Assembly: GCA_044350705.1 (NCBI GenBank) | Contig: JBILHA010000002.1 | Span: 30,542 to 94,541 of the forward strand | Length of the DNA: 64,000 nt | Direction of reading: 5' to 3' | From: Candidatus Kapaibacterium sp. | GTDB taxonomy: Bacteria; Patescibacteriota; Patescibacteriia; UBA9934 | Shown: piece by piece, positions 1 through 64,000 of the stretch | Layout of the letters: the number at the start of each line of letters is the position of its first letter | Position numbering within the stretch: the first letter of the stretch is position 1 | The notes under the pieces: model-generated | Databases searched by the model: none | The model's input: the letters and a program-made list of their open reading frames with translations, nothing else | What the model was told of the DNA's origin: nothing | Position numbers and translations under genes: made by a program

Positions 1-872
1 TCAAAGAATCCCGCCACCTCTTTCAAGGTGTCCGCAGAAACTCCAGGCGCTGTTTTAAAACCCCACATCTGCAACACATCAATCATTGCGGATTGCGTGC
101 GGAGATCCACGCCGTCCTCAATGCGCCACGCAAAAAATGAAAGCGGGCGAGATGCCGCAATGGACGGATCAAGCTGACGAATACTTCCCGCGGCAATATT
201 TCGCGGATTTGCGAACTTTTCCTCCCCTCGCTCTTCACGCTCCTTATTCATTTTTTCAAATGCTTTTTTTGGAACGTACACTTCCCCACGAATTTCTACA
301 CGGCCATTTGCCGATGCACTTAAAGACGCCATGCGCTCAGGCATCCCGAATTTCTTTGCCCATGCCGCGATTTCTTTTTCATCTGGTGTGCGGAGCGTCA
401 GGGGCACCGCATCAATAGTGCGAATGTTCTGCGTCACGTCTTCACCGATAAGTCCATCACCCCGCGTTGCTGCAGTGCTGAGTTCCCCATTCTCGTACAC
501 CAAAGAGACCGCCAGACCATCAATCTTGAGCATGGCATACCAGGAAGGCAAATGCCCTTCGTTCAATTTTTGGATGCGCGCAGCCCACGACTCCACCTCT
601 TCAAAGGAGAAAGCATCTTCCATGGAAAGCATGGGACGCTGATGGGTAATTTTTTTAAATTTAGGCAGTGCAGTGCCGGCAACGCGCTGGGTGGGAGAAT
701 GTGACGTGATGAGTTCAGGAAACTGCTGCTCAAGTGCATACAGCTCGTGCTTCAGTGAATCAAGCGCTGACTCGGGAATCTCAAGTGCATCGAGAACATG
801 ATATTGATAGCGATACTTATCAATACTTTCACGCAGTTTTTCAATGCGTTCTGCCGCCTGTTCTTTGGTCAT
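1..872 (-). CDS. ligA: NAD-dependent DNA ligase LigA, N-terminal part (gene continues beyond window start)
   Basis: Reverse-strand translation from ATG (cat 870-872) gives MTKEQAAERIEKLRESIDKYRYQYHVLDALEIPESALDSLKHELYALEQQFPELITSHSPTQRV...KIDGLAVSLVYENGELSTAATRGDG: classic LigA N-terminus with the KxDG adenylation motif; no stop before position 1. Confidence 0.85.
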   Translation of the reverse strand, partial: MTKEQAAERIEKLRESIDKYRYQYHVLDALEIPESALDSLKHELYALEQQFPELITSHSPTQRVAGTALPKFKKITHQRPMLSMEDAFSFEEVESWAARIQKLNEGHLPSWYAMLKIDGLAVSLVYENGELSTAATRGDGLIGEDVTQNIRTIDAVPLTLRTPDEKEIAAWAKKFGMPERMASLSASANGRVEIRGEVYVPKKAFEKMNKEREERGEEKFANPRNIAAGSIRQLDPSIAASRPLSFFAWRIEDGVDLRTQSAMIDVLQMWGFKTAPGVSADTLKEVAGFF

Positions 873-924
873 AGAATGCACCTATTTTAGCAGCCTTCAA
901 GAGAAGAAACAATTTTTTTCCTAT

Positions 925-957
925 ACAAAAACTGCAGTTTTTATCTGCAGTTTTTAT
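925..957. terminator. Palindromic aaaaactgcagttttt hairpin plus repeated ctgcagttttta; likely terminator of pilD transcript / upstream region of ligA
   Basis: Perfect palindrome 927-942 followed by a second ctgcagtttttat copy; T-runs on both strands; lies between end of 964..1767(-) and start of ligA(-). Confidence 0.4.
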
Positions 958-963
958 CCTGAT

Positions 964-1767
964 TTAGGTAAGTGGCACGAGATCAAAATACCAGGCGAGC
1001 ATTTTTTCACCCCAGAGCATCATGACCACAATAGCTACCACCATAAAGGTTCCAAACGGAACGTGATCGGTCATTTTTGCGCGACGGAAAAAGAGCAGGT
1101 GAATCCCTACGATCGCTCCTAAAATGTAGGAGAGTACCAACGAAGCGACACCGATCCACGGGCCAAGCAGTGCACCCATAAGGAAACCTACCCGCACATC
1201 TCCTCCGCCTACCCACTTTCCTGCCGATGCGAGGGTTTGGAATGCAAAGAATGATGCGATCAAGAGCGCGCCCAAAAGGATCTGCAACGGCGGCAATCCA
1301 AGCATCATATTGAAAAGGAGCGCAACACCGATTGCAGGGAGAGAAAGCTTATCAGGGATTACTGAAGCGAGCGCGTCAAATAGAAAAATATACACCAAAG
1401 ATACACTTACAAGCGCATCGCGTAAGAAGAGCAGGAAGTATTCCGTCGAAGAAACATACTCAGGAATCCAAATGCTAAAAATGATGCGCACAGCGAATAC
1501 CATAAAGAGGAGCGCAAGCGCCCCCTCCGTTGCTGCGTAGTGCCAAGGCACCACCGCGCGACATTTGCGGCACTGTCCCTTCAGACGCATATGCCCTACC
1601 ACAGGAAACATGTCCGCGACTCCTACGGGATGCGCGCATACCGCGCATGCACGACGAGAAAGCACCGCCTGGCCAGAAGGCGATCGAGCTACAAGAGCGT
1701 TCATGAGTGCGCCCGTGAGCAGTCCTGCTCCTCCCGCAAGGAGGATGAGTGCTATTTCAGCCAACAT
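964..1767 (-). CDS. pilD: Type IV prepilin leader peptidase (A24 family, PilD-like)
   Basis: 267 aa polytopic membrane protein; N-terminal tetra-Cys CxxC...CxxC (CAVCAHP...CRKCRAV) zinc motif and GGGDVRVGFLMG matching the GGGDVKL region of PilD/GspO. Confidence 0.8.
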   Translation of the reverse strand: MLAEIALILLAGGAGLLTGALMNALVARSPSGQAVLSRRACAVCAHPVGVADMFPVVGHMRLKGQCRKCRAVVPWHYAATEGALALLFMVFAVRIIFSIWIPEYVSSTEYFLLFLRDALVSVSLVYIFLFDALASVIPDKLSLPAIGVALLFNMMLGLPPLQILLGALLIASFFAFQTLASAGKWVGGGDVRVGFLMGALLGPWIGVASLVLSYILGAIVGIHLLFFRRAKMTDHVPFGTFMVVAIVVMMLWGEKMLAWYFDLVPLT

Positions 1768-1776
1768 AGAAAAATA

Positions 1777-2292
1777 TTATGGGGTCGTGGCTCCTTCCTC
1801 TTCGGCTGTATATACCTGACACACTCCTGCAGAGAATCCATTTTCCGTGAGACAGTTTGCTCCTTTTTGCAGTCCCAGTTCCGCATTGGCGGATTCTAAT
1901 TCGAATTGGATGCGGAACGTTTCTTTATCAGAAGCGTAACAGTAGGCATTTTCTTTCCCTCCACAAGAAGAGAGATCCTTGAGTCCTTGTGCTGGCGTTT
2001 CAGGAACAAATTCAAGATAAGGCTCTGCGTCCGCTCCGCAAGGAGAAGAGAATCCCTCTGCGGCTAGGCACGCGGTCGCAACTTGTCCAAGCGGAATCGC
2101 CATGGCGGCCTCTGGATAGACTCCTTGCTCCATATAGAACAAATCGAGTCCGATCTGCATTTCTCGCATGTGCGCAATGCGTGTGACATCCCGCAATTGC
2201 GATCGGGCGTTAAGTACAAGAAATCCTGAAATTACTCCCAAAATTCCAATGACCGTTCCTATCGCGAGTACCTCTGTTCTATGCATAGACAT
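1777..2292 (-). CDS. Pilin/pseudopilin-like protein (N-terminal hydrophobic helix, GspG-like alpha-beta region)
   Basis: 171 aa; N-terminal TM helix with a Glu (..RTEVLAIGTVIGILGV..) then ARSQLRDVTRIAHMREMQIGLDLFYMEQGVYP resembling the pseudopilin ..tALelYrlDnGrYP block; lies immediately upstream of pilD. Confidence 0.5.
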   Translation of the reverse strand: MSMHRTEVLAIGTVIGILGVISGFLVLNARSQLRDVTRIAHMREMQIGLDLFYMEQGVYPEAAMAIPLGQVATACLAAEGFSSPCGADAEPYLEFVPETPAQGLKDLSSCGGKENAYCYASDKETFRIQFELESANAELGLQKGANCLTENGFSAGVCQVYTAEEEGATTP

Positions 2293-2295
2293 GAT

Positions 2296-2670
2296 TTATG
2301 GCAATTCTTTTCCTGCTCGTCGTACAATATCTCCCGGCGTTTGGTGTCCGCGGAGCGCTATGGTTGCGGCACCGGCTTCTAATAATCTTTCCGCCTCACC
2401 GTGACTCAGTTCATGTGCCTCTACAATAACACGGGCTTGCCGCAGGGTCGGAAGCGTCTTCCATCTTCGCAGAAGAAATTCCACCTCTTCTCGAGTCTGC
2501 ATTTCAACAACGACCACATGGGGAAGAAATTGTACCGCTCTGCGCTCTGCATCTTCTGCACGCATTGACTCTTCCACCTCCCATCCCTCTTTTTCAAATC
2601 TGCGCGCAAGTACCCCCCGGTACAACGCGTCTGATGCAAGCACGATAACACGAGGTTCGCGCGAGTTCAT
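2296..2670 (-). CDS. Receiver (CheY-like) domain protein, possibly atypical
   Basis: ATG at 2670 overlaps the PilM stop (ATGA). The alternating beta/alpha pattern (RVIVLASD..., HVVVVEMQ..., VIVEAHE...) fits a REC fold, but the phospho-acceptor position appears to be Glu, not Asp. Confidence 0.4.
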   Translation of the reverse strand: MNSREPRVIVLASDALYRGVLARRFEKEGWEVEESMRAEDAERRAVQFLPHVVVVEMQTREEVEFLLRRWKTLPTLRQARVIVEAHELSHGEAERLLEAGAATIALRGHQTPGDIVRRAGKELP

Positions 2671-3779
2671 AACACGCCTTTTTCCATTATCCGCAATGCC
2701 AATCCCGCCGCAACGCACAAACGAGGCCCCACTTCTTCAAGAATGGGCTTTGCTTCGGGAGGCGCTGCAATACGGGCCCAAGGGTTCCCAATATACACAT
2801 TCACATTCAATGCTGAAGTGAAGTATGGATCAATACCCGGCAAATGCGCGGATCCTCCGGTGATGAGAATTTTTTCTACTGTTCTATGATCATGAAATGA
2901 CTGATCTGCGTATACCTGTAAGGCGTACTTCATTTCGTGAACAATGGGTTGCAATGCGTCCTGCAGCGGCTTTGGGAGCACTGCAGCACCATATCCTAAA
3001 TCACGCTTTGCAAGTTCGGCTTCTACCTCTGAAATACTCATGCTCTTCGCGAGCGCCTTTGTGATCTCCTCGCCCCCGCCTTTAATTCCTCTTGTAAGAA
3101 AAGGGATTCCCCCATCTGCAATAACAACATTCGTACGCTTTCCTCCCATATCGACGATCATGATTTGCGCATCCTCTTCGGATACCAAAGACCGCACCAA
3201 GGACATCACTTCGGTTTCTAAAGAGATGAGCTCAATACCAGCCTTTGCGAAGAGATCAAGATATTTCTGGATTAAGGTTTTGGGTGCTCCGGTAAGGAAA
3301 ATGCGAATAAATCGTTCCTTTTCTCCTTTGATTACTTCGGATTTTCCTGCATTTTTGAGCGCCTCTTTATCGAGCACTACAGAATCAAGCACCATTTCTT
3401 CCACAGGGAGAGGGAAAACCTTCTTTGCCTGCGCTTCGATAGCGGGACGCAGATCTTCTGTGGGTGAAGACGGAAGTGGAATACTAATAATCGTGTGAAA
3501 GACTTCTGAAGCCGGGAGAGCGGCAACCGCTTTTTTCGCCCTTACTCCCGCCTCTTTACATACCCGTTTTATCAGATCGGCAACCCGGGAAGGATCTGCA
3601 AGGGAAGACAAATCTCCCTGGAGCGCAGGAACCTCCGCATATCCATACGTCGTCAAACGAGGCTTCTCTTTTTCTACGGTGAGCTCCACTACTTTCACCC
3701 CGGTTGTTCCAATATCAATACCGAGTAACCCAGTAAAGACCGGTTCTGTCGTTTTCTTCGATCCCCCAAAAAGTGCCAT
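2667..3779 (-). CDS. pilM: Type IV pilus assembly ATPase-like protein PilM (actin/FtsA fold)
   Basis: 370 aa; LLGIDIGTTGVKVVELTVEKEKPRLTTYGYAEVP matches the PilM N-terminal signature (GiDiGsssiKlvEL...y..ep.p); actin-fold glycine motifs (MIVDMGGKRTNVVIAD, ILITGGSAHLPG); pilus gene neighbourhood. Confidence 0.6.
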   Translation of the reverse strand: MALFGGSKKTTEPVFTGLLGIDIGTTGVKVVELTVEKEKPRLTTYGYAEVPALQGDLSSLADPSRVADLIKRVCKEAGVRAKKAVAALPASEVFHTIISIPLPSSPTEDLRPAIEAQAKKVFPLPVEEMVLDSVVLDKEALKNAGKSEVIKGEKERFIRIFLTGAPKTLIQKYLDLFAKAGIELISLETEVMSLVRSLVSEEDAQIMIVDMGGKRTNVVIADGGIPFLTRGIKGGGEEITKALAKSMSISEVEAELAKRDLGYGAAVLPKPLQDALQPIVHEMKYALQVYADQSFHDHRTVEKILITGGSAHLPGIDPYFTSALNVNVYIGNPWARIAAPPEAKPILEEVGPRLCVAAGLALRIMEKGVL

Positions 3780-3808
3780 ATGGGGAAAGTATAGCAGAAA
3801 AGCCCTCC

Positions 3809-4528
3809 CTACTTTTTCTCTCCTCTTCTATATGCAGTAGCCAAACAATCCGCGTATTCGTTCCAACGATTTCCTGCATGTGCCTTAATCCATGCCAACT
3901 TAATTTCTGGGCGCTTCTGCAATGTTTCGTGCACTTCCTGCACTAATTCAAGATTTTTGATCGCTTCTTTCTTTTTCCCCCGCGTCCACCCCTGTGCTTC
4001 CCAGTTTTTCGCCCAGAGCGTAAACGTTTTTACGCAGAGCTCGCTGTCTGAATAGACGGTCGTTGGGACTCCATGGGGAACAAGCCGAAATGCCGCAAGT
4101 AAGCCCATGAGCTCCATGCGGTTATTCGTGGTATGCGGCTCGTGTCCTGATTCTTCTGCAAGAATCTGATTCTCTACTACATAAACCGCTCCCCATCCTC
4201 CAGGTCCCGGGTTTGGCTCTGCAGCGCCATCAGTAAATACTCCTGTAAGAGGACCTCCCGTGTACTTCTCGAGCACTTCCTCTCGGGTGAGATTTTCTTC
4301 TTGGGCGGAAGATGATTTCTTGCACTTCATGCAGGTACTCGGTTTCCAATTAGGATATTTTGCAAGCGTCGCGGCAGGAAGAGAAAAGGTCTTCTCGCAT
4401 ACCTTGCAAAGAAATGAGGGGATGGACATACGTCCCACACTGTACACCAAGATTTCTTCCCCCTTAAAATACCCCTCTTTCTCGGAAGAAATTCTTTTCC
4501 AAGTCACGAGAGCATAAGCACGAATCAT
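3809..4528 (-). CDS. rnhA: Ribonuclease HI with an N-terminal Cys4 zinc-ribbon extension
   Basis: C-terminal 150 aa carry RNase HI motifs (VFTDGAAEPNPGPGGWGAVY, TTNNRMELMGLLAAF, TVYSDSELCV, WIKAHAGNRWNEYADCLA); N-terminal ~70 aa contain CKVC...CMKC. Confidence 0.85.
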   Translation of the reverse strand: MIRAYALVTWKRISSEKEGYFKGEEILVYSVGRMSIPSFLCKVCEKTFSLPAATLAKYPNWKPSTCMKCKKSSSAQEENLTREEVLEKYTGGPLTGVFTDGAAEPNPGPGGWGAVYVVENQILAEESGHEPHTTNNRMELMGLLAAFRLVPHGVPTTVYSDSELCVKTFTLWAKNWEAQGWTRGKKKEAIKNLELVQEVHETLQKRPEIKLAWIKAHAGNRWNEYADCLATAYRRGEKK

Positions 4529-4542
4529 CCGCTCTCATGTTC

Positions 4543-6354
4543 TTATTTCGCTCTTCGAATATCGAGCATACGATACTGAAGCGACCGTTTTCCATTCCAG
4601 GTGTTCACTTCGACTTCGTATGCAATATCTACCCGATCTCCCATGCGCAAGTGAGGAGCAAGGTGACCGAAACCAAACCCCACGAATGTCACTTGTCTTC
4701 CCCCCTCTTCTCGCACTTTACAGCGTAAATGCGCGTTCGTAGACCCCATCCGTATCGTTTCTTCGAGCACGAGATTTCTTGCGGCAAAAATGGGCGAACG
4801 ATTTCCTTCTCCAAAAGGCGCGCAACGGGAAAGATCTCCATACATCTCCCATGAAACCTCCGATGGCGCATATACCGCGTCAATCGCTAAGGTGTCACGA
4901 GGCCCCTCGCTTCCATAATAGGAACGAGCGAATGCATTCCCCCGTTCACGAAATGCTTGCACCATGTCTGGTCCTTTGAGCGTGAGTCCGCATGCCTGAG
5001 GGTGTCCTCCGCGTTTTACATACATTTCATCACCGCACGCATTCATGAGATCTACCAAATGCAATCCTCCCATACTCCTCCCTGAGCCCACTACATGGTC
5101 CCCTACATTCGTCAGTGCAAATGCAGGCTTCCCAAAATCATTCTGCAGTCTTCCGGCAATAAGTCCTACAATACCCGGAGCCCAATGTGGCGCATATGCG
5201 ACGAGAAGCTGGTCATCCATGCACTGTGCACGCACTTGCTCCTCTGCTTCTTTATACATCTGCTGGAATACCGCCTGGCGTTCACGGTTCATACGCTCCA
5301 GTACCGCCGCCTTCTCTCCTGCTTCTTCGGGATTTTTCGCGGCGAGCGCTTCAAACGCAGCTGCAGCGGATGCCATGCGTCCTGCGGCATTGAGCCGAGG
5401 CCCAATACGAAATCCGATTGCCGTTGTATCAATCTCTGAAAATTCCGTTCCGCTCATTTCAATAAGGGCCCGCAATCCTGGGCGTCTCGTTTTTTGCAAT
5501 ACCCGTAGTCCATAGTATTCCAAGACACGGTTTTCACCCGTGAGCGGCATCACGTCGGTCACGGTTGCAATGGCTACTAAATCTAAAAACCACTTTTCAT
5601 ATCCCTGCGGGAACGTTGCACCACGCTTCTGCGCTTCAATAATGAGCGCGGAAGCAAACTTAAAGGCTACTCCCGTCCCACAAAGCGTTTTATTGGGATA
5701 GGTTTCGTTTGGCGCCAAGGGATGCAGCACGATTGCCTGATCAGGATAATACTGCCCGAGCTGATGGTGATCGCAGACAATCACCTGCATTCCTCGCTCA
5801 TGCGCTCGACCAAGCTCAAGACCATTCGCGATCCCGCAATCTACGGTAATGAGAAGGTCCGTTCCTTCGTCTCCCAAGCGATCAACGGTATGCATCGCAA
5901 CGCCATATCCATCCTTTTCTCTCTCCGGAAGAAACGCGACAATATTCGGTGACCATCCAAGCTTTGCCGCAATCTCGTGCAGCGCACCATGCAGGAGTGT
6001 CGTACCGCTTACTCCATCTGCATCATAGTCTCCATGAATGACGATCCGCTTTCCTGATTGCAAAGCATGAAGCGCAACATCAACCGCCTCTTGCATACGG
6101 GTAAACGCAAACGGACTATACGTTCCTTCTTCCCAGGAAGGATTCATGAATTTTTCTTTTTCCTGGGGAGCTATTCCTCGGTTTACCAAAAGCTGCGCAA
6201 GAAGGTCATCTTGCGTACGCTCAGCGATTTTCCACACTTTTTGTGAGAAGTCTTTTTCTAAAATAGGGCCTAACCTTAGCAGATTTTTACATTCCGCCAA
6301 GGGAGATATCCCGAGGAAGAAAACCCTGTATTTACAAGCAAGAAACCAATTCAT
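4543..6354 (-). CDS. recJ: Single-stranded-DNA-specific exonuclease RecJ
   Basis: 603 aa; DHH motif RIVIHGDYDADGVSGTTLL, DHHQ, GGGH-like GHPQACG, C-terminal OB-fold region; typical RecJ length. Confidence 0.9.
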   Translation of the reverse strand: MNWFLACKYRVFFLGISPLAECKNLLRLGPILEKDFSQKVWKIAERTQDDLLAQLLVNRGIAPQEKEKFMNPSWEEGTYSPFAFTRMQEAVDVALHALQSGKRIVIHGDYDADGVSGTTLLHGALHEIAAKLGWSPNIVAFLPEREKDGYGVAMHTVDRLGDEGTDLLITVDCGIANGLELGRAHERGMQVIVCDHHQLGQYYPDQAIVLHPLAPNETYPNKTLCGTGVAFKFASALIIEAQKRGATFPQGYEKWFLDLVAIATVTDVMPLTGENRVLEYYGLRVLQKTRRPGLRALIEMSGTEFSEIDTTAIGFRIGPRLNAAGRMASAAAAFEALAAKNPEEAGEKAAVLERMNRERQAVFQQMYKEAEEQVRAQCMDDQLLVAYAPHWAPGIVGLIAGRLQNDFGKPAFALTNVGDHVVGSGRSMGGLHLVDLMNACGDEMYVKRGGHPQACGLTLKGPDMVQAFRERGNAFARSYYGSEGPRDTLAIDAVYAPSEVSWEMYGDLSRCAPFGEGNRSPIFAARNLVLEETIRMGSTNAHLRCKVREEGGRQVTFVGFGFGHLAPHLRMGDRVDIAYEVEVNTWNGKRSLQYRMLDIRRAK

Positions 6355-6964
6355 CTCCCTCTATACTCCACTTCCTTTTTTCTCCATCTGTCGTCGTAAT
6401 CACGAGCTGATTTGCATCAATCGAAAACTCTCCCGCTCTTTTGCCCTGAATTCCATAGAGCACTATGGCACCATTTCGGGCATCAAGTATTGCGTGACCT
6501 ACACAAGCATCGCGTCGACTTCCACATCCCCACGTAGAAACGATATACGAACCCGCAAAATTCACTCCTCGTGAAACATCTTTCGTGATCGCGCTGCGAT
6601 ATTTTGACGCATCAGGCCAGGTAGAAAAGTCTACCCGCGCTACTCTTCCTTCATATTTTTCCATTTTTCGTTCTGTGCACGTTTCAGATTGTGCCATCTC
6701 CTTTTTTGTTTCTTCCCAACCTTCAAACGCAATAAAGTTTCCATCGACAAATTGTAAAAGCCCGTCACCCGGCGTCATGCACAGGGGAAAAGCTGAGCCA
6801 TGCACCCATGCCCCGCCTCGCGCCGCACACAGTGCCGAAATATCAAAATCTGCACCTGTCTTCGTCTGCGGATAAAGAAAAGAAGCCCCTGTCCCCAATG
6901 CTCCGCTGAGCAAACTCCCAATAAACATTCCCAGGAGTTTCATAGAGAAGAGAAAAAGAATCAT
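6332..6964 (-). CDS. Hypothetical secreted protein (signal peptide, several Cys)
   Basis: 210 aa ORF starting ATG 6964, overlapping the murG stop by 1 nt; N-terminal hydrophobic signal MKLLGMFIGSLLSGALG; no recognisable family. Confidence 0.4.
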   Translation of the reverse strand: MILFLFSMKLLGMFIGSLLSGALGTGASFLYPQTKTGADFDISALCAARGGAWVHGSAFPLCMTPGDGLLQFVDGNFIAFEGWEETKKEMAQSETCTERKMEKYEGRVARVDFSTWPDASKYRSAITKDVSRGVNFAGSYIVSTWGCGSRRDACVGHAILDARNGAIVLYGIQGKRAGEFSIDANQLVITTTDGEKRKWSIEGDELVSCL

Positions 6965-8070
6965 TATAAGATCTCTTCTTGTTGTACTTTCTTTTGTGCG
7001 AGTATCTCAAGCGCTTCATGCACAATGCGCTCATCCGCATTGACCGGAAAGATTCTTCGAAGACGTTCCGCACGTTCACTCCGATACTCTTGAGACTGCA
7101 ACATCTTGGTGATTGCTTGCAATAATACTTGCGGCGTCATATGCGAGAGGACGTCCGCAGCCTCCTGCGCTTCCAATGCTCGCGCATTTTCTTCCTGCTG
7201 CGATCCAGGGAGAGGAATGATAATGGAAGCCTTACCAAGTGCAGCCAACTCTGAAATAGTTCCCATGCCCGCACGAGCAACCACAACATCTGCGACCGCA
7301 TAGGCATCCGCGAGACCCTCATGGAGGAACTCAAGGGCAATGTAGGACTTTCCTTGCTCTTGCAATGTTTGCAACGCAGGAAGCATCTTTCCCCTTCCCG
7401 TAAGGTGGATCACATTTGCTATCCGAAGCACTTCATCAGCAATAATGAGCATTGCTTCATTCAGGGAAGCTGCTCCCGTGCCTCCCCCAAGGACTAACAG
7501 GGTCGGATACTCAGGACGAAGCCCGTATCGGTCTCGTGCACTTACTCGGTCACCCAATGCCAAGGTGCTTCTCACCATCGTCCCGACTACCGTGGTCTTC
7601 TTTGCGGGATAGGCTTCCGCGCTCTGAGGCCACGTCGTACTCATGCGCTTGGCGAACGGCGCCATGACGCGATTCGCCACACCTGGACGCACGTCGAGTT
7701 CATGCACCCACACGGGAATGCGCATCAGCCACGCTACCAGTGCCACAGGGACAGAAACATATGCCCCTGCAGAAAATACCATGTCGGGCCGTATCGCTTT
7801 GAGCATCTTCGCGGCCTTATACATGCTCCAAAGCATGTGCAACGGAATGAACGGATACGTCCACTTGCGATAGCGATTCATGCGAGGCGCAGTGAGTTCA
7901 TAAAAAGGAATTTTCGCTCCTTCAACGAGTAGTCGTTCCGGGCCCTTCGGAGTTCCTATCCAAGAACAACGCACTTCCGGATCTCTCCTGCGCCACTGTG
8001 CCGCAACCGAAAGAAGGGGGGTGACTGGCCCCAATGTCCCTCCGCCGGTAAAGAGAATGTGATGCGCCAT
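6964..8070 (-). CDS. murG: UDP-GlcNAc:undecaprenyl-PP-MurNAc-pentapeptide GlcNAc transferase MurG
   Basis: 368 aa; N-terminal ILFTGGGTLGPVTPLL (GGGTGGH-type), C-terminal GT-B with AGMGTISELAALGKASIIIP and a trailing EE pair; dcw context. Confidence 0.9.
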   Translation of the reverse strand: MAHHILFTGGGTLGPVTPLLSVAAQWRRRDPEVRCSWIGTPKGPERLLVEGAKIPFYELTAPRMNRYRKWTYPFIPLHMLWSMYKAAKMLKAIRPDMVFSAGAYVSVPVALVAWLMRIPVWVHELDVRPGVANRVMAPFAKRMSTTWPQSAEAYPAKKTTVVGTMVRSTLALGDRVSARDRYGLRPEYPTLLVLGGGTGAASLNEAMLIIADEVLRIANVIHLTGRGKMLPALQTLQEQGKSYIALEFLHEGLADAYAVADVVVARAGMGTISELAALGKASIIIPLPGSQQEENARALEAQEAADVLSHMTPQVLLQAITKMLQSQEYRSERAERLRRIFPVNADERIVHEALEILAQKKVQQEEIL

Positions 8071-8082
8071 AGAGATTTTTTT

Positions 8083-9714
8083 TTATTTCCTTCCTCTTTC
8101 CATCGCTGCTTTTACAAAAGCTCTAAATAAAGGATGAGGTGACAGTGGTCGCGATTGAAACTCTGGGTGGAATTGTACCCCAACGAAAAAAGGATGATCC
8201 TTTACTTCAACAATCTCCACCAATGTTCCATCAGGAGAGACCCCGGATATTTCTAAGCCCGCGCTCTCCAGATCTTCTTTATATGCATTGTTGAATTCGT
8301 AACGATGACGGTGACGTTCAGAAATTGCTCTTTGGGTATACGCCTTTTCTGCCGTACTCCCCTCTTTCAGATGGCAGGGATACGACCCTAAACGCAATGT
8401 TCCTCCCACGCCTGGTCCTTTCAGCTTCTCTTCCTGTCCCTGCATGAGATGAATGACGGGGTATGTACTCTTTGGATTAATCTCTTCGGTATTTGCATCG
8501 CTCCATCCAAGCTCGGTGCGCGCGAATTCAATTACCGCGCATTGCATGCCATAGCAAATTCCGAAATAAGGAATTCGGTGTTTTCTCACAAAGCGGATTG
8601 CGGCAATTTTGCCCTCTATTCCTCGAGAGCCAAATCCCCCCGGAATAAGAATGCCGTCAAATGAACGCAGTTCTTCAAGCGCGTCAGGATTCTTTTCGTA
8701 AGTTTCTGCATTCAACCATTCAATAACCGGTTTCGCATGCTGCGCCCAACTCGCATGTTTAATCGCCTCCAAAACAGAAAGATATGCATCTGAGAGCAAA
8801 AAATCTCCGGTTGAAAAATATTTCCCGATGACCCCGATGCGTACTTCTTTCTGCGAAGTTCCAATGGTCTCCACGAATTGTTCCCAGGGGGCCAGATCTG
8901 GCTTCTTTTTTCGCTTTCCGAACGCGGTGAGGACACTATCTGCAAATCCCTGCGCTTCAAACGCAAGGGGCACCTCATAAATAGAGCGTACGTTTGCTGC
9001 AGTAATAATATGTTCTTTCGCTACACCGCAAAAACGGCTGAGCTTTTCTTTCCGAGGAGCATCCAAGGCGAGCTCCGAACGACAGATGAGAAAATCGGGG
9101 GCGAGTCCTGTTCGGTTCATTTCACGCACGGCGTGTTGCGTGGGCTTTGTTTTCATTTCTCCAATCGAGGGAGGCACCGGGAGATAACTCACGAGTACCG
9201 TCTTCACTCGTTTTGGATCGTGCAGCTGCATCATGCGTACTGCTTCAAGGAAGAGAATATTTTCATACTCCCCTACCGTTCCTCCGATTTCTATGAGCGT
9301 AAAATCAGCTTTTGCTTCTTTTGCCGCCGTTTTAATACGCGCAATGACTTCTTCGGGTACGCGCGGAACCACTTCAACACATTTCCCCTCATACTCTCCT
9401 CTGCGCTCACGTTCAATAACTGAGAGATAAATACGTCCAGTCGTCATGTAGTTTTTCTTGGTAATGTCGATATCCAAGAAACGCTCGTAATTCCCGATAT
9501 CCTGATCGGTCTCATCTCCGTCTCTCGTCACAAATACTTCCCCGTGCTCAACGGGATTCATCGTGCCCGCATCCACATTCACATACGGATCAATCTTCAT
9601 GGCGGTCACCTTATAGCCCCTCGCACGCAACAGGAGACCAAGTGCTGCGGTGGATGTTCCTTTGCCTACTCCACTCATTACGCCCCCCACCACGAAAATG
9701 TAGTTATGATCCAT
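8083..9714 (-). CDS. pyrG: CTP synthase PyrG
   Basis: Start taken at ATG 9714 (MDHNYIFVVGGVMSGVGKGTSTAALG...); glutamine amidotransferase motifs (GICYGMQ, HRHRYE) in the C-terminal half; near-universal conservation. Confidence 0.95.
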   Translation of the reverse strand: MDHNYIFVVGGVMSGVGKGTSTAALGLLLRARGYKVTAMKIDPYVNVDAGTMNPVEHGEVFVTRDGDETDQDIGNYERFLDIDITKKNYMTTGRIYLSVIERERRGEYEGKCVEVVPRVPEEVIARIKTAAKEAKADFTLIEIGGTVGEYENILFLEAVRMMQLHDPKRVKTVLVSYLPVPPSIGEMKTKPTQHAVREMNRTGLAPDFLICRSELALDAPRKEKLSRFCGVAKEHIITAANVRSIYEVPLAFEAQGFADSVLTAFGKRKKKPDLAPWEQFVETIGTSQKEVRIGVIGKYFSTGDFLLSDAYLSVLEAIKHASWAQHAKPVIEWLNAETYEKNPDALEELRSFDGILIPGGFGSRGIEGKIAAIRFVRKHRIPYFGICYGMQCAVIEFARTELGWSDANTEEINPKSTYPVIHLMQGQEEKLKGPGVGGTLRLGSYPCHLKEGSTAEKAYTQRAISERHRHRYEFNNAYKEDLESAGLEISGVSPDGTLVEIVEVKDHPFFVGVQFHPEFQSRPLSPHPLFRAFVKAAMERGRK

Positions 9715-9733
9715 ACGCAAAAAATTTTTGGCA

Positions 9734-10861
9734 TTATACGACAAGTTCCTTCTGGGATTTTGAAACATTCAACACCACCCCCACGGCGGTCATCGCAATG
9801 GCGAGGGCCGTTCCTCCATAGCTCACAAACGGGAGAGGCACCCCCGTAATTGGAAGAAGAGCGACCATTGCTCCGATATTTACAAAGGCTTGAATCCCTA
9901 ACCATGCCATGACTCCTACGACGAGATAGGTTCCAAAGGTGTCCGGCGCACGTTCCGCAATAACGAGCCCACGAAACAGCATGGCGACATACAAAATCAC
10001 GAATGCCGAAGTAAGCACAAAACCTAGCTCTTCTGCGATGACCGCAAAAATACTATCTCCTGCCACTTCAGGAAGATATTGAAACTTTTGCAGACTGTGC
10101 CCATACCCTCTTCCTAAAAATCCTCCTGATCCGACCGCAAGGAGCGCCTGATTGATCTGATAGCCTGATCCTTGCTTATCAAGCTCCGGATGAAGAAAGG
10201 CGGTAAGACGCTCCGCGCGGTACGGGGATATGGTAAATAGTAACCAAAGCAATGCCGCTCCCGCTATTCCAAAAAATGCAAAATACTTGAGCGGAGCACC
10301 TGCAACAAAATAGACTGCCAGTGCCATCATGACGATAATTCCCATGGTTCCTGTATCTGGCTGCAAAAGGAGGAGCACCATAATAGCCCCCAATACTACA
10401 AGAAATGGAAGCAATCCCTTTGTAGCATCTTTTACGTTCTTTCCCATGGATCCTTCAAGCCAGGCGGCAAGATAGATAAGGAACGTGAATTTTACGAGTT
10501 CGGACGGTTGAAAGGAAAACAGACCGAGAGAGATCCAACTTCTCGAGCCCTTAATTTCGATCCCTAATCCGGGAACAAAAACGATGAGAAGGAGCAGGAG
10601 CGAGATTCCGAGCATGGGGAGTGCAAACTTTCTGTAGGACTGATGAGGCACAAGATATGCAACCGTGAAGCCTACCAATCCGGGAAGTACCCCGAAAAGC
10701 AACTGACGCGCGAGGAAGTAATACCCATTTCCATGGAAGCGATCAAAACCGAGCGGCCAAGAAGCTGATGCAAGCATGAGCAGGCCGAACACAAGCACTC
10801 CCGCAAAGAGTAGTGCAAAGATTTTATCTCCCGCAACATGCATTCCTCCAGAGCCACGCAT
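9734..10861 (-). CDS. ftsW: SEDS-family peptidoglycan glycosyltransferase FtsW
   Basis: 375 aa, ~10 TM; conserved LPEVAGDSIFAVIAEELGF and LPITGVPLPFVSYGGTA blocks of FtsW/RodA; located between mraY and murG. Confidence 0.85.
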   Translation of the reverse strand: MRGSGGMHVAGDKIFALLFAGVLVFGLLMLASASWPLGFDRFHGNGYYFLARQLLFGVLPGLVGFTVAYLVPHQSYRKFALPMLGISLLLLLIVFVPGLGIEIKGSRSWISLGLFSFQPSELVKFTFLIYLAAWLEGSMGKNVKDATKGLLPFLVVLGAIMVLLLLQPDTGTMGIIVMMALAVYFVAGAPLKYFAFFGIAGAALLWLLFTISPYRAERLTAFLHPELDKQGSGYQINQALLAVGSGGFLGRGYGHSLQKFQYLPEVAGDSIFAVIAEELGFVLTSAFVILYVAMLFRGLVIAERAPDTFGTYLVVGVMAWLGIQAFVNIGAMVALLPITGVPLPFVSYGGTALAIAMTAVGVVLNVSKSQKELVV

Positions 10862-10866
10862 ATTTT

Positions 10867-11925
10867 TTATTGCGTGAGAAAGCCGTAATCAATAAATGCG
10901 AGCGCAAGACCAATACCCGCCCCCATCCAACTCAATACCCAAAAGCGCATGACCACTTTCGGTTCAGGCCATCCTTTGGCTTCAAAGTGGTGATGAATAG
11001 GCGCAATGAGAAATACCTTTTTCTTAAAGATTTTTTTTGATCCAATTTGGATAAACGTGGTGAGCGCCTCCGCGACAAAGACAATACCGATGATCGGCAA
11101 GAGAAATGCAGCGTTTGTGAGCATGGCCACTACTCCAAGCGTTACTCCCAAGCTCATCGCGCCTGTATCTCCCATGATAAAACGGGCGGGGTAGATATTG
11201 AACCAGAGGAAAGCAAGAATCGTTCCCACGATCACTGCACAAAATGCAGCCAAGTCCACTCTCCCCTGCATGAGTGCAATGACCGCGTATGCCGCAAACG
11301 CGGTTGCAAGGGTACCCCCCGCAAGTCCATCCAATCCGTCCGTTTGGTTTACCGAGAATGAAGTCGCCACAATAACCGCAACAAAAAACGGAACATACAA
11401 CCACCCCATGAATATGTCTCCGTAGAGCGGAAGATGGAGCGTATCCCAGCCAAGCTTTACATAGAACCACCAAGCCCCCACCAAGGCAATCAGGGTGTAC
11501 AGCACGAGACGATGAGAGATGCGGATTCCTCCTCCGTGAGGACCTATTTTGTAAATATTGAAAATATCGTCAGCTACCCCTACTCCACCTGCAATAATCA
11601 ACGCCGCCAGAGGGAGCCAAGTCTGAGATCGTGAGAAAAAGTTGAGTTGCGCAAGCGTACTTCCTGGCTCAAGCCACGCAATTCCTGCAAAGAGCAGCGC
11701 GATGAAGCCTGTTGTCACCCACATGAGGAGACCGCCCATAGTTGGTACGCCGGCCTTCTTTTTATGAAGCTCGGCAAACATGGGCGCCGTGACCGCACTT
11801 CGGATACTCTTTCCTAAGCGGTATTTGTATAAAAAATGCGTCAACGCAGGAGTCCATGCGATGGCGAGAATAAATCCAAGTGTTGAAAGGATAAGTAATT
11901 TTGAGAGTGCGAAAGCATCAACCAT
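10867..11925 (-). CDS. mraY: Phospho-N-acetylmuramoyl-pentapeptide transferase MraY
   Basis: Start at ATG 11925 (MVDAFALSKLLIL; the track ORF begins at an upstream TTG); conserved MraY blocks ADDIFNIYK, NQTDGLDGLAGG, PIHHHFEAKGW. Confidence 0.9.
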   Translation of the reverse strand: MVDAFALSKLLILSTLGFILAIAWTPALTHFLYKYRLGKSIRSAVTAPMFAELHKKKAGVPTMGGLLMWVTTGFIALLFAGIAWLEPGSTLAQLNFFSRSQTWLPLAALIIAGGVGVADDIFNIYKIGPHGGGIRISHRLVLYTLIALVGAWWFYVKLGWDTLHLPLYGDIFMGWLYVPFFVAVIVATSFSVNQTDGLDGLAGGTLATAFAAYAVIALMQGRVDLAAFCAVIVGTILAFLWFNIYPARFIMGDTGAMSLGVTLGVVAMLTNAAFLLPIIGIVFVAEALTTFIQIGSKKIFKKKVFLIAPIHHHFEAKGWPEPKVVMRFWVLSWMGAGIGLALAFIDYGFLTQ

Positions 11926-12328
11926 ATGCAATATTAATAAGCACGATACGCACCAGCGCAATCAGCGAGAGAACGCCTACGAAGAGCGTGGCCGTCCAGG
12001 CGGCAAGCGCGAGCATGGTTCTTTTTTTCAGGAGCGTTGCAGCTACCAGACCATTCACCAATGCAATCACGAGCGCAGCCGTAGAGACTTCAAACAACAT
12101 CCACCACGGACCAAATGCATCAATACCTACATAGATGTTGTAGTGCAGGGGAACGCTGTCTCTTCCGTACACCAGAGGGAGGATTCGCCAGCTTAAGAGC
12201 GCCAAACCAAGGAGCCAACAGATCCCAAAAACTACCGTAGACGCCTTACGCACGACGGGAAGCAGTTCTTCTTCAATGACCGGTTGTTGTTTATTTGCTG
12301 CCACAAGGTTTTCCTTATTGTACCGCAC
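11918..12328 (-). CDS. Hypothetical small polytopic membrane protein
   Basis: 136 aa ORF (GTG start) with four hydrophobic segments; overlaps the mraY start by 8 nt; no family recognised. May be shorter or non-coding. Confidence 0.3.
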   Translation of the reverse strand: MRYNKENLVAANKQQPVIEEELLPVVRKASTVVFGICWLLGLALLSWRILPLVYGRDSVPLHYNIYVGIDAFGPWWMLFEVSTAALVIALVNGLVAATLLKKRTMLALAAWTATLFVGVLSLIALVRIVLINIAYG

Positions 12329-12542
12329 GCACTGATCGTACTTGAGGAATCGCGCGTACCAAAGCTGTTTCTACACCTTCTTTTAACGTAATCTCTGCTA
12401 ATCCACAGCCTACGCATGTTCCCAAAAGACGCACTACCACCTCTCCCGTCTGTTCGTTGCAAGATACGAGCTCGATACCTCCCGCATGGAGTTTTAGCGC
12501 TGTTTCTACGGTTTTTAATACCTCTCGCACCTGTTCTTCCAT
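12315..12542 (-). CDS. NifU-like (Nfu-type) Fe-S cluster domain protein
   Basis: Start at ATG 12542 (MEEQVREVLKTVETALKLHAGGIELVSCNEQTGEVVVRLLGTCVGCGLAEITLKEGVETALVRAIPQV) matches the NifU C-terminal domain pattern with CxxC. Confidence 0.7.
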   Translation of the reverse strand: MEEQVREVLKTVETALKLHAGGIELVSCNEQTGEVVVRLLGTCVGCGLAEITLKEGVETALVRAIPQVRSVRAVQ

Positions 12543-12639
12543 ATGGGGATAGGGTACCTTGTTCCCCTTGACGTTCACAAGGGTTTTTGGTACTCTTTTC
12601 CACGTTTCCAGCGAATGCTGGCCGAATTCTTTACTTTCT

Positions 12640-12912
12640 ATGGCACATAAATTAGCCCAAGGCTCCACACGAAACGGCCGCGATTCGCAGGCCAAGCGCC
12701 TCGGCGTCAAGCGCGCTGATGGTCAAGCAGTTACCACAGGACAGATTATCGTCCGTCAACGTGGTACCAAAGTCCACCCCGGTAAAAACGTTGGCGTGGG
12801 CGCAGACTACACTCTCTTCGCAATGAAGGATGGCGTCGTCAAGTTCGCAAAGCGCAAGTCTCCCAACTTCGTTGGCGCGCTCAAACTCCGCACCTACGTT
12901 TCCGTGGTGTAA
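12640..12912 (+). CDS. rpmA: 50S ribosomal protein L27
   Basis: [69 protein letters not shown]: canonical L27. The track ORF is extended upstream from 12559; true ATG at 12640. Confidence 0.9.
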
Positions 12913-12951
12913 AAAAATCGACTCTCATACGAGAGTCGATTTTTTTATTTC
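12913..12951. terminator. Bidirectional rho-independent terminator between convergent rpmA and rplI
   Basis: A7 tcgactctc atac gagagtcga T7: 9-bp perfect stem flanked by A and T runs. Confidence 0.7.
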
Positions 12952-12959
12952 CTCTTTCG

Positions 12960-13388
12960 CTACCCTTCAGGCAATGCTTCTGCAATTACGGTCATCGTTG
13001 CTTCAAAACCTGTGGGGAATTCTAAGAGCACCTCGTGTGTTCCCGGCTCAGTGATGGGCGCCATCTTAATGACATCAAACCCCACCTTATATCCCATTTC
13101 TTTGAGTGAAGCCCGCACATCTTTGTAAGAAATGGGTTGCGCAAATTTTCCCTTTTTCATCTTTCCTGCAATAACCACTTCGAGGCCATCAAGTTCTCCT
13201 GCAAGCTGCTCATCTTCTCGCTCCTCTTTCGAGGTCTTTTTTACCTCTTCTTCTTTGGGAGGACCACCTGCGTTTTCAAATGCCAAATGTTGCGGAAACA
13301 AAAAGTTTACCGCGTATCCTTCCGGAACCTCCACCGTCGCCCCCGCGGGGCCGATGGAGCTGACATCTTCTGTAAGGGTAACCCACAT
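12960..13388 (-). CDS. rplI: 50S ribosomal protein L9
   Basis: MWVTLTEDVSSIGPAGATVEVPEGYAVNFLFPQHLA matches the L9 N-domain (MxViLxxDV..G..GdvV.V..GYARNFL.P); C-domain present. Confidence 0.85.
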   Translation of the reverse strand: MWVTLTEDVSSIGPAGATVEVPEGYAVNFLFPQHLAFENAGGPPKEEEVKKTSKEEREDEQLAGELDGLEVVIAGKMKKGKFAQPISYKDVRASLKEMGYKVGFDVIKMAPITEPGTHEVLLEFPTGFEATMTVIAEALPEG

Positions 13389-13903
13389 AAGCGCAATGCT
13401 TTCTTTATTATACCAACCATATCACGATAGCTTGACCGGGACAGGAGCTCGCTTGCAGAAACCCATGCTACTCCCCGAATCGTTTCACCCTGTTCTTGTG
13501 GTTTTGGAGGGCGAATTGTCGCATCTGGAGGTGCCTCGAAGAGAAAATAGTAGATGTATTTGTGGATAAGCATCCCTTTATGCACGAACCGATCGCGGAA
13601 CCAGATATCAATATGATCGAGCTTTGCGACGTACCTGAGATTACCTAACCCCATTTCTTCACGAATTTCCCTAATCGCTGTTTGACGATAGCGCTCTCCT
13701 GGCCGCACATGCCCCTTGGGAAAGGCCCATTTTCCGTACGAATCAATAACCATCGCAAACTGCAGGCCATCTTTCGTGCGACGAAAAACGAGGCCTCCGG
13801 CGGAGACTTCGTTTTTATGACGCTCTCGTTCACCCTCATTTCGTCGTGAGGAAACGGATCGCCGCGTCGAGTTGGGGGTCGAGGTTTGCATGGTAGTCGT
13901 CAA
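13307..13903 (-). CDS. NUDIX hydrolase
   Basis: Nudix box GHVRPGERYRQTAIREIREEMGL (GX5EX7REUXEEXGU). The ORF overlaps rplI by 82 nt at its 3' end and ctpA by ~68 nt at its 5' end, so start/stop are uncertain. Confidence 0.65.
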   Translation of the reverse strand: MTTTMQTSTPNSTRRSVSSRRNEGERERHKNEVSAGGLVFRRTKDGLQFAMVIDSYGKWAFPKGHVRPGERYRQTAIREIREEMGLGNLRYVAKLDHIDIWFRDRFVHKGMLIHKYIYYFLFEAPPDATIRPPKPQEQGETIRGVAWVSASELLSRSSYRDMVGIIKKALRLCGLPLQKMSAPSAPRGRRWRFRKDTR

Positions 13904-15095
13904 GCGTTCGAGTTACTTCCTGATCTGGCGCGATACCTTCCTTATCAATCGAACGACCCTTTGGGGTGAGCCAACGAGCAACTGTAATTTTTACCGCGCC
14001 TCCATCAGGCAGCTCTTGGTACTCCTGCACACTTCCCTTTCCAAAGGTTTGTTCACCGATAACGGTGGCATATCCATAATCTTGCAATGCTCCCGCAAAA
14101 ATTTCCGATGCGGAGGCACTACCTCCGTTCACGAGCACAACGGTAGGCACATCTGCAAAACGACCATCGCCGTCTCCGGCAAATTCTGTACGCTCACCGC
14201 GAATTTCTTCCTGCATGACCGTATTGCTTCCCGTCCAGTACCCCGCAAGTGCAATTGCGGCCTCAAGGTATCCTCCAGGATTATTTCGCATGTCAACAAT
14301 AATACCCTTAACGTTTGCTGCTTCAAGCGTATCCGCTGCCTCTCCAAAACTTGCAATCGTATCATCGCCAAACATACTTACCTCAACTACTCCGATGCCG
14401 TCCGGACGAATCGTCGTTTTTACGCTTTCAATACGAATTTCATCACGCGTTATCGTTACCGTACGCGCCTCGGTTTCTCCAGCACCAAGCAAGGTAAGCG
14501 TCACATCCGTTCCCTTTTCTCCACGGATTATCCCTACCGCTTGTGAAACCGTCATGCCGAGCGTATCGGTTCCATCGATGGCAAGAATAGCGTCCCCCGC
14601 TCGTACTCCCGCACGTTCTGCAGGGGTATCAGAGATGGGAGCGACAACGACAAGTCCTCCGGTATCATTCAGCCCAAGTTCGGCGCCAATGCCAAAGAAA
14701 GAACCGGAAAGTTCTTGAGAAAATTCTTCGGCCATTTTGGGAGTAAAGTACGCAGAATATGGATCGTTCAATCCATACATGAGGCCCTGAAGGGCACCTT
14801 CAAAAAGATCCTGGTCGGAAACCGGCTGGTCAACATACCGTTCACGTACCAAGCTCCACACTTGCCAAAAAAGTTCAAAGTCAACATCTGCCGCAATGTC
14901 CGCCGGTACGGTCACCGTGGTGCCAAAAATTCCTTCCGCCTGAACATTTCCTAAGAAGTCAGGACCCTTTCCGTACAGATATCCCCCAAAAAAGAGTGCG
15001 CCCGCAGCGCCTAAACCGAGAAAGACTTTCACCGGCATCCACAGCGCCCGCCACGACGTGTCGGGGGTTGTAGCCATATGAGGAAAGTGTACCAT
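13836..15095 (-). CDS. ctpA: Carboxyl-terminal processing protease (S41 family, PDZ domain)
   Basis: 419 aa; N-terminal TM/signal, PDZ (GDAILAIDGTDTLGMTVSQAVGIIRG), S41 motifs GIIVDMRNNPGGYL and LVNGGSASASEIFAGALQDYGYATVIGEQTFGKGSVQ. Confidence 0.9.
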   Translation of the reverse strand: MVHFPHMATTPDTSWRALWMPVKVFLGLGAAGALFFGGYLYGKGPDFLGNVQAEGIFGTTVTVPADIAADVDFELFWQVWSLVRERYVDQPVSDQDLFEGALQGLMYGLNDPYSAYFTPKMAEEFSQELSGSFFGIGAELGLNDTGGLVVVAPISDTPAERAGVRAGDAILAIDGTDTLGMTVSQAVGIIRGEKGTDVTLTLLGAGETEARTVTITRDEIRIESVKTTIRPDGIGVVEVSMFGDDTIASFGEAADTLEAANVKGIIVDMRNNPGGYLEAAIALAGYWTGSNTVMQEEIRGERTEFAGDGDGRFADVPTVVLVNGGSASASEIFAGALQDYGYATVIGEQTFGKGSVQEYQELPDGGAVKITVARWLTPKGRSIDKEGIAPDQEVTRTLDDYHANLDPQLDAAIRFLTTK

Positions 15096-15226
15096 ACGGA
15101 GCAGCGAAAGAAAAGCGGGTATTATATAGTGACTTAGGGAGATTTATATCACCGGCATGCAACGACCAAACCTCAAAACTCTCCCAAAATTTCCTGCGCC
15201 CCTCTCTCATCCATCCTCCACTATCT

Positions 15227-16195
15227 ATGCTTTCTTACGCAGCACGCAAAGCCCTTTTCTTCCTCTTTGTCGGCATCTTTCTCGTGTCTGCTCCGCTCGT
15301 TGTTCTCTATACGGCCGGATACCGATTCAACCGAAATAATAATACTGTCCTCCAGACCGGAACACTCGCCATCGCGAGCGTTCCTCGAGGCGCAAGCACC
15401 TTCATTAACGGCGAAGATATTCGCGACGCTACTCCCGCCGTTCTTCAACGTCTTTCTACGGGTACTCGGACCGTCCGTCTCGTGAAAGAGGGCTATCACC
15501 CCTGGGAACGTACCGTCTCAGTTCAAAGTGGCGCAACAACCTATGTTACGGCGCCGCTTTTCCTGCAGGAGGATGCTCTCCCTCTTCAGCCCAATACTGC
15601 CGCATGGAACCGCGCACAAACCGCTCGTCTCATTGAAGAAGTTATCCTCCCCGAGAACATCCGCCTTACTCCTACCTCTGCAGGCGTAGAAGTGTATCTT
15701 GATTCGCTCACGAACTCTACGTTCCTCACGCTGCTTCCTACAGATAGCTATACTCCCTTCATTGTCGGTGACCAAGATCTCTTTGTGAAAAATAGCAAAG
15801 GAGAGGTCTTTGTTCTTTCTCTGACCCGAGCGCAAGCCGTCCAATCTTTAGGGAAAAATGTGATCGCATACGCGTGGGAGGAAAAAGAACGGCTTTTTGC
15901 CTGGACCGATGGACTTGAAGTTCGCACCTTCTCTCCTAGCAACAACAGCCAGGAACTCATTACTCGCCAAGGCGACCCCATCTCTGCACTCACCTTTGCG
16001 CATAATGGCGAAAGTCTGATTCTTGCGTCAGCTCAGGGACTCCTTGGTATTGATTTGACCTCCTACACCGACGGCCGTCTTCATACCACCCTCTTTTCTT
16101 TCTCTGAGCCTATGGAAGCATGGTTCTCGGAGGATGGAAGCACTGCTTATCTCGCGACCACATCCTCCTTCTCTTCTCTTCCTCTTACTCCATAG
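15227..16195 (+). CDS. PEGA-domain membrane-anchored protein
   Basis: N-terminal TM; ASVPRGASTFINGEDIRDATPAVLQRLSTGTRTVRLVKEGYHPWERTVSVQSGATTYVTAPL fits the PEGA domain pattern; remainder uncharacterised. Confidence 0.55.
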   Translation: MLSYAARKALFFLFVGIFLVSAPLVVLYTAGYRFNRNNNTVLQTGTLAIASVPRGASTFINGEDIRDATPAVLQRLSTGTRTVRLVKEGYHPWERTVSVQSGATTYVTAPLFLQEDALPLQPNTAAWNRAQTARLIEEVILPENIRLTPTSAGVEVYLDSLTNSTFLTLLPTDSYTPFIVGDQDLFVKNSKGEVFVLSLTRAQAVQSLGKNVIAYAWEEKERLFAWTDGLEVRTFSPSNNSQELITRQGDPISALTFAHNGESLILASAQGLLGIDLTSYTDGRLHTTLFSFSEPMEAWFSEDGSTAYLATTSSFSSLPLTP

Positions 16196-16203
16196 TTTCA
16201 CTT

Positions 16204-17298
16204 ATGCATGCTCCTCGGATAGCGGTTATTTACCTTTCGTTTCACTGCGATCCGTATCTTCCCGATCTCATTCCCTCTCTCGAGAAGGTGACGTACCCCA
16301 AAGATCGCTGGGCGCTCGTTATTCCTGACAATCCACACCCTACTCATGGTCTTTCCATGTCCATTCTTGAAAAGGAAGTTCTTGCGCGTTCAGAAAAAAG
16401 TCTCCCTCGAGTTATTCTTCTTCCCCAAGAAAAGAATCTTGGGTTTTCTGGAGGAAATAATGCAGGTATCCGATGGGCGCAAGAACATGGCTATGACTAT
16501 GTGTATCTTCTCAACAACGACGCTCTTCCTGAGCAAGGATTTCTCGAACCCCTCGTTGATGCGATTGAGAAGGATCAAAGCATTGGCTGCGCTCAGTCGC
16601 TTATTACGCTTTATCCGCGTACTGATTTACTGAATACCAACGGGAATGCGTATCACTTCTTAGGATTCGGCTATTCAAACGGATATCTTACTTCGCGCGA
16701 TCAGCAGATGGATCCTGTCTTCCCCATCAATTATGCGAGCGGCGCGGGAGTACTTCTTCGTGTCGATCTTTTGCAGAAATATGGTCTTTGGGATGAAGAT
16801 TTCTGGATGTACCATGAAGATCTCGAATATTCTCTTCGACTGAAGATGCACGGATACTCGGTCGTCTGCGTGAGAGATTCGGTTATTGGGCATAAGTACG
16901 AATTCTCTCGCAGTATTACGAAGTTTCAATTCATGGAGCGCAATCGTTATGCGACATTACTCATGTTTTACAAGACTCCTACCCTTCTTCTCCTCCTCCC
17001 TGCTCTCTTGGGAGTTGAACTTGCCATGCTCTTTTTTGCCTGGAAGGGAGGATGGTTTGAGCAGAAGATGCTCGCGTATAAAGCGTGGCTTCACAAAGAT
17101 TTTTGGCATATCTGGCTCGCAAAAAGAAAGCGCATTCAGGCTACTCGCAAAATCTCTGACCGCACCCTCCTCAAAGAATCGACCGTTGGGGAAATTCTTT
17201 TTCAAGAAGCGTCCGCGAGTTCACCGATTGTGAGATACGTTGCGAATCCTGTTCTTGGCCTCTATCGCCGCATCCTCATCTTCTTGGTGCAGTGGTAA
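16204..17298 (+). CDS. Glycosyltransferase family 2
   Basis: Start ATG 16204 (MHAPRIAVIYLSFH); GT-A features: DxD-like NNDA, FSGGNNAGI, then a C-terminal TM region; 8 nt after the PEGA gene stop. Confidence 0.8.
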   Translation: MHAPRIAVIYLSFHCDPYLPDLIPSLEKVTYPKDRWALVIPDNPHPTHGLSMSILEKEVLARSEKSLPRVILLPQEKNLGFSGGNNAGIRWAQEHGYDYVYLLNNDALPEQGFLEPLVDAIEKDQSIGCAQSLITLYPRTDLLNTNGNAYHFLGFGYSNGYLTSRDQQMDPVFPINYASGAGVLLRVDLLQKYGLWDEDFWMYHEDLEYSLRLKMHGYSVVCVRDSVIGHKYEFSRSITKFQFMERNRYATLLMFYKTPTLLLLLPALLGVELAMLFFAWKGGWFEQKMLAYKAWLHKDFWHIWLAKRKRIQATRKISDRTLLKESTVGEILFQEASASSPIVRYVANPVLGLYRRILIFLVQW

Positions 17299-17304
17299 AC
17301 AAAA

Positions 17305-17329
17305 AAGACTCTTGAGCGAGTCTTTTTTG
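17305..17329. terminator. Bidirectional rho-independent terminator between GT2 (+) and rmlA (-)
   Basis: aaaaaagactc ttgagc gagtctttttt: 7-bp stem flanked by an A-run and a T-run. Confidence 0.7.
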
Positions 17330-17330
17330 T

Positions 17331-18194
17331 TTAGGCTTCCAACAGAGAGCGCAGATAGTTTCCGTATCCACTCTTCATGTACGGCTCCGCAAGCTTTTCG
17401 AGCTGCGCGTCGGTGATAAACCCTTCACGCCACGCAACTTCTTCAATACATCCCACTTTTAATCCGGTGCGCTGCTGAATGACTTCAACAAAGTTTGCCG
17501 CATCGTGCATCGCCTCAAATGTTCCCGTATCAAGCCATGCCGTGCCTCGGCCAAGAAGCGATACCTTCAGCTTTTCTTTTTTGCGATATTCGTCAAGAAC
17601 GCTCACGATTTCTATTTCTCCGCGATGACTCGGTTGAACCTGTTTTGCAATTGCTACCACCTCATTGTCGGTAAAGTACAAGCCTGCATTTGCGTAACTA
17701 CTCTTCGGCTTTTCTGGCTTCTCTTCAATGGAGAGAACGTTCATGTTCGCATCAAATTCGTATACTCCATAGCGCTGAGGGTCTTTTACCCGAGCTGCAA
17801 ATGCTACCGCGCCATCAACCTTGCGGTATTGTTTGAGCGTCTGTCCCATATCTGCTCCATGAAACAAGTTATCCCCCAAAATCATTCCCACCGAATCGTT
17901 TCCGATAAATTGTTCTCCAACGATATACGCATCAGCAAGACCCCGAGGCTCTTCTTGAACCGCATAGGAAAACGTACATCCAAGTCGCGATCCATCGCCA
18001 AGCAATTCTTCAAAGCGAGAAAGATCTTTTGGTGTAGAAATAATGAGTATTTCTCGAATGCCTGCAAGCATGAGGGTTGAGAGCGGATAGTAAATCATCG
18101 GCTTGTCGTAAACGGGAACAAGCTGCTTGATGACTCCTTGTGTAATAGGATACAGGCGGGTTCCTGAACCCCCTGCGAGAACAATTCCTTTCAT
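17331..18194 (-). CDS. rmlA: Glucose-1-phosphate thymidylyltransferase RmlA
   Basis: MKGIVLAGGSGTRLYPIT...; LGDNLF; C-terminal RmlA oligomerisation region; 287 aa. Confidence 0.95.
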   Translation of the reverse strand: MKGIVLAGGSGTRLYPITQGVIKQLVPVYDKPMIYYPLSTLMLAGIREILIISTPKDLSRFEELLGDGSRLGCTFSYAVQEEPRGLADAYIVGEQFIGNDSVGMILGDNLFHGADMGQTLKQYRKVDGAVAFAARVKDPQRYGVYEFDANMNVLSIEEKPEKPKSSYANAGLYFTDNEVVAIAKQVQPSHRGEIEIVSVLDEYRKKEKLKVSLLGRGTAWLDTGTFEAMHDAANFVEVIQQRTGLKVGCIEEVAWREGFITDAQLEKLAEPYMKSGYGNYLRSLLEA

Positions 18195-18199
18195 ATTCT

Positions 18200-19045
18200 T
18201 TATCCCTGGGAATTTTTCTCAGCAAACTTTTTCACCGTATCAAGAACCGCCTCTTGTACCGGTCGCATCGTGATTCCAAATTCTGACAAACGCTCTGACG
18301 CAAGGAAATTATTTGAACGCCCCTTTGTTGCAAGACCTTGCGCAACTAATTCTTCGTTTGAAATCCATTCACACGCGTGTGAAGGATCAACCATTTCTTT
18401 ATAAAGCCCGAGGATCTCTCGGTGTTTAATCGTTCCTGGATTTGTAACATGGAAGAATCCGGTCGCTTTCTTTTCCATGAGCTTGTAGAAGACATCGACC
18501 ATATCGTCTATCACGGTTATTGAATTCTCTACATCAATGACCTTCGGATATTTTGCGAGCTTCTCTAAAAGATTTCCCGGATTTGACGCGTGATCAATAG
18601 GCATGCGGATGCGTGCGATCCCTACATGAGGGAGCGTTGATAAGGCAAGATCTGCCGCCCATTTGGTGCGGCTATACGTTGCACTTGGATTTCCAAAATC
18701 ATTTTCTCGCCATGCTTGATCTGGATGCTGGGATGGGCCATAAAAAATGCACCCTGATCCCATATGAAGCATATAAACTCCTCTTTCTTGGCACGCGAAA
18801 GCAACCCAAAGCGGAACCATCACATTTCCTTCAATCGTTTCTCGCTGATGAGATTCACACCAGTCCACATTTGGTGTTCCCTTTACTCCAATGGTGCATA
18901 GTACCGCATCGGGCTTCACGCGATCGATCTCCTGCAGCGCAGATTCAACCGAAGTAATGCGCACCTCAGAAAGTACCGCTTCATCTCCCCATGCCGTCGC
19001 ACATCGATTTCCTAAATACCCTTTTCCAAAGATGAGAATTTTCAT
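18200..19045 (-). CDS. NAD(P)-dependent sugar-nucleotide reductase, dTDP-4-dehydrorhamnose reductase (RmlD)-like
   Basis: Start ATG 19045 (MKILIFGKGYLGNRCA, Rossmann GxGxxG); catalytic YxxxK as YSRTK; ~282 aa, typical RmlD size; lies between rmlA and rmlB. Confidence 0.55.
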   Translation of the reverse strand: MKILIFGKGYLGNRCATAWGDEAVLSEVRITSVESALQEIDRVKPDAVLCTIGVKGTPNVDWCESHQRETIEGNVMVPLWVAFACQERGVYMLHMGSGCIFYGPSQHPDQAWRENDFGNPSATYSRTKWAADLALSTLPHVGIARIRMPIDHASNPGNLLEKLAKYPKVIDVENSITVIDDMVDVFYKLMEKKATGFFHVTNPGTIKHREILGLYKEMVDPSHACEWISNEELVAQGLATKGRSNNFLASERLSEFGITMRPVQEAVLDTVKKFAEKNSQG

Positions 19046-19052
19046 ACAAGTA

Positions 19053-20063
19053 TTACACCTTTCCTTGATAATGTTCTTCGTAATACGACTGATACGCTCC
19101 GGAAGTACAACGCTCAACCCATTCCTTATGCTCTTCAAACCACTTCATCGTCCTTTCTAGCCCCTCCTCAAGAGAAACGAGGGGCTCCCATCCGAGCTTT
19201 TCTTTCGCGAATGCGTAATCGATCGCATAGCGACGATCATGGCCGGGACGATCAGTGACGTAGGCGATGAAAGACTCATCACGTCCCGTAAGTGCAAGAA
19301 GTTTTTTGGTAAGCTCGAGATTTGTTATCTCGGCATCTTTTCCTCCGAATAAATACGTCTCTCCCTTTTCTCCCATGCGAAGTGCCATGTCCACTCCCCT
19401 GCAATGATCTTCGACATAAATCCAGTCTCGTACCTGACTTCCATCGCCATACACAGGAACCTTTTTTCCTGCTTTTAAGTTACGAATAAAGAGTGGAATT
19501 AGCTTTTCTGGAAAGTGAAATGGACCGTAGTTGTTTGAGCAATTGGAAATTGTCGCAAAAAGATCGTGCGTATTTACATATGCGCGTACCAAATGATCAG
19601 AAGCGGCCTTTGTAGCACTGTATGGATTCTTCGGATCGTATGGCGTGCTCTTTGAAAATGGCGGGTCGTTTGGTGTGAGTGCACCAAATACTTCGTCGGT
19701 TGAGACGTGGTGGAATCTTTTTTTATGGCGTACCGCCGCATCGAGGAGCGTTTGCGTGCCGAGTACATTCGTTCGCACGAACGGACGATTGTCTTTAATG
19801 GAGCGATCAACGTGCGTTTCTGCGGCAAAGTGCACAATAGCATCGCATTCGGCAACGAGCGCATCCATGCGTGCCTCGTCACAAATATCTGCTTTTTCAA
19901 AGCGCACGCGCGAACTCTTTACCGCATCTTCCAAGTTCTCTAAATTTCCCGCGTACGTGAGTACATCAACTGCGATAATTTCATCTTCGGGATGGGCGCC
20001 TAGTACATAATGCACGTAATTCGCGCCAATAAATCCCGCCGCACCGGTTACAAGAATTTTCAT
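19053..20063 (-). CDS. rmlB: dTDP-glucose 4,6-dehydratase RmlB
   Basis: MKILVTGAAGFIGANYVHYVL...; extended SDR with YSATKAASD (YxxxK); HVSTDEVFG; 336 aa. Confidence 0.95.
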   Translation of the reverse strand: MKILVTGAAGFIGANYVHYVLGAHPEDEIIAVDVLTYAGNLENLEDAVKSSRVRFEKADICDEARMDALVAECDAIVHFAAETHVDRSIKDNRPFVRTNVLGTQTLLDAAVRHKKRFHHVSTDEVFGALTPNDPPFSKSTPYDPKNPYSATKAASDHLVRAYVNTHDLFATISNCSNNYGPFHFPEKLIPLFIRNLKAGKKVPVYGDGSQVRDWIYVEDHCRGVDMALRMGEKGETYLFGGKDAEITNLELTKKLLALTGRDESFIAYVTDRPGHDRRYAIDYAFAKEKLGWEPLVSLEEGLERTMKWFEEHKEWVERCTSGAYQSYYEEHYQGKV

Positions 20064-20467
20064 ACTTTATTTTCTCGTCGAATTTTTTCTGCAGTTACAT
20101 GTATTTCTTCTTTGGAGAGCTGTAGTTTTACATACGAACGTGGCGCGCCCTGTTTTCTTGGCATGATATGGACGTGCGTATGCATCACTTCTTGCCCTGC
20201 CACTTCACCATGATTCATGGCAAGGTTATACCCGTCGGCGCCAACGGCACGAAGGATTGTGGGAGCAATGCCGTGCACCGCGCGCATAATCGCTTCCGCG
20301 TCTTCGCTCGAGCCTTCGGAAAGATTTTTTGCGTGCGTTTTGGGTATGACGAGCGTGTGCCCCTCGCTCACGGGGGCGATATCAAGAAATGCGAGTACCT
20401 GCTCATTTTCGAAAATGATTTCTGCAGGAATTTCTTTTGCGATGATTTTACAGAAGAGACAGGGCAT
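20060..20467 (-). CDS. HIT-family (histidine triad) nucleotide hydrolase/transferase
   Basis: MPCLFCKIIAKEIPAEIIFENEQVLAFLDIAPVSEGHTLVIPKTH... and histidine-triad HTHVHIMPR; stop overlaps the rmlB start (ATGA). Confidence 0.85.
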   Translation of the reverse strand: MPCLFCKIIAKEIPAEIIFENEQVLAFLDIAPVSEGHTLVIPKTHAKNLSEGSSEDAEAIMRAVHGIAPTILRAVGADGYNLAMNHGEVAGQEVMHTHVHIMPRKQGAPRSYVKLQLSKEEIHVTAEKIRRENKV

Positions 20468-20507
20468 ACTATAGATAAAAAAGTTAACATTTTGTCTTTC
20501 AGCGCCT

Positions 20508-21086
20508 TTATAAGAGAGAAGCTTCGAACAACATCCAAGCCGCCAAACTCATTCCATCACTTATATCTCCACTCTTTATCATCTTTCTTACATCTTCTGG
20601 TGTTAAATCTACAAAGATAAATTCTTCGGTCTCATCTGCCTCTGAAATACTTTCTTCACAGTTGGTTGCAAGGAAAACGAAACACTTTTCTGACCCTATT
20701 CCATTTAGAGGATAAAAATTCCCTAGAAATTTCAAACTTCCTGCAAGATGAGCTTCTTCGGAAAGCTCGCGTCTGGCTCCCACTTCAGGCTCATCAAATA
20801 AATCCCCGTGTTTTACACTTCCACCAGGAAACTCAATACTCTCCTCTTTGAGGGTATATCGAAACTGCTTTACGAATCTGATTTTCCCATTTGGAAGTAC
20901 GGGTATTATTTTTAATGAAGATGGGGAATCTACCACATGGTACACCCCCTCCTTCCCTGAAGGTAAAGTGAATCTTTCCCTATAAACTGAATACCAGGGA
21001 TTCTCATGAATGATTTCTTTACTATTGGGTATTGTCTTCCAAGACTTGAGCCGCATACTATCTTTTAGAGTAAACCTGCCAGCCAT
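20508..21086 (-). CDS. NUDIX hydrolase (ADP-ribose pyrophosphatase-like)
   Basis: Nudix box GGSVKHGDLFDEPEVGARRELSEEAHL; ATG at 21086 (the track ORF starts at an upstream TTG); sits in a locally AT-rich stretch. Confidence 0.7.
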   Translation of the reverse strand: MAGRFTLKDSMRLKSWKTIPNSKEIIHENPWYSVYRERFTLPSGKEGVYHVVDSPSSLKIIPVLPNGKIRFVKQFRYTLKEESIEFPGGSVKHGDLFDEPEVGARRELSEEAHLAGSLKFLGNFYPLNGIGSEKCFVFLATNCEESISEADETEEFIFVDLTPEDVRKMIKSGDISDGMSLAAWMLFEASLL

Positions 21087-21235
21087 ATCCTGCAAGGATG
21101 ATGAGCGCTGGAAACAGGATCAAAATCGGGAAAGGAAAAATAAAGGATACGAATCCCGGATGTCTCCATTCAAAAAACGCAAAAACAAAAAGCGCGAAAA
21201 ACCATGCAATAAAATGACGTGAGAAAGTGATCATA

Positions 21236-21829
21236 TTATGGTCGTCGTTCCCACAGTCCTTTGATAAACCATTTCACTTCCCCAAGGACCGAGGTATTTC
21301 GCACAAAGATAACATTGAGCGCATGAATTGTTGGCTTATTTGCTACCTCCTCCACTCCTGGAAGCGACAAGATGAGCTTATAGGCTCCGTTTTCTTTTTG
21401 CACATTTTCTACCGCAAAAGTCACTGAACCTTTCTGCCATGCTCCGTGATTCTCTTCAGGAGTAAGCGGAAGAAGTACAAAAGATTGCGTCGTAAAATCT
21501 TGCATCAACCCCAGCTCAAATTTCTGCTGATCTTTTAGGTTATATAACACATCCACTTCCATTTCATGCCATAAGCCTGCGGGAGGAGTAATCGACATGT
21601 AGAGGGGCTCATCCCTCATCGTGATACATCCCCCTTGTTCATCTGTACATTCCAGCGTGCGTACATCAGGAAGGGGGCGCCCAATGAGTATCGATGATTC
21701 ATCTGCGCGCCAGGAAATTTCTCGTGTACCCATGGGGGCAAGATAGATCCATGTCAGCAAACCGAAGAGTGCCGCCGGTAGTGCCGCCGGCAGCATCCAG
21801 GACTTGATCTCACTTGCGAGTAATTTCAT
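21236..21829 (-). CDS. Hypothetical membrane-anchored protein
   Basis: 197 aa; single N-terminal TM (LPAALPAALFGLLTWIYLAP); no recognisable family. Confidence 0.4.
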   Translation of the reverse strand: MKLLASEIKSWMLPAALPAALFGLLTWIYLAPMGTREISWRADESSILIGRPLPDVRTLECTDEQGGCITMRDEPLYMSITPPAGLWHEMEVDVLYNLKDQQKFELGLMQDFTTQSFVLLPLTPEENHGAWQKGSVTFAVENVQKENGAYKLILSLPGVEEVANKPTIHALNVIFVRNTSVLGEVKWFIKGLWERRP

Positions 21830-23459
21830 AGAGCGTCTCTTCGTTGATCGTGAGCATCGGCGTAAACACTATCCCCTTTCCCGCTAATATCTGCTCATGC
21901 AAATAGCGGAGATCTTCCTCGGGAAGAGTAATGCTGAAGTAGTAAAGCGGCGCAGCTTCCAGAAGCGAAGGAATTGCCGCGTAGGTTTGCTCGCTTCGCA
22001 AAGGTACCACTACCGCGCGATGGGGCCACAGATATTTATCTGCTCGATCAACGATAATAATCGCGTTATCAGGGGTAGCCTCAAGAACTTTTTCGCGTTT
22101 TTCTTGAAACGTTAGGAGGGCTTCTCGGGTGTGGAGCACCCCATCATCACCTGCAAATACTACCTGCGTAGAACAGGCACCCATGAGCAGCAAAAGCGTC
22201 ATCGGGAGCATTCCCGCAAGCTTTTGGGTTCGTTCGTTCTGCGCCCAGGTATATACACGATCTCGGATATAGAGAAGCGCATATGCCGTCGTAGGAGCTA
22301 GAAGAACAAACAGCGGAAGCCAGTAACGAACGTGCGAATTTCCTATGGAGATCACGGAAGGATCTGGATTATCAAAAAAGGTCCAGCTTCCGTACAAGAT
22401 CACCAGGTAAAGAAGCGCTGTAGCTGCAATAGCTAGTGCAAGTATTTTTCTCTTTTCTCGTATCCATTTTTTTCGATGAACCGTAAGGCAGAGCGCCATT
22501 CCCCATACTCCGATCACCGTCATCCATGGATAGAGCTCCACACCATACTGCCATGCATTGCGCAACGTTGCATATTCGTGAAAGCCAAAAGGAAAAAGAA
22601 ATGCACTTATCTTTGTGTACCACGGAATCTCTTGCGCAGAAACTGAAGCGCTTCCCACCTCCCACACCGCCTGATCTACGGTATAGCCCGTCGTCAGTGG
22701 ATGTCCGTACACGGCGCTATTCAACAGCAAGGCCACTCCCCCTATCGCTACCGCACCGGCAATCCAGACTCCTATTTCTTTTGGATAGCTGAAAATATGT
22801 TTAAAGAAGAGTATTCCGGCAAGAAAAATTCCCACAATCCACAGAATCTCTGAAGGGCGAATCATGATGCCCAACGCAAAGAGTGCACCTGATAAGAAGA
22901 AAATGCCCAAACGTCGTGGAGCTTTCTTTTCTTGACGAGCATAGAGAGCCGCCCATACCGCACATAAAACCAATGCTACAAAAGGAACATTTGGCATGAG
23001 TGAACGGATACCGTAGTACCACCATGCAGGATGTATTGCGAGCACCGCTACCGTCATCGCCGACCACTCTTTCGATGCTCCTCCTAAACGCATGATGCGG
23101 TACAAGGCAAAGAGTCCTCCAAGCGCAAAAAGCGGTCCTGTACTTGCCGCAAGAAAAGGACTCACCAAAAAGAGGAGGCCTGTAAGGTACGGCATGCCAA
23201 GAAATCCTGCAGGAACGATTGAGCTCCCTATCGTTACCGTACTTCGGGGATGAAGAAGACCTCGTAACACTTCATTCCTCCCCTCTCTTACCTGAGCTCT
23301 TCCGGTCTCGGCGATACGCTCAGCAAATGTCCACGTCGCATGTTCGTCAGGAGAAACGAAAAGTCCATCAGTCGTGGCAAAGGGTACCGCCAGCGTACCG
23401 AGTGAAATCGCGTAGGCAAGTGCGAGCACGCCAAGCACGCATTTCTTCCACATGGCCAT
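21810..23459 (-). CDS. Polytopic membrane protein, putative GT-C glycosyltransferase (PMT/ArnT-like)
   Basis: 549 aa, more than 10 TM; first extracytoplasmic loop carries a DE pair (VSPDEHATW) as in GT39/GT83 enzymes; arrangement typical of undecaprenyl-phosphate-sugar-dependent transferases. Confidence 0.5.
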   Translation of the reverse strand: MAMWKKCVLGVLALAYAISLGTLAVPFATTDGLFVSPDEHATWTFAERIAETGRAQVREGRNEVLRGLLHPRSTVTIGSSIVPAGFLGMPYLTGLLFLVSPFLAASTGPLFALGGLFALYRIMRLGGASKEWSAMTVAVLAIHPAWWYYGIRSLMPNVPFVALVLCAVWAALYARQEKKAPRRLGIFFLSGALFALGIMIRPSEILWIVGIFLAGILFFKHIFSYPKEIGVWIAGAVAIGGVALLLNSAVYGHPLTTGYTVDQAVWEVGSASVSAQEIPWYTKISAFLFPFGFHEYATLRNAWQYGVELYPWMTVIGVWGMALCLTVHRKKWIREKRKILALAIAATALLYLVILYGSWTFFDNPDPSVISIGNSHVRYWLPLFVLLAPTTAYALLYIRDRVYTWAQNERTQKLAGMLPMTLLLLMGACSTQVVFAGDDGVLHTREALLTFQEKREKVLEATPDNAIIIVDRADKYLWPHRAVVVPLRSEQTYAAIPSLLEAAPLYYFSITLPEEDLRYLHEQILAGKGIVFTPMLTINEETLYEITRK

Positions 23460-23463
23460 ATAG

Positions 23464-24048
23464 CTAAAGGGAATAGGTGATCACTGCAATCACGGCAAAT
23501 ACCGTTGCGAGACCAAATGTATACTCACCCGCAGCGATAAAGACGGGAAGCTGCAGGGTAATTCCTAAGAGGAGAAATCCAATGGAGACGCACTGCAAAA
23601 CCATCTTCGTTTTTCCCCATGCATTTGCCGACATGATCACTCCTCCACTTTGATTTTTTGAAAACGCCCAACGGAGCCCAGGGATCATATCCAAAAATAG
23701 TGCGAGAAATACGAGCCACGCATGGTAATACTGCAATGAAATAAGCAACATCACCGAACCTACGAGCAGTTTATCTGCAATGGGATCGAAGAAGATGCCC
23801 CAGGTAGTAATCCGATCGCGTACCCGCGCAAGCGAGCCATCGATCACGTCGGTAAAAGCGGTGAAGACAAAGAGAGGCACTGCCCAGACGTACGCCTCAG
23901 CAACGAGCAGCCATAGCACGATCGGGGTCAGCAAAAAGCGGAGCACCGTCATGTGATTCGGCTGAATAAGCTCTGGAATGAACGGTAAAATCACCGCTTT
24001 CATGAGATGATCATGGGGGTATAAACGTGGAGCTTGTTTTTCAGGCAT
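23464..24048 (-). CDS. CDP-alcohol phosphatidyltransferase family protein
   Basis: Motif D(x)2DG(x)2AR(x)8G(x)3D(x)3D present as DVIDGSLARVRDRITTWGIFFDPIADK; 194 aa, multi-TM. Confidence 0.8.
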   Translation of the reverse strand: MPEKQAPRLYPHDHLMKAVILPFIPELIQPNHMTVLRFLLTPIVLWLLVAEAYVWAVPLFVFTAFTDVIDGSLARVRDRITTWGIFFDPIADKLLVGSVMLLISLQYYHAWLVFLALFLDMIPGLRWAFSKNQSGGVIMSANAWGKTKMVLQCVSIGFLLLGITLQLPVFIAAGEYTFGLATVFAVIAVITYSL

Positions 24049-24061
24049 ACTCTATGAAAAG

Positions 24062-25939
24062 ATGGTAACAAAATCTATGCGTCGTGTCTTTTTGGGCCTT
24101 ACCCTACTCTCCTTTGTATCGCTCTTTGGCTCTGGTGTCTATTATCTCTCTTTCGTCACCCCAGGCAGCCTTGCACTCATAACGATTTTCGCTACTCTTG
24201 CCACGCTTTTGGTGGCACGCCTTGTGCCGATTGAGCAACTTGAGCAAGCGCCGATATTTGCTCGGGGCACTCCCGCCGTTTCGGGAGCACTTCTTCTTGG
24301 AGGTCTCCTCTCCCTGGGCGTATTTCTTTGGCGTGTCTTTGAAAGTCCCATCACCTCCGCTACCCGGTCGCTTTGGCTTCTTTTTCCCCCCGGTCACATT
24401 CTCTTCCTTGCCGCAGCCTGTATCGCAACGCTTCTCTTGTATCATACCTCCCCTCGATTAAGCGCATTTCTCGGAGGACTCACGGCAAGCACTACCGCCT
24501 CTCTCGCAGCCCTTCTCTTTCCCCTCGGCTTTGGCTTTGACCCCTTCCTTCACCGTGCAACTCTTGAACACATCGCCCTGCACGGAACCATTACTCCAAA
24601 GCCATTCTATTATATCGGCGCTTATATTCTTGAACTTTGGGGTCATCTTCTTTTTGCACTTCCTCTTTTCTTTTTAGATGTTCTTCTTGCGCCTCTTGGC
24701 ATCGGCCTGGTCACCTGGATAGCACTTCGCAGCAAAAGCTTTCATCCTGCAGCGCTCGCCCTCCTTCCTTTTGCAGCCTTTATCAGTACTACTCCTCAGG
24801 CCGTGAGCTTTCTTTGGGTAGCTCTTCTTGTCCTTGCACTCTGCAATAAACTTCCTCGCGTATATCTCTGGATTTTTGCGCTCGCCGCATTCGCTGCTCA
24901 TCCTCTTGCAGGCGTTCCCGCCCTCATGCTCGTTACCCTCTTTTCTGCTCAACAAACTTTCAGGAAATCCCCCCTTCCCCTTACCGTTCTTACGCTCCTC
25001 GGCATCTTCGGGATTCCGCTCATGTTCTTTGCCCAGCAACTCATCACTGGCACTGATGTCGGCTTCTCCTGGTTCACACTTACTGATTTTTCACGCATCC
25101 CTTCGCTTGGCTTCTTCGATCTTCGCGGTAAAGCACTTCTTGATAGCATCATGCTTTTTGGAGGAAATCTCTTCTTTATCACCCTTCTTCTTGCGATGAT
25201 TGGATTCTTTACGCAACGGAATACTCAGCGAGCGTACCGGGTTCCTCTCGTTCTTTCCGCAATCATTGCCATGGGAAACTTCTTTATCTTGAGCCTCGGA
25301 TTCAACTTCCCTTTTCTCATTTCTTACGAGCGCACCGATTTTGCCCTTCGTCTCATTACTCTTGCTTGGATCTTCCTTCTCCCGCTTGCATCGGAGGGCA
25401 TTCGTTTCATCATCGAACAGATTGCTCACAAGAAAAAAGAGACGACTGCAAATCGTCTTGTACAAGCGTACGGAATTGTTTTCGTAACGCTTCTTTTCTC
25501 TGCAAATGTATACGTTTCCTTTCCTCGACATGATGGCTATTCCCGATCTGCGGCTTTCAATGTCACTCCCGCTGATCAAGAAATCGTGCATCGGATTGCA
25601 GATGATGCAAAAGACGAGGAGTATATCGTACTAAGCAACCAAACGCTGGCTTCCATGGCGGTGCAGGAGTTTGGCTTCTTTCAGTATTATCACGGCAGCA
25701 TTTTCGCCTATCCTATTCCTACCAGCAGTCCCACCTACGCGCTTTTCTTGGAAATGATTGAAGGAGCACCAAATCTTGCAACCGTTGAGGAAGTAAAGCG
25801 TCTTACTGGAGCATCTCGGGTGTATTTTGTTGTTCATGATTACTGGTGGGAAGCGGATGACCGCATCGCTCAAGCAAAAAAAATAACTCATAATTGGTTT
25901 ACGTCCAACGACGGAACCATTACGGTGTTTGCATTTTAG
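24062..25939 (+). CDS. Hypothetical polytopic membrane protein with C-terminal soluble domain (possible GT-C-type transferase or polysaccharide polymerase)
   Basis: 625 aa, ~13 hydrophobic segments then a ~150-aa hydrophilic C-terminal domain; no family signature recognised. Confidence 0.45.
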   Translation: MVTKSMRRVFLGLTLLSFVSLFGSGVYYLSFVTPGSLALITIFATLATLLVARLVPIEQLEQAPIFARGTPAVSGALLLGGLLSLGVFLWRVFESPITSATRSLWLLFPPGHILFLAAACIATLLLYHTSPRLSAFLGGLTASTTASLAALLFPLGFGFDPFLHRATLEHIALHGTITPKPFYYIGAYILELWGHLLFALPLFFLDVLLAPLGIGLVTWIALRSKSFHPAALALLPFAAFISTTPQAVSFLWVALLVLALCNKLPRVYLWIFALAAFAAHPLAGVPALMLVTLFSAQQTFRKSPLPLTVLTLLGIFGIPLMFFAQQLITGTDVGFSWFTLTDFSRIPSLGFFDLRGKALLDSIMLFGGNLFFITLLLAMIGFFTQRNTQRAYRVPLVLSAIIAMGNFFILSLGFNFPFLISYERTDFALRLITLAWIFLLPLASEGIRFIIEQIAHKKKETTANRLVQAYGIVFVTLLFSANVYVSFPRHDGYSRSAAFNVTPADQEIVHRIADDAKDEEYIVLSNQTLASMAVQEFGFFQYYHGSIFAYPIPTSSPTYALFLEMIEGAPNLATVEEVKRLTGASRVYFVVHDYWWEADDRIAQAKKITHNWFTSNDGTITVFAF

Positions 25940-25964
25940 CTTTCATCGGGGAACCGCTTCACGC

Positions 25965-25996
25965 AAAAAGAGCCCTTTGGGCTCTTTTTTGTTTTT
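25965..25996. terminator. Bidirectional rho-independent terminator between convergent genes
   Basis: aaaaagagccc ttt gggctctttttt gtttttt: 9-bp GC-rich stem flanked by A and T runs. Confidence 0.7.
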
Positions 25997-26010
25997 TAGC
26001 TATTATTCGC

Positions 26011-27243
26011 TCAATTTTCTATTTGCTCTTTGGGAGGATTGCGGTGCATGATCGCATTCTGCAATGTTTCAACAAGTTTATGCGCATACGTTTCAAGCGC
26101 ATATCCTTCAACGCTTCCACGGATTTCCTCTCGCTTCTCGGCAAATTCTTCCTTTCTTCGATCCATTTCCTGCATGACTCGCTTCAGATCCTCCTCATTT
26201 CCCGGCGTAAATAGCATGCCTGTTTCGCCCTCGGTGATTAACTCTCCCACTCCTCCAATGCGCGATGCAATGACCGGCACTCCCGCCATGAGTGACTCAT
26301 AGATGACCGTGGGAGAATTCTCATAACAGAGTGAGGGCACAATAAGTGCGTCCACTACCCCAAAGACATTCGTCAACTCTTCAGGCGGCGTATACCCCAG
26401 AAAAACAATGCGCTTGTCTTTTCCCGCGGCAGCTTCGACTTCGGGTTTCATGGGCCCTGCGCCGGCAATATAAAGACGTATATCGTCCTTTACTCGCGTC
26501 AGCGCATCGAGCAGGAAGCGTAATCCCTTGTGGTACCCCAGCTGGCCTACAAAAAGCAGCTTTAACGGCCCACCCGCGCGGCCTTTACGCTTATTTTGTG
26601 CATAATTTGGCGCAGGATTTTGCATTACTACGCGTTCACTCTTCGGAAAGAAATCATGTGCATCGTATACATCCTTGAGGTACTTTGACGGGAATACTAC
26701 CAAATCAGGATTTCCGAATTTTTGCTTGCACACAAAACGATAGGCAGCATATGCGACGCGCTCAAGGAGATTCTGGCGTTCTTGTCCAAACATCATGAGA
26801 CCGGAGGGGACGATGAGCTGCAAATCATGCACCACATGCACGTGAGGAACTTGCAAATCTGCAATGACGCTCGGGATGTTTAACCCAATGCCCTTCAGGT
26901 TGTGCGTCATGACGACATCGGGCTGCTCATCTCGCAAGATACTCCGTACGTGCTCCGCTCCATGCCAAGAAGCGGCATCTTGTATATGCCAGAGCAAACG
27001 GGTGATCCAGCGATGCTTGAAGTCATCCAAGGTAAAGTACAGGTTACGCGGATAGAATCGGTAGATTCGCTCCGTACTTGATCGATCGAGCACTTTTCTT
27101 GTTCCGAGGTGCTTTGGGTGTCCGGTAATCACAAACACGTCATGGCCAAGCGCCATGAGCTGGCCCACAGTGCGAACGATGACATTCTCCGCTCCCCCTC
27201 GCGCGAAGGGAGGATAGAGGTTGGTGATTATCCCGATCTTCAT
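26011..27243 (-). CDS. Glycosyltransferase family 4
   Basis: Start ATG 27243 (MKIGIITNLYPPFARGGAENVI); GT4 C-terminal E-x7-E-like region (VIYESLMAGVPVIASRIGG); begins 2 nt after the upstream gene stop. Confidence 0.85.
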   Translation of the reverse strand: MKIGIITNLYPPFARGGAENVIVRTVGQLMALGHDVFVITGHPKHLGTRKVLDRSSTERIYRFYPRNLYFTLDDFKHRWITRLLWHIQDAASWHGAEHVRSILRDEQPDVVMTHNLKGIGLNIPSVIADLQVPHVHVVHDLQLIVPSGLMMFGQERQNLLERVAYAAYRFVCKQKFGNPDLVVFPSKYLKDVYDAHDFFPKSERVVMQNPAPNYAQNKRKGRAGGPLKLLFVGQLGYHKGLRFLLDALTRVKDDIRLYIAGAGPMKPEVEAAAGKDKRIVFLGYTPPEELTNVFGVVDALIVPSLCYENSPTVIYESLMAGVPVIASRIGGVGELITEGETGMLFTPGNEEDLKRVMQEMDRRKEEFAEKREEIRGSVEGYALETYAHKLVETLQNAIMHRNPPKEQIEN

Positions 27244-27245
27244 AC

Positions 27246-28388
27246 TTATTCGCCCAGGGTACCTTGCTCTGTGTAGGCTCGCAAGAGCGCGGCTTGTTCT
27301 TCCTGGAGGGTCGCTTCTTTGCTTATCTTTTCGTGTGCTGCCTTTCCCCATTTTCGTCGTACGTCTGCATGTTTTGCCATATACTCCATTGCGGACGTCA
27401 AACTTGCAATATTTCCCGGCTCAACATGGAGTCCCGTTTGTTCGTGTGCAACAAGCGCGCGTACGCCGGGGAGCGCACTGACAATCGACGGAATTCCTGA
27501 CGCACCTGCTTCGCGGGTTACTAGACCATAGGCCTCCGCGCCGCTTACCGAAGGCAACACGTGTACATCAGCCGCTTGGTACATTTCGGGCAACTCTTCC
27601 GCGAGGACCCCTCCCCAAAATGTCACTCGCTCTTTCATGCCGAGCTCTTTCGCGAGCTGTTCATAGGTGTCGCGCAAATCGCCATCGCCTACCAGCCAAA
27701 GCTTTGTTGCTCCCGTCTGCTCCATTTTTGCATATGCATGCAGTAAAAGGGGTACACCCTTAAATGCATGCGCCCTATCCATTCCTCCTACAAAGAGAAA
27801 AACGCATGTCTCCTCAGAAGTGCCACGTGCTATTCTTCGCTCGGTGTTTCTCCGAGGCATAAACCGGCGATCATCGACCCCAAAGGGTACTACACGTATT
27901 TTTTCTTGCGGAAGATTGAGGAGCTCTCCGTATTCTTGCGTACTCACGCAAATGACATCAGCGAGGTATTTTACGAGCGGCTCTTCAACCCAACGGTGTA
28001 CAGCAAAAAGCGCTCTTCTTACCCACGCCCTTGGCTCTGCCTGTGCTCTCATGTGCCAAGAAATCACCAAGTGCTTTTTTGCGTATTTCGTCATGAGCGC
28101 CACGGGAAGCGCGGTTCCAAAAAAGGGATAGTGGATATGCACCACTTCCGCGCCGGAAATCTTTTCTCGCAGAGGCTTCCAGGGGAGCACTGCAGCATTT
28201 CCCCAGGCGTACCAGGGATCAAGAAGCGTTACCCACTCTTCTTGCGTAGCCTCCTTTCTTTTGTATCTTGGCGTCATGACCCGCACTTTATGTCCTGCTT
28301 CTCGTATAAGACTCACCTCTTGTGCCGCAACTGAACCCATCCCTCCTTTGTAGGGCGGATAGACGGGGCTCAACACGAGAATATGCAT
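27246..28388 (-). CDS. Glycosyltransferase family 4
   Basis: MHILVLSPVYPPYKGGMGSVAAQ...; GT4 C-terminal block (PSVSGAEAYGLVTREAGASGIPSIVSALPG). Confidence 0.85.
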   Translation of the reverse strand: MHILVLSPVYPPYKGGMGSVAAQEVSLIREAGHKVRVMTPRYKRKEATQEEWVTLLDPWYAWGNAAVLPWKPLREKISGAEVVHIHYPFFGTALPVALMTKYAKKHLVISWHMRAQAEPRAWVRRALFAVHRWVEEPLVKYLADVICVSTQEYGELLNLPQEKIRVVPFGVDDRRFMPRRNTERRIARGTSEETCVFLFVGGMDRAHAFKGVPLLLHAYAKMEQTGATKLWLVGDGDLRDTYEQLAKELGMKERVTFWGGVLAEELPEMYQAADVHVLPSVSGAEAYGLVTREAGASGIPSIVSALPGVRALVAHEQTGLHVEPGNIASLTSAMEYMAKHADVRRKWGKAAHEKISKEATLQEEQAALLRAYTEQGTLGE

Positions 28389-28397
28389 ACTCTTTTC

Positions 28398-28754
28398 TTA
28401 CTCTCCTCTTTCTCCTTCCTTCTTCACGGGAACTTTCGGATGCTGAAGAGCGATCTGTCGAACTAATTCCGTTATTTCTTCTTGCATCTTTTGCGTGCGC
28501 ACAAATAAACGGTATACCGCGTAGAGCAATACGAGTACCGCTGCGTACACAAACAAGTCTGCTCCTCGCTCTACTCCCACCGCTTGAGCTACTCTGTCTG
28601 TTGCGCGTGGAATAATCGCGGCGATAGCAATCACCGTCCAAAGTGCCGAGAACGCCAAAAGCCAGTATCGAGAAACGATCTCTTTTTTATACTGTCCGTA
28701 GGTACGAACAATGATGAGGAGCGCAAAAAGAACAATGCTTATTTGAAATACCAT
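28398..28754 (-). CDS. DUF2304-like small membrane protein (usually partners polyprenol-phosphate GT2)
   Basis: 118 aa, MVFQISIVLFALLIIVRTYGQYKKEIVSRYW..., two TM; size and N-terminus resemble DUF2304 proteins found next to DPM-synthase-like GT2 genes; the next gene is such a GT2. Confidence 0.5.
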   Translation of the reverse strand: MVFQISIVLFALLIIVRTYGQYKKEIVSRYWLLAFSALWTVIAIAAIIPRATDRVAQAVGVERGADLFVYAAVLVLLYAVYRLFVRTQKMQEEITELVRQIALQHPKVPVKKEGERGE

Positions 28755-28756
28755 AT

Positions 28757-29443
28757 TTATCCTAACAGGCGCTTTTTAATAACATCCTTCATGATCGTGA
28801 GTGAGGCGCCAGGTCTTGCTGACTGTCCCTTTTTCAATACTTCATCGTTATATTGAATCGTCACAGGCCGCTCGACCACACGAAGACGCCGGGTAGGAAT
28901 GAGGTCAAGAATTTCAGATGCGTGCGCCGCTCTATCAAGCGAAATGCGGAGTTTTTTCGCTGCATCTTTGGTGAGCGCGCGAAAACCGTTATGTGTATCC
29001 GTGAGCCGAATTCCGGAAACGAGAAGCGTAAAGAGCCTCCCTCCTGCGAGAGTGAGTTTTCGCGTAAATGGCATATTCTGAGCGTCCTTTCCCAGGAATC
29101 GCGAACCAAGCACAATGTCCGCTTCATCTTTCAAAAGCGGATCGATCATGGAGGGAATATCGGCACCCTCCATCTGTCCGTCCCCATCGAAATGGACGAT
29201 AATATCCGCCCCGAGATTGCGAATCGCAAAGTCCGTTGCCGTTTGGAGCGCTGCTCCTTGTCCTCGGTTAATGACATGTCGGAGCACATACGCTCCTGCT
29301 GCATATGCCGCCTGTCCTGTGCGATCCGTGCTGCAGTCATCGGCGACCACTATGGCACTACAATAACGCAGCGCATCTTGCACGGCTTGTGCAATACGCT
29401 TTTCTTCATTGTACGCGGGGATAACAGCGACGGTGAGCGGCAT
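28757..29443 (-). CDS. GT2 polyprenol-phosphate glycosyltransferase (dolichyl-phosphate-mannose-synthase-like)
   Basis: MPLTVAVIPAYNEEKRIAQAV...VADDCSTDRTG...IVHFDGDGQ: classic DPM1-like GT-A with DxD (DGD). Confidence 0.85.
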   Translation of the reverse strand: MPLTVAVIPAYNEEKRIAQAVQDALRYCSAIVVADDCSTDRTGQAAYAAGAYVLRHVINRGQGAALQTATDFAIRNLGADIIVHFDGDGQMEGADIPSMIDPLLKDEADIVLGSRFLGKDAQNMPFTRKLTLAGGRLFTLLVSGIRLTDTHNGFRALTKDAAKKLRISLDRAAHASEILDLIPTRRLRVVERPVTIQYNDEVLKKGQSARPGASLTIMKDVIKKRLLG

Positions 29444-29468
29444 ATCTTTTACCTATCATCTCACCGGT

Positions 29469-30470
29469 TTATGACGCTCGCGTCAAGAGCACCTTATTTG
29501 CTCGAATATAATCGATCGTTTTTCGCAACCCGTCATCCATGCGCACCAACGGGATCCATCCGAGCTTTTCCCTCGCCTTTTGCAACGCAGGAAGCGCTAA
29601 AGGAATCATGTGCGGAGGCTGCGGCTCGTACTGAATAGGCACCGTCACTCCAGCAAGCTCCATGATTTTTTTTGCCACATCAGCAATAATGACGTCAGCA
29701 TCATTGCCAATGTTTACGGGTCCGATTCCCCTTTCCGCCTTCATCAAACGCATCACTCCATCAACAACGTCGGTGACATAGGTGAGCGAGGTGGCGCTCT
29801 TTTCGTCACCCGCTATGACAATGGGCTCTTCATCGAGAACATTCAGCACAAAATCCGGAATTTGATGTCCGTGGAAAAGCGGCATGCGCGGGCCGTATGT
29901 TCTAAAAATACGTGCAATTTTTGCATCGAGCCCATGCGTGTCTGCATATGTTACGGTCATCGTTTCTGCAAAACGCTTTCCTTCGTTAAAGCATCCCCGG
30001 GGATTGAGATGATCAAATACCCCCAGTACATCTTCTTTTACCATGCCATGATCCGCATGACTGCCATAAATAGTCGCTGAAGATGCGAGGAGGAACTTTG
30101 CCTTATATTTTACCGCTACATCAAGCACGTGTTTTATTCCCACGGCGTTACTGAGTACCGCGTGCATGCGATACTTTTCAAAGTTTTTTACCGAGGTAGG
30201 CATTGCAAAGTGATAAATCTCTTGGATGCCTACGAACTTTACTTTAAACGGATCGAGCTCGCTAAATGCTTCAATCTGGAATGGCTCGTTGATATTGAGA
30301 CGGAGAAATTGAAAATCAGGGTTTCTGAGCAGCGCATCAATATTCAATAAGCTCCCTGTCGAGATATCATCTACACAAATCACCCTATTTCCTTCCCGTA
30401 AGAGCGCCTCACAGAGAAAAGAGCCGATAAATCCAGCACCTCCGGTAACAAGTACATTTTTCTTTTCCAT
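29469..30470 (-). CDS. NAD-dependent epimerase/dehydratase (UDP-glucuronate decarboxylase/UXS-like)
   Basis: VLVTGGAGFIGSFLCEALL...VICVDDISTGS resembles the UXS N-terminus; extended SDR fold; 333 aa. Confidence 0.7.
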   Translation of the reverse strand: MEKKNVLVTGGAGFIGSFLCEALLREGNRVICVDDISTGSLLNIDALLRNPDFQFLRLNINEPFQIEAFSELDPFKVKFVGIQEIYHFAMPTSVKNFEKYRMHAVLSNAVGIKHVLDVAVKYKAKFLLASSATIYGSHADHGMVKEDVLGVFDHLNPRGCFNEGKRFAETMTVTYADTHGLDAKIARIFRTYGPRMPLFHGHQIPDFVLNVLDEEPIVIAGDEKSATSLTYVTDVVDGVMRLMKAERGIGPVNIGNDADVIIADVAKKIMELAGVTVPIQYEPQPPHMIPLALPALQKAREKLGWIPLVRMDDGLRKTIDYIRANKVLLTRAS

Positions 30471-30489
30471 ACGCTGTTCATTTTATCAC

Positions 30490-32541
30490 CTACCATGCCC
30501 CCATCCAGGTGCCTTGCGCAGGAACGATGTCTTTTATCTCTCCCATGAGCGTTCCATCCGGCGCCCACACCTGCACACTCCCCGCATGCCCATGCGGCGC
30601 AGTCACGATATCCCAATATCCATCTACATCAATATCTGCAACGGACACATTTGTTCCTCCCCCATCCGTTACGTCCGTAATGAAGAACTCTCTCCAGAGC
30701 GCACCAATGTAGTTAAAAATGCGCACATGGCCCGCGCCTCCCGTGAGGGGACCAATCACGATTTCATCACGCTCATCGCCATCGAAGTCTCCTGCGCTCA
30801 AGGTGAGTCCTGCATCCATATTCGGCGCATATGCCAAGAAGTCTACAAGACGAGATCCGTCCGCATTGTAAACAGCTACCCGCGGCTCTTTATTTTGCGC
30901 AGCAATAATGAGCTCTTTTTCCCAGTCATGATCAACATCTGCAACGGCAACCGTGAAACGCGTCCCTTCCGCAAATCCCTCCACCGTGAAACGCGAGAGT
31001 TCTTCCCCGTATTGATCAAAAATAACCACGTCATTACTTACCCCTGCCCCGACCGCAGTCACAATTTCTTCAATCCCGTCTCCCGTTACATCTCCAATCG
31101 CTGCCGAAACGCCTTGGCGAGCGTTCTCATCGTATGCGAAGAATTCTCGCATGAGCGCACCGGAAACGGAAAATATACGCACTTGCGGCCCCCCGCCCAC
31201 TCCGGGCGTTGCCACAATTTCTACCGCATTGTCGTCGTTGAGATCATCTACCGCAACCTGTACCCCGCCGGTGAATGCTTCACCAAATGCAAGGAACGAT
31301 GCATATGCAACCCCATCTGCGCGCCACACCTGTACTTCCGACTTTCCCCCTGCTCGTGCACCGAGCACCATGTATGAATCGCGGGCGCCTGCAAAATCAT
31401 TTACTTCATCATCAATACGTTCCTCGTCTTCTTCACGCTCTTCATCTCCTTCCTCCTGCATACCCACGAGCGTGGCCGCCACTTCTAAAGCGCGTGCGAT
31501 GTTAATACGCCCTGCTCCGATCGCCCCCACTCCTGACAGCGTATGCGCAGGATCAACGCTCAACTTCAGCGCAGAACGCACATTGTCTACCGATATTTCA
31601 GGGTAATAACTCACAATAAGCGCCGCTGCCCCTGCAACGATAGGGCTTGCCATGGACGTTCCAGACCACGGCCCGATATATAACTCCCCTGCTTCCGCGC
31701 GGCTTCCCCTCTCTGCATATCCTAGCCCGTAGATTCCCTCTCCAGGAGCGGAGATGTCTGCGCAGCTTGATCCGAAATTGGTAAATCCCGTCTCTTGGTC
31801 GTCCGCATCAGTCGCCGCAACACCAATGACCCAATCGGAAACCGATCCTTGCAAACAGGCAGGATAGACCGGTACTTCATTGAGATCACGTGCGTCATTT
31901 CCCAGCGCGGCAACAATCACTACCCCTTGTTGATAGGCATGTTGCACCGCGTTTCTAAGTGAGGCATGCGCTTCATTTCCGGCAAAGCTCAAATTAATAA
32001 CATCTGCGCCATTCCGCACCGCATACGCAATCGCCGCGGATGCATCAGATTCATTTCCACTTCCATGCTCATCGAGAATACGGAGCGGCATGATTTTTGC
32101 ATTCCACGCAATTCCCGCGTATCCCTCGTGATTATTTCCTACCGCCCCCACAATGCCTGCGACCACTGTTCCGTGCGACTGCGCCTCAGGATCACTCGAG
32201 TGCTCGAGCTCAGGTGCGGGAGTTGCATCATTATCAATGAAGTCCCACCCTTGCGTATCATCAATATATCCATTTCCATCATCGTCCTTTCCATTTCCTG
32301 CAATTTCCCCTGCGTTGCTCCAGAGGTTTCCTGCAAGATCGGGGTGATCCAAGGCAATGCCCGTATCGAGCACTGCTACAACGACCTCTTCGCTGCCGGT
32401 CGTGATCTCCCATGCCTCTGGTGCTGAAATGTGTGGAAGATACCAGAGATCCGCATACTTGGTGTCATTGGGCGTACGAGCGAGCGCCAGAGCAGGCGTT
32501 ACCATTCCCAGGAGGGCGATCAGTGCAAGGGGCTTATGCAT
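30490..32541 (-). CDS. Secreted subtilisin-like serine protease (S8) with C-terminal FG-GAP/VCBS-type repeats
   Basis: Signal peptide MHKPLALIALLGMVTPALALA; catalytic D (VAVLDTGI), H (HGTVVAGIV), S (GTSMASPIVAGAAAL); an acidic linker; C-terminal repeats with GD.DGDG..E (FG-GAP-like). Confidence 0.85.
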   Translation of the reverse strand: MHKPLALIALLGMVTPALALARTPNDTKYADLWYLPHISAPEAWEITTGSEEVVVAVLDTGIALDHPDLAGNLWSNAGEIAGNGKDDDGNGYIDDTQGWDFIDNDATPAPELEHSSDPEAQSHGTVVAGIVGAVGNNHEGYAGIAWNAKIMPLRILDEHGSGNESDASAAIAYAVRNGADVINLSFAGNEAHASLRNAVQHAYQQGVVIVAALGNDARDLNEVPVYPACLQGSVSDWVIGVAATDADDQETGFTNFGSSCADISAPGEGIYGLGYAERGSRAEAGELYIGPWSGTSMASPIVAGAAALIVSYYPEISVDNVRSALKLSVDPAHTLSGVGAIGAGRINIARALEVAATLVGMQEEGDEEREEDEERIDDEVNDFAGARDSYMVLGARAGGKSEVQVWRADGVAYASFLAFGEAFTGGVQVAVDDLNDDNAVEIVATPGVGGGPQVRIFSVSGALMREFFAYDENARQGVSAAIGDVTGDGIEEIVTAVGAGVSNDVVIFDQYGEELSRFTVEGFAEGTRFTVAVADVDHDWEKELIIAAQNKEPRVAVYNADGSRLVDFLAYAPNMDAGLTLSAGDFDGDERDEIVIGPLTGGAGHVRIFNYIGALWREFFITDVTDGGGTNVSVADIDVDGYWDIVTAPHGHAGSVQVWAPDGTLMGEIKDIVPAQGTWMGAW

Positions 32542-32568
32542 ATGGGCGTATTATGCCACATAACATAA

Positions 32569-32636
32569 AACATCCCGTCATTGCGTAGATACGGCTTCGT
32601 GGGCCGTATCTACGCATAGGAGCACAACGGGATGTT
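32569..32636 (-). terminator. Nested two-tier hairpin terminator after the TPR gene
   Basis: Outer inverted repeat aacatcccgt/acgggatgtt encloses a perfect 14-bp stem tgcgtagatacggc / gccgtatctacgca; followed on the minus strand by a T-rich tract. Confidence 0.6.
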
Positions 32637-32637
32637 C

Positions 32638-33396
32638 TTATTCGGTAGGATTTTTCAGTTCTCGTCCTTCAGCATTATCTCGTGCGCCAGATGCTGTCCG
32701 ACACGCGCTCAGCACTTCTCTTTTTTCATCTTCCACTTGCTGACGAATTTCACCGGTCTCCGCAATCGTTTCTGCAACCTCGAAATGATCTTTTGCCTTT
32801 GTGCAGTCTCCCGCTTCCCCGTACCAACGCCCTAAGCCAAGCATGTTAAACATTTTTCGCCCAACGGTCTCAACCGAATCTTCATAGAGCTCCTTGATCT
32901 TTTCTTTTTCTTCAGGGAACTGCTCCTTCAGAATATTTATTGCATCACGGTAGGTTTGTTCCATTGGCGTCAGTTCTACGGCGCGCAGATATGCATTTTT
33001 TGCGTCCTCCCAATCTTGCATAAGACGGAGCGTATATCCGTACGAGCTCCAGAATCCGCTATTGAGCGAATTTTCTTCGATCGCTTTTTCCAACGATTCT
33101 CGCGCAAGAATGAGATCACCAAGCAACAGTGCATCATTTGCAATCGATGCGTAGAGATTTTCATCCACATCTTCCCCTGCATCTTCCGTTGCTTGTATGG
33201 ATGCTTGTGCCGTTGCAATACGCTGCTCTGCGAGCGCGCGCACGCCTTCATCGGATTGCACCTCAATGCGAGTTACCAATCCCTTATAGGGATCTCGGTT
33301 TACCCAGGCATATGCCCCCAACGCAAGCGCTCCAATCAGCGCGATTGCGACCACTCCCCCGATCCATTGCTCACGAGAAATATTCCTGAAATTCAT
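32638..33396 (-). CDS. TPR-repeat protein with N-terminal signal anchor
   Basis: Start ATG 33396 (MNFRNISREQWIGGVVAIALIGALALGAYAWV); body shows TPR-like helical repeats (WEDAKNAYLRAVEL, YGEAGDCTKAKDHFEVAE). The track ORF extends further upstream without support. Confidence 0.55.
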   Translation of the reverse strand: MNFRNISREQWIGGVVAIALIGALALGAYAWVNRDPYKGLVTRIEVQSDEGVRALAEQRIATAQASIQATEDAGEDVDENLYASIANDALLLGDLILARESLEKAIEENSLNSGFWSSYGYTLRLMQDWEDAKNAYLRAVELTPMEQTYRDAINILKEQFPEEKEKIKELYEDSVETVGRKMFNMLGLGRWYGEAGDCTKAKDHFEVAETIAETGEIRQQVEDEKREVLSACRTASGARDNAEGRELKNPTE

Positions 33397-33461
33397 ATAA
33401 AAAAACTGTAGCAGAGAGTGCTTCGGATGAAAAGAGCATGGTTCTTTTTGAGAAAACCAAA

Positions 33462-33486
33462 CCCCCGGCACAAGGCCGGGGGTTTT
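33462..33486 (-). terminator. Rho-independent terminator after the giant surface-protein gene
   Basis: cccccggc acaag gccggggg followed by tttt; sits ~40 nt past the stop at 33522. Confidence 0.6.
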
Positions 33487-33521
33487 GGCGTTCGCATCAT
33501 TCTTCTTACGAAGATCGATGG

Positions 33522-36500
33522 TTAGAACTGTACAGACGAAGCACCACTGAAGTCGGTGATGTCGACGAGGTAAGCACCCCACCAGTCATCAGTCGTTCCA
33601 GTAGCTCCCGCTACGCCGTCATCCTTCCAGAGGAAAGAGGTTGGGAGGCGGAAGATGTCATCGGACGTACCGATGCCGGTGTTCGCCATAACGTTGGTAC
33701 CAAGGTATCCACGAACAACCGTAAGGTCATTGGTGCTAATGTTGGTTACAAGCATGCGTTCATCGGAAGCGGAAACGCCGTCGTCAGCAACGTCGAAGAT
33801 GATGATATCTCCAACGCTGAATGCAGCTCCGGAATCTACGGTGATTACCGTATCGGTTACTGCAATCGAGGTTTCAGCAGAAGCATCAGCAACTGCGTCG
33901 TAGTTCGTTGAAGCAGGATCGCTTACAATTTCGAACAATACGCTGTCGTCGGTAGATGCACCTGCTGCACTCATGTAGAGCGAGTAGGTCTTTGTGGTTC
34001 CTGCAGCAACTACTTCATCGGTTGGGAATGCTACACCAACAAATGCGATATCAGCTGCGGTACCGTCACATGCTACTACTTCGCTGGAAGCTACCTTGTG
34101 CAAGCTCCAGTTTGCAGAAGCCGTATCAAGAGCGGTCGAAAGGTTCGAGCGATCGAAAATATCGAAATCTGCACCAGTCTTTACATAGGTTCCTGGAGAC
34201 GCGGTATCACACGTGTTCCAATCAGCACCTCCTACATCGGAAGCGCTCATGCGGAACATGATGCGATCGATGACTACATCTTCACCTGCGGTTGCGGAAA
34301 CGTTGAAGCGAAGAACTTCAGGGCGTCCACCTGCAACACCCGTAGAAGGAGAAGAGGAAGAGCGAGCTACAGATGGGTAGGTTTCCTTCACGACGAAGGT
34401 AGGTACGCCATCGGTAGATTCAAGATCGTCACCAAGGTCAGCAACGGAAGCACCGTTTACTTCAGAACCCGAGCCAGAGCCCGTAGCCTTGAAGTAGGTG
34501 TTTCCTGCTCCGGAGGTGTAAAGACCCATACGTACCTTTTCGTTTGAGGTAGCAGAACCACCAGAAACGCGGTCAGTCGTAGGAACGTTTACGTATACCT
34601 CAACGTCGGTAGGTTCATCTACTGCTACTGGGATCGAAAGACCCGAGAAGCGAGCGATGTTTCCAGAGAGCGCTGCGGTAGGAGCAGTTCCGGTCATACC
34701 ATCCCATGCAAGAGAAACAACGGAAATGTTGTTTGCGTATGCAGCGGAGTTGGAAGAGCCCGTATCATCTTCAGCTTGTTCTTCAGAGAAGGACAAGGTG
34801 TTGAGGACGAAATCTTCGTTGGTAGCCGTAAAGCGGTAGGTTGCTACATGGCTGTTGGACGTGCCCGTGCGGAGGAAATCCGCATCTGGCATGTCTGCTG
34901 CAGCGGATGCTGCGAGAGAACCACTTGCTGCGATGGTCACAACGCGATCCACCGTTGTTGCGCTGCCGTTTACTGCGTCACCCGTTGCCGTTACATCGTC
35001 ACCATCTTCGTCTTCGGCGATCACATCAGAAGATGCATCAACGATATCGAATGCGAAATGACGGTTGGAGGTTTCGGATGGGTTTGCAAGGTTACACTTT
35101 ACCGTAAGGGTTGCAACTTCGGAAGCGTCGAGCATCCAGTCCATACTATCAAACGTGATCGTCTGACCGTTGGAAGAAGGAGACTCTGGGCCACCTACGA
35201 TTTCAGAACCGTGGTAAAGCGAGCAAGATTCAATGAAGTCATTGACGTCTGCGTTCGTTTCACCTCCGATCGTGAAGGTTGCATCACCATCGTCATCTCC
35301 GTATGCGGAGAGCACGATTTCACTTACCGTGATATCAGATGCGTCACCTGCCGTGAAGGTGAATCCTACAGCAGCATGGCTGTCGGTTCCCTGAACGGTC
35401 GTGGTATCAACTGGCGTAGAAGCCAAGCTGATTGCAAGAGAAGCTGCACGTGCGGTTTGGTTGAAACCTACAACGCCAGATGCTGGAACGATGTCGGTTA
35501 CCGTGTCACCGTTTGCATCCTCAATGTCGAGACCGGAAACGGTTACCTCGGCTAAGAAGATGGTTCCGGAACCAACCAAATCATCTACGTCTGCAACAAC
35601 TGCGAGATTGAGGGTTTCACCCGCTTCAATCGTGAAGTCATCGGTGAACGTAAGCGTTTCGTCAGCGTCATCGGTTCCCGTAAGTTCGAGAGATGCGCCA
35701 ACGGTGCGGCCACTGTCGGTATCTACCACCTTGATATCAGTCAAGGAAGGTACGGATCCCGTCGTGAAAAGACCATCAGTGTCATCATCTCCGCCGTTCT
35801 CTACTGCATCACGAGCGTCGCCATCAGCGTCGTCGTCAGAGTAAAGCTTTACCGCCATCGACTTCACATCTACCGTCTGTGCAGACGTGATGGAGAATTC
35901 GAGAAGCGTCTGGTCCTGTGCGTCGATCTGAATGTCGCCTACTGCAGGGCCGTTGAATGCAAGCGTTACATCGCCGCCTTGAACGACACTGTAGGAACAC
36001 TGCACGGACGACGTACATGCACTGTCATCGTATTCCTCTATGTTTGTTGCCATGCCGAATCCGTAGTCTCCACCGATCGCGAGAATGTCTACCGCGTTTT
36101 CAGCGTACACACGGATAACGTCGGACGACTTTCCACCAATATCAGCGGAAAGGGTGAAGACGTTATTATCACCTTCTTCAATGAAGAAAGGCTCGTCTGC
36201 AAGGCTACATACAACCTGGTCACGAGAGGTGTTTTCACACTCTGCGAGCCAGTCGGAACCATCCCAGAGGTTGAAATCGGAGTGATCTCCTGCATCCTCA
36301 ACTTCGAGGGTGATGAGCTCTACGTCAGCATCTTCAGTACCTGCGGACAATCGGAACTTCGCAATTTCTGCGTCTTGTTCACCGATTGCAGGGTCCTGGA
36401 TGCTTCCTGCAGCCTCAATCGTCAACGTTCCAGAGCTTGCTCCACCTACGGTGAATTCATCGCCTTCGATTGGGAAGCGACCAGAAACGTCACCCGATGC

Positions 36501-37610
36501 GGTTACCATATCTGCAGATTCGAGCTCGAATCCGAAGGTGGAAGCTGCATCTGCGAGGGTAGCAACCGTTGCCTTTACCGTAAGGGTTACGGAATCGCGA
36601 GCACCAAGCTCAACATCAAGAGAGTTGAAAGTTACTTCGCGGGTAGAAGAGTTGATCGAGCGAGCATCGGTCAAGCGAGTATCACCTTCGTAAAGGTACA
36701 CTGCGGAGAGCGTGCTTGCTGCGCCTGCTCCGGTAAGGGAGAGGGTAACGCCGTCAAGAACTGCTTCTTCGGAACCTGCTTCAACGTCGAAAGCGAATAC
36801 TTCAACGCCGTTTGCGCCCTTCGTAACCGTAGAACCAGCTGGCATCGAAGATGCCGCAGAGATTTCAACGTCTCCCATTGCGGAAGAGTCGTCATCGCTG
36901 GTTTCCGTCTGAGCAGCGTCTACAAGGGAGGTCATCTCGGAAGAGATTTCATCACCCATGGTCAAATCGCTGTCATCGATGTTTGCACCGTCCAAAACGA
37001 ACTTCGACATGAAGTTGTTTGCGGACATACCTGCGGAGGTAACCTCGCGCATTTCACCATCCCAAGAAAGGTAGGTGGTTCCTCCCATTTCATAGAGCGC
37101 ACCTTCGTATGCAGCTGCTTCCATGAGAGAAGTTCCCTCAGTGTAATCAGCGAAGAATACGTCTGGTACGTCTACGATACGCTTGTTCCAATCGGAACCA
37201 GCGAGATCTTCTGCGATGTCTGCGGTTTCAATCCAGTGAATCATGCCGTTGCGAGCAACTGCATATACATCAGCGATGGACTGCACCTTGATCCACCAAG
37301 AACCTGGGCGCATTACTACGTTACCACCGAGGGTGATATCGGAGAGTGCACTGTCAGAAATGGTAGATACGTCATTGAAGTTTGAGTACCAAGTGAAGTA
37401 CGTTGCTTCGTTAGGGAAAACGTAGCGCATACCGTCGTAACCGTAGTAGTAGACGGTAGAGAGCGACGTTCCCTTAATGAGATCGCCAGCAGAAGCTGCG
37501 CTCACCGATGCAGGGGAAACGAGAAGGCCTGCACCTACAGAGAAAGCGATGGTCGCTGCAGCTACTGCTGCAGAGAAAGCACGCTTACCTGTTTCAAGAA
37601 CATGTTGCAT
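33522..37610 (-). CDS. Giant acidic secreted protein (1362 aa), putative surface-layer/adhesin-like protein
   Basis: Start ATG 37610 (MQHVLETGKRAFSAAVAAATIAFSVGAGLLVSPASVSAASA, signal peptide); extremely D/E/T/S/G/A/V-rich; repeated beta-sandwich-like modules; ends ..SSVQF; good terminator downstream. Confidence 0.8.
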   Translation of the reverse strand: MQHVLETGKRAFSAAVAAATIAFSVGAGLLVSPASVSAASAGDLIKGTSLSTVYYYGYDGMRYVFPNEATYFTWYSNFNDVSTISDSALSDITLGGNVVMRPGSWWIKVQSIADVYAVARNGMIHWIETADIAEDLAGSDWNKRIVDVPDVFFADYTEGTSLMEAAAYEGALYEMGGTTYLSWDGEMREVTSAGMSANNFMSKFVLDGANIDDSDLTMGDEISSEMTSLVDAAQTETSDDDSSAMGDVEISAASSMPAGSTVTKGANGVEVFAFDVEAGSEEAVLDGVTLSLTGAGAASTLSAVYLYEGDTRLTDARSINSSTREVTFNSLDVELGARDSVTLTVKATVATLADAASTFGFELESADMVTASGDVSGRFPIEGDEFTVGGASSGTLTIEAAGSIQDPAIGEQDAEIAKFRLSAGTEDADVELITLEVEDAGDHSDFNLWDGSDWLAECENTSRDQVVCSLADEPFFIEEGDNNVFTLSADIGGKSSDVIRVYAENAVDILAIGGDYGFGMATNIEEYDDSACTSSVQCSYSVVQGGDVTLAFNGPAVGDIQIDAQDQTLLEFSITSAQTVDVKSMAVKLYSDDDADGDARDAVENGGDDDTDGLFTTGSVPSLTDIKVVDTDSGRTVGASLELTGTDDADETLTFTDDFTIEAGETLNLAVVADVDDLVGSGTIFLAEVTVSGLDIEDANGDTVTDIVPASGVVGFNQTARAASLAISLASTPVDTTTVQGTDSHAAVGFTFTAGDASDITVSEIVLSAYGDDDGDATFTIGGETNADVNDFIESCSLYHGSEIVGGPESPSSNGQTITFDSMDWMLDASEVATLTVKCNLANPSETSNRHFAFDIVDASSDVIAEDEDGDDVTATGDAVNGSATTVDRVVTIAASGSLAASAAADMPDADFLRTGTSNSHVATYRFTATNEDFVLNTLSFSEEQAEDDTGSSNSAAYANNISVVSLAWDGMTGTAPTAALSGNIARFSGLSIPVAVDEPTDVEVYVNVPTTDRVSGGSATSNEKVRMGLYTSGAGNTYFKATGSGSGSEVNGASVADLGDDLESTDGVPTFVVKETYPSVARSSSSPSTGVAGGRPEVLRFNVSATAGEDVVIDRIMFRMSASDVGGADWNTCDTASPGTYVKTGADFDIFDRSNLSTALDTASANWSLHKVASSEVVACDGTAADIAFVGVAFPTDEVVAAGTTKTYSLYMSAAGASTDDSVLFEIVSDPASTNYDAVADASAETSIAVTDTVITVDSGAAFSVGDIIIFDVADDGVSASDERMLVTNISTNDLTVVRGYLGTNVMANTGIGTSDDIFRLPTSFLWKDDGVAGATGTTDDWWGAYLVDITDFSGASSVQF

Positions 37611-37782
37611 AAGCAAAATAAATGTGACTCTTTTTACCCCAAGAGCCGGGGGTGATGTGAAGAAGGACAAATCCGGCCCTGCGGCCTCGACCTTGCTTGG
37701 TTTTGTCAGGGATGCGAACGCCATCCCTTCGGAATCCACCACGCTTGCGCATGATGCCTTCTGAAGGAAGGGCGAGGTCCGC

Positions 37783-38931
37783 CTAGGGCGTCTCCTCTCC
37801 CGTTTCCTGCGTATCGTCGTCTGTTTTTTCTTTCGCTTCGTTTTCCATGAATGCCTGCGTAATGGATTCTTCGATGAACGTCAGCTCTTTCTCCATGCCC
37901 GCGAGCGCAGCATCCATTTCTTTTAAGGTATCAAGTGCGGATCGCACTCCTCCGGCTGCGAATCCATCCATAATGGAAGGGAGTTTCGCATCCATTTCTT
38001 CCATGGCTTTTTTCATATTCGCAAATGTTGATTTTTCAGGGAGTGTAACACCCGCCTGTGCAAGGATCTCTTTTTGCTCCACCGCGATGCCTTCGATGGT
38101 CGTGATGCGGTGCAGCACCAGTGCACGACGGGTTTCTATTTCTCCAAAAAGATTTCGGAATACTTTTCCTACTTCAACGGTCGAACGGTCGCTTGGGGCG
38201 GTTTCGTGCGCAATAATCGTTACATCGGTTGCAACATCTGCAATTGATTGCGTGGTTTGCGTGACCTGTTCTGCCACCTGGCGTGTATTTACTCCCGCTT
38301 CTTCTGTGTGCTGATCTTCGCTTACTCCTTCCTGTCCACTGCTTGCGGTGGTAATTTCTTCCGCATTTCGCGTGAGCAGGGCAACCTGGTCAAGTACTGA
38401 AGCTGCCGTGGAGAGTGCCTGGGTTTGATCTTGCTCTTGGAGCATTTGCAGATCCGTCGTCGCAGAGGCGATTTCTCGCTGGTACGCCGTAACCGTTTCA
38501 GGGATGTACTGTGCTCTGTTTGGCTCTTCTTGCACGGCGCGTTGGAGTGCCGCAACCTCCTCAAGGCGACGACCTGCGAATTCGGTATGCAGAACCGCTC
38601 GACGATCAAGGGAAGCCATGCGGATTTGCGCACGTTCCGCAATGATCTTTACGTTATAAAGCGTATCTCCTGGCAAACTGTACTGGGCTGCAGATGTGGT
38701 CACCCACCCTCCCGCTACAAATACCAAAGATGCCGCAGTCACTGCAACCGGCTTATAGATCAGGGATTGCAAAAATCCCACGGTGTAAGCCGTAGATGAA
38801 GGAGCGGATTCAAATACCGCCTCGGGAATTGCACTGAGCAACCGCGCCCGAGCCTGTGCATGTACCTCAGCATCAACCGCACCTGCCTGAGGCAGGTTTT
38901 TTGCTTTTCGCAATGCGGGAGGCAAAAACAT
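37783..38931 (-). CDS. Putative anti-sigma factor (single-pass membrane protein with coiled-coil extracytoplasmic domain)
   Basis: Start ATG 38931 lies 7 nt after the ECF sigma stop; one TM (YKPVAVTAASLVFVAGGWVTT); C-terminal 300 aa Q/E/A-rich helical; position and topology fit ECF anti-sigma factors. No sequence family recognised. Confidence 0.45.
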   Translation of the reverse strand: MFLPPALRKAKNLPQAGAVDAEVHAQARARLLSAIPEAVFESAPSSTAYTVGFLQSLIYKPVAVTAASLVFVAGGWVTTSAAQYSLPGDTLYNVKIIAERAQIRMASLDRRAVLHTEFAGRRLEEVAALQRAVQEEPNRAQYIPETVTAYQREIASATTDLQMLQEQDQTQALSTAASVLDQVALLTRNAEEITTASSGQEGVSEDQHTEEAGVNTRQVAEQVTQTTQSIADVATDVTIIAHETAPSDRSTVEVGKVFRNLFGEIETRRALVLHRITTIEGIAVEQKEILAQAGVTLPEKSTFANMKKAMEEMDAKLPSIMDGFAAGGVRSALDTLKEMDAALAGMEKELTFIEESITQAFMENEAKEKTDDDTQETGEETP

Positions 38932-38938
38932 CACAGCG

Positions 38939-39472
38939 TTATGAAGGTAATATTTTTTTAAGCGCAGCCTTTGCACGATGCAAGAGGACGCGAATGTTAT
39001 TTGGCGTTTTGGTAAGTGCAGCAGCAATCTCTTCTATTTCCATCTCGCTGAGATAGCGCATGACGAGCACTTCTTTGTACTCCTCTTTCATGCCTTGCAG
39101 CACTTCGATCACCTGAGCACCTTCGATCCGAAGATCGGTCGCTTGTTCGATATCTGTACCCGCTTGGAGCGAAGCTTCGAGCGCTTCCGTCAATGCTTCA
39201 GGCGTCTTTTTGCGGTAAAAGTCCGCAACAAGATTTCTCGCAATGCGAAAGAGCAAGGCGCCTACATCTTCTACCATGCTCGATGTCATATACTCCCATG
39301 CACGCAAGAACGTTTCGTGAAGTAAATCTTCCGCATCCTCTTTACGAGGAAGTTTAAAGAAGAGAAACCTGCGAATACGGTTTGCGTACAGGTCGTAGAG
39401 CTCTCCATATGCTTGCCCGTCACGAGCAGTGAATACTCGCTTCGCAAGATATTTCGTGCGATATCCTGACAT
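38939..39472 (-). CDS. RNA polymerase sigma-70 factor, ECF subfamily
   Basis: Start ATG 39472 (MSGYRTKY...); region 2 (YGELYDLYANRIRRFLF...DAEDLLHETFLRAWE) and region 4 HTH (YKEVLVMRYLSEMEIEEIAAALTKTPNNIRVLLHRAKAALKK). Confidence 0.85.
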   Translation of the reverse strand: MSGYRTKYLAKRVFTARDGQAYGELYDLYANRIRRFLFFKLPRKEDAEDLLHETFLRAWEYMTSSMVEDVGALLFRIARNLVADFYRKKTPEALTEALEASLQAGTDIEQATDLRIEGAQVIEVLQGMKEEYKEVLVMRYLSEMEIEEIAAALTKTPNNIRVLLHRAKAALKKILPS

Positions 39473-39593
39473 GTAAGTAGACGTACGAGGGGGAGAATTA
39501 TTACAGTTCGGATTTTCTCCTCGCAAAAATCCTATACAATGTACCCCATACGAAGCCCCCAGATTACGGAAATTAGCCAAAAAAAGCAAGCAT

Positions 39594-39857
39594 ATGCCTC
39601 CTTTTGCCCCTATTCGCCTCTCTGTTTCCGAGGCTGCAAAGTTTCTCGGCGTCAGCACACGGACCATTCGGCGCGCCATTGCTGCCGAAGCGGTTACCTA
39701 TATAGTCGTAAAAGACCGCTATAAAATTACACTCGATTCCCTCCTGCAATGGGCAGAAGAGACCTCTACCGTACAAAAAAAGCTGAATACGGTAGGTTTT
39801 GGCATGTTTGTGGAAAAATGGCGTATTCCCTCGCGGAAAAAAATAAAAAAAACCTGA
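39594..39857 (+). CDS. Small helix-turn-helix DNA-binding protein (excisionase/MerR-like HTH)
   Basis: 87 aa; LSVSEAAKFLGVSTRTIRRAI is a canonical HTH; divergent from the ECF sigma gene. Confidence 0.55.
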   Translation: MPPFAPIRLSVSEAAKFLGVSTRTIRRAIAAEAVTYIVVKDRYKITLDSLLQWAEETSTVQKKLNTVGFGMFVEKWRIPSRKKIKKT

Positions 39858-39864
39858 CATTATT

Positions 39865-39915
39865 CGTAGAGACGACCCGGCGGGTCGTCTCTACGACATC
39901 AGGTTTTTTTATTTT
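39865..39915. terminator. Strong hairpin terminator shared by HTH gene (+) and GT4 gene (-)
   Basis: cgtagagacgaccc ggcg gggtcgtctctacg (~14-bp stem) followed by tttttttatttt. Confidence 0.65.
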
Positions 39916-41078
39916 ATGGCAATTTTCATCATTCCCCATGGTGCAGTTTTTTGTTCTGCGTACACTTCGGTGGTTTTTTTTGCGATATCGTCCCAGTGAT
40001 ACTCCGTTTCCACCACTTCTCGGGACAAGCGCCCGAGCGCGGTTGCTTGGAGCGGATCACGTACGAGATCAAGGATCGCGTACGCGAGCGCATTCGTATC
40101 TCCCACCGGTACAGGAATTCCACTTTCTGCAAGGAGCTCCATGTTTTCAGGAATATCAGAACCTACGACTGCTTTTCCATATCCCATTGCTTCAAGAACG
40201 GCGATTGGTAATCCTTCACTTTGTGAAGGGTGCGCAACAAAGGACGCTCCCATAAAGAGTGCTTCAAGCGACTCTCCGGTTTGATATCCGGTCATAACGA
40301 TGGAAGGATTCATTGCGGCATGTGCGCGCAATTGCGCAACATAGTCATCTGTAAAAGCCGAGTCACCGACAATCGCAAGCTTCATGTCCTTCATGAGCAC
40401 CGGATCAAGATCGCGTGCTTTTTCCCATGCAGCCATGAGCGTGTGGGCGCCCTTGTGCGGCACCAACCGAGACACCATGAGCACATAGCGGTACGGCTGA
40501 AGACCAAAAGGGTCAAGGAGAACCGGGTCGAGCGAAGCACGGCGAGGCGTAATGCCGTTTGGAATATAGGTCGCTGTTCCGCGCCATGCGCTTTTTGCAT
40601 AGGTAGAAAGCGTTTTACTTACGGCGATCGTTTCATGCGGGAAAAGCAGTGCTGCTTTTTCTCCAAGCAACAACATCACGCGAGCAAATGCTCCCCACTT
40701 CGCATGCTTTCGATCCACGCAGTGGAACGTTACGACGGTCTTTGCGCGTGGCGCAAAAAGACGAGGGAGAAATGCGAAGAGCGCAGGACCTACTCCGTGA
40801 AAATGATAAATATCCGGACGCTCAAATACGAGCGCGTGCAGGGTGGAAAGCAACGTATGCGTTGCCGCATCCGCATGCTTGGTCACCCATGAAGGAACGC
40901 GAATCAATCGGATTCCGTTATAGCGATCTCCCGCATGCTTTCCTACATACCACGGGCGAACATAGGTCACGACATCGTGGCCCATGCGCACCAAACGTGT
41001 TGCGAGTTCCGCAACGTGCGTTTCGATGCCTCCAAAGCGACTTGGAATGCCTTTTGTACCCAACATGGCAATTTTCAT
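39909..41078 (-). CDS. Glycosyltransferase family 4
   Basis: Start ATG 41078 (MKIAMLGTKGIPSRFGGIETHV); GT4 C-terminal region (HPSQSEGLPIAVLEAMGYGKAVVGSDIPE). Confidence 0.85.
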   Translation of the reverse strand: MKIAMLGTKGIPSRFGGIETHVAELATRLVRMGHDVVTYVRPWYVGKHAGDRYNGIRLIRVPSWVTKHADAATHTLLSTLHALVFERPDIYHFHGVGPALFAFLPRLFAPRAKTVVTFHCVDRKHAKWGAFARVMLLLGEKAALLFPHETIAVSKTLSTYAKSAWRGTATYIPNGITPRRASLDPVLLDPFGLQPYRYVLMVSRLVPHKGAHTLMAAWEKARDLDPVLMKDMKLAIVGDSAFTDDYVAQLRAHAAMNPSIVMTGYQTGESLEALFMGASFVAHPSQSEGLPIAVLEAMGYGKAVVGSDIPENMELLAESGIPVPVGDTNALAYAILDLVRDPLQATALGRLSREVVETEYHWDDIAKKTTEVYAEQKTAPWGMMKIAIK

Positions 41079-41152
41079 AACCAGCCATTGTAGCAAAAAA
41101 ACGGCTTTTGGTCAATGAAAAAAGAAGTGGTTTTTTTGTAAAAAAATGGCTA

Positions 41153-41178
41153 AATTGTGGCTTATTTTAGCCACAATT
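41153..41178 (-). terminator. Hairpin (aattgtggct/agccacaatt) plus T7 tract between two GT4 genes
   Basis: 10-bp inverted repeat with a 6-nt loop; on the minus strand a T7 run follows 6 nt downstream. Confidence 0.45.
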
Positions 41179-41201
41179 ATAGTTATCCACAGCACGATTC
41201 T

Positions 41202-42449
41202 TTACAAAGTATCTTTCTGATGAATTGCCTCTTGATAGACGGCAAAAAGCGCCTTCATGTGCTTGCGCGGGTCTCCCACTTCCCTTCCTCGTGCCCTTGC
41301 CTGCTCCTGCATCTCTTGTATGCGGGCAGGTTTTTTCTCCCCCTCAGGTAAGAGCAGACGAATATCTCTTTCCCAGGCATCAAGCGCATCTGGGTGCTCT
41401 ACAAATCCTGAAACCCCGTGCTCAACAATCTCAGACAGTCCCCCTTGATTACTCACGATTGCCGGCGTCCCCACGGTTAACGCCTCCAATGCCACGAGCC
41501 CAAACGGCTCTGACCATCGGGAAGGTACGATCACCGCTGACACTTCTTCCATGAGGCTCCAGAGCATCTTTGGGCTGAGCATCGATTGCAGCAGGATGTT
41601 CTTTCTTTTCATTGCGACATTTCTTACATATGCCTCCTCGCTTCCATGCCCTGCGCAGATAAACTCCACATCGGGCATACGCGCCGCAAGCTCGAGAAAG
41701 ACATCTATGCCCTTATACGTTTCAAATCGGCTTGCAAACAGCACCGCCTTTCTGCGCGTCACCCTTTTCGTTTTTCTTTCATGATACGCAAACGCTCCGG
41801 ACGGAAGCGGAATAACCTCAATGCGCGAAGCAGCATATCCCCCTTCTTGCAAGGCGCGTTTGACCGTCTCTGAGGCCGTGAGTATATGACTTACGTTTTG
41901 TGTCCACATCCCCATACTCTTCTGCAGGCGCACGATCGCGTCGCTCACTGCCGTTGCCACAAAAGATTGCTTGATGCAGCGCGTCCGCGCTACTTCGATC
42001 CACGAGGCACGAGGAGAGATCGGCTCCCTGCCGTCAAAGAGTCCGTAATTTGCAGAAATGTATCCATAGTCGTGTGCGGTGAGTACCACCGGTACGCCGC
42101 ACCGCTTTGCTGCACTTAATACTGCAGGGGAAAGATGCGTATATACATTATGTGCATGGATAACGTCAGGCTGAAACGCCGCAATCATGGCCATGGTTTT
42201 TTTGTACGCTTCCCTACTCCACAACGCTCGCCCAAGCTGGCGAAACGCATGCACCCCCCTTCCCACCTGTTCTGTTTCGAGCGCACTGATAAAAAAGTGC
42301 TCCCAGGGGGAAGGGAGATTTTTTGGATGATGCATGGCAAGTACGGCCGTTGCATGCCCTTCCGCGTCCGAAAGACGCATGATGTCGTGCATGTAGCGTC
42401 CTACCCCATCTCGTTCGTGGTTGTACTTATGAATATGCAAAATGCGCAT
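41202..42449 (-). CDS. Glycosyltransferase family 4
   Basis: Start MRILHIHKYNHERDGVGRY; GT4 features (PSRWSEPFGLVALEALTVGTPAIVSNQGG). Confidence 0.85.
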   Translation of the reverse strand: MRILHIHKYNHERDGVGRYMHDIMRLSDAEGHATAVLAMHHPKNLPSPWEHFFISALETEQVGRGVHAFRQLGRALWSREAYKKTMAMIAAFQPDVIHAHNVYTHLSPAVLSAAKRCGVPVVLTAHDYGYISANYGLFDGREPISPRASWIEVARTRCIKQSFVATAVSDAIVRLQKSMGMWTQNVSHILTASETVKRALQEGGYAASRIEVIPLPSGAFAYHERKTKRVTRRKAVLFASRFETYKGIDVFLELAARMPDVEFICAGHGSEEAYVRNVAMKRKNILLQSMLSPKMLWSLMEEVSAVIVPSRWSEPFGLVALEALTVGTPAIVSNQGGLSEIVEHGVSGFVEHPDALDAWERDIRLLLPEGEKKPARIQEMQEQARARGREVGDPRKHMKALFAVYQEAIHQKDTL

Positions 42450-42450
42450 A

Positions 42451-43980
42451 TTATTCTTCATCGTTCTTTACGCGAGCGACCACCCATCCACCTAATACCC
42501 ATACATAGGGCGCCATGGTACGCACTTCAAAGTACGTTGCCAGGAAAGCATTTACGGAAAACGCCACAAGTACTGCCGCAGTAGCTCCCGCAAGCGCACG
42601 GACATCTTTATCTTCATGTTCTTGCGCCGTCCGTACGCACAGCGCGAAAAGTCCCACATAAAACCATAAAAAGGTTGCGAGTCCGAGGGTACCCATCTCT
42701 CCCCACAAGCTCATCCAATTGTTGTCGATGTATCCTCCTGTTCCATACACGCCAAACGGCAAGCTCAATCGATCGTATACGAGCGTGTTCCCTAATGCTG
42801 CCGCAGCTCCTCCTCCATATTGTCCTGGCCCTACGCCAAAAACCGGCGCTGAAGGAACAACGGTTCTCAGGGTTTCTGCAATCCAATATAAACGACCAAG
42901 ACCGACATATTCCCCTCTCCAGCGTTCGTATGAAAAAGCTTCAAAGAAACGTTCGGCTACGGTTTGCTCAGGCGTGTCGATCAGGGTATGCACCAAGAAA
43001 TTGCTCCCTACGACGTACGTCACGATAATCAGCGGGGCAAGCATGGCACCTGCAAGCACACGCTTATCTTTTTTAAGGAAGATCGCCAGGAAGAGAAAAC
43101 CGAGGAGAAATCCAAACCATGCAGAGCGGGAATAGGTGAGCACCAGGACCGGGATGCCGAGCGCGAGCACTGCTGCGCCGATTATTTTTGTTCGGCTTCC
43201 GAGACGCTTGTCATACAAGAACGCAATAATCAAGAGAAAGACAAACGCAAGAAAAATACCCAGCTGATCATAGCGCCCCATGGTGCCAAAGACCCGCTGC
43301 CCAGGGTCCCAAAATTGCGTCGTTCCTTCGGTGAGCTGAATACTGCCGAGCGTCTTTCGTTCGGAAGGAAGTAAGAAGGTATCCAGCGATCCATCGGTGA
43401 CCGCCTGAAGGCCTCCTAACGTAATCTGAACCCCCGCTACCACCGTCAGGGTAACCAGCAGCATTTTCATCCATTGTTTTGACGGCGCGAGCTGCACGAC
43501 GACAAAAAAGAGCAGCATGAATCGTAACAGCTGTCGTGCGCCAAGTATTGCCACCGTGGGATCTACGACGTTTACCACTATCGACGCGAGCATGGCGATC
43601 AAAAAGAAAACGAATGGAACATCGAGCGCAGAGCGCTTCCATCTTTTCTCCTGCCAAAACATCCGGAGCATCACCGAAGCGACGAGGAGATACACCACTA
43701 ACTCGGAACCATACCGTGCGAGCAGATAGACATCGTCAGGAATCCACTTGAGGAGGAATGGTTCAAAGGGAAGATATACGAGCAGGGCCAATAAGAGCAT
43801 CTGTGGCTTCCACCATGCAAGGGCAAGAATGCCTACGCTCATCACTAACGCTACGGTGATTGCCGGAGAGGTAAAGAGTGACAGAAAAAGTGCTCCACCT
43901 ACAATGATAAACAAGACCAGGAGCGCAATACGCGCGCGTGTTTCTGCTAAGAGCACATGCACATGAAGATGTTGCCGCAT
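42451..43980 (-). CDS. O-antigen ligase/polymerase family membrane protein (Wzy/WaaL-like)
   Basis: Start ATG 43980 (MRQHLHVHVLL...); ~12 TM; O-antigen-ligase-domain signature loop TYSRSAWFGFLLGFLFL after a periplasmic loop. The track ORF is extended upstream without support. Confidence 0.7.
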   Translation of the reverse strand: MRQHLHVHVLLAETRARIALLVLFIIVGGALFLSLFTSPAITVALVMSVGILALAWWKPQMLLLALLVYLPFEPFLLKWIPDDVYLLARYGSELVVYLLVASVMLRMFWQEKRWKRSALDVPFVFFLIAMLASIVVNVVDPTVAILGARQLLRFMLLFFVVVQLAPSKQWMKMLLVTLTVVAGVQITLGGLQAVTDGSLDTFLLPSERKTLGSIQLTEGTTQFWDPGQRVFGTMGRYDQLGIFLAFVFLLIIAFLYDKRLGSRTKIIGAAVLALGIPVLVLTYSRSAWFGFLLGFLFLAIFLKKDKRVLAGAMLAPLIIVTYVVGSNFLVHTLIDTPEQTVAERFFEAFSYERWRGEYVGLGRLYWIAETLRTVVPSAPVFGVGPGQYGGGAAAALGNTLVYDRLSLPFGVYGTGGYIDNNWMSLWGEMGTLGLATFLWFYVGLFALCVRTAQEHEDKDVRALAGATAAVLVAFSVNAFLATYFEVRTMAPYVWVLGGWVVARVKNDEE

Positions 43981-44101
43981 GAGAGAAGTATAGCAAGACG
44001 CAAAACGCGGCCCCAGGCACGCGCTTCTCACCTTCACCACCGAAGCGGAGAAAGGAGAAACGCGGCCCAGAGCCGCTGATCGAGCAGGGGCGGAATCCCT
44101 G

Positions 44102-45664
44102 CTAGTAGGCGTACGCCCAGACGTCATTGGCGTCTGCGCACGCGACGTATCCGGTGCAGGACGCGGGATTTTCCACGATCCGGCTTCCGGCAGCCACGCC
44201 GACGCCGTCGGTGAGGCTGCCACAGCCATACTGCACGGTCGCGAAAGATGAGGAACGATTCTCAACGGCGATATAGCCGCCGCCGCCCACCGAGATCGTT
44301 GATGTGCAGAGCGGGAGCTCGATCCAGGGATCCGGCGTACCGGTGTCGCCCGTGTCGCCCGCCTCGCAGTCCGCCTCGTCGGCGGTGCCGTCGCAGTCGT
44401 TGTCGACCGTATCGGCGCACACCTCGAGCTCGCCGGGGTTCACCGCCGCGACACCGTCATCGCAGTCGGTGTTGTCCTCGACGTAGCCCTCGATCCCGAT
44501 GCCTTCACACATGGGGGTACCGGGGTCCGACTCGTCGCCGTAGCCGTCGCCGTCGTTGTCCACGTAGACGTTCACGAAGTCGGCTGCGTCGGTGTCGGTG
44601 ACACCGTTGCAGTCGTTGTCGGTTCCGTCGCCGCAGACCTCGGTTGCGCCGGGGTTGACGAGCGCGTCGGTGTCGTTGCACTCCTCGCACGCGCCGTACC
44701 CGTCGCCGTCGTTGTCGTCGGCGCCGACCAACCCGTCGCAATTCATGTCGTCCGTGGCGCTGCAGTCCTCCATGGCGCCGGGGTTGACGAGCGCGTCGGT
44801 GTCGTCGCAGTCACCGTCGTGCGCGACGTAGCCGGTGGGCGTGCTGCAGGCCGAGACGGTCGTGGCGGGATCGCCGTAACCGTCGCCGTCGGTGTCGGCG
44901 TACCAGGTCTGCTTGTCGACGGCATCGCCGTCGGTGTCGCCGTTGCAGTCGTTGTCGATCCCGTCGCAGACCTCGGTGGCGTCGGGGTTGATGAGCATGT
45001 CGGAGTCGTTGCACTCCTCGCAGCCCGCAAAGCCGTCGCCGTCGCCGTCCTCGTTGCTCGTGAAGCCGTCGCAGTTCATGTCCTGCTCGTCTTCACAGGT
45101 TTCGGGGGCGCCGGGGTAGATGGTCGCGTCGGCATCGTTGCAGTCGGTGTAGTCGGGCACATAGCCGACCGGCTGTTCGCAGGCGGCGGTGGCCCAGGTG
45201 GGCTCCCCGTAGCCGTCGCCGTCGGTGTCGGCGTACCAGGTCTGCTTGTCGACGGCATCGCCGTCGGTGTCGCCGTTGCAGTCGTTGTCGATCCCGTCGC
45301 AGACCTCGGTGTTGCCGGGGTAGGCGCTCGAATCGGCATCATCGCAGTCCTCGCACTCGGCCACGCCGTCCTCGTCGTCGTCCACGCCGGTGATGAAACC
45401 GTCGCAGTCGATGTCGACGAGGTCGGTGCACTCCTCGATGGCATCCGGGTTGATCTCCGAGTTCCCGTCGTCGCAGTCGTCACAGGCCGAGAAGCCGTCA
45501 CCGTCGGCGTCGATCTCCTCGCACGGATTTCCGGTCTCGCCGGAGTCGTCCGTGACGATGCCGGTGTCATCCGGCATCGGCTCAAGCTCGCCCTTGATGT
45601 GCAGCGGGGGGAAACACGCCGCGAACAACACGAGGGCCATCAGGCCCATCTCGTTCGTCTTCAT
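44102..45664 (-). CDS. Secreted Cys-rich repeat protein with 'putative metal-binding motif' (MopE-like, Myxococcota-type) repeats
   Basis: Start ATG 45664 (MKTNEMGLMALVLFAACF, signal) preceded by GGAGG; ~9 repeats of C..C.DC(D/N)D.D..(I/V)NPGA.E.CDG.DNDC(N/D)G; strikingly GC-rich, GC3-dominated codons; contains ~120-bp near-identical internal direct repeats. Confidence 0.8.
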   Translation of the reverse strand: MKTNEMGLMALVLFAACFPPLHIKGELEPMPDDTGIVTDDSGETGNPCEEIDADGDGFSACDDCDDGNSEINPDAIEECTDLVDIDCDGFITGVDDDEDGVAECEDCDDADSSAYPGNTEVCDGIDNDCNGDTDGDAVDKQTWYADTDGDGYGEPTWATAACEQPVGYVPDYTDCNDADATIYPGAPETCEDEQDMNCDGFTSNEDGDGDGFAGCEECNDSDMLINPDATEVCDGIDNDCNGDTDGDAVDKQTWYADTDGDGYGDPATTVSACSTPTGYVAHDGDCDDTDALVNPGAMEDCSATDDMNCDGLVGADDNDGDGYGACEECNDTDALVNPGATEVCGDGTDNDCNGVTDTDAADFVNVYVDNDGDGYGDESDPGTPMCEGIGIEGYVEDNTDCDDGVAAVNPGELEVCADTVDNDCDGTADEADCEAGDTGDTGTPDPWIELPLCTSTISVGGGGYIAVENRSSSFATVQYGCGSLTDGVGVAAGSRIVENPASCTGYVACADANDVWAYAY

Positions 45665-45895
45665 TTCTTTTGCCTCCTGGGATTGAACCCGTAGCAAGGT
45701 TAGCAAAAAAATGCGAAAAAGTAAAGGAAAAAGGTGCCTGCAGAGCACTTCTTTTCCTCCAAAAAGTTTTTAAAACGAACAACCGCCCCTACAGTCCCGA
45801 AGGACCGCAGAGGCGGAAGATTCACCGGCGCGAGGCGCCGGCTACAGTAGACACGTGACCCCGTCTACTAGGGGGGGTGGCGCTGACGAGGCGCC

Positions 45896-47038
45896 CTACT
45901 CGACCTGGCAGACCGGCTCGTCGGCGGTGGAGCGCTTGTTGCACTCCCCCGCCGGTGGGGTGTCGTCCGTGGTGGAGTAGTTGAGGGTGGCCGTGTCCCC
46001 TCCGATGACGATCGAGCTGTAGTGCTCGGACCCGCCGGTGGCGATGTAGGAGCCATCGCTGCACTGCCCGAAGACCCACAGGAGGTCGCCGGACTGAGCG
46101 TTGATGCTCCCGGACAGGGTGTTGCTCCCGCCGGTGGCAATGTAGTCGGGGCTGGAGAGCCCCGGCCAGTTGCCGACCCAGTCGCTCTGGTTGAAGATCC
46201 AGAGCTCCCAGGTCTCGCCGGAGTCGGAGCACCACGAGCTGTCCTTCGTCACCTCGACGGTGAGGCTGCCCGAGCCGCTGTCGCTGCCCGAGTGCGTGCC
46301 GGTGTCCGTGTCGGAGGAGGTGTCCTCGTCCACGTCGGAGGTGCCGTCGTTGTCCGAGTCGGGGTTCTCGTCCGGGTCCAGGCCGAAGCCCTGGCAGCCG
46401 GGGGCGAAGACCCCCTCCTCATCCTTCATCAGGTAGAGGCCCAACCGGTTCCCGTCGAGGGGGTTGGGGCAGACCGCGGAGTCGTGGCCGCTCAGAGCGG
46501 TCAATTCCCCCCACTCGTCCAGCCCCCCGTCGGTGCTCAGATCGCACTCGCCGGGGGAGAAGGTCCGGGTGTTGCCGAAGAAGATGTCCACGGCGTCGGG
46601 GAAGAAGAACCGCACCTTCTCGGACCGGACGCCGGACGGCCAGTCGGACTGGTCGTCGTAGCGCTCGATCGGCAGGTTCTCGGAGCACCAGTCGTACTCA
46701 CCCTCGCTTCCCCCGAGGCCGTAGCCCACGAGGAAGGTGTTGGTGAGGCTGGCCACGAGCCCCTGGTCGAGGTAGACGAAGTCGCCGTAGGGCACCACCT
46801 TGTCGGCGGTGTCGATGATGCCGTCGTTGTCGAGGTCGGAGGTCGAGGAGCTGGGACCGGTGGTGCCCGAGTCGTCGCCGGAGTCGTCACCCCCGGCGCC
46901 GGTGTCGTCGCTGGGGTTGCTGGTGTCGTCGCCGTTGTTGTTGGCGTCGACGTTGCCATCGCTCTTCTTCTTGAACTCTCCGCCGCAAGCGACGAGGGAG
47001 GACAGGCCGAGGAGGGCGAGGAGGGAGAAGGCGTTCAT
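45896..47038 (-). CDS. Hypothetical secreted lipoprotein (lipobox LVAC), high-GC
   Basis: MNAFSLLALLGLSSLVACGG: signal peptidase II lipobox; D/S/G/T-rich acidic low-complexity N-terminal region then a Cys-containing domain; SD GGAG 8 nt upstream. Confidence 0.6.
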   Translation of the reverse strand: MNAFSLLALLGLSSLVACGGEFKKKSDGNVDANNNGDDTSNPSDDTGAGGDDSGDDSGTTGPSSSTSDLDNDGIIDTADKVVPYGDFVYLDQGLVASLTNTFLVGYGLGGSEGEYDWCSENLPIERYDDQSDWPSGVRSEKVRFFFPDAVDIFFGNTRTFSPGECDLSTDGGLDEWGELTALSGHDSAVCPNPLDGNRLGLYLMKDEEGVFAPGCQGFGLDPDENPDSDNDGTSDVDEDTSSDTDTGTHSGSDSGSGSLTVEVTKDSSWCSDSGETWELWIFNQSDWVGNWPGLSSPDYIATGGSNTLSGSINAQSGDLLWVFGQCSDGSYIATGGSEHYSSIVIGGDTATLNYSTTDDTPPAGECNKRSTADEPVCQVE

Positions 47039-47464
47039 GGCGTCTCCGGTACCTAGGGGAAACCCATTTGGGGTCCTAGGATTTTCTTTCTTTCGTTTCA
47101 GTTGTCAGAGGACTACCGGGACCATCCCGGCCGCTTGGGACCTGATTGATGTCTCAGGCCCCGAGGGCCCTGTTTGGGTCCGGCGGTGTTCGCGTCTCTT
47201 GTGGAGGAACAAGAGCCACGAACATCGCAGGAACAAATCTATTACTTGTTTTAAGATTCACTGTGATGCGTACGTAACCAGGAACCGGATTACTGATTTT
47301 CGTAACGGAGTATCGTACCATTTTTTTCCGTTTTTGTCAATGAAAGAAGGTGCGGATATCGAAGAATTTCACGGATGTTCGGATCTTCTTTTTCCCGGAT
47401 AAAGTGGGAGCAATCTTGCGATTCCTCACACTATGTTCTTGGAAACTTTTACAAACGTCTGGTA

Positions 47465-47501
47465 GGGAGAGTGGCGAAGCCCGAAGGCTTGCCACTCTCC
47501 C
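47465..47501 (-). terminator. Long GC-rich hairpin downstream of the beta-barrel-like gene
   Basis: gggagagtggcgaagcc cgaa ggcttgccactctccc: ~17-bp stem with one bulge; weak U-tract, so terminator function is tentative. Confidence 0.4.
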
Positions 47502-47547
47502 CCCACGATCGGAGAAACCCGAGAGTTCCTCCGATTTGTACCCGCTC

Positions 47548-48486
47548 CTAGAACGCGTAGATCGAGATCTCCGCGCCAGCCCGGAAGCCCAGCCCCGTCG
47601 TCACGTCGTTGCCGTTGGAGATGCGGTAAGGCATCGCCCCGGCCTCGAGGTTGACGGAAAGATGCTTCGCCGGCACGAGCCGCAGCTCAGCCCCCAGAGA
47701 CGCACCGTCCCCCTTGTAGGTGACGATGTAGTCGGGGAGGAGATCCACTTCCCAGTGGCTCAGCGTGACCGCCGGCCCCAGGTGCATGTTGTTCCCTATG
47801 CTGTAGATCGCCGAGAGGCCGATTTCGGCCACCCCGGTCCCCTTGCTTCCAGCGGCGATACCGCCGGAGCCGCTGTACCCCCACTTGCCTTTGGTCTCCA
47901 GGTCGGTGAGGCCGAGCTGGAGACCGAAGGTGGTGATGGCCGTGGGGCCGGCAGCTTCGGGGTTGGAGTAGGCCAACACCGTCATGGGCACCCCGAGGGT
48001 GAACTTCATGCCCGTGGCGGAATCGCGCTCCACCGACAGCTCGTCGCTGCTGGGCAGCTGCTGTGGTTCCGGCTTGGGGGCCGGGGCGGGCGGCGGGGGG
48101 GCGCCCCGCCGGCACTGGGCCGGGTCGCCCCGGAGGGCGGCCGCGATATCGATCTTCGGGGCGAACTCGCTGCAACCGTACTCGCCTTCGAGGTAGCGCG
48201 AGTAGGCCACGGTATCGGCCCCCCACTCGTCTCGACACACTTCGTCGCTCGCCTCCTGGCACACGAGCCAGCGGAACTGGCGCGAGTGCCGGCTCGGCGT
48301 CGACGAAGTGCGCTGCTGGCCGGCGGGGAGGTCGGCGACCTCCAGCTCCAGCTGAATGAGGCGCTCCTCGAGGCACTGCGCCCGCTGAGTGGAGTCGGTG
48401 AGACCGGTGCACGAGGCGGGGGGGTCCGCCGCGAGGGCGGCGGGGGTGAGACCGAGGACGGCGAAAAGGGTGAGGAACGACAGCAT
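47548..48486 (-). CDS. Hypothetical secreted protein, outer-membrane beta-barrel-like (C-terminal ...ISIYAF), high-GC
   Basis: Start ATG 48486 (MLSFLTLFAVLGLTPAALAA, signal peptide); Pro-rich linker; C-terminal ~170 aa of alternating hydrophobic residues ending in aromatic-x-Phe, as in OMP beta-barrels. Confidence 0.5.
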   Translation of the reverse strand: MLSFLTLFAVLGLTPAALAADPPASCTGLTDSTQRAQCLEERLIQLELEVADLPAGQQRTSSTPSRHSRQFRWLVCQEASDEVCRDEWGADTVAYSRYLEGEYGCSEFAPKIDIAAALRGDPAQCRRGAPPPPAPAPKPEPQQLPSSDELSVERDSATGMKFTLGVPMTVLAYSNPEAAGPTAITTFGLQLGLTDLETKGKWGYSGSGGIAAGSKGTGVAEIGLSAIYSIGNNMHLGPAVTLSHWEVDLLPDYIVTYKGDGASLGAELRLVPAKHLSVNLEAGAMPYRISNGNDVTTGLGFRAGAEISIYAF

Positions 48487-48720
48487 CAGAGCTTCCTTTC
48501 CCGGCCTACGCCGGGGAATGAGATTCACTTCTTGTTGGGTTTTTGAAGGATGCGGGCCGAGCCCGCATTGGGCTCGGAATCCCGCTTTTGAGGCGGTTTT
48601 CCTAGGGCGAGATATCAGCGCATGCAGTGGAGGAGAATGCACGTGCGACCTCCCGCCCTAGGAAAACCTCTCTCAGCGGGACAAACCATCGTACCAAAAA
48701 AATGCAAAAAAGTCAATGTT

Positions 48721-48797
48721 GGGAGCGTGGGAGTTGGGAAAGGGAGTATGCGTGGGAACTTGGGGAGTAAGGGGAGTATGGGGAGTGGGGGGAGTGA
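48721..48797 (+). repeat. G-rich degenerate tandem repeat tract (GGGAGT(A/G)NG units)
   Basis: gggagcgtgggagttgggaaagggagtatgcgtgggaacttggggagtaaggggagtatggggagtggggggagtg; lies upstream of the beta-barrel-like gene at the edge of the high-GC patch. Confidence 0.7.
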
Positions 48798-48954
48798 AAA
48801 AAACAAAAAACACCCCGTGACTTTTCTAGACAAGCGGGGTGATTTCTTTTATTCTTTGGCAAAACTCCTCTTTCTTGGCCAGGGCGAGCGGATGTGACGT
48901 CTCCTCCTCGTTGCATCTCGTAACGCTCTGGCTGCGAAAGAGGATTTTTTGTTT

Positions 48955-48990
48955 GGGGAGTGAGGGGAGTGAGGGGAGTGAGGGGAGTAG
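48955..48990 (+). repeat. Perfect tandem repeat (GGGGAGTGA)x3 plus GGGGAGTAG; left arm of inverted repeat around the four-helix-bundle gene
   Basis: ggggagtga ggggagtga ggggagtga ggggagtag read directly; an inverted, degenerate counterpart lies at 49449-49510. Confidence 0.85.
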
Positions 48991-49046
48991 AAATACATCA
49001 TGATAAGCTCAATGAGCAGACGTGCCCGGAAAACTCCTTGAGTTAT

Positions 49047-49457
49047 ATGAATTGCGCGCAATATGAAAAAACTATCAAAGATTTAGAGAGAGAAAATGAA
49101 AGGCCTTATGAAAAACTGAGAGTATGGAAAGAAGCTGATCTTTTTACAAAGGATGTGTTTTCTTTTTCTTCCAAGTGGCCAAAACAACATCTTTATACTT
49201 TAGGAACACAAATTCAACGATCAGCGCTTTCAGTGACATTAAATATCGTAGAAGGCAATGCAAGATTTTCCCGTAAGGATTATCGTCACTTTCTTATCCA
49301 GTCTCGAGGATCACTCGCTGAGACAGGCTATCTCGTGAAGCTTGCATATCATCTCCATCTTCTCCCACAAGATCACTACATCATTCTTCTTAAACGCTAT
49401 CGCTTCCTTTCTTATCTTCTTCAGCAGCTTATCAATAGCCTTATGACTACTCCCTAA
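49047..49457 (+). CDS. Four-helix-bundle protein (23S rRNA intervening-sequence protein family, TIGR02436-like)
   Basis: LRVWKEADLFTKDVFSFSSKWPKQHLYTLGTQIQRSALSVTLNIVEGNARFSRKDYRHFLIQSRGSLAETGYLVKLAYHLHLL matches the family consensus (..vwq.a..l.........p..e.y.l.sQl.RAa.SI..NIAEG.gr.s.kdf..fl.iA.GSl.E). ATG taken at 49047; the track ORF start at 48960 only translates the GGGGAGTGA repeat (RGVRGVRGV). Confidence 0.75.
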   Translation: MNCAQYEKTIKDLERENERPYEKLRVWKEADLFTKDVFSFSSKWPKQHLYTLGTQIQRSALSVTLNIVEGNARFSRKDYRHFLIQSRGSLAETGYLVKLAYHLHLLPQDHYIILLKRYRFLSYLLQQLINSLMTTP

Positions 49458-49510
49458 CTGCTCACTACTCCCTTTACTCCCCCAACTCCCCTCACTCCCC
49501 TTCCCTACTC
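49449..49510 (-). repeat. C-rich tract = inverted degenerate copies of the GGGGAGT(G/A)A repeat (right arm)
   Basis: Reverse complement reads ggagtagggaaggggagtgaggggagttgggggagtaaagggagtagtgagcag; overlaps the 3' ends of the four-helix-bundle gene and of the convergent Wzz-like gene. Confidence 0.7.
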
Positions 49511-50140
49511 CACGTGCACAATACGGTGTTGTCGGCGAACACGATCTGCTTGAATGAGCACGTACCCTGCCCCGCCAATAAGACCGAGGAAAATTCCTGA
49601 AAAGGCGTTTACTAAAATATTCGGGCGAACGGGATAGCGCGAATTTACCGGATCATCAATGACCTGCACCGAGATGTCTCCATTTGCATAGCGCCACCCG
49701 TCTGAAACATAGACATACGCTACTGCCGATGCGAGCGCTTCTGCCTGCTCTGGATCGGTGTGGTACGCATAAATTGTCATGATCCCGCTTCCTCGGGTCA
49801 CCGAAGCGGTCACGGTTTTCTTCCATTTCTTTTGGAACTTCAAGATGTCGTCAGGAAAATAACTTCGATCTACGTTATAGCCTCCATTAAACACTGCCGT
49901 ATATAAAGAAGAGGTGCTCAGCAAGCTTGCAAGCTGATCTGCCGCGGATTCGGCGCTTCTACTTGCGGTGTACGGATCTACTCCGTCTACTTTTGGGGTG
50001 ATGAGAATTTTTGTCGTTGAGCTGTATTCGAGTGGCTGCACCAATGAGATCACCACGGCAAGCGCAAGGCTGAGTGCTGAAAAAAGTAGCACTGTTGGCC
50101 ATGCGCGCAAGATGGTGGTGAGTTGTGGGGCAGATGCCAT
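49505..50140 (-). CDS. Putative polysaccharide chain-length determinant (Wzz-like, two TM flanking a periplasmic domain)
   Basis: 211 aa; N-terminal TM then LEYSSTTKILITP (Wzz N-terminal domain-like) and a C-terminal TM (NILVNAFSGIFLGLIGGAGYVLI); sits in the polysaccharide locus. Confidence 0.45.
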   Translation of the reverse strand: MASAPQLTTILRAWPTVLLFSALSLALAVVISLVQPLEYSSTTKILITPKVDGVDPYTASRSAESAADQLASLLSTSSLYTAVFNGGYNVDRSYFPDDILKFQKKWKKTVTASVTRGSGIMTIYAYHTDPEQAEALASAVAYVYVSDGWRYANGDISVQVIDDPVNSRYPVRPNILVNAFSGIFLGLIGGAGYVLIQADRVRRQHRIVHVE

Positions 50141-50149
50141 AGACGTGAA

Positions 50150-51265
50150 TTAGTATACCAGCTCTTCCCACGTTCCCAGGGTTACGCGTATATCCTTCAC
50201 CTCTTCGTTTCGAGACACGCGCAACGTTACTTGTTGTCCCGGCGCATATGTTGCCAAAATATCCGCAATGGTCATTGTGGAGGTGATGCGAATTTCATCA
50301 ATGGCAATAATAATATCCCCATCAGTGAGCCCGGCACGATCTGCGGGGCCATCCGTGAGTACTCCGCTTCGCTCTCCCGTCGGCGCAAAGATGAGCGCAC
50401 CCTCTTGATATTCCTGGGTGACCTCGGGAGACAGCGATGAAGGAAGCGAGAGATCGACTACCGTCGCGCCCAATGCCGCATGCTCAACGGTCGATCCGCG
50501 CAAGACTTGTCGAACAAACGGACGAAGCGCCTGTGCGGGGAGTATCATCCCCTCTTCATTCACAAATCCAAACAACCGCGCTTGGTTCGTGAGCACCGGA
50601 ATCCCCGGAAGCAGCGGACGTGCGGGAGACCAGACTGCACGAGGCTCTTCTGCGGGCACGATGACCGACTCCCCTTCTACTCCCCTTCTCAAAACAGAAA
50701 CCGTATTCACTTCTGCGAGCGCTCCTATCCCAAACACTGTTCCCCCGGGAAGCACTTCATCACTTTGTGCAAGCGCAAGAGGCGTCCATCCTTGGGCGTT
50801 TTGTACGCGCACCGCAACTGCATCGGTTTGCGTATCTTCAACCACGCGATCGAGCAGAAATACTTCCCCATCGTATACCACCGAGAAGCCAGCGTATCCT
50901 TCGTCAGTCGCATATCTTGCAAGCTGTGTGCGGGTCGTTAGTATCCATCCATCCGCACTTACCACGATGCCTTCTCCATGAATGTAGTCTTCTCCCCAGA
51001 GCACCGCCCCGCCGTTCGTTTGCGATGTTTTTTCATCTACAAAATAAACGCCCGCATTTACCATCGTGTCTTGAATGACCCCAAGGGATTCTTCAAGCGA
51101 CGTTGGAGATGAGCGTTGTGAAGATGCGAATGCCGCAAAACGACGATCATCAAGCAGCGTCGCTGCATAGCGTTCAAGAGAGGTGCTTACCAGTACCGCG
51201 GAGGCCGTCCCTGCAAGTGCTGCAGCTATGAGTGCGAGAGTAAGAAGAGGAAGGTGCTTTTTCAT
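50150..51265 (-). CDS. HtrA/DegP-like protein with PDZ domain, catalytic triad apparently degenerate
   Basis: Signal peptide; trypsin-fold-like region where the expected TNAHVV and GNSGGPL motifs read TTRTQL and LLPGIPVL; clear C-terminal PDZ (GVLTDGPADRAGLTDGDIIIAIDEIRITS...). Confidence 0.55.
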   Translation of the reverse strand: MKKHLPLLTLALIAAALAGTASAVLVSTSLERYAATLLDDRRFAAFASSQRSSPTSLEESLGVIQDTMVNAGVYFVDEKTSQTNGGAVLWGEDYIHGEGIVVSADGWILTTRTQLARYATDEGYAGFSVVYDGEVFLLDRVVEDTQTDAVAVRVQNAQGWTPLALAQSDEVLPGGTVFGIGALAEVNTVSVLRRGVEGESVIVPAEEPRAVWSPARPLLPGIPVLTNQARLFGFVNEEGMILPAQALRPFVRQVLRGSTVEHAALGATVVDLSLPSSLSPEVTQEYQEGALIFAPTGERSGVLTDGPADRAGLTDGDIIIAIDEIRITSTMTIADILATYAPGQQVTLRVSRNEEVKDIRVTLGTWEELVY

Positions 51266-51268
51266 ACC

Positions 51269-52033
51269 TTAGCGCCAAGGCGTCGTAAGAAACAACAGGA
51301 GAATAAGAAATGCCGCAAAGGCACTGTGTCGCATGAGGAGTGGTCCTGTTACTTTTTGGAAAGCATGCGCGCGCATGACAATAAGATACCATGCAGCACA
51401 AATTGCAAAGACCGCAGCGTTTGTCGTGTAACCCGTTGGAAGCCACGAGCACGCGAGGTATATCTCGGCTAACAAGAGCGCCCCCATCCCCGCATACATT
51501 CTTCCCGCTTCCCAGCTCATCTTACTCACCCAGAACACTGCTACAAACACGGCAAAAATAATCAGTGCAATAAGGATTGCCATCGCCCATACGGGTGCTT
51601 CCAAAAACAGCTGTGCAAGGTACGTTGCACTCGTGATAAAGAACAGTCCTCCCACCGCAAGCATGAGCGAAAGGTATTCCAGGGAATAGGCTTGATAGGT
51701 ACTCGGCAAATGGTAGAACGAAAATAAACTTTCCGCGAAAAGCGTGAGACCGAGCGTTACCACTGCTCCAAGCACCCACTTCGTTCCGTCATTTTCAAGG
51801 AGCAAAAAGAACGCGAGCGAAGACGCGAGCAGAAACAGCGGCATGCCGAGGAACACCCAAAAACCCGTTCTTCGCACATCCCACACTAAGAGTCTCGCAA
51901 AGAGTGCGAGGATCATGCCAAAACAGATGAGCGCAGGGATGCCCAAAGAAAACGGCGCCAAGATGAGCATGATAAATCCTGCCGCACCAAGAAACGCGAT
52001 TGCAAAGGGAGTAAGACGATGAAGAAGAATCAC
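51269..52033 (-). CDS. Hypothetical polytopic membrane protein
   Basis: 254 aa, ~8 hydrophobic helices; GTG start in the track; no family recognised. Confidence 0.4.
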   Translation of the reverse strand: MILLHRLTPFAIAFLGAAGFIMLILAPFSLGIPALICFGMILALFARLLVWDVRRTGFWVFLGMPLFLLASSLAFFLLLENDGTKWVLGAVVTLGLTLFAESLFSFYHLPSTYQAYSLEYLSLMLAVGGLFFITSATYLAQLFLEAPVWAMAILIALIIFAVFVAVFWVSKMSWEAGRMYAGMGALLLAEIYLACSWLPTGYTTNAAVFAICAAWYLIVMRAHAFQKVTGPLLMRHSAFAAFLILLLFLTTPWR

Positions 52034-52407
52034 AGGCTAAGCCAAGAATATTGAGCCTCCAATGCTTGCAAACGGCGTTCACCATCCTCTTGGTCACCTG
52101 CCGCAAGCTTTCCAAATGCTCCTACGAGTCCAATGTGGACGTCCTTCATGCTTCCAGGAATACGCGTAATGTACAAGAGGGTGTCGTGCGCCGCGCCCGC
52201 ATCTTTTTCTTGCGCATATGTGGCAAGGATCGCTCGAACCGCACGTTGATATTCCTCATCTGTTTGCGCAGGTTGCGCAACATCAACCATTTCAGCAGGA
52301 ATACGCGTCGGATTTTTTTCGCGATGTGCGTAGACGACCGCGACGCTGAGCAAGAGTGCAAGCGTCACTCCACCCGCGATGACCGGAAACCAATGTCTGA
52401 CAATCAT
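52030..52407 (-). CDS. Hypothetical membrane-anchored protein
   Basis: ATG at 52407 (MIVRHWFPVIAGGVTLALLLSVAVVYA...), single TM then a soluble domain; 4-nt overlap with the downstream gene. Confidence 0.4.
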   Translation of the reverse strand: MIVRHWFPVIAGGVTLALLLSVAVVYAHREKNPTRIPAEMVDVAQPAQTDEEYQRAVRAILATYAQEKDAGAAHDTLLYITRIPGSMKDVHIGLVGAFGKLAAGDQEDGERRLQALEAQYSWLSL

Positions 52408-52431
52408 AGAGAAGGAATACAAGGGATTACG

Positions 52432-53460
52432 TTATTTGAATATTTTTATCTCTTCTGCAAACACCATGCCTGCGTTTGCAAGCGGGATGGCAAGAATTGC
52501 TCCTGGAATACCTCCGAGTGTCCAGCCTACCAGAATCGCAACCAGGCTCAATAATGGGTTCATGCCCGTTGCATGCTGCATGATCTTGGGTACCAATACC
52601 TGCCCTTCCACAGCTTGGATGAGCACATATGCTCCTGCGACCACCACTGCATGGAGCGGCGAGAGTACCAGGGCGAGCATTACTGCTGGCACTGCAGAGA
52701 GTAACGGACCAATGAATGGGATGACTTCAAGCGCCCCTGCAAGGAGGGCGAGGATGAGAGCGTACGGCACTCCAATCAATGAAAGCGCGATATAGGTCAG
52801 GAGAAAAATCGCTCCCATGAGCATGAGCTGTCCACGCAGCCATGCGCCCAGTCTATCGCGGAATTTTGCGGCAAGCTGATTGACGAACGGATGGTACTCT
52901 GCGGGCGTCATGCGAGACACGGAAAGCACGAGCGCCTGCTTCTCCGCAACAAAATAGTATGCCAAGATCAGCAGCACGACGATCGCGGTGATTACTCCGA
53001 TCGCTGAAGATCCTAACGCAAAGACTTCTGGCAGTGCGGCGGAAACTCCCGCGCCCTGGAAGGTTGCTCCCAACGACGTAATTCCCGCGAGCCAATCGTC
53101 CGGGAAAGATCCTCCCCATGCTCCTCCGGTTGCTTCAGCGAGATAGGGTGCAAATAAGGGGAGAACATTGACGAATTCATCGAGCGCCGGAGGAAGTACG
53201 ACGTAGAACAGTCCCCCAATGAACAGGAGGGCGATAGCGTATACCACCAATGCCGCAATGGTACGCGGCATGCGACGTCGCTCCAGCCTATCCGCAAACG
53301 GCTCCATGAGCACCGCCAGAAATAATGCGCCGATCACGAGAAGAATCACTTCTCGAATAGCAAACGCAAGCCATACGGCGGCACACACCAACAGCACACG
53401 GAATATCGTACCGGTCGAAATGGAAATATTCGTTACCCCCCTCTTGGAAGTATCGCGCAT
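52432..53460 (-). CDS. AI-2E family transporter (UPF0118/PerM)
   Basis: Start ATG 53460; 8 TM; conserved C-terminal block LALVLSPLHAVVVAGAYVLIQAVEGQVLVPKIMQHATGMNPLLSLVAILVGWTLGGIPGAILAIPL typical of AI-2E/YdiK-YhhT proteins. Confidence 0.8.
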   Translation of the reverse strand: MRDTSKRGVTNISISTGTIFRVLLVCAAVWLAFAIREVILLVIGALFLAVLMEPFADRLERRRMPRTIAALVVYAIALLFIGGLFYVVLPPALDEFVNVLPLFAPYLAEATGGAWGGSFPDDWLAGITSLGATFQGAGVSAALPEVFALGSSAIGVITAIVVLLILAYYFVAEKQALVLSVSRMTPAEYHPFVNQLAAKFRDRLGAWLRGQLMLMGAIFLLTYIALSLIGVPYALILALLAGALEVIPFIGPLLSAVPAVMLALVLSPLHAVVVAGAYVLIQAVEGQVLVPKIMQHATGMNPLLSLVAILVGWTLGGIPGAILAIPLANAGMVFAEEIKIFK

Positions 53461-53475
53461 ATAAGGGTAGTATAC

Positions 53476-53934
53476 ATGGCATCTGTATTTTGTATGCCCC
53501 TTGCCGTGAATCCCAAAGCGCGCCACTCCTTTGACCTCATTGAGCAATTTGAGGGCGGCTTGGTGTTAACCGGCGCTGAGGTGAAAGCAACCATGCAGGG
53601 CAATGCAAATATTAAAGGAGCATTCGTTACTTTGCGCAATGGTGAGCTCTGGCTTCGGAATGCCTACATCGGCCACTACACGCCTTCCGGCCCCCAGCCC
53701 GAAGGAGCTGAACGACGAGATAGAAAGATTCTCGTACATAAAAACGAAATCCGTACGCTCATCATGCGTCATGAAGCAGAACGCCTGACCATGATTCCTT
53801 TGGATATCCACCTCTCTGGGCGGCGCATCAAACTCTCTTTTGCTCTCGCACGCGGAAAACGCAAGCATGAAAAACGCGCGTCAATAAAAAAACGAGAGGT
53901 GGATCGAGAGATCCGCAGAGCGCTGAAGAACTAA
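53476..53934 (+). CDS. smpB: SsrA-binding protein SmpB
   Basis: NPKARHSFDLIEQFEGGLVLTGAEVKA...GELWLRNAYIGHYTP...DRKILVHKNEI...LSFALARGKRKHEKRASIKKREVDREIRR: canonical SmpB. Start could alternatively be ATG 53494. Confidence 0.9.
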   Translation: MASVFCMPLAVNPKARHSFDLIEQFEGGLVLTGAEVKATMQGNANIKGAFVTLRNGELWLRNAYIGHYTPSGPQPEGAERRDRKILVHKNEIRTLIMRHEAERLTMIPLDIHLSGRRIKLSFALARGKRKHEKRASIKKREVDREIRRALKN

Positions 53935-53936
53935 AA

Positions 53937-53964
53937 AACTTCCTACATCTGTAGGAAGTTTTTT
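53937..53964. terminator. Bidirectional hairpin terminator shared by smpB (+) and tmRNA (-)
   Basis: aaaaaacttcctaca tc tgtaggaagtttttt: 9-11-bp stem with A/T runs on both sides; abuts the tmRNA CCA end. Confidence 0.75.
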
Positions 53965-54378
53965 GGTGGACCTGACGGGAATTGAACCCGTATCCGAGGA
54001 ACGTTCGCCAAAACTCTTTCTTCCAAGCTCATTCGCGTTTAGAGGGTTTACGTCTTTTTCGGTCAAGAAACGCGACGAACAACGAAACCGACGATGACAC
54101 GGCAAGGGTCCCTTATGCAGTGCGTCATCCCTGCAAAGGCAAGCGAGAAGGGTTATGACATGACTACTTTACGCACTCGCAGCGTAAAGGTCATGGGTGG
54201 CGGCGTTATTACGCGGCGACCGGAACAAAGGAAGGCGTGCGGAGCGCAGAAGCGACGACAGCCTTCACTTTTGAAAATACGTTTGCATGTACTTTCTGAA
54301 GCGTGTGATAACGCGGGACGCTTCGCCCGCGGCTTGAGAGGGATTGGGAATGATCTTCGTCGAAAGCCTAACAGGCCC
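53964..54378 (-). ncRNA. ssrA: tmRNA (SsrA transfer-messenger RNA), ~415 nt
   Basis: 3' end on the minus strand reads GGGUUCAAUUCCCGUCAGGUCCACCA (T-arm, acceptor, CCA). The 5' end GGGCCUGUUAGGCUUUCGACGAAG pairs with it over 7 bp including a G3-U70 wobble. Conserved UUCGACG box. In-frame tag ORF from resume codon GCA: GCA AAC GUA ... GCC GCG UAA UAA gives ANVFSKVKAVVASALRTPSFVPVAA with a double stop. Convergent with smpB. Confidence 0.85.
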
Positions 54379-54473
54379 ATGAGATTTGCTGCCCAAGTTT
54401 GTCCCTGGCGGTGTCGTGGATCCTGTCTGACGGCGTCAACGTCCGGATGAAGGACGTCTCCTTGTCAGCCATC

Positions 54474-54606
54474 CACTCCTAGCCAGGAACAAACTTAGCA
54501 GCAAATCTGGTCTTGATTCTCTTCTCAATTCTTTTTCAATCTCACCGTACCGATGTGGTACGCCTCGGCCAAGCCTCGAAATCTCCTTGCAACTGAACGA
54601 ACTTAG
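54474..54606 (+). repeat. ~132-bp direct repeat, copy 1
   Basis: ctcctagccaggaacaaacttagcagcaaatctggtcttgattctcttctcaattctttttcaatctcaccgtaccgatgtggtacgcctcggccaagcctcgaaatctccttgcaactgaacgaact; near-identical to 54743-54876. Confidence 0.85.
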
Positions 54607-54742
54607 TATCAAATCCGTTCGTCACGTCACAACGGGCGGTCGACGGCGTACCGTTTAGGTACGTCTTGACGACCGTCTTTGCTCTTCCTTGAAGCTGACT
54701 AAACTTATTAGTAGCAACTTACTCATTCGCCTATCTTCCTCT

Positions 54743-54876
54743 CACTCCTCGCCAGGAACAAACTTAGCAGCAAATCTGGTCTTGATTCTCTTCTCGATTC
54801 TTTTTTTTAATCTCACCGTATCGATGTGGTACACCTCGGCCAAGCCTCGAAATCTCCTTGCAACTGAACGAACTGA
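54743..54876 (+). repeat. ~132-bp direct repeat, copy 2
   Basis: ctcctcgccaggaacaaacttagcagcaaatctggtcttgattctcttctcgattcttttttttaatctcaccgtatcgatgtggtacacctcggccaagcctcgaaatctccttgcaactgaacgaact; differs from copy 1 at a handful of positions. Confidence 0.85.
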
Positions 54877-54979
54877 GGAGCAGATCTCTTTCTTGCTTTT
54901 TCATCTTATGATCTTCAAAGATTCTATCAGATCTCTTCTTTAAGATAAAGAAAGACGCCTTCTTTCTTCAGAAAATATC

Positions 54980-55009
54980 TTGCAAAAAGCGCTTCTCATC
55001 TGGTACGAT
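54980..55009 (+). promoter_or_regulatory. Candidate sigma-70 promoter for the infC-rpmI-rplT operon
   Basis: TTGCAA (54980-85), 18-nt spacer, TACGAT (55004-09), with TGG immediately upstream of the -10 element; ~35-55 nt upstream of infC. Confidence 0.35.
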
Positions 55010-55041
55010 AGAATCAATAAACCTCAAGGAAGCTTTTTATT

Positions 55042-55623
55042 TTGCTTCTTTTTAACCCCACGACAATGCGCATCCACAAACATCGCCGGTTCCAAACGCC
55101 TAAATTTGCTCCTCAAGTCTATAAAGCAAATCAGGCAATTACCGCAGAAGAAGTTCGCGTTATTGATGAAGAAGGCAATGCTTTGGGCGTTATGCCGACC
55201 AGCAAAGCCGTCGCTCTTGCCGCGGAACGCGAGCTTGATCTTATCGAAGTTTCTCCAAAAGCTGAGCCTCCTGTTTGTAAGATCGGGGACTACGGTCAGT
55301 TCAAGTACCAAAAGGAAAAAGAAGCTCGTAAGCAGCGTGCCCAGTCCAAAGAGGTCGAAATTAAAGGTATTCGTCTTGGATTGCGTATCGGCGAAGGCGA
55401 CCTGAACATTCGCGTACAGCAGGGCGTTAAATTCTTTGAACAGGGAGATAAAATCAAAGTAGAAATGATTCTCCGAGGCCGTGAACGTGCGTATCAGGTC
55501 CAGGCCCAGGCCGTTTTTGATACCTATGTCGAGAAACTCAAGGTGCACTATCCGGTAAAAATCGAGTCTCCCGTGAAGGCACAGGGGGGAAAATTGCACA
55601 TGATCCTTGCACGTCAGACCTAA
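55042..55623 (+). CDS. infC: Translation initiation factor IF-3
   Basis: IRVIDEEGNALGVMPTSKAVALAAERELDLIEVSPKAEPPVCKIGDYGQFKYQKEK...: canonical IF3. The track start is TTG at 55042, with AAGGAAG 10 nt upstream; IF3 genes typically use non-ATG starts. ATG at 55066 is the alternative. Confidence 0.9.
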   Translation: MLLFNPTTMRIHKHRRFQTPKFAPQVYKANQAITAEEVRVIDEEGNALGVMPTSKAVALAAERELDLIEVSPKAEPPVCKIGDYGQFKYQKEKEARKQRAQSKEVEIKGIRLGLRIGEGDLNIRVQQGVKFFEQGDKIKVEMILRGRERAYQVQAQAVFDTYVEKLKVHYPVKIESPVKAQGGKLHMILARQT

Positions 55624-55696
55624 TGATATACACAAAAAAGTTGACGTAATTGAGAAAATTCCGTACAGTAATGCGGAATTTTCTTTTTCCCCTCGT

Positions 55697-55894
55697 ATGG
55701 CTATTAAGACCAACAAATCCATGGCAAAGCGCATCAAGATCACCAGCTCTGGAAAGATCATGAAGCGCAAGGCTGGCCAGGATCACTTCAATTCCCGTGA
55801 ATCCGGCAACACCACGCGCAATAAGCGCACCGATGTCAAAATGAGCAAAACGGTTATCCGCGCGCTCAAGACGCTCATGCCCTACAGCTTCTAA
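55697..55894 (+). CDS. rpmI: 50S ribosomal protein L35
   Basis: MAIKTNKSMAKRIKITSSGKIMKRKAGQDHFNSRESGNTTRNKRTDVKMSKTVIRALKTLMPYSF: L35 pattern (KxKTxxxxxKRxKxTxxGKxxRxxAxxxHxL.K..K.KR.LR). The track ORF is extended upstream without support. Confidence 0.9.
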   Translation: MAIKTNKSMAKRIKITSSGKIMKRKAGQDHFNSRESGNTTRNKRTDVKMSKTVIRALKTLMPYSF

Positions 55895-55920
55895 TCATTT
55901 CTTTTCTCTCTTTATTTCCT

Positions 55921-56265
55921 ATGCCACGCGTAAAACGCGGTACGCAGCACGTCAAGCGCCGCAAAAATCTCCTCGCTAAGGTAAAAGGCTTCTCTTGGGG
56001 CCGTAAGAGCAAGATCCGCCTTGCTCGCCCTGCGATGCTCAAAGCCGGAATGTACGCATTCCGCGACCGCCGCGCAAAGAAGCGCACCTTCCGCAACCTT
56101 TGGACCATTAAGATCAATGCCGCAGTTCGTGAACTCGGCCTTTCCTACTCGGTCTTCATGGCAAACCTCAAGAAGGCAAATATCGCCCTTGATCGTAAGG
56201 TTTTGGCCCAGATTGCTGAAAAGAGCCCTACAACGTTTGCAAAAATCGTTGACGCGGCAAAATAG
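55921..56265 (+). CDS. rplT: 50S ribosomal protein L20
   Basis: MPRVKRGTQHVKRRKNLLAKVKGFSWGRKSKIRLARPAMLKAGMYAFRDRRAKKRTFRNLWTIKINAAVRELGLSYSVFMANLKKANIALDRKVLA: canonical L20. Confidence 0.95.
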   Translation: MPRVKRGTQHVKRRKNLLAKVKGFSWGRKSKIRLARPAMLKAGMYAFRDRRAKKRTFRNLWTIKINAAVRELGLSYSVFMANLKKANIALDRKVLAQIAEKSPTTFAKIVDAAK

Positions 56266-56285
56266 CCCATTTCTTTTTTCCAAAA

Positions 56286-56316
56286 CCCCGTATGTTCTGC
56301 ATACGGGGTTTTGTTT
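56286..56316 (+). terminator. Rho-independent terminator of the infC-rpmI-rplT operon
   Basis: ccccgtatg ttctg catacgggg ttttgtttt: 9-bp stem followed by a T-run. Confidence 0.8.
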
Positions 56317-56436
56317 TGACTTTTTTGCTTTTTTCTGCTAAAATACCGGGTCCGTTTGAGAGCTCGTTGAGTTCTCTTTCGGCCATCAAGTTCGATCCTT
56401 TCACCCACCGCCGGAGATCCCGGCAAAGGAGCCCTC

Positions 56437-57435
56437 GTGGCCGCGAACCCCATCAAGCCACTCGTTGTGGCCCTCCTCGCTCGCATCCCGGGCGCACTCC
56501 AGATCGCCGCGGACCTGGCGTCCCTCAAGGACGAGCAGATCCTGACCGACGAGACGGCCGCGACCTGGAAGAGCCTGCAGAATGAGGCCGAGGCTATCCA
56601 GATGGAAGCCGAAAGCCTCGAGCAGGACGGCTTCCGGAAGCCGACCCTCGACCCCCTCCCCTCTCCGCCGGAAGACGGCAAAGAGGTTCCGGACAAGGTC
56701 GTCTTCTTCAAGACGGGCGTCGGTACGGTGAAGAGCAACCTGGACAAGCTCCAAGAAGCCCTCACCACCTTCGAGGCCTCCCTCGTCGACCCGGCTCCCC
56801 CGCCGCCCCCGCCGCCGCCCCCCGCGGACCCGGGGCCCAAGCAGCCCCCGCCGCCCCCGGGCGGACGGCGCCCGCGGCCGCCGCACCCCACCGCCGCCGC
56901 CCAGCCCCCGAAGAAGGGGTGGCAAGGCTGGGTGGCCGGCGGTATCGCGTTTCTCCTGTTCCTCACCTTCATCCTCTGGGCCCTGTGGCCCGAGGAGGAG
57001 AAGGTGGTGGCGGTGACCCCGCCGCCGGTCGAGGAGCCCGCCGCCCCGGCGAAGGCGAAGGTGGAGGCCCCCAAGCCGAAGCCCGCTCCGGTGGCGGTTC
57101 CGTCGCCGGCCCCGACCCCCTACGGCGAGATGCCCCGCGCGTGCGCGGATGCACTCGACAACGTGGGCGACATGGACGGCGACGGTATCGCCGAGACCTA
57201 CACCATGGTGCCCATCGGCAACGGTGCGGCCCTGTACGTGTCGGGTGTGGAGGTTAAGGACGGCGCGTGCACCATCTCCAACGGCGAGTTCGCCGCGCTC
57301 CACACGGAGTTCGGTGAGAGGCTGAAGGGGATCGCGCTGAAGGGCCGGTTCACCCCCGTGGTGACCCTGAGCGGCGGCCGCAAGGTCCGCTGCAACAAGG
57401 GCCCCGGGGGATTCGAGAACTGCTTCGAGGGGTAG
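56437..57435 (+). CDS. Hypothetical Pro-rich single-pass membrane protein (high-GC)
   Basis: GTG start 7 nt after AAGGAG; poly-Pro tracts (PPPPPPPPPAD, PPPPPGG), one TM (GWVAGGIAFLLFLTFILWALW), C-terminal Cys-containing domain; GC3-dominated codons unlike neighbouring rplT. Confidence 0.5.
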   Translation: MAANPIKPLVVALLARIPGALQIAADLASLKDEQILTDETAATWKSLQNEAEAIQMEAESLEQDGFRKPTLDPLPSPPEDGKEVPDKVVFFKTGVGTVKSNLDKLQEALTTFEASLVDPAPPPPPPPPPADPGPKQPPPPPGGRRPRPPHPTAAAQPPKKGWQGWVAGGIAFLLFLTFILWALWPEEEKVVAVTPPPVEEPAAPAKAKVEAPKPKPAPVAVPSPAPTPYGEMPRACADALDNVGDMDGDGIAETYTMVPIGNGAALYVSGVEVKDGACTISNGEFAALHTEFGERLKGIALKGRFTPVVTLSGGRKVRCNKGPGGFENCFEG

Positions 57436-57660
57436 AAGCAGAGCAGGGGGCAACGTCCCGCCGACAAGTACTAGAAGAGCAATCTTCAGGAACCTGTCGG
57501 CGGGCCACATCTACGCTCGTCGACAAGTACCGAAGAGATTCGCTCTTCTGGGAACGTCGGCGGGCGTTTTGCGTTTCTTTTATTCTTTCACACCCCCTCC
57601 CCTTTCTCTTCTTGCAGAGTTTTTTTCTCCCTGTTATAGTATTCACGCTCCAAATGGCGA

Positions 57661-57737
57661 GGGGCGGTAGTTCAATTGGTTAGAGCACTGCCCTGTCACG
57701 GCAGAAGTTGCGGGTTCGAGTCCCGTCCGCCCCGCCA
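57661..57737 (+). tRNA. tRNA-Asp (anticodon GTC), CCA encoded
   Basis: GGGGCGG ta GTTC aattggtta GAGC a CTGCC ctGTCac GGCAG aagtt GCGGG ttcgagt CCCGT CCGCCCC g CCA: full cloverleaf, anticodon loop cuGUCac. Confidence 0.9.
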
Positions 57738-57743
57738 GAAAAC

Positions 57744-57775
57744 CACTTCTCTTTCGAGAGAGGTGTTTTTCTTTT
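57744..57775 (+). terminator. Terminator after tRNA-Asp (UUCG tetraloop hairpin plus T-run)
   Basis: cacttctct ttcg agagaggtg tttttctttttag: 9-bp stem with one G-U pair. Confidence 0.65.
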
Positions 57776-58118
57776 TAGCTAAGCCATATTTACGAGTTCC
57801 AACCGCCTGTTTTTATATATAACGGTCAGCGAGGATTTCGTGAGGCATTTGGCAATGAAACCGCGGTTTTTTCGTTGAATGTTGGGGGCTCAAGCACTTC
57901 TCAGTATTCTCTTCTTGATTTTTTCCTAAAAAATGCTATACTACTTTGTTGCTTGAAGATGCGGGTGACATCGAAAAAGCGACAAGCGTGTCCCCGTTCG
58001 TATGCTCCGTTAGTTTGGCGTCTGGTATTTCTACAATATCGGTTGACGCCAGGCAAACGGAGCGTATGAAAGGCGCTTCCGCGACATCCTGTCGCGCCTC
58101 CAACTCCACGGAGCTCTC

Positions 58119-58376
58119 ATGACTCTGCTCACCCTCTTCGTCCTCGGCGGTCTCACCTCCGCCTTCGCCAACCCGGCAGAGGAGAACCAGAACCGCACGG
58201 ATCACGTCGAAGCGGCCCAGGTGGCCCTCTGGGCCGCTCAGGCTGCTGCCTCCTCCGGCGAGGAGGCAGCAGCCGATCCGGCCGCGGCCTCCCGTGAGGC
58301 CCAAAAAGCTGCGGAGGCCGCCCAGGCGGCCCTGTGGGCCGCCCAGGCGGCCCTGTGGGCTACGTGCAGCTACTGA
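58119..58376 (+). CDS. Small secreted Ala-rich protein with AAQAALWA repeats (high-GC)
   Basis: 85 aa; signal peptide MTLLTLFVLGGLTSAFA; AQVALWAAQAAA...AAQAALWAAQAALWA repeats; GGAG-containing leader; two hairpin terminators downstream. Confidence 0.45.
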   Translation: MTLLTLFVLGGLTSAFANPAEENQNRTDHVEAAQVALWAAQAAASSGEEAAADPAAASREAQKAAEAAQAALWAAQAALWATCSY

Positions 58377-58393
58377 CGCTGCTGACCACGCGA

Positions 58394-58417
58394 CCCGCCT
58401 CACATCTGTGAGGCGGG
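58394..58417 (+). terminator. Hairpin terminator 1 after the small secreted-protein gene
   Basis: cccgcctcaca tc tgtgaggcggg (11-bp stem) followed by tattgattt. Confidence 0.55.
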
Positions 58418-58494
58418 TATTGATTTACGCAAAAATGTAGGCAAGAGGGAGCTTCCGGAAACAAACTCCACTCGCTCCATAACGTCCCGCCATG

Positions 58495-58525
58495 AAAAAA
58501 CCTTAGCTTCGGCTAAGGTTTTTTC
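58495..58525 (+). terminator. Hairpin terminator 2 (ccttagc ttcg gctaagg plus T6)
   Basis: aaaaaaccttagcttcggctaaggttttttc; ~65 nt upstream of the desaturase start. Confidence 0.6.
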
Positions 58526-58593
58526 TTTTCTCACTTTTCCCATTCTTCTCTTGTGCAAAGAAGTTTTTTTATGAACAATGAAATTATTCTCTT

Positions 58594-60084
58594 ATGACTC
58601 CATCGTCTTCACGGACTGTCTTTGCATGGGCCGCGGGCTTTACCTGGCTCCCTTTTCTGTTTTTCATCGGCATGCATCTCACGCCCCTGCTTCTTTTTTT
58701 CACAGGATTTTCTTTCCAGGATTTTATCGCCCTGCTCATGTTTTATGCCCTGCAAATTTTCGGCATCTCTGCAGGGTACCACCGCTATTTTTCTCATCGC
58801 AGTTTTCGTGCAGGACGAGGGATGCAATTTTTCCTTGCCTGGCTTGGAAGCATGCCCTTTCAGCATCTCTTTTCCTGGGCAGGACTTCACCGTCATCACC
58901 ATCGGGTTTCCGACACTGAAATCGATCTGCACTCCCCCATCCGAGGCTTCCTGTGGAGTCATATCCTTTGGATTTTTGCGAAACGCGATCTCCACGGTAT
59001 TGCGCAAACCGTTCCTGATTTACAAAAATTCCCCGAGCTTCGGTTTTTAGATCGTTTCTTTTATCTTCCGGCATGCGTCAGCATCCTCATCAGTTACGCA
59101 TATGGTGGCTGGAGTATGGTTGTTGGAGGATTTCTCTTGTCAGTTCTTTTTGTGTGGCATGCCATGTTTTCCATCAACTCACTCACGCACATTATTGGAT
59201 CTCGCCGCTATGCGACAAACGACATGAGCCGAAACTCGTTTCTTCTTGCGCTGGTAACATTCGGCGAGGGATGGCACAACAATCATCATCACTTTTCCTC
59301 ATCAACCCGCCAAGGATTTTTTTGGTGGGAACTTGACCTGAGCTACCTTATCCTTCGCGTGTTTGCACTTCTTGGCCTTGTGCACGATTTACGCGATCCG
59401 CTTCCCGCACATAAGCAGTTTCGTCTTTTGCGTGAAGGCGATGAAGATATTGGACTCGTCACTGCGCTTGCTCGCATGCGGACGCTGGCCCCTCAGCATC
59501 CGCTCTGGATTCGCGTTCTCACCCATGTCCTTACGATTGGGGCTACCATTGCGTCACTCACCCTCCTTGTTCTTGTGGGGGCAATCCAGGCTCAAGCTGC
59601 TTTCATTGTTGGCGCTTCCATTTTTGGCGCAGCAACACTTGCGTTCTTTATTCTCCATATCTGGCAATTCGGCACCAGTCTTGCGAATCTCGCGCTCTTT
59701 GTCGCAGGCGCATTTACTCCGCTGCTCATTCTTCTTGGTATGCAAAACGGCTGGGGTTGGGCGCTTCTTTCGCTCATGTGGTCCATCACGGGTGCTACCG
59801 CGCTCTTCCCCTTCATGCGTCGTCATCAGCGCCTCGTGAAGCGCATTAGCCTCTCTCTTCTGCTGAGTATTGCCGCATTGGCATTGTTCATCGGCCGAGA
59901 TATCTTTTTTGCCAATAACTCTGCAGCGCTCTTCCTCTGGACTTCTATCGCGTGCATTACCTTTGCGTATACGACGCTTCCCATTTGGAATGTTTTCCGA
60001 CTACGCGTCGCGTTTCACCTCTTCTTACTTGCGGGCAGTGTTTCGTATTCACTTTTCCTTCATCAGCTCGCATTCGTGGTATAA
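58594..60084 (+). CDS. Acyl-CoA (delta-9-type) fatty-acid desaturase fused to a C-terminal ~200-aa polytopic membrane extension
   Basis: His boxes HRYFSH, HRHHH and GEGWHNNHHHF in the order and spacing of stearoyl-CoA desaturase/DesC; residues ~300-496 are an additional set of ~6 hydrophobic helices not part of the desaturase fold. Confidence 0.85.
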   Translation: MTPSSSRTVFAWAAGFTWLPFLFFIGMHLTPLLLFFTGFSFQDFIALLMFYALQIFGISAGYHRYFSHRSFRAGRGMQFFLAWLGSMPFQHLFSWAGLHRHHHRVSDTEIDLHSPIRGFLWSHILWIFAKRDLHGIAQTVPDLQKFPELRFLDRFFYLPACVSILISYAYGGWSMVVGGFLLSVLFVWHAMFSINSLTHIIGSRRYATNDMSRNSFLLALVTFGEGWHNNHHHFSSSTRQGFFWWELDLSYLILRVFALLGLVHDLRDPLPAHKQFRLLREGDEDIGLVTALARMRTLAPQHPLWIRVLTHVLTIGATIASLTLLVLVGAIQAQAAFIVGASIFGAATLAFFILHIWQFGTSLANLALFVAGAFTPLLILLGMQNGWGWALLSLMWSITGATALFPFMRRHQRLVKRISLSLLLSIAALALFIGRDIFFANNSAALFLWTSIACITFAYTTLPIWNVFRLRVAFHLFLLAGSVSYSLFLHQLAFVV

Positions 60085-60120
60085 CTTTGTGCGTTACGGG
60101 CGTATTTCTCTCAACCGCCT

Positions 60121-60978
60121 ATGCCTCGCTTTCAGAAACTCCGTGTACTCATCCAGCATCTGCTCAAGCGCTACCGCTCTTCTCATGCGGAAGCATGGGC
60201 AGCAAGTATCAGTTTTTACACCATGCTCGCGCTTCCGGCCCTTTTTACCGTACTTTTCAGTGGGGTGCGCTCGTTTATTTCTCAAGAAGAACTCCAGCTT
60301 CTCTTTGCATCTTTTCTCCCTCAAGCAATTTTTGCAGGATCTCTCCAGGACTTTATTGCGGCGTCGTACGAAAAACCTCTCGCACTCCCCCTCCTCTTCT
60401 CTCTGCTAATCGCCCTCTTCTCTGCAGGAAAAATCTTCTCCCATCTCACGATTGCGCTTGGAGAGATCTGGCATTTCTCGCCTCTTGTCCTTCCCAAAAA
60501 GACGAAGACTACGCTCATTGCCCGCGTTGCTACCTTCGCTCAACGGCGTCTCAGCGATATTCTTCCTCTTTTCATCCTCGTGTGCTCCCTCGTTGTTCTC
60601 ATCCTCGCGCATACCGTCTTTCATATTCTTCTTCCTCTTCTTACCCCTCTTTTCCCCGAGGTTTCTCTTTTTCTTCCCCTCCTTTCCTCGCTCCTCTTTC
60701 TTAGTATTTCAGGTGGCGTATGCGCCCTGTTCTTTCGCATCTTCTCCAAAAAGAAGTTCGATGCTCGGCAGTGCGGTCTGGGAGGATTCATGACTGCGTT
60801 TCTTCTTTTTCTCGGGCAGCTGGCGCTTGGGCTTTATTTCCGCCTCGTTGACGTCGGCGATGGATTTGGCGCACTTGGATCGGCTGTAGCGCTCCTCCTC
60901 TGGCTGTACTACTCTGCAAGCATCTTTCTCTTTGGTGCAACGCTTGTATGCAACATCGCTCCTCATACACCCCGTTAG
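60121..60978 (+). CDS. YihY/BrkB family membrane protein (formerly 'ribonuclease BN')
   Basis: AWAASISFYTMLALPALFTVLFS... matches the YihY N-terminal signature (W..sISFY.mLAl.P); 6 TM; 285 aa. Confidence 0.7.
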   Translation: MPRFQKLRVLIQHLLKRYRSSHAEAWAASISFYTMLALPALFTVLFSGVRSFISQEELQLLFASFLPQAIFAGSLQDFIAASYEKPLALPLLFSLLIALFSAGKIFSHLTIALGEIWHFSPLVLPKKTKTTLIARVATFAQRRLSDILPLFILVCSLVVLILAHTVFHILLPLLTPLFPEVSLFLPLLSSLLFLSISGGVCALFFRIFSKKKFDARQCGLGGFMTAFLLFLGQLALGLYFRLVDVGDGFGALGSAVALLLWLYYSASIFLFGATLVCNIAPHTPR

Positions 60979-60984
60979 ATACAT

Positions 60985-61007
60985 AAAACACGGCATTGCC
61001 GTGTTTT
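60985..61007. terminator. Bidirectional terminator between YihY gene (+) and pyk (-)
   Basis: aaaacacggc att gccgtgtttt: 10-bp stem including A/T runs; overlaps the pyk stop codon. Confidence 0.7.
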
Positions 61008-62418
61008 ATGTCACCACGATGATTTGCAACTGCACTCCCGTCTTTTCATTTCCCGTAACCAGCGCAACCCGTTCTCCACGTTTCAGATTCCATTGTTTTT
61101 TTGCAATATTCTTTACCCGCATCGGGAGTGATGCAGGACTGAGATCTCCCACAATCGGCTCCGCGCCCCACGCGAGTACCACTTGCCGCGCCGCTTCATG
61201 GTCCGGAACTAAAAGTCCAAAATGGATGCGCGGTCGATAGCGCATGAGTGCGCGCGCTTCGGGAAGATCTGCAGGTACAAGGAGCGCAGCAAGGCCCCGC
61301 GCTTCAGCGAGCAACGCGATGGTATGCGCGAATGCCTCTCCGAGGTGCTTTGTTGCGTGTGCAGTGAGCGGCACGTCGTCATACCGCGAATGCTCAGCGG
61401 CAGCAATTGCTTGTGCCATTGCTTGTACGGCAACTGCGGGATATCGCCCCGTTGCAGACTCCGCCGAGAGCATCACTGCATCTACATGATCAAATACCGC
61501 ATTGGCGATGTCGGAAATTTCTGCGCGCGTTGCACGCGGATTTGCTTTCATGCTCTCAAGCATGTGCGTAGCAACGATGCAAGGTTTTCCTGCGATCCTG
61601 CAGCGCTCAGCAATATCTTTTTGCACAAGAGGCACTTCTGCGGGAGGAATTTCTACGCCCAAATCCCCTCGTCCGAGCATGATTCCATCAGCCTCTTCTA
61701 AAATGGCATCAACATTCTTGAGCGCCGCTGCGCGCTCGACTTTTGCCATGATGAGCGGTGTACGACGACGATGCTTACGCGCAACCTCTTGCGCAAGGGT
61801 GCGCGCAGTTTTTATAACCTCCGGAGAAGTCACGAATGAAACGCATACCCAATCTACCCCAAGCGCTACGCCATATGCTAAATCTTCACGGTCTTTCTGC
61901 GTGAGTGCAGAGGCAGTGACGACCGAATCAGGTACATTCACTCCTTTGTGCGACGTGAGCACTCCTCCCACATCTACCGAACAATGGATATTGCGATCAT
62001 GTACTCGCAGCACGGAGAGCTCGATATTTCCATCATCCAAAAAAATGCGATGATCCTTTTTCACTTCTTTATGCAGCGTGTGATACGTCAAAGGGATGTG
62101 TTGCAGTTTTGCGTCGTACGCAACCGGCTTTGTTGTGAGCGTCACCGTTTGTCCTTCCCGGAGAACAATGCCTTTTTTGGGGAGCTCTCCTACCCGAATT
62201 TTCGGTCCTTGGAGATCTTGTAAAATCGCTACCGTCTTTCCCGCTTTGCGCGCCGCTGCATGCACTGCACGAAAAAGCGCCGCATGTTCATCATGCGTGC
62301 CGTGAGAAAAATTGAGTCGGGCAACATCCATGCCCGCGCGCATCATGCGTGCAAGCAATAGGGGTGATGATGATGCAGGACCGATCGTACACACGATGCG
62401 CGTGCGCGCCTCCTCCAT
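61006..62418 (-). CDS. pyk: Pyruvate kinase
   Basis: MEEARTRIVCTIGPASSSPLLLARMMRAGMDVARLNFSHGTHDEH...LQDLQGPKIRVG...MAKVERAAAL...IMLGRGDLGVEIP...ATHMLESM: canonical PK motifs. Confidence 0.95.
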   Translation of the reverse strand: MEEARTRIVCTIGPASSSPLLLARMMRAGMDVARLNFSHGTHDEHAALFRAVHAAARKAGKTVAILQDLQGPKIRVGELPKKGIVLREGQTVTLTTKPVAYDAKLQHIPLTYHTLHKEVKKDHRIFLDDGNIELSVLRVHDRNIHCSVDVGGVLTSHKGVNVPDSVVTASALTQKDREDLAYGVALGVDWVCVSFVTSPEVIKTARTLAQEVARKHRRRTPLIMAKVERAAALKNVDAILEEADGIMLGRGDLGVEIPPAEVPLVQKDIAERCRIAGKPCIVATHMLESMKANPRATRAEISDIANAVFDHVDAVMLSAESATGRYPAVAVQAMAQAIAAAEHSRYDDVPLTAHATKHLGEAFAHTIALLAEARGLAALLVPADLPEARALMRYRPRIHFGLLVPDHEAARQVVLAWGAEPIVGDLSPASLPMRVKNIAKKQWNLKRGERVALVTGNEKTGVQLQIIVVT

Positions 62419-62723
62419 ATGGATAAAGTATAGCAGAAAGGGAGTGAGGGGCCGGCGAGTAGCCTGCTGAAAATTGAGAGCATGAAAACATACGTGTCAT
62501 TTCGAGGAGTCCGACGCACACCGATCGGACGACGAGAAATCTTTGAGGCATTCCAGATGTTCATACGTCTGAAAGATTTCTCCTCAGCTGGCCATGCAGT
62601 ATTTGGCCCGCTTCGTCGAAATGACACCATCGCCCTCGCTTCCCCTTAATAAACAAATCGCCGCCGGACAGCACGAGGGCTGCCGGCGGCATACGGCGTG
62701 GAAGTTCGTCATGCACGTACGTA

Positions 62724-63470
62724 CTAGACGTAGCGCGGGACGATCTCCCACGCGATGGCGGAGGGAACGGGGGCGAAACCGCGGGCCTTGTCGATCCCGA
62801 TCGCCTGGCGGACGAGGATTCCGTCCGGCGGGATTGGGAGGGCCGCAGAGTTCGCGTTGAAGGGCGCGGGATCCTTGCCCGAGACCTCCACCACGAGACC
62901 GGTGGTGCTCATGCCCTTGCGAGCGCTGAACACCGCCCTGCCCTGCAGGAACCAGACCTCCCCCATGACCCTCGGCATGTGAGGGATGGCAAAGGGAAGG
63001 TGAGCATTGACATGGGCCGCCGCGCCGAAGAGCAGCGTACCGCCATGCACCTGCTGGAAGTGATTCATGGAGAAGTGCGTTGGGGGAGTTCCCCGGCTGG
63101 GGACTTCCGCCACGACCTCCGCCAGGATCTCCTCCTCACTCATCCCCGATCCTGCCGCAAGGGTAGCCGGAGCCAGAGGCAGCGTCTCGCTGATCGCTTC
63201 CCCATCGAAGATGACGGGGATCGAAATTCTCTCCCCCTTGTAGTCGACGATAAGCCGGACAAGGATCCCATCCGGCTCCTTCGACTCCTCGGTGGCAGGA
63301 CGAGGCCGCTCGCGGATGATCGGGGGCCGAGCTCCGCTCGGCGTAATCGTGCGACCGATGCCCGCCGGGGGCGGGGGGGGCGGCGAGGGAGCGAAGGCCT
63401 CCCTCGCCGGGGGCTCTTTGAGCCCCCAGAGCACGTTCCAGGCACGTGCGAGCCTCTCGAAGAAGCCCAT
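62724..63470 (-). CDS. Hypothetical protein (high-GC), Pro-rich N-terminal region
   Basis: ATG at 63470 (MGFFERLARAWNVLWGLKEPP...PSPPPPPPAG...); GC3-rich codons; no family recognised. The track ORF begins further upstream. Confidence 0.45.
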   Translation of the reverse strand: MGFFERLARAWNVLWGLKEPPAREAFAPSPPPPPPAGIGRTITPSGARPPIIRERPRPATEESKEPDGILVRLIVDYKGERISIPVIFDGEAISETLPLAPATLAAGSGMSEEEILAEVVAEVPSRGTPPTHFSMNHFQQVHGGTLLFGAAAHVNAHLPFAIPHMPRVMGEVWFLQGRAVFSARKGMSTTGLVVEVSGKDPAPFNANSAALPIPPDGILVRQAIGIDKARGFAPVPSAIAWEIVPRYV

Positions 63471-63646
63471 ACTCCTCCTCTTGCGCAGGAATTGCGCAGG
63501 TATGGCGCGCGGAGTATAGTCGTTTTTTGGGTTTTTTACAAGCGTACCCCCCTTTTTTTCTCCACACTCCCAAACGCAACAAGCCGCCGGCATCCCGAGA
63601 GGACGCCAGCGGCGAACGGTAGAGCGCTTGTCGAGGTTTTGTCTCG

Positions 63647-64000
63647 CTAGGACAAGACCTTGACAGCTACTCTGAGCATGTTTTCGAAGATTGCGTCGTC
63701 GCCGACGCCGAGACGGAGCTCGTCGCCCTGACCGAGCACCCCCTCCTCTCCAGCGGACCGGTACCGGGTCGTCGTCTTTGCCGAGGTGGTTGGGCGCGAG
63801 GCCACCACCCCTTCGCTCGTCACGCGCAAGTGCACGATGACGAGGGGAAGGGAGGCGTACTGCCCCGGGGTCGTGACCTGAGGCACGAGGTTGCCCCCCT
63901 TGCCTACGGTGATCTCCCCCACCTCTCCCTCCCAGGGTTCACCCGGGAGTGATGTTCCGTCGGGGAGGAGAACCCCGAGACGAGTGTGCCCCCCAAAGAG
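63647..64000 (-). CDS. Hypothetical protein (high-GC), 5' end beyond window
   Basis: Open minus-strand frame continues to the window edge (..PGEPWEGEVGEITVGKGGNLVPQVTTPGQYASLPLVIVHLRVTSEGVV..); the in-window start is only a GTG, so the gene probably begins outside the window. Confidence 0.3.
   Translation of the reverse strand, partial: LFGGHTRLGVLLPDGTSLPGEPWEGEVGEITVGKGGNLVPQVTTPGQYASLPLVIVHLRVTSEGVVASRPTTSAKTTTRYRSAGEEGVLGQGDELRLGVGDDAIFENMLRVAVKVLS

Follow-up and report, generated by a model that had tools for sequence, protein, structure and literature searches.

A conserved ECF sigma factor, DUF5667 protein, and giant surface protein locus with a structured leader RNA in Candidatus Uhrbacteria: a candidate envelope-type operon

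The SigW–RsiW and SigX–RsiX pairs of Bacillus subtilis are expressed from autoregulated promoters with an AAC-type −35 and a CGWC −10 element. Gram-positive S-layer proteins, e.g., SbsB and Sap, combine a wall anchor with an array of Ig-like domains. Within operons, cis-acting leader elements such as cggR-gapA processing, STAB-SD stabilizers, and the 5' UTRs of S-layer genes give mRNA segments different stabilities. In Streptomyces, the ECF sigma factor Sigma-BldN and its membrane anti-sigma factor RsbN control the surface sheath of chaplins and rodlins; RsbN also exemplifies anti-sigma factors without any detectable similarity (PMC6101532). PlyCB, enterococcal endolysin domains, and the EccB1 repeat domain (PMC4769845) are found on, or bind, Gram-positive-type walls. 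CPR cells have an S-layer and lack an outer membrane, as seen by cryo-TEM (10.1101/2020.05.14.094862).

The window analyzed here is a stretch of 64,000 nucleotides from an uncultivated ultra-small bacterium, Candidatus Uhrbacteria (Patescibacteria). The ORF check of the window found all five minus-strand ORFs present, and the head-to-tail arrangement and gene identities proposed in an earlier note hold in Pfam and NCBIfam comparisons (Table 1). Like that note, which did not recognize a described system, we found no description of the system or of the giant protein family in the literature searched.

Table 1. Features of the locus, in window positions
Feature	Positions	Strand	Basis
Secreted S8 subtilase with FG-GAP C-terminal half, 683 aa	30490..32541	-	Pfam Peptidase_S8 1e-49, FG-GAP_3, FG-GAP
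Long hairpin + TTTTAT after TPR gene, terminator-like	32565..32636	-	Read directly from sequence
Membrane-anchored TPR protein, 252 aa	32638..33396	-	Pfam TPR_2, TPR_12
Intrinsic terminator after giant gene	33459..33485	-	11 pairs, 8 G-C, + T-run
Giant secreted acidic protein, 1362 aa	33522..37610	-	ORF, composition, AlphaFold model
N-terminal alpha/beta module, residues about 41-235, putative wall-binding anchor	36906..37490	-	Fold comparison
Structured leader of giant gene, 172 nt	37611..37782	-	Folding + covariation
Pyrimidine-rich tail (CUUCUUCACAUCA) + P3 hairpin (CCCC..GGGG), ahead of start codon	37637..37665	-	Recurring blocks
Core RNA motif (P1 + bulge + P2)	37666..37707	-	Covariation
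P1 3' strand	37674-37666	-	Part of core RNA motif
P2 hairpin GGCC-GCAG-GGCC	37686-37675	-	Part of core RNA motif
Bulge AAGCAAGGUCGA	37698-37687	-	Part of core RNA motif
P1 5' strand	37707-37699	-	Part of core RNA motif
Hairpin P0b, GGGAUGG-CGUUC-GCAUCCC	37709..37727	-	Equivalents in other clades
Helix P0, conserved CCUUC...GAAGG base around variable-sequence hairpin	37726..37767	-	RNAalifold, 21 leaders
DUF5667 single-pass membrane protein, 382 aa	37783..38931	-	Family match of relatives; hydrophobic span
ECF sigma factor, 177 aa	38939..39472	-	Pfam Sigma70_r2 + r4_2
ECF-type promoter TGTAAT-N16-CGTC, predicted	39480..39505	-	Motif scan upstream of sigma
Sigma-70-like promoter candidate TTGCGA-18-AATAAT, with TG	39497..39526	-	Scan; upstream of ECF promoter
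HTH_17 (excisionase/MerR-like) DNA-binding gene, 87 aa	39594..39857	+	Pfam HTH_17 35.7 bits

The order ECF sigma factor, DUF5667 membrane protein, acidic protein of ~1,360 aa is seen in 71/71 related loci, mostly from Candidatus Uhrbacteria (Patescibacteria), and the same layout surrounds DUF5667 proteins of distant loci at only 30% identity; its repetition in 71 independent species-level loci is above chance. Conservation of the five-gene order, named earlier as a check, holds for these three, while the TPR and S8 protease genes are found in only 60–75% of loci (TPR gene ≤1.5 kb past the giant gene in 37/62; S8 protease gene ≤4 kb in 39/53, its FG-GAP half in only 25/53). The conserved core consists of the HTH_17, sigma, DUF5667, and giant genes, and the TPR and S8 protease genes lie outside it.

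The signal-anchored TPR protein (N-terminal hydrophobic anchor; true ATG at 33396) and the secreted subtilase with an FG-GAP C-terminal half are both as described before. Strong terminators had been noted behind the giant and TPR genes, and hairpins are found at both; a comparable terminator follows the giant-gene stop within ≤150 nt in 37/42 loci, and the TPR-gene hairpin exceeds the loop limit of the automated terminator scan. The subtilase has an intact D59/H123/S296 triad and scores 178 bits against the mycosin model (cut-off 279). The intrinsic terminator separates the giant gene from the TPR and S8 genes, which continue straight into a glycan-synthesis cluster of epimerase and glycosyltransferase genes, the epimerase gene starting 19 nt downstream of the subtilase gene. 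Because of this separation, the patchy presence, and the run-on into glycan genes, the reading of the subtilase as the system's own maturation protease is unsupported; more generally, the protease may have some role in the surface-protein system.

The sigma factor scores 75.1 bits against NCBIfam TIGR02937 (cut-off 42.9). Among named NCBIfam models, that of the BldN family scores best, a point of likeness to Sigma-BldN/RsbN; however, at 95 bits the match is far under the equivalog cut-off of 206, hence, the protein is not a BldN orthologue. Among solved structures, the best relatives are the ECF sigma factor 6dxo_A, which we take to be BldN itself, and then SigW. The second rank of SigW, the presence of sigma-2 and sigma-4 domains only, the AAC-type −35 and CGWC −10 elements, and a membrane-protein gene that overlaps or abuts the sigma gene are shared with SigW–RsiW and SigX–RsiX. 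The motif TGTAAY-N16/17-CGWC is found upstream of sigma in 45/73 regions, and in 35 of these 45 the spacing from the −10 element to the ATG is exactly 7 nt; this is also the spacing in the window. With the start codon so close, the sigma transcript probably has no leader, unlike in the two Bacillus systems, and sigma is probably autoregulated from the predicted promoter. Sigma-70-like matches cluster 69–91 nt before the sigma ATG in 29/73 loci.

The DUF5667 gene starts 7 nt past the sigma stop in the window, in agreement with the earlier description of an anti-sigma-like gene with one transmembrane span; across loci the gap has a median of 1 nt, with a frequent 4-nt overlap. A DUF5667 ORF is present in 71/71 loci. 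The window copy scores 23.4 bits against the family (cut-off 27), and all 23 aligned relatives match it. The protein has ~60 cytoplasmic residues, a hydrophobic span at roughly residues 61–82, and an ectodomain with an invariant SLPGDxLY...HTEFA motif. It is probably the cognate anti-sigma factor. Sequence comparison of DUF5667 proteins revealed no recognizable similarity to a sigma-binding or anti-sigma domain, and the zinc-binding or class I anti-sigma domain of SigW–RsiW and SigX–RsiX was not found here. The shortness of the cytoplasmic part counts against an anti-sigma function; in RsbN the cytoplasmic domain has 117 residues, and DUF5667 is absent. As noted earlier, no strong terminator follows the sigma/DUF5667 pair, and nothing canonical was found there.

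The leader of the giant gene had been called structured; this is upheld by covariation, beyond the folding energy (z = −2.6). Across 20 loci aligned without gaps, 91.8% of cells of the core motif pair, vs 67% when shuffled and ≤44% when slid; P1 shows double changes at all 10 pairs and a duplex energy of −11.5 vs −6.1 kcal/mol (z = −17), and P2 shows 98% pairing and includes GC/AU swaps. The bulge AAAGGUCGA is invariant. The inner pairs of P0 show compensatory changes (RNAalifold, 21 leaders), P0b equivalents of the form GGRA..UYCC are present in further clades, and blocks such as CUCUAUUCUUYACCCC..GGGG are conserved among related leaders. With the covariance model, the core motif is found in a single copy per locus and only ever upstream of the giant gene; comparison with Rfam families gave no sequence or structural match.

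The earlier note had looked to this leader for an ECF-type promoter. Such a promoter exists, although upstream of sigma: no ECF-promoter hit of ≥14 bits lies in the 600 nt ahead of the giant gene in any of 80 loci. Sigma-70-like matches are seen in the giant leaders of only 5/56 loci, at scattered positions, in a phylum whose promoters are uncharacterized, and terminator-like sites are seen in only 5/71 leaders. Given a leader with neither a recognizable promoter nor a terminator, dependence of the giant gene on sigma would run via co-transcription rather than via a promoter of its own. This differs from BldN, which acts on many dispersed promoters, in that the surface-protein gene lies in cis and has no ECF promoter; and from SigW–RsiW and SigX–RsiX in that the operon would extend into a 4-kb structural gene. 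The arrangement resembles that of cggR-gapA, STAB-SD, and S-layer 5' UTRs in having a regulator gene upstream, a presumably abundant product downstream, and a structured leader with an exposed purine-rich AAAGG element, while this leader lacks likeness to Rfam families.

The giant protein is acidic, secreted, and built of beta-sandwich modules, as composition, the signal peptide, and the AlphaFold model confirm: its pI is 4.05, with D+E 16.4% and K+R 3.9%; it is rich in A/S/D/T/V/G and ends in ..SSVQF. A signal peptide spans residues 1 to about 40; the protein also has conserved cysteine pairs and a conserved C-terminal domain of 127 residues (1236–1362); modeled without this domain, it forms a chain of beta-sandwich modules (mean pLDDT 90) that are cohesin/Ig-like in structural comparison. 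The N-terminal module shows weak fold likeness to the wall-binding domains of PlyCB and endolysins, sharing a small alpha/beta fold with PlyCB, enterococcal endolysin domains, and the EccB1 repeat domain (PMC4769845); it is mobile, terminal, and occurs in >4,000 protein clusters. More than 350 relatives of the giant protein have a constant length (1330–1490 aa) and 42–74% identity. Family and structure searches matched no known family of unrelated function, in line with the earlier view. The protein resembles SbsB and Sap in being secreted, acidic, and cysteine-poor, with a terminal putative wall-binding module followed by a rigid beta-sandwich string, and in having an mRNA that starts with a long, structured 5' leader and has a strong terminator; unlike them, it has no match to SLH, CWB2, or another known S-layer anchor or family, and no solved S-layer protein is among its top structural matches.

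On balance, we lean toward a sigma–DUF5667–giant operon of the envelope type, conserved in Uhrbacteria-type Patescibacteria and encoding an S-layer-type surface protein, where both the anti-sigma function of the DUF5667 protein and the S-layer identity of the giant protein are what we infer. Here, the DUF5667 protein would hold sigma at the membrane and set it free when its conserved ectodomain senses an envelope signal; freed sigma would transcribe its own operon from the leaderless start, and transcription would continue into the giant gene. The leader RNA (P1/P2, the invariant bulge, and flanking hairpins), most likely a processing or stabilizing element or a protein-binding site, would uncouple giant-gene output from that of the regulators. 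After Sec export, the PlyCB-like N-terminal module would hold the giant protein on the organism's own wall, and the beta-sandwich chain would form the outer, S-layer-type surface layer. The TPR protein, S8/FG-GAP protease, and flanking glycosyltransferases would add accessory envelope functions in a subclade, not as demonstrated parts of the switch. As in Sigma-BldN/RsbN, sigma would be linked to proteins coating the cell surface, here a putative coat. Across the lineage, the largest secreted, probably wall-anchored surface protein is encoded next to a sigma factor of the stress type, a membrane partner, and a folded RNA leader.

The same protein might instead be a host-attachment adhesin, its PlyCB-like module binding the wall of a host bacterium and the ECF pair switching it on at a host or envelope cue. 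An episymbiotic life style is known for CPR bacteria (10.1101/2020.05.14.094862), the N-terminal module is closest in fold to lysin domains, which attach to the wall of a target cell, the beta-sandwich chain is also similar to adhesin stalks and cohesins, and stress-type sigma control fits a conditional protein better than a constitutive coat. We nevertheless regard this as rather doubtful: length is constant and repeat number does not vary; divergence among the 80 fetched loci, every one from a different assembly, is ordinary and similar to that of neighboring enzymes; neither an LPXTG or other covalent anchor nor a distinct tip domain was found in the giant protein; and the N-terminal module is carried by thousands of different secreted proteins, as expected of a self-anchoring module.

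Two further alternatives concern the leader. Adjacency may carry no regulatory link, sigma and DUF5667 regulating elsewhere and the giant gene having an unrecognized promoter, possibly overlapping the AAAGGTCGAG block and a TAnnnT-like element. An abundant S-layer protein would normally be expressed from its own strong promoter, which counts against the operon, and promoter rules in CPR are uncharacterized; a TAnnnT-like element lies 10–12 nt past P1 in many clades, TAGAAT, TATTCT, or TACTCT lies shortly past P1 in many leaders outside the window's clade, and regulon members were sought within ~10 kb either side of each locus. However, the TAnnnT element lies ~24 nt past the conserved block, with no −35-like element at a workable distance, and the hexamer is absent from the window's own clade. 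The segments flanking the block covary as RNA helices and are therefore transcribed; the leader is taken up by hairpins beginning a few nt past the DUF5667 stop, no terminator separates the DUF5667 and giant genes, and adjacency holds in 71/71 loci, down to 30% protein identity, so that we consider independent expression unlikely. Still less probable in our estimate is a leader acting mainly as a leaky attenuator or terminator, with the P1/P2 stem and its U- or pyrimidine-rich tail limiting read-through, and not as a stabilizer or binding site. U-rich tracts (e.g., UCUAUUCUUU, UUGUUUCUU, CUUCUUC) follow P1 in most loci, and the five terminator-like loci have their sites exactly at the P1 tail or P0b; yet the tails are rarely true U-runs, 66/71 leaders fail the terminator criteria, and a plain terminator needs neither a 9-nt bulge invariant down to 30% protein identity nor a loop reading GCAN in most loci.

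The HTH_17 gene, a core member overlooked by the earlier note, is divergent to sigma; a homologue lies ≤600 nt upstream of sigma in 69/71 loci, and the gene is also seen at distant loci. Its product weakly matches Gp37, a phage Xis protein (PDB 4j2n).

All five co-oriented minus-strand genes described in the earlier note are present as open reading frames, with minor corrections (see the table); the finding is real and is conserved across the lineage. For comparison, one genome per species was scanned, yielding 149 homologous loci, of which 80 (L001–L080) were fetched; gene presence was counted on the fetched loci by gene-by-gene tblastn, and denominators refer to assessable loci. The sigma factor gene is upstream of the gene for the giant secreted acidic protein (hereafter, the giant gene) in 71/71 loci, and the gene for a DUF5667 protein lies between the two in 64/71 by tblastn. 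Since the other seven loci have, at the same position, an ORF with the same topology and the LPGDxLY signature, the DUF5667 gene is counted in 71/71. A small HTH_17 gene, overlooked in the earlier note, is divergent from sigma in 69/71 loci, and the order HTH_17, sigma, DUF5667, large protein is also seen around DUF5667 proteins of only 30% identity. The TPR gene is found at most 1.5 kb downstream of the giant gene in 37/62 loci, and an S8 protease at most 4 kb downstream in 39/53 (with the FG-GAP half in 25/53). Hence, the proposed five-gene order holds in relatives for sigma, DUF5667, and the giant gene, and in only part of them for the TPR and S8 genes; from these synteny counts, the conserved core consists of HTH_17, sigma, DUF5667, and the giant gene.

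Features of the locus and of the surrounding DNA (window positions; for the distal promoter, positions in the related loci named)
Feature	Position	Strand	Description
S8 subtilase gene	30490-32541	-	683 aa; FG-GAP repeats in C-terminal half
TPR protein gene	32638-33396	-	252 aa; membrane-anchored
Strong terminator	33485-33459	-	after giant gene
Giant gene	33522-37610	-	1362 aa
DUF5667 protein gene	37783-38931	-	382 aa; start 7 nt past sigma stop
ECF sigma factor gene	38939-39472	-	177 aa; Pfam Sigma70_r2 and r4_2
Predicted ECF-type promoter of sigma	39505-39480	-	TGTAAY-N16-CGWC pattern
HTH_17 gene	39594-39857	+	small; divergent from sigma
tmRNA gene	53964-54378	-	
tRNA gene	57661-57734	+	
Distal ECF-type promoter	L013 7840; L022 1808; L033 2789; L044 7928; L054 8000; L071 7846		

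The assignment of the sigma factor to the ECF group is borne out by Pfam and NCBIfam matches above cut-off (TIGR02937, 75.1 bits, cut-off 42.9), by its domains, which are sigma-2 and sigma-4 only, and by its PDB relatives, all those found being ECF sigmas. The nearest named model is the BldN family, although membership was rejected, the score of 95.3 bits being well under the cut-off of 206.45 for the equivalog TIGR02952. In right-aligned sigma upstream regions, the pattern TGTAAY-N16/17-CGWC is present in 45/73, and in 35 of those 45 loci the distance from the end of the −10 element to the ATG is exactly 7 nt. With its AAC-type −35 and CGT-type −10, which are the marks of autoregulatory promoters of ECF sigmas, this element is predicted to be a classical ECF-type promoter, implying autoregulation, and the sigma mRNA is probably leaderless. 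Matches to sigma-70-like promoters cluster 69–91 nt upstream of the sigma ATG in 29/73 loci.

Two further observations concern this upstream region. The palindrome GTCTACNCTAGNGTAGAC is seen in the shared HTH_17/sigma promoter region of 32 loci, and resembles an operator; the 150 nt preceding sigma showed no such palindrome in the window or in its three closest relatives (L001, L003, and L029). A further ECF-type promoter, distal to the first, exists in one clade, about 190–230 nt before the sigma ATG. A conserved GCGAACCTTAGC segment comes after it and could base-pair with GCTAAGGTTCG, which immediately precedes the proximal promoter; in some loci the DNA downstream of the distal promoter is without an ORF, and in others the ORFs there are short and dissimilar. 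Tandem ECF promoters and a structured 5′ region are thus suggested for that clade.

The gene next to sigma, noted earlier for its single transmembrane segment, encodes a DUF5667 protein with one hydrophobic span (approximately residues 61–82). The window copy scores 23.4 bits with DUF5667, under the cut-off of 27; the family is matched by 23/23 aligned relatives, is the sole Pfam family matched by more than two of these 23, and, for the 120 relatives listed in a profile search of 5.8 billion proteins, no other precomputed Pfam domain is recorded. The gap between the sigma and DUF5667 genes has a median of 1 nt, with a frequent 4-nt overlap, and in 71/71 loci the gene adjacent to and co-oriented with sigma encodes a single-pass membrane protein. 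Topology, position, and gene coupling are those typical of an anti-sigma factor. No known anti-sigma domain (class I/ZAS, class II, or RsbN-like) was found by Pfam search of the 23 relatives, by PDB profile search, which gave a chance match only, or among the 120 listed relatives, and the HxxxCxxC motif is absent from the DUF5667 protein. Anti-sigma factors can be without detectable similarity, as shown by RsbN, the partner of sigma-BldN (PMC6101532). On these grounds, an anti-sigma role of the DUF5667 protein is plausible but unproven. A literature search returned no paper mentioning DUF5667, and none linking ECF sigmas with Parcubacteria.

The structured leader proposed upstream of the giant gene corresponds to a 172-nt gap (37611–37782, minus strand) with covarying helices. 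The block AAAGGUCGA is invariant in every leader and precedes a 4-bp hairpin (GRCC, a loop that is mostly GCAN, GGYC), whose second pair alternates between G-C and A-U; both are enclosed by P1, a helix of variable sequence. The mean duplex energy of P1 is −11.5 kcal/mol for flanks of the same locus versus −6.1 for flanks taken across loci (z = −17), and 0/10,000 permutations were as good. When 20 loci with a common register, a subset whose selection by register favours structure somewhat, are aligned by MAFFT without gaps, 91.8% of cells pair, versus 67% when shuffled; at most 44% pair if one partner is slid by 1–3 columns, and changes on both sides are seen in 10/10 P1 pairs. P1 went undetected by RNAalifold on plain MAFFT alignments, as the linker differs in length between loci, and only 55% of P1 cells were paired in the first covariance-model alignment; P1 was settled by the self-versus-cross duplex test together with the gapless same-register alignment. 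In the window's clade there is also support for helices P0 and P0b upstream and P3 downstream.

With the covariance model, each locus yields exactly one copy across 1.5 Mb, in every case upstream of the giant gene, and no further copy turns up elsewhere in the 64-kb window. In metagenomes, each of the 23 strongest matches listed (at least 38 bits, all full-length) precedes a giant homologue. A metagenome scan with a 20-nt core gave 108 matches, with a giant homologue downstream in 26 of the 97 assessable; the remainder give no evidence for other contexts of the motif, those inspected being local matches to the 20-mer only, in unrelated DNA of higher GC, coding DNA included. Rfam at gathering thresholds gave no match in the whole window, and a permissive search of 37500–37900 gave chance matches only (E at least 3.5). 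The leader is, judging by its covariation and context, a well-supported RNA motif absent from Rfam. The public gene call of the giant protein (1400 aa, GTG start) runs 38 codons into it (37611–37724, minus strand); homologues and the RNA structure place the predicted true start at the ATG at 37610, which corrects a recurrent annotation error.

The earlier note had proposed to look for an ECF motif in the leader. With a weight matrix built from 40 sigma-upstream promoters (cut-off 14 bits), no site of at least 14 bits was found in the 600 nt preceding the giant gene in any of 80 loci, so that an ECF promoter there was rejected; the sole site in the window is the promoter preceding sigma itself. 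A sigma-70-type promoter in the leader or the final 400 nt of the DUF5667 gene was rejected as a conserved feature as well (5/56 loci, at scattered positions), and the leader hairpins start a few nucleotides after the DUF5667 stop codon, leaving little room for a promoter. Terminator-like sites are seen in 5/71 leaders, as opposed to 37/42 loci within 150 nt after the giant stop codon; of the two terminators reported earlier, that after the giant gene is indeed there, and the TPR gene is followed by a terminator-like long hairpin plus TTTTAT. The simplest reading is that sigma, DUF5667, and the giant gene would form one operon, ended by the terminator after the giant gene. The leader within it would, in our preferred view, be a protein-binding site or serve in processing or stabilisation, and so uncouple the output of the giant protein from that of the regulators; the main alternative is a leaky attenuator.

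The giant protein is as acidic as claimed (pI 4.05; D+E 16.4% versus K+R 3.9%) and is rich in A/S/D/T/V/G. It has more than 350 full-length relatives of 1330–1490 aa with 42–74% identity, named, where a name is given, Patescibacteria or Candidatus Uhrbacteria. Pfam, NCBIfam, and PDB profile searches with the window protein gave nothing; members of its family show sporadic fn3_5 and FixG_C matches only, and no homology to S-layer families or anchors (SLH, CWB2, others) was found. Whole-model structure searches gave only generic tandem beta-sandwich matches or single cohesin-like domains, the comparison list including Ig-like domains of PrgB and macroglobulin and integrin legs. The N-terminal module (residues ~41–235, with a weak resemblance to the PlyCB/endolysin fold) is found by phmmer in 4093 cluster representatives, at the N- or C-terminus of proteins of 216–3512 aa, with DUF3048, Big_1, PEGA, fn3/CARDB, or Big_7 as partners; given this terminal placement with varied partners, it behaves as an anchoring module would. 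The eight cysteines form four nearby pairs (458/468, 532/538, 796/839, and 1134/1181), suggestive of extracellular disulfides; among the last four, three are invariant and the fourth nearly so in 30 relatives.

Constant length, ordinary divergence, one locus per assembly, a signal peptide, acidity, and the cysteine pairs point to a structural surface protein. A host-binding adhesin is a serious alternative, as the stalk-like chain of beta-sandwiches is common to fibrillar adhesins; however, the relatives, at 1330–1490 aa, align end to end, and the protein has neither an LPXTG motif nor a C-terminal membrane span. The variable repeats, covalent or membrane anchor, and distinct adhesive tip that mark fibrillar adhesins were not found in it. 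By cryo-TEM, CPR cells lack an outer membrane but have an S-layer (10.1101/2020.05.14.094862); predicted S-layer proteins have also been described for the phylum (10.1101/2024.05.28.596244). A literature search gave no paper linking an S-layer protein with Uhrbacteria.

In the window, the S8 subtilase matches PF00082 (1.3e-49) and has an intact catalytic triad in the order D59 (DTG), H123 (HGT), and S296 (GTSMA), and its FG-GAP half is as described; its identification as a type VII secretion mycosin was rejected (TIGR03921, 177.9 bits, below the cut-off of 278.75). The suggestion that it serves as the module's own maturation protease finds no support: the protease and TPR genes are accessory ones that lead on into a cluster for glycan synthesis, the window's epimerase and GT2 genes, 3′ of the protease, being conserved together with it. 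Glycan genes flank the module on both sides (28398–28754 to 26011–27351, and 39909–44265), comprising GT2, DUF2304, four GT4, an NAD-dependent epimerase/dehydratase-family gene, and a Wzy_C/O-antigen-ligase-like membrane protein; they are candidates for making the wall polymer of the N-terminal module, or for glycosylating the Ser/Thr-rich giant protein. Some of the loci L006, L047, L065, L025, L034, and L039 have 3–7 kb of extra DNA between the giant and TPR/S8 genes, and more than 5 kb is covered by the giant-protein match in L008, L034, and L039, where a second gene of the giant type or an insertion may be present.

Much of bacterial diversity belongs to the Patescibacteria (CPR), nearly all of them uncultivated and living in attachment to other cells; to our knowledge, the molecular basis of their envelope, which cryo-TEM shows as a wall with an S-layer, is largely uncharacterised. 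The locus is an ECF sigma/anti-sigma envelope module, its anti-sigma member being a candidate, and modules of this type are already known. New are the putative linkage, in one operon, with a giant surface protein whose family is uncharacterised, so that one lineage has a concrete candidate for its main surface protein; DUF5667 as a candidate family of anti-sigma factors, a functional hypothesis for a family of unknown function; a widespread candidate wall-anchoring module, common to more than 4,000 protein clusters; and a well-supported RNA motif with a defined genetic context. Taken jointly, and rather improbably in all its parts, the ~1360-aa protein would be the S-layer protein long sought in a major CPR lineage, with its output set by DUF5667 (a new class of membrane anti-sigma factors sensing the integrity of the wall or surface layer), by a leaderless autoregulated ECF sigma, and by a cis-regulatory RNA of a new kind (P1/P2 and the invariant AAAGGUCGA bulge), acting as a processing site or as a switch that responds to a ligand or protein; thousands of Patescibacteria surface proteins would have the PlyCB-like module as their general wall anchor, comparable to SLH domains.

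Many assemblies carrying the locus among L001–L080 are titled "uncultured Gammaproteobacteria bacterium" despite its Patescibacteria type, which looks like a placeholder or a mislabel. Elsewhere in the window, islands of 60–65% G+C at 44001–48000, 56001–58000, and 62001–64000, against a background of about 50%, may hold foreign or compositionally odd genes; that at 44001–48000 has several ORFs without a Pfam match and a protein with six MopE-type putative metal-binding repeats (44102–45748, minus strand).

Follow-up and report, generated by a model that had tools for sequence, protein, structure and literature searches.

The window analysed here, a 64,000-nt stretch of DNA, alternates between two base compositions, which raises the question of whether its GC-rich patches were imported, misassembled or native, and of what holds their GC so high. 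The abrupt jump reported by a first-pass annotation was borne out by 1-kb and 200-bp profiles, in which GC climbs from approximately 0.50 to 0.64–0.74 at 44.0–45.6, 45.8–47.0, 47.5–48.6, 56.4–57.5, 58.1–58.4 and 62.6–64.0 kb. Within the three-gene cassette formed by the first three stretches, the spacers at about 45.7 and 47.2–47.4 kb fall to 0.41–0.55, and the 60 nt 5′ of each patch gene have a GC of 0.40–0.63. The features concerned, with GC at third codon positions (GC3), are as follows.

42451–43980, minus strand: Wzy_C (O-antigen ligase/polymerase-like) membrane protein by Pfam, the backbone anchor; GC3 0.54
44062–44076, minus: terminator-like hairpin 3′ of the MopE gene
44102–45664, minus: third cassette gene (MopE), 520 aa, probable lipoprotein (lipobox LFAAC); GC3 0.90
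45665–45760, minus: candidate promoter (TTTACT...TGcTAACCT), short leader and SD AGGAGG of the MopE gene
45783–45816, minus: intrinsic terminator of the lipoprotein gene (15-bp stem, 10 GC pairs, T tail)
45896–47038, minus: second cassette gene (lipoprotein), 380 aa, lipobox MNAFSLLALLGLSSLVAC followed by GG; GC3 0.96
47039–47340, minus: predicted promoter (TTGACA-17-TGgTACGAT at 47340–47312) and leader of about 270 nt, lipoprotein gene
47548–48489, minus: first cassette gene, 312–313 aa, with signal peptide, short coiled coil and poly-Pro linker; GC3 0.89
48490–48716, minus: predicted promoter (TTGACT-17-TGgTACGAT at 48716–48688) and leader of about 190 nt, first cassette gene
56316–57435, plus: predicted promoter (56316–56344, TTGACT-17-TGcTAAAAT), 93-nt leader and gene (56437–57435) for a 332-aa poly-Pro single-TM protein; GC3 0.91
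57915–58376, plus: predicted promoter (57915–57942), 177-nt leader and gene (58119–58376) for an 85-aa Ala-rich signal-peptide protein, with a perfect 21-nt tandem repeat; GC3 0.80
62724–63470, minus: gene for a 248-aa protein starting MGFFERLARAW...; GC3 0.82 (0.78–0.82 over frames ending at 63593 or 63470); called at 3983–4729 in relative L091
63647–64000, minus: 3′ part of a gene for a 254-aa paralog, continuing past the window end; GC3 0.80; L091 3042–3806

Composition of the patch genes

Across approximately 50 backbone genes GC3 is 0.35–0.57 (typically about 0.48), compared with 0.78–0.96 in the patch genes, whose third positions are 0.56 C, 0.32 G, 0.08 T and 0.04 A against about 0.25 each in the backbone. 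Patch GC3 is already 0.84–0.96 within the first 25 codons and onward, and the flanking backbone genes show no GC3 gradient toward the cassette. High GC is restricted to open reading frames, chiefly to synonymous third positions. The C/G preferences that the backbone shows in particular codon boxes are levelled out in patch genes, GTG, CTG and CGG are used there although rpmI and rplT avoid them, and amino-acid usage is also shifted to codons rich in G, A and P; the shift favours GC generally, not particular codons.

The abrupt changes look like those of an assembly or binning chimera of high-GC and mid-GC organisms, an explanation that is effectively refuted. Identical sequence occurs in JGI 3300042340, JGI 3300042359, Logan SRR27421204, 3300059473 (a 532-kb contig) and ENA ERZ27272086, which jointly span all junctions, and independent assemblies of at least four samples, from four sources, reproduce every junction base for base, as expected from the earlier argument against a simple chimera. 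Moreover, the switches fall on start and stop codons, and the pattern is repeated in dozens of unrelated MAGs and metagenomes.

Classical translational selection, under which the patch genes would be the cell's most expressed and G/C-ending codons optimal, is very improbable. It would fit the strong predicted promoters and SD sequences, the preference of rpmI and rplT as well for C-ending codons and AAG, and the fact that C-ending four-fold codons gain most. However, GC3 is only moderately raised, at 0.62–0.74, in the window's ribosomal-protein genes, which are far less biased than the patch genes, and this kind of selection is therefore not the whole story. The GC3 of rplT, rpmI and L31 in relatives matches or comes close to that of the backbone, whereas the bias in the patches is common to at least six unrelated genes, including tiny orphans, and extends to GAG, another codon that rpmI and rplT avoid. 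Highly expressed proteins are normally slow-evolving, but the patch proteins evolve fastest.

Patch proteins and their expression signals

The first cassette protein has a Gly/beta-rich C-terminal half and, as the first-pass translation had read, ends in ISIYAF. Searches of 5.8e9 clustered and 1.84e9 representative proteins returned only the protein itself, and therefore no sampled donor; it has no Pfam match, and its AF2/AlphaFold pLDDT is 36.9. Its positional analogue in relative L088 (456–1505) has equal architecture and a GC3 of 0.91. The suggestion of a beta-barrel outer-membrane protein found no support in a strict orphan with a pLDDT of 37 whose L088 analogue lacks the aromatic C-terminus. 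Upstream, a 102-nt hairpin with the loop UCUCCUCCA begins at the predicted 5′ end of the leader (fold z = −8.9). The leader DNA is conserved with relative L092, whereas the coding sequence is unalignable, and covariance-model matches lie 5′ of high-GC3 genes in L157 and L114. Compensatory changes affect 16 of the 31 hairpin pairs in four lineages; the leader has no Rfam match.

The lipoprotein (AF2 pLDDT 38), in which the LVAC lipobox was seen as annotated, has two domains with Cys residues and low-complexity, acidic linkers. Its known homologs number two, both distant (P0123, 42%; P0124, 34%); both lie within the same Patescibacteria cassette context and have a GC3 of 0.91–0.92. The C-terminal domain shares 52% identity with the C-terminus of a MopE lipoprotein in L092. 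Its leader contains the hairpin CUCUUGU-UCCUCCA-CAAGAG (fold z = −4.7), and positions 47101–47514 are 79% identical to L092.

For the third protein, the assignment to the MopE family was correct (PF11617, Pfam E 5.3e-58), but both Pfam and reading of the sequence gave seven Cys-rich motifs rather than the approximately nine copies first counted; they fall into three 111-aa super-repeats, and a Cys-containing domain forms the C-terminus. The internal direct repeats are real: they form three 333-bp units with near-identical 97-nt cores at 44871–44967 and 45204–45300. The predicted repeat-number variation was observed directly in a strain variant (P0002/L087) with exactly one 333-bp unit missing (409 vs 520 aa) and otherwise 100% identical across 3.8 kb. 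Several relatives carry 2–5 tandem MopE paralogs. The family has 7097 homologs in Myxococcota, Patescibacteria and others, and the top matches mix Myxococcota with Patescibacteria. In pairwise spacer matches, the MopE promoter-like spacer TTTTTCGCATTTTTTTG is common to two other patch promoters.

The poly-Pro single-pass and small Ala-rich secreted proteins near rplT and tRNA-Asp were likewise seen in the sequence as first described. Relatives L004 and L011 have a high-GC3 TM gene at the site matching the former, after infC-rpmI-rplT and before tRNA-Asp, although similarity between the positional counterparts amounts to 32% over 81 aa for L004 and was not detected for L011. The claim that every patch gene is exported fails at 62724–64000, where both paralogs open with an amphipathic helix, continue in poly-Pro and lack a signal peptide. 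Nor does a secretome define the class: GC3 is ordinary in many backbone proteins that are clearly exported or lie in the membrane (for example, 30490–32541, 33522–37742 and 50150–51265), and among GC3 outliers outside the Wzy_C cassette export signals, by heuristic signal-peptide calls, are not enriched (9/22 vs 116/301, p = 0.82).

A promoter scan found seven strong extended −10 promoters in the 64 kb, four of them driving patch genes and one other infC-rpmI-rplT. Judging from these predicted signals, the cassette genes are transcribed separately, each from an extended −10 promoter close to consensus and with its own long, structured 5′ leader, strong SD and hairpin terminator. Conservation is higher in the spacers than in the coding sequences.

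Conservation among relatives and the question of import

As judged from sequence comparison, with the host placed by its pyk relatives, the patch genes are native to the chromosome of an ultra-small, Uhrbacteria-like member of the Patescibacteria (CPR). Wzy_C is followed by two GT4 glycosyltransferases, and the synteny of Wzy_C and cassette is kept in L021, L085, L087, L088 and L092–L171. In L021 the order is two MopE genes, Wzy_C, GT4, GT4 and pyk, while in L088 all three cassette genes (GC3 0.81–0.92) precede Wzy_C; MopE GC3 is 0.84 vs a backbone of about 0.3 in L085, and 0.81 vs 0.46 in L084. Four-fold identity between backbone orthologs is 27–46% in eight of nine informative pairs (57% for rplT vs L011), values at which synonymous sites of neighbouring genes are evidently saturated between relatives. 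Over 50 distinct loci, phylogenetically non-independent and with heuristic gene and signal-peptide calls, the Wzy_C-adjacent gene exceeded its backbone in GC3 in 92% (Wilcoxon p = 7e-12). Logit regression of cassette on genome GC3 gave a slope of 1.09 ± 0.28 and an intercept of 1.37: cassette GC3 tracks that of its own genome with a roughly constant log-odds excess. Cassette identity exceeded Wzy_C identity, marginally, in only 18 of 448 pairs (means 41% vs 55%): the cassette proteins co-diverge with the backbone, but faster.

Of the two origins first proposed, a lineage-specific set of compositionally distinct genes fits these data much better than acquisition from a high-GC diderm, as the cassette is syntenic and GC3-raised in approximately 50 distinct relatives and homologs with an equal high-GC signature are ordinary in close relatives. 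Horizontal acquisition, from Myxococcota-like diderms or from high-GC Patescibacteria clade members, either ancient and slowly ameliorated or repeated at an integration-prone surface locus as at O-antigen/capsule loci, is accordingly improbable. The patch and backbone dinucleotide signatures differ by a delta* of 169 (noise 51 ± 19), and the patch delta* is smaller to Myxococcota (79–121) and to high-GC clade members (101), a resemblance to high-GC genomes such as imported DNA would show, though in a measure that tracks GC content here. PF11617 proteins are abundant in Myxococcota, making an ancient transfer of the MopE family possible; some clade members, with backbone GC3 of 0.86–0.92, are potential donors; scattered outliers in relatives resemble ordinary enzymes; and tRNA-Asp sits between two patches. 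On the other hand, the cassette and the rplT/tRNA-Asp patch stay syntenic across lineages saturated at synonymous sites, the GC3 slope on the recipient backbone is close to 1 rather than 0, and cassette proteins are almost never closer than the adjacent Wzy_C; approximately 50-relative synteny, GC3 tracking and co-divergence therefore speak against recent import from a high-GC donor. The orphan first gene, the Patescibacteria context of both lipoprotein homologs, and the native-type, conserved promoters, leaders and terminators argue the same way. Integrases and other mobility genes were absent, as were att repeats, including att-like repeats at the rplT/tRNA-Asp patches.

Separately, relative L006 carries a PyrF-like gene (4499–5425) with a GC3 of 0.82; it and a minority of other scattered GC3 outliers may be genuine transfers.

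Forces that could maintain high GC

We favour, at a probability of roughly 55%, the reading that the envelope-protein cassette at 44.1–48.65 kb, beside Wzy_C/GT4 surface-glycan genes, is conserved, hypervariable and passed on vertically, with GC maintained by selection on the mRNA or coding sequence. The raised GC is a stable clade-wide property of the cassette genes and looks inherited and actively maintained. Because it is confined to reading frames, stable across the clade despite saturation, and tracks genome GC3, we infer a gene-specific GC-favouring force that would keep patch-gene GC high.

The main rival for that force, which we regard as a possible but unlikely one, is GC-biased gene conversion at recombination hot spots, in which hypervariable surface genes would recombine much more frequently than the backbone, whether by exchange among strains or among their own internal repeats and paralogs, and biased heteroduplex repair would drive AT to GC where constraint is weak, with no selective advantage of GC. 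It would account for a shift that is general to GC and lacks codon specificity, for the parallel movement of amino-acid usage, and for the constant log-odds shift atop genome bias, which a gene-conversion coefficient predicts. The MopE gene demonstrably recombines between repeats, and tandem paralogs exist. Also in its favour, GC3 was raised in recombining bacterial genes in 11 of 14 groups, for the most part via non-optimal codons (PMC4450053), and in Borrelia the vls lipoprotein cassettes, which undergo gene conversion, have 49% GC in a genome of 28.6% (PMC11499132). Against it, the boundaries are gene-sharp, with low-GC spacers and flanks free of a gradient, whereas conversion tracts would be expected to ignore start codons, although the spacers are themselves constrained. 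The most extreme genes (lipoprotein and orphan) occur once and are free of repeats, and the window contains no silent copies of them; two samples of the population differ solely by the repeat deletion, with no direct sign of allelic exchange. The GC3 shift, +0.3 to +0.6, far exceeds the effects generally reported for biased gene conversion in bacteria.

Under the favoured reading, selection would most likely act directly on the coding sequence or on its mRNA. Where ribosomes are very few, transcripts that are rich in GC, heavily structured, long-lived and used efficiently would be well suited to making envelope proteins in abundance, and the protein sequences would meanwhile diversify fast, partly via repeat gain and loss. 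The outcome is an ordinary 50%-GC CPR genome in which a few fast-evolving envelope-protein genes use almost exclusively G/C-ending codons.

Base composition and contiguity of the patches

Against a mean GC of 51.7% for the window, the 1-kb profile ran at 0.41–0.55 everywhere except 44.0–48.6 kb (0.58–0.68), 56.0–57.5 kb (0.62–0.70) and 62.5–64.0 kb (0.64). At 200-bp resolution, the first block consisted of three pieces parted by dips to 0.49 (45.6–45.8 kb) and 0.41 (47.2–47.4 kb), and an extra small peak appeared at 58.1–58.4 kb. The composition jumps described in the first-pass annotation were confirmed by sliding-window GC and GC3, and the peaks coincided with ORFs: the six patch genes had GC3 values of 0.90, 0.96, 0.89, 0.91, 0.80 and 0.78–0.82, compared with 0.35–0.57 across approximately 50 backbone genes of ordinary composition. 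GC1 and GC2 of the patch genes were near those of the backbone, placing the excess at codon position 3, where it is synonymous; C, G, T and A made up 0.56, 0.32, 0.08 and 0.04 of third positions. The patch edges were sharp, with GC of 0.40–0.63 in the 60 nt upstream of each patch gene, 0.41–0.55 in the spacers within the first block, and GC3 of 0.84–0.96 already in the first 25 codons, the sole exception being an over-extended ORF (62724–63593), which probably starts at M42 instead. In the flanking backbone genes, GC3 showed no trend in the direction of the patches. The first block is a cassette of three genes beside Wzy_C and two GT4 genes:

47548–48489, minus strand: first cassette gene, encoding a signal peptide, a short coiled coil, a PPPPAPAPKPEP linker and a Gly/beta-rich C-terminal half
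45896–47038, minus strand: second cassette gene, a lipoprotein with lipobox LVAC and two distant homologs only
44102–45664, minus strand: third cassette gene, a probable lipoprotein (LFAAC) with seven PF11617 (MopE) motifs and three 111-aa super-repeats

The argument that these patches are not an assembly chimera was borne out by base-for-base identical sequence in several independent assemblies, including a 99.5-kb JGI contig, a 532-kb contig and an ENA contig. A second JGI sample yielded a 4.4-kb contig that runs across the junction of the lipoprotein, MopE and Wzy_C genes, and Logan contigs cover 45.3–49.0 and 54.8–64.0 kb, extending past the window. For the backbone pyruvate kinase (pyk), the nearest relatives were Patescibacteria and Candidatus Uhrbacteria MAGs, from 81% down to approximately 45% identity. 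Some of the TPA MAG records recovered (L004, L006, L009, L010, L012, L021) are titled 'uncultured Gammaproteobacteria bacterium', yet their pyk and synteny are those of Patescibacteria, and these taxonomy labels are probably wrong.

Several further features were noted upon inspection. Long spurious ORFs in other frames make automated annotation of patch genes unreliable; the public 532-kb assembly carries an antisense 369-aa ORF in place of the 332-aa poly-Pro gene (56401–57510, minus strand). Past the right end of the window, upstream of ftsZ on a contig of the same genome (L091, 1–800), lies another GC patch (0.65–0.70) between ftsA and ftsZ; with a GC1 of 0.86, the reading frame called there appears to be incorrect. 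Two direct copies of approximately 130 bp (54474–54603 and 54743–54874), 95% identical and 269 bp apart, are present in the spacer that separates the tmRNA gene (53964–54378, minus strand) from the infC promoter, and one public annotation puts a 33-aa ORF inside one of them.

Ancestry of the patch genes

The compositional deviation recurs at the same position in relatives. In L088, the same three cassette genes precede Wzy_C, with GC3 of 0.91, 0.92 and 0.81, and in L021 two MopE lipoproteins (0.82–0.84) are followed by Wzy_C, GT4, GT4 and pyk. MopE genes stood at 0.84 against a backbone of 0.25–0.42 in L085 and at 0.81 against neighbours at 0.46 in L084, and a high-GC genome (L086, 0.6–0.8) carries three at 0.90–0.94. 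In the window and in two relatives (L004 and L011), the poly-Pro/TM gene of the second patch follows infC-rpmI-rplT and precedes tRNA-Asp, and is GC3-rich in every case. Four-fold sites of backbone orthologs between these genomes were only 27–46% identical in 8 of 9 informative pairs; synonymous sites are therefore saturated, and a neutrally evolving import older than the divergence should have lost its signature.

We extended the comparison by scanning metagenomes with the backbone Wzy_C as seed, which returned 80 loci, 50 of them distinct and analysed. The gene adjoining Wzy_C exceeded backbone GC3 in 92% of these 50 loci (p = 7e-12), which are phylogenetically non-independent and in which ORFs and signal peptides were called heuristically; where backbone GC3 was below 0.65, the means were 0.47 for the backbone and 0.74 for the gene adjoining Wzy_C. 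Logit regression of cassette on backbone GC3 gave a slope of 1.09 ± 0.28 and an intercept of 1.37, indicating that the cassette follows the bias of its own genome with a constant GC-favouring offset, and not a fixed donor composition. Backbone GC3 within this Wzy_C-defined clade ranged from 0.24 to 0.92 (L126, L129, L130 and L133 versus L094, L118 and L165), although each Wzy_C was approximately 50% identical to that of the window.

Cassette proteins were unalignable in 84% of locus pairs and, where alignable, diverged more than Wzy_C (41% versus 55% identity); cassette identity exceeded that of Wzy_C in 18 of 448 pairs, and then marginally. Two of the three cassette proteins had no homolog outside the Wzy_C cassette context. 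The patchy distribution or greater similarity to a donor that would mark an acquired island was not seen across approximately 50 distinct syntenic relatives; for the MopE repeat family, which is common in both Myxococcota and Patescibacteria, comparison of donor with relative was indecisive. There were no integrase, IS or other mobility genes among the called genes. An island at tRNA-Asp was also considered and rejected: no att-like repeat of the tRNA-Asp end was found, and the order rplT, patch gene, tRNA-Asp is kept in L004 and L011.

Two compositional measures of ancestry proved unusable. Patch genes are atypical of their host both in GC3 (0.78–0.96 versus 0.48) and in dinucleotide-signature distance (delta*, 169 versus noise of 51 ± 19), and by delta* they lie far from the backbone and closer to coding DNA of high GC in general; since the backbone is just as distant from its own clade's high-GC members, delta* reflects GC content here, not ancestry. 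The choice between C- and G-ending codons in four-fold boxes, as a test of host versus Myxococcota origin, was indiscriminate, the sampled Myxococcota MAGs having the CTC/GCC preferences too; Myxococcus codon usage is CTG-dominant, which was not so in these MAGs. Some scattered GC3 outliers in relatives may nevertheless be real transfers. One cytoplasmic-enzyme outlier, a PyrF-like (orotidine-5′-phosphate decarboxylase-like) ORF in L006 (4499–5425, minus strand; GC3 0.82 versus a backbone of 0.50), may be a genuine case.

Affected genes, their leaders and products

The first-pass annotation had described the patches as encoding only secreted proteins. This is too strong: the last patch consists of two paralogs without signal peptides, and many exported or membrane proteins of the backbone are compositionally ordinary, as is a 1401-aa signal-peptide protein of L085. 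Pooled over all loci, lipobox enrichment among outliers was large (OR 110, p 2.5e-33). With the Wzy_C cassette excluded, however, none of 22 outliers (among 343 genes) had a lipobox and export signals were not enriched (OR 1.1, p = 0.82), so lipoprotein enrichment was dropped as a general rule, and the affected genes are better characterised by restriction to a lineage, fast evolution and independent transcription. Proline, acidic residues or Cys are often abundant in their products, and the surface cassette stands out as the best conserved case. A small conserved protein with an NWRQA motif and no signal peptide is encoded directly downstream of pyk in four Uhrbacteria MAGs (L015 11456–11755, L017 11504–12001, L018 11491–11931, L023 7983–8396), with GC3 of 0.78–0.92 versus backbones of 0.39–0.55.

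Each cassette gene has its own sigma-70-type promoter with an extended -10, located in an AT-normal spacer, together with a leader of 70–270 nt, a strong Shine-Dalgarno (SD) sequence and a hairpin terminator. Only seven strong extended -10 promoters occur in the 64 kb, all intergenic; four drive patch genes, and among the others one drives infC-rpmI-rplT and one a GT4 gene. Between the window and L092, whose Wzy_C proteins are 75% identical, the cassette coding sequences were unalignable as DNA, and the spacers were 74–79% identical. The leaders of the first cassette gene and the lipoprotein gene fold strongly (z = -8.9 and -4.7), with two hairpins:

48575–48686, minus strand: hairpin of approximately 100 nt at the predicted mRNA 5′ end of the first cassette gene, found also at L092 889–1000, L157 1980–2085 and L114 3860–3955
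47195–47230, minus strand: smaller hairpin CUCUUGU-UCCUCCA-CAAGAG in the 267-nt lipoprotein leader, sharing the pyrimidine motif of the first in its loop

Searching with a covariance model built on the first hairpin gave matches in L157 and L114, each immediately 5′ of a high-GC3 gene. Across the four lineages, compensatory changes were present in 16 of 31 pairs and the loop UCUCCUCCA was invariant, and the leaders had no Rfam match at E <= 1. The element may represent a new type of leader that acts as a cis-regulator or stabiliser; its loop looks anti-SD-like, and could sequester a ribosome-binding site instead of stabilising the message. An excess of the TCCTCCA motif (20 versus 8.6 expected) was set aside, since most occurrences are reverse complements of SD sequences.

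The suggestion that the repeats of the 520-aa cassette protein are PF11617-like was upheld by HMM search, in which it matched PF11617 (Cu-binding_MopE) in 7 stretches with 193.3 bits (cut-off 27, E 5.3e-58). Its sequence contains a conserved Cys/Asp pattern with DxDxDG-like segments, and binding of a metal (copper or calcium) by the motif is putative. Lipoboxes with Cys were read heuristically from the translations as MNAFSLLALLGLSSLVAC followed by GG in the second gene and MKTNEMGLMALVLFAAC followed by F in the third, and neither lgt nor lspA lies within the 64-kb window. AF2 on the second gene's lipoprotein, from a 3-sequence alignment, reached a pLDDT of 38.2 and was uninformative. In L092, a 312-aa lipoprotein (2340–3278) combines MopE motifs with a C-terminal domain 52% identical to that of the window's non-MopE lipoprotein, a case of domain shuffling.

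Repeat-number variation, which had been predicted for the MopE gene, was observed directly: over 3.8 kb, strain L087 matches the window exactly save for the clean loss of a single 333-bp unit. This deletion, bounded by near-identical 97-nt cores, shortens the protein from 520 to 409 aa. All 33 apparent SNPs between the two strains were the misaligned edge of this deletion and therefore carry no polymorphism information. Within the small Ala-rich gene, a perfect 21-nt tandem duplication (encoding AAQAALW; 58316–58357) is another potential site of length variation.

The proposal of a beta-barrel outer membrane protein, in contrast, found no support. The first cassette protein had no Pfam match, word-indexed and exhaustive HMMER searches returned only the protein itself, and a single-sequence AF2 model was uninformative (pLDDT 36.9). 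In its C-terminus (...AEISIYAF), the face that carries F and Y has Ser and Glu at positions -5 and -7, and the positional analogue in L088 ends in ...GTPRREVVSE; neither has a conserved C-terminal beta-signal. CPR bacteria, to which this Patescibacteria host belongs, are not known to possess LPS or BamA.

Origin of the bias and relation to known systems

Under classical translational selection, G/C-ending codons would be the optimal ones and the patch genes the most highly expressed in the cell. The patch bias is toward GC in general, with the box-specific C/G preferences of the backbone flattened. Patch genes use GTG, CTG, CGG and GAG, which rpmI and rplT avoid, and ribosomal-protein genes show mild GC3 enrichment in the window and none in several relatives. 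Together, these observations argue against this explanation.

[quoted passage not shown] Recombination between repeats is demonstrated here, within the MopE gene alone, and a general bacterial trend in this direction has been described (PMC4450053). The GC rise nevertheless stops at coding boundaries, whereas a conversion tract would run across them: spacers remain at 0.41–0.55 and the flanks show no gradient. We consider gBGC the less likely of the two remaining candidates. We favour the other, selection acting on the mRNA or on the coding sequence itself, to which we would assign a probability of roughly 0.55; the ORF-sharp edges, the AT-normal conserved spacers, the strong promoters and the stabiliser-like leaders would all be in keeping with it.

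The patches can be regarded as a compositionally deviant surface-antigen locus, of a kind already known. Among precedents, the vls lipoprotein system of Borrelia comes closest, with 49% GC in a 28.6% genome; its authors proposed selective maintenance (PMC11499132). Like vlsE/vls, the cassette comprises variable surface-lipoprotein genes approximately 20 points above the genome in G+C; it differs in that the GC excess is at codon position 3, in lacking the strong coding-strand GC skew (0.52 in vls, -0.09 to 0.00 in patch genes) and G-runs, and in having promoter-driven genes where vls has a promoterless silent-cassette array for segmental gene conversion. No silent donor copies were detected, as tblastn of patch proteins against the 64-kb window returned only the genes themselves. 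Compared with MopE/PF11617 proteins of Methylococcus and Myxococcota, the window protein is likewise exported and Cys- and Asp-rich, as are many family members, but it appears to be lipoprotein-anchored, is encoded beside Wzy_C in a Patescibacteria genome, and has a 111-aa super-repeat that varies in copy number between samples; Myxococcota MopE genes match their neighbours in GC3, whereas these are outliers.

Mycobacterial PE_PGRS genes are also repetitive, fast-evolving, surface-associated, GC-richer than their genome and variable by inter-repeat recombination, but their GC-richness is largely due to codon positions 1 and 2 of Gly-Ala codons, in a genome that is itself high in GC, whereas the effect here is synonymous, with GC1 and GC2 near the backbone. 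O-antigen and capsule loci of Enterobacteria, in which atypical GC persists across strains, share the deviant composition of a surface locus beside Wzy-type and glycosyltransferase genes; those loci are AT-rich, exchanged between lineages and encode enzymes, while here GC-rich structural proteins co-diverge with their flanks, and Wzy and GT4 are of ordinary composition. S-layer and ompA mRNAs have long stabilising 5′ leaders, and the cassette resembles them in its strong promoter, long leader and 5′ stem-loop on an envelope-protein gene, with stabilisation putative by analogy. Literature searches of incomplete coverage turned up no prior account of GC-rich gene classes in Patescibacteria, which is weak evidence of novelty. 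What is unusual is the effect size, its synonymous nature, its clade-wide breadth and its association with conserved leaders.

It is routine to interpret compositional outliers as foreign DNA, and such genes may be discarded by binning tools. The patch genes, at a GC3 0.3–0.6 away from the backbone, nonetheless appear to be native genes that keep their synteny and are maintained throughout a clade with saturated synonymous sites. With an effect far above the usual few percent, they offer a natural system for testing selection against biased gene conversion as determinants of bacterial GC. They probably encode cell-surface proteins that contact hosts or the environment in uncultivated CPR bacteria, and one candidate host-contact protein is already polymorphic in repeat number between samples. 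A bolder and, in our judgement, improbable proposal is that Uhrbacteria-like Patescibacteria keep a second, selectively maintained 'codon dialect', in which dispersed, fast-evolving envelope or host-interaction genes with G/C-ending codons, strong promoters and structured leaders that are conserved (the loop of one being anti-SD-like) would form a post-transcriptional programme. Long-lived mRNAs and gated translation would then suit cells that possess only tens of ribosomes, and in that case synonymous composition would serve bacteria as a functional, heritable mark of a gene class.

What the first reader, a model, noticed from the sequence alone, without database searches (positions are those of the whole stretch)
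48721..49510. Four-helix-bundle (23S rRNA intervening-sequence family) gene flanked by inverted (GGGGAGTGA)n repeats at the edge of the high-GC patch
The ORF 49047-49457 matches the four-helix-bundle proteins normally found inside intervening sequences (IVS) of 23S rRNA genes. Here it is not in an rRNA gene, but it is bracketed by a perfect (GGGGAGTGA)x4 tandem tract on the left (48955-48990) and a degenerate inverted copy of the same unit on the right (49449-49510).

A transcript spanning both arms could fold into a long stem with the ORF in the loop. This is the same architecture as rRNA IVS elements excised by RNase III.

A third G-rich tract of the same unit lies 150 bp further left (48721-48797). 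The element also sits next to the right edge of the largest high-GC patch and overlaps the 3' end of the convergent Wzz-like gene.

This looks like an IVS-like cassette that has moved to a protein-coding locus, or a relic of one.
Basis: partly seen in the sequence, partly recalled or inferred. Interest (0 to 1): 0.7.

Follow-up and report, generated by a model that had tools for sequence, protein, structure and literature searches.

The report
Hairpin-armed four-helix-bundle gene cassette
A small gene of the type first found inside ribosomal-RNA "intervening sequences" sits here between two inverted blocks of a 9-base repeat, and about 60 relatives show that this repeat-armed, apparently mobile package is the family's usual format, not a one-off.

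Summary
ORF 49047-49457 is a clear PF05635/TIGR02436 four-helix-bundle (FHB) protein. It lies between a G-rich nonamer arm (48955-48990) and its C-rich inverse (49465-49500). The arms are 89% complementary and fold into a 34-bp closing stem.

Orthologous loci keep the ORF under purifying selection (dN/dS about 0.12). They keep complementary arms although synonymous sites are saturated. Unit number varies (3, 4 or 6) and the unit co-changes on both arms (GGGGAGT versus GGGGATT).

The architecture is general. 38 of 58 distinct family genes have inverted tandem-repeat arms, against 19 of 423 control ORFs. The arms are mostly heptamers, with a different unit in each lineage.

In two Nostoc plasmids the cassette occupies different 3-nt spacers of the same operon. 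That marks it as a discrete insert running from arm to arm. Other copies sit between cas genes, or nested in PglX and DnaE genes.

So this is an IVS-type cassette, probably processed through its RNA stem. It is an old resident of this intergenic site, not a recent escapee from rRNA and not a relic. GGGGAGT arrays as such are common elsewhere and not specific to this gene. RNase III processing and the protein's role remain inferred.

The parts
48955..49500 (+). The whole cassette: 5' arm, four-helix-bundle ORF, 3' arm (546 nt).
   Evidence: Arms delimit it. Folding closes it with a 34-bp stem. The same arm-to-arm unit is seen as a discrete insert in the Nostoc plasmid comparison.
48955..48990 (+). 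5' arm: GGGGAGTGA x3 plus GGGGAGTAG.
   Evidence: TRF and inverted repeat I1. Unit number varies between strains: 4 here, 6 in L004, 3 in L005. L003 diverges from the window exactly at its outer edge.
49047..49457 (+). Four-helix-bundle protein gene, 136 aa (PF05635 / TIGR02436). No obvious Shine-Dalgarno sequence upstream.
   Evidence: Family matches. Closest solved structure is 2GSC, E 1e-13. dN/dS is 0.12 against L006 and 0.35 against L004. It keeps the family-invariant residues Q55, G70, S89 and E92.
49465..49500 (+). 3' arm: C-rich inverse of the 5' arm (CTACTCCCTTTACTCCCCCAACTCCCCTCACTCCCC). A further degenerate unit, ACTACTCCC (49446-49454), lies in the last codons of the ORF.
   Evidence: Identical in L004 and L005. 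In L006 it is replaced by an AATCCCC-type arm that matches the left-arm unit GGGGATT.
48721..48797 (+). Third, degenerate G-rich nonamer tract. It is a direct copy of the 5' arm unit and 82-87% complementary to the 3' arm. It is lineage-specific and lies between two divergent promoter-like sites.
   Evidence: (I2, I3). Absent from L006.
48827..48955 (+). Neighbouring element, not shown to be part of the cassette: promoter-like site TAGACA-17-TATTCT (48827-48855), then a conserved hairpin of about 95 nt (48858-48955) with apical loop UCUCCUCCU and a U-run that abuts the 5' arm.
   Evidence: Promoter scan. Fold dG -52.5, z -6.7, and z -12 in L006. Compensatory changes against L006. No Rfam family.
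49505..50140 (-). Convergent neighbour: a 211-aa gene resembling polysaccharide chain-length determinants. Its stop codon lies 4 nt from the 3' arm.

Best explanation
This is one copy of a widespread class of discrete gene cassettes. Each has a four-helix-bundle (FHB, PF05635) ORF bracketed by a G-rich tandem-repeat arm upstream and its reverse complement just after the stop codon. ORF-bearing 23S rRNA intervening sequences are the same kind of element sitting in one particular host site.

What is shown:
- The cassette enters DNA as a unit running from arm to arm. The Nostoc empty-site comparison shows this for relatives.
- This copy is long fixed in an intergenic spacer.
- Its protein is kept by purifying selection.
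- Its arms are kept complementary while their sequence and unit number drift.

What is inferred:
- In any transcript that crosses the cassette, the arms pair into a stem of about 34 bp with the ORF in the loop.
- That stem is a substrate for RNase III, as was shown experimentally for the rRNA-borne members.
- The stem therefore separates or insulates the cassette RNA from host RNA. This would explain why the element is tolerated in rRNA, in tight operons and between convergent genes.
- The protein is related to the nucleic-acid-binding DGR (diversity-generating retroelement) accessory protein Avd. I infer that it acts on the cassette's own nucleic acid, in maintenance or spread. This is the weakest step.
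For: Identity and anatomy.

Conservation in orthologous loci:
- L004 (97% aa), L005 and L006 (62% aa) keep the cassette at the same site next to the same neighbours.
- dS against L006 is saturated (pS 0.72) while dN/dS is 0.12.
- In every ortholog the MFE and centroid folds close the cassette with the arms.
- The unit differs by one base on both arms together: GGGGAGT/ACTCCCC against GGGGATT/AATCCCC.

Generality:
- 38 of 58 distinct family genes have flanking inverted arms at z >= 5, against 19 of 423 non-family ORFs (Fisher p 1.4e-27).
- The period is 7 nt in 32 of 38. There are many different unit sequences.
- The median arm is 30 nt. The 3' arm starts a median of 3 nt after the stop codon.
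- The G-rich arm is the upstream one in 35 of 38.

Discrete insert:
- Nostoc punctiforme pNPUN02 and Nostoc ATCC 53789 pNsp_c carry different cassettes in adjacent spacers of the same operon.
- Each plasmid provides the other's empty site (TAG-GTT-ATG and TAA-TTT-ATG). The inserted DNA begins and ends with the arms.
- The N. punctiforme cassette also folds arm to arm, z -4.05.

Precedent for processing: the Coxiella IVS has a 28-bp terminal stem, the S23p ORF in the loop, and RNase III cuts mid-stem (PMC4990558). Family ORFs also occur in CPR (Candidate Phyla Radiation bacteria) 16S and 23S insertions (PMC11270868).
Against: - No transcript data exist for this organism.
- The only promoter-like site upstream (48827-48855) is followed by a long hairpin plus U-run that could terminate before the 5' arm. 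It is therefore not shown that one RNA carries both arms.
- The ORF has no clear ribosome-binding site.
- I did not check for an RNase III gene in this genome.
- One third of family genes lack detectable arms.
- In L173 three units of one arm changed without compensation. This fits array slippage rather than strict selection on pairing.
- Four cassettes lie inside PglX or DnaE genes with the host reading frame kept open. Cleavage there would destroy the host mRNA, so processing cannot be the universal outcome.
- Arms could be kept alike by DNA-level template switching between inverted repeats, without any RNA function.
- The sample is biased towards viral contigs and cyanobacterial plasmids.
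Confidence: 0.6

Rival explanations
1. The arms work mainly at the DNA level. They would be terminal inverted repeats or iterated protein-binding sites of a mobile element. The FHB protein would bind the heptamer or nonamer repeats and recruit host recombination or replication functions. The RNA stem would be a by-product. This overlaps with the best explanation rather than excluding it.
For: - The insert is discrete and runs arm to arm in the Nostoc operons.
- Cassettes occur in many unrelated contexts.
- In two independent cases, alternative genomic contexts diverge exactly at the outer edge of the 5' arm: L003 against the window and L138 against L135.
- Arms are iterated short units like iterons, and the solved relative is reported as a homopentamer (cited in PMC4990558).
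- The protein is related to Avd.
Against: - The protein has no nuclease, recombinase or transposase domain.
- No target-site duplication is visible at the window junctions or at the Nostoc junctions.
- The cassette has been stable at this site through deep divergence.
- In L003 and L138 only one flank differs. That looks like rearrangement at a repeat, not transposition.
Confidence: 0.3
2. The tracts are G-quadruplex-forming or slippage-prone simple repeats that act as a phase-variable switch. Changes in unit number would tune expression of the FHB gene or of the convergent polysaccharide gene.
For: - (GGGGAGTGA)4 fits the G4N5 quadruplex pattern on the + strand, and its inverse fits on the - strand.
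- Unit number is polymorphic between close strains: 3, 4 or 6.
- The locus lies in a surface-polysaccharide gene neighbourhood.
Against: - Most family arms cannot form quadruplexes, for example CGTTACA, ACGTTCA, TCGGCNT and AAAGCTA.
- The shared feature across the family is inverted complementarity, not G-runs.
- The arms are outside the coding frames, apart from the last codons of the ORF.
Confidence: 0.06
3. The tracts are ordinary intergenic simple-sequence repeats made by slippage, and their inverted arrangement around the ORF is coincidence.
For: GGGGAGT nonamer arrays are frequent in metagenomes and unrelated to FHB genes. In repeat-rich cyanobacterial contigs, unrelated genes can also end up between inverted arrays.
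Against: - All 7 GGGGAGTRA matches in the 64 kb window are at this locus, against 0.7 expected.
- The arms score z = 15.6.
- Complementarity is retained in orthologs past synonymous saturation.
- The enrichment is about 40-fold across the family.
Confidence: 0.03
4. The gene is the Avd accessory protein of a diversity-generating retroelement, and the repeats are parts of that system.
For: Weak matches to Avd models: NF033474 with E 6e-4 and PHROG 3206 'Avd protein of DGR' with E 2e-7. PF05635 is common in DGR neighbourhoods (PMC10053308).
Against: - The NF033474 score is 20 bits against a cutoff of 80.
- No reverse transcriptase family appears among the called genes within 10 kb on either side.
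- The repeats are short tandem units in inverted orientation, not a template/variable repeat pair.
Confidence: 0.01

Closest known systems
ORF-bearing intervening sequences of 23S rRNA (Coxiella burnetii IVS with S23p; Leptospira IVS; PF05635-encoding insertions in CPR rRNA genes)
   Same: - Same protein family in the loop.
- Same size class: 546 nt here against 428-444 nt in Coxiella.
- Same terminal inverted repeats forming a long stem: 34 bp here against 28 bp (PMC4990558).
   Different: - Not in an rRNA gene. No rRNA is found anywhere in the window.
- The arms are tandem nonamer arrays.
- The ORF is under purifying selection here, whereas the Coxiella ORF is reported as decaying and untranslated.
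- RNase III excision is untested here.
Short tandemly repeated repetitive (STRR) heptamers of heterocystous cyanobacteria
   Same: Both are intergenic arrays of 7-9-nt units. In Nostoc, Anabaena and Calothrix plasmids, heptamer arrays of this type form the arms of FHB cassettes.
   Different: STRRs are described as repeats of unknown function, and I found no stated link to FHB genes. Here the unit is 9 nt and the organism is an uncultivated, probably CPR-like bacterium. I did not test whether the classic STRR1-3 units themselves flank FHB genes.
Avd, the accessory variability determinant of diversity-generating retroelements
   Same: Homologous four-helix-bundle fold family (PMC10053308).
   Different: No reverse transcriptase or template/variable repeats nearby. 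The score is far below the Avd model cutoff.
XCC0516 of Xanthomonas campestris (PDB 2GSC)
   Same: Closest solved structure by sequence, E 1e-13. It is described as a homopentamer of four-helix bundles (cited in PMC4990558).
   Different: Its function is unknown too. I did not examine its genomic flanks.
PF05635 genes reported inside CRISPR-cas loci (Zhang and Ye 2014, PMC3936711)
   Same: Same family, lodged in tiny spacers between cas genes. I saw the same arrangement between cas6 and cas4 in Anabaena sp. 90 and Pseudanabaena, with heptamer arms.
   Different: That paper reads the co-occurrence as a possible functional link to Cas nucleases. The arms and the Nostoc empty sites suggest opportunistic insertion instead. 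The window has no cas genes.

Membership tests
PF05635 / TIGR02436 four-helix-bundle protein family | Profile score above the curated cutoffs. | tested here: met
   PF05635 scores 95.3 bits against 33.8. TIGR02436 scores 87.5 bits against 24.
PF05635 / TIGR02436 four-helix-bundle protein family | Conserved core residues: the Q..R...S...NI.EG motif and the S..E motif. | tested here: met
   Q55, G70, S89 and E92 are invariant, and R58, S62, N66, I67 and E69 nearly invariant, in a 60-sequence alignment that includes the window protein.
PF05635 / TIGR02436 four-helix-bundle protein family | Four-helix-bundle fold and pentameric assembly. | not tested
   Only sequence similarity to 2GSC, E 1e-13. 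I ran no structure prediction.
23S rRNA intervening sequence (IVS) | Inserted within a 23S (or 16S) rRNA gene helix. | tested here: not met
   Rfam finds only a tmRNA and one tRNA in the 64 kb window. The cassette lies between a hairpin element and a convergent protein gene.
23S rRNA intervening sequence (IVS) | Terminal inverted repeats forming a long stem that encloses the ORF. | tested here: met
   36-nt arms, 89% complementary. The 34-bp closing stem appears in both MFE and centroid folds and in the orthologs.
23S rRNA intervening sequence (IVS) | Excision from the precursor by RNase III without re-ligation. | not testable with these tools
   This needs RNA end mapping or an in vitro cleavage assay.
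Diversity-generating retroelement (Avd component) | Adjacent reverse transcriptase and a template/variable repeat pair. | tested here: not met
   No RT family among the called genes within +/-10 kb. The only repeats are short inverted tandem arrays.
Diversity-generating retroelement (Avd component) | Score above the Avd equivalog cutoff (NF033474). | tested here: not met
   20 bits against a cutoff of 80.
Transposon or MITE-like mobile element | Terminal inverted repeats bounding a discrete insert. | tested here: met
   Arms bound the unit here. In the Nostoc plasmids the inserted DNA runs arm to arm relative to the empty sites.
Transposon or MITE-like mobile element | Target-site duplication and a transposase, own or in trans. 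| tested here: not met
   No direct repeat at the outer junctions here or in Nostoc. The protein has no transposase domain. A trans-acting enzyme cannot be excluded.
Armed FHB cassette (the class proposed in this report) | G-rich tandem-repeat arm within about 100 nt upstream and its complement starting within about 40 nt of the stop codon. | tested here: met
   The 5' arm ends 56 nt before the ATG and the 3' arm starts 8 nt after the stop codon. The same geometry holds in 35 of 38 armed relatives.

The most novel reading that the evidence does not exclude
Four-helix-bundle cassettes are a large, unrecognised class of mobile 'intervening' elements.
- Their ends are lineage-specific inverted arrays of 7-9-nt repeats.
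- The FHB protein is an Avd-like nucleic-acid binder. It would recognise its own repeat arms and promote spread or maintenance.
- The RNA stem, together with an alternative reading frame kept open, would let the element live harmlessly in rRNA, in 3-nt operon spacers, between cas genes, and in frame inside genes such as PglX and DnaE.
- The classic cyanobacterial STRR repeats and ORF-less rRNA IVS hairpins would then be arms or footprints of such elements.
Probability: 0.3. Interest if true: 0.85.

Novelty: new variant of a known kind. Interest (0 to 1): 0.62.

Why it matters
The origin of rRNA intervening sequences has been open since the early 1990s. So has the role of their conserved ORF, a family with more than 8,000 clusters at 50% identity.

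These results recast the rRNA IVS as one landing site of a general cassette with a recognisable signature: inverted tandem-repeat arms. They also supply tractable test cases in cultured cyanobacteria (Nostoc punctiforme, Anabaena sp. 90).

Practical consequences follow:
- PF05635 genes found inside CRISPR-cas, BREX/PglX or polysaccharide loci should not be read as functional partners without first checking for arms.
- The arms break assemblies and coincide with the points where alternative assembled contexts diverge.
- Cassettes nested in ORFs can mislead gene calling.

If the protein binds its arms, this would be a new and very compact type of selfish element.

Tried and rejected
- Metagenome scan for GGGGAGTNN x3. 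It shows the unit is not specific. It says nothing about the rest of this genome.
The accepted narrow alignment returned only 3 genome loci. I therefore sampled the family from viral contigs and plasmids.
- Search for the native context of the TatD-like gene fused to the arm in L003. The best database relative is only 46% identical. I could not decide between a real rearrangement and a chimeric contig.
- Rfam at gathering and at permissive thresholds gave nothing meaningful for the arms or for the two neighbouring hairpins.
- tblastn against cultured-phage genomes gave no match.
- Literature searches for a description of repeat arms around non-rRNA FHB genes, or for an STRR-FHB link, found none. 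Absence from this library does not prove novelty.
- The 91-aa ORF 48622-48897 called in the source metagenome is rejected as a gene. Its conservation pattern is compensatory hairpin pairing, not coding.
- The DGR/Avd reading and the chance-repeat reading are rejected for the reasons given under rival explanations.
Full report
1. WHAT IS THERE

The region reads as the first-stage reader described it.

ORF 49047-49457 (+) encodes 136 aa. It matches PF05635 (23S_rRNA_IVP) with E 3e-27 and 95 bits against a cutoff of 33.8. It matches TIGR02436 'four helix bundle protein' with E 6e-25. Its closest solved relative is Xanthomonas XCC0516, PDB 2GSC, E 1e-13.

Tandem Repeats Finder reports three arrays:
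- 48955-48988: GGGGAGTGA x3.8, perfect.
- 49466-49502: the inverse unit x4.1.
- 48762-48795: GGGGAGTAA x3.8.

The best inverted pair is 48955-48990 with 49465-49500. It is 36 nt long, 89% complementary, with 474 nt between the arms. It scores z = 15.6 against shuffled flanks.

Folding 48940-49520 as RNA gives a 16 + 18 bp closing stem with the ORF in the loop, in both the MFE and the centroid structure, z = -4.1.

All seven GGGGAGTRA matches in the 64 kb window fall at this locus, against 0.7 expected.

Three small corrections:
- The fourth left unit is GGGGAGTAG, not GGGGAGTGA.
- The right arm stops 4 nt short of the convergent gene's stop codon (49505-49507).
- That gene's Wzz and GNVR matches are below Pfam's cutoffs.

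No rRNA gene is present in the window. Rfam finds only a tmRNA and tRNA-Asp.

2. THE SAME LOCUS IN RELATIVES

The exact protein occurs on several metagenome contigs, the longest 532 kb, all labelled only 'bacterium'. Named neighbours of related proteins are Patescibacteria/Peribacteraceae.

Three orthologous loci were retrieved:

| Locus | aa identity | 5' arm | Note |
|---|---|---|---|
| L004 | 97% | 6 units | |
| L005 | 84% as listed | 3 units | in-frame 19-codon deletion that removes helix 1 |
| L006 | 62% | GGGGATT-type units | |

All three keep the cassette beside the same convergent gene. L004 and L006 also keep the same upstream elements; the L005 contig starts too close to the gene to show them. 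The window has 4 units in its 5' arm.

Against L006, synonymous sites are saturated (pS 0.72) and dN/dS is 0.12. Against L004, dN/dS is 0.35. The protein is therefore maintained by selection.

L006 still has complementary arms despite that divergence. Their unit differs by one base on both sides together: GGGGATT on the left and AATCCCC on the right. The L006 arms form a 33-nt inverted repeat that reaches into the last codons of the ORF. L004 also folds arm to arm.

The third tract (48721-48797) is absent from L006. It is a lineage-specific expansion, not a conserved part of the cassette.

3. IS THE REPEAT UNIT SPECIAL?

It is not. I built an HMM from 158 family proteins, and it recovers every known copy as a positive control. 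It finds no family gene on any of those 120 contigs.

Most of the tracts are (GGGGAGTGT)n-type arrays on low-GC contigs rich in other G-rich arrays. A few occur as inverted pairs about 100 nt apart with no ORF between them (L012, L016, L045, L120).

4. IS THE ARCHITECTURE SPECIAL?

It is. This is the main result.

The family is very large: 8,258 clusters at 50% identity with E <= 1e-3. I sampled it from genome contigs, from contigs encoding distant homologues, and from two pattern-based scans of viral contigs.

For each gene I aligned the 250 nt upstream against the reverse complement of the 250 nt downstream, and compared the score with shuffled flanks.

| Set | With inverted arms (z >= 5) | Total |
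|---|---|---|
| Distinct family genes | 38 | 58 |
| Non-family ORFs | 19 | 423 |

The control ORFs come from the same contigs, the window and the repeat-rich contigs. The odds ratio is 40 and Fisher p is 1.4e-27.

Properties of the arms:
- They are tandem repeats. The period is 7 nt in 32 of 38, 8 nt in 3, and 9 nt only in the window's own lineage.
- The unit is different in nearly every lineage. Examples are CGTTACA, AGTGGAG, GGCTGTT, CCAGTTG, GGCAGAA, TCGGCNT, ACGTTCA, GGGAGCA and TTCCAGT.
- The median arm is 30 nt.
- The 3' arm begins a median of 3 nt after the stop codon.
- The G-rich arm is the upstream one in 35 of 38.

An inverted repeat reads the same way on both strands. This last bias therefore means that a transcript from either direction meets the G-rich arm first.

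One possible reason is my inference only. A C-rich arm that emerges last is paired at once, and so is not exposed as a Rho loading site.

5. THE CASSETTE IS A DISCRETE INSERT

tblastn against plasmids found family genes almost only in cyanobacteria.

Nostoc punctiforme pNPUN02 and Nostoc sp. ATCC 53789 pNsp_c share an operon of genes 321, 441, 288 and 1542 nt long.
- In the first plasmid an FHB cassette lies between the 441-nt and 288-nt genes.
- In the second, a different FHB cassette lies between the 288-nt and 1542-nt genes.
- Each plasmid shows the other's empty site: TAG-GTT-ATG and TAA-TTT-ATG.
- The extra DNA runs from arm to arm: (CAGGAGT)n...(ACTCCTG)n in one and (GGGAAAA)n...(CCCTTTT)n in the other.
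- No target-site duplication is evident.
- The N. punctiforme cassette also folds arm to arm, z -4.05.

Other cultured examples:
- In Anabaena sp. 90 the cassette sits between cas6 and cas4 of a type I-D operon, with arms (GGTGACA)n/(TGTCACC)n.
- In Pseudanabaena galeata the cassette also sits between cas6 and cas4, with long heptamer arrays on both sides.
- Calothrix has (GGGTGTA)n/(TACACCC)n.
- Geminocystis has (GGGAAAA/G)n.

Zhang and Ye (PMC3936711) had noted 18 PF05635 genes inside cas loci and suggested a link to Cas nucleases. The arms and the empty sites point instead to opportunistic insertion.

6. CASSETTES INSIDE GENES

Four distinct cassettes lie inside long ORFs on the same strand.

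In L166 the host is DnaE, with the DNA_pol3_alpha domain before the insert and the finger domain after it. The insert is bounded by GTGAACGAAGAGGAAC.../...GTTCCTTTTCTTCAC.

In L145, L146 and L159 the host is a PglX/type IIG methyltransferase. The PADLOC profile PDLC02521 matches through position 971 before the insert in L146 and from position 972 after it in L145. The hosts are only 33% identical yet carry the insert at the same site.

In all four, the FHB gene is in the +1 frame relative to the host. The host frame stays free of stop codons through the whole insert, about 125-210 codons.

The scan detects nested cassettes by looking for a long open frame. That all four detected cases have an open host frame is therefore partly circular. 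I did not search for host genes split by a cassette.

Taken at face value, it suggests the host protein is translated through the insert. If so, stem cleavage cannot be the universal fate of these elements.

7. HOW IT MOST LIKELY WORKS HERE

Shown:
- Family membership.
- Complementary arms, conserved and co-varying.
- Purifying selection on the protein.
- An architecture shared across the family.
- Arm-to-arm inserts in relatives.

Established for rRNA-borne members: the terminal stem is cut mid-stem by RNase III and the ORF lies in the loop (PMC4990558). Family ORFs also occur in CPR rRNA insertions (PMC11270868).

Inferred for this locus:
- Transcripts crossing 48955-49500 from either side fold the 34-bp stem.
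- RNase III processes it.
- This uncouples the cassette RNA from the convergent polysaccharide gene and from the upstream elements.

Weak points:
- No expression data.
- No clear ribosome-binding site.
- The only upstream promoter-like site (48827-48855) is followed by a long hairpin and U-run, which may stop transcription just before the 5' arm.

I put 0.6 on the overall account. Within it, I put about 0.85 on the classification and about 0.45 on RNase III processing at this locus.

The main rival is a DNA-level role of the arms in mobility, with the protein binding them. It is compatible with the best explanation. Two cases support it, in which alternative contexts diverge exactly at the outer edge of the 5' arm: L003 against the window and L138 against L135.

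The quadruplex/phase-variation, chance-repeat and DGR-Avd readings are disfavoured.

8. COMPARISON WITH WHAT IS KNOWN, AND NOVELTY

The element works like an ORF-bearing rRNA IVS. It fails that class's defining feature, location in an rRNA gene. It is not a DGR: there is no reverse transcriptase, and the Avd model scores 20 bits against a cutoff of 80.

Its arms resemble the STRR heptamers long known in heterocystous cyanobacteria.

I found no paper describing repeat arms as a general property of FHB genes, or linking STRRs to them. The library is incomplete, so the claim of novelty is provisional.

I rate the finding a new variant of a known kind, with interest 0.62. The window copy is an ordinary member of its class. 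The class itself appears under-described, and it makes the old questions about IVS elements and their ORF directly testable.

Noticed in passing
window 48583-48687 (-) and 48858-48955 (+); promoter-like sites 48716-48688 (-) and 48827-48855 (+): Two divergently oriented, conserved hairpins of about 100 nt, each downstream of a sigma-70-like promoter and each with a CUCCUCC apical loop. They fold at dG -70 and -52 (z -7.3 and -6.7).

Both are conserved with compensatory changes in L006, where synonymous sites of the neighbouring ORF are saturated. One is the 5' leader of the secreted-protein gene 47548-48490 (-). The other ends in a U-run that abuts the cassette's 5' arm.

Neither has an Rfam match, and they are the only such hairpins in the window. 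They could be anti-Shine-Dalgarno-like regulatory RNAs. The 91-aa ORF 48622-48897 called over them is probably spurious.
   Followed up: partly
L003:1-490 against window 48954; L138:1-768 against L135:307: In two independent cassettes, short contigs from other samples are 100% identical to the reference from the first unit of the 5' arm rightwards and unrelated to its left. In L003 the left side is a TatD-like gene. In L138 it is a different upstream gene.

This is either real rearrangement at the arm or chimeric assembly. The TatD gene has no relative closer than 46% in the database.
   Followed up: partly
L166:~1347-1980; L145:~560-1060; L146 and L159:~1400-1900: FHB cassettes nested inside a DnaE gene and inside three PglX/type IIG methyltransferase genes. 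The three PglX hosts are only 33% identical yet carry the insert at the same site.

The FHB gene is always in the +1 frame relative to the host. The host frame stays open through the whole insert.
   Followed up: partly
L210 (Nostoc punctiforme pNPUN02) against L215 (Nostoc sp. ATCC 53789 pNsp_c): Two different FHB cassettes occupy adjacent 3-nt intergenic spacers of the same conserved operon. Each plasmid therefore shows the other's empty site, and the cassette ends are defined at the arms.
   Followed up: yes
L211 (Anabaena sp. 90 pANA02) and L214 (Pseudanabaena galeata pPg_01): An FHB gene lies between cas6 and cas4 of type I-D CRISPR-cas operons, flanked by long heptamer arrays of up to about 20 units.

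In Pseudanabaena the downstream array is a direct copy, not an inverted one. An inverted copy lies further upstream.
   Followed up: partly
L012:925-1068, L016:729-839, L045:2297-2449, L120:1623-1752: Inverted pairs of GGGGAGT-type nonamer arrays about 60-100 nt apart with no ORF between them. In L012 the inverted repeat extends to 47 nt.

They have no Rfam match. They might be ORF-less relatives or remnants of armed cassettes.
   Followed up: no
L005:95-502 (GCA_009921885.1, NBS70161.1): The ortholog annotated as 'four helix bundle protein' has an in-frame 19-codon deletion that removes helix 1 (NERPYEKLRVWKEADLFTK). It is called from an upstream ATG. It is probably a decaying copy.
   Followed up: partly
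window 44000-48500: A high-GC patch (0.58-0.67 against about 0.50) encodes minus-strand secreted, Asp/Gly-rich repeat proteins. One has a Cu-binding MopE match and a 333-nt tandem repeat at 44594-45321.

The rightmost gene of the patch is conserved next to the cassette in L006, so the patch is not a recent insertion at this edge.
   Followed up: partly
window 54474-54603 and 54743-54874: A direct repeat of about 132 nt (94.7% identical) lies close to the tmRNA gene at 53964-54378 (-).
   Followed up: no
L130:3001-3360: A 42%-identical FHB gene (P0007) without detectable arms lies inside another polysaccharide cluster, next to Wzy_C and flippase genes. The window's neighbourhood is similar (Wzy_C, GT4 glycosyltransferases and a chain-length-determinant-like gene).
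   Followed up: no
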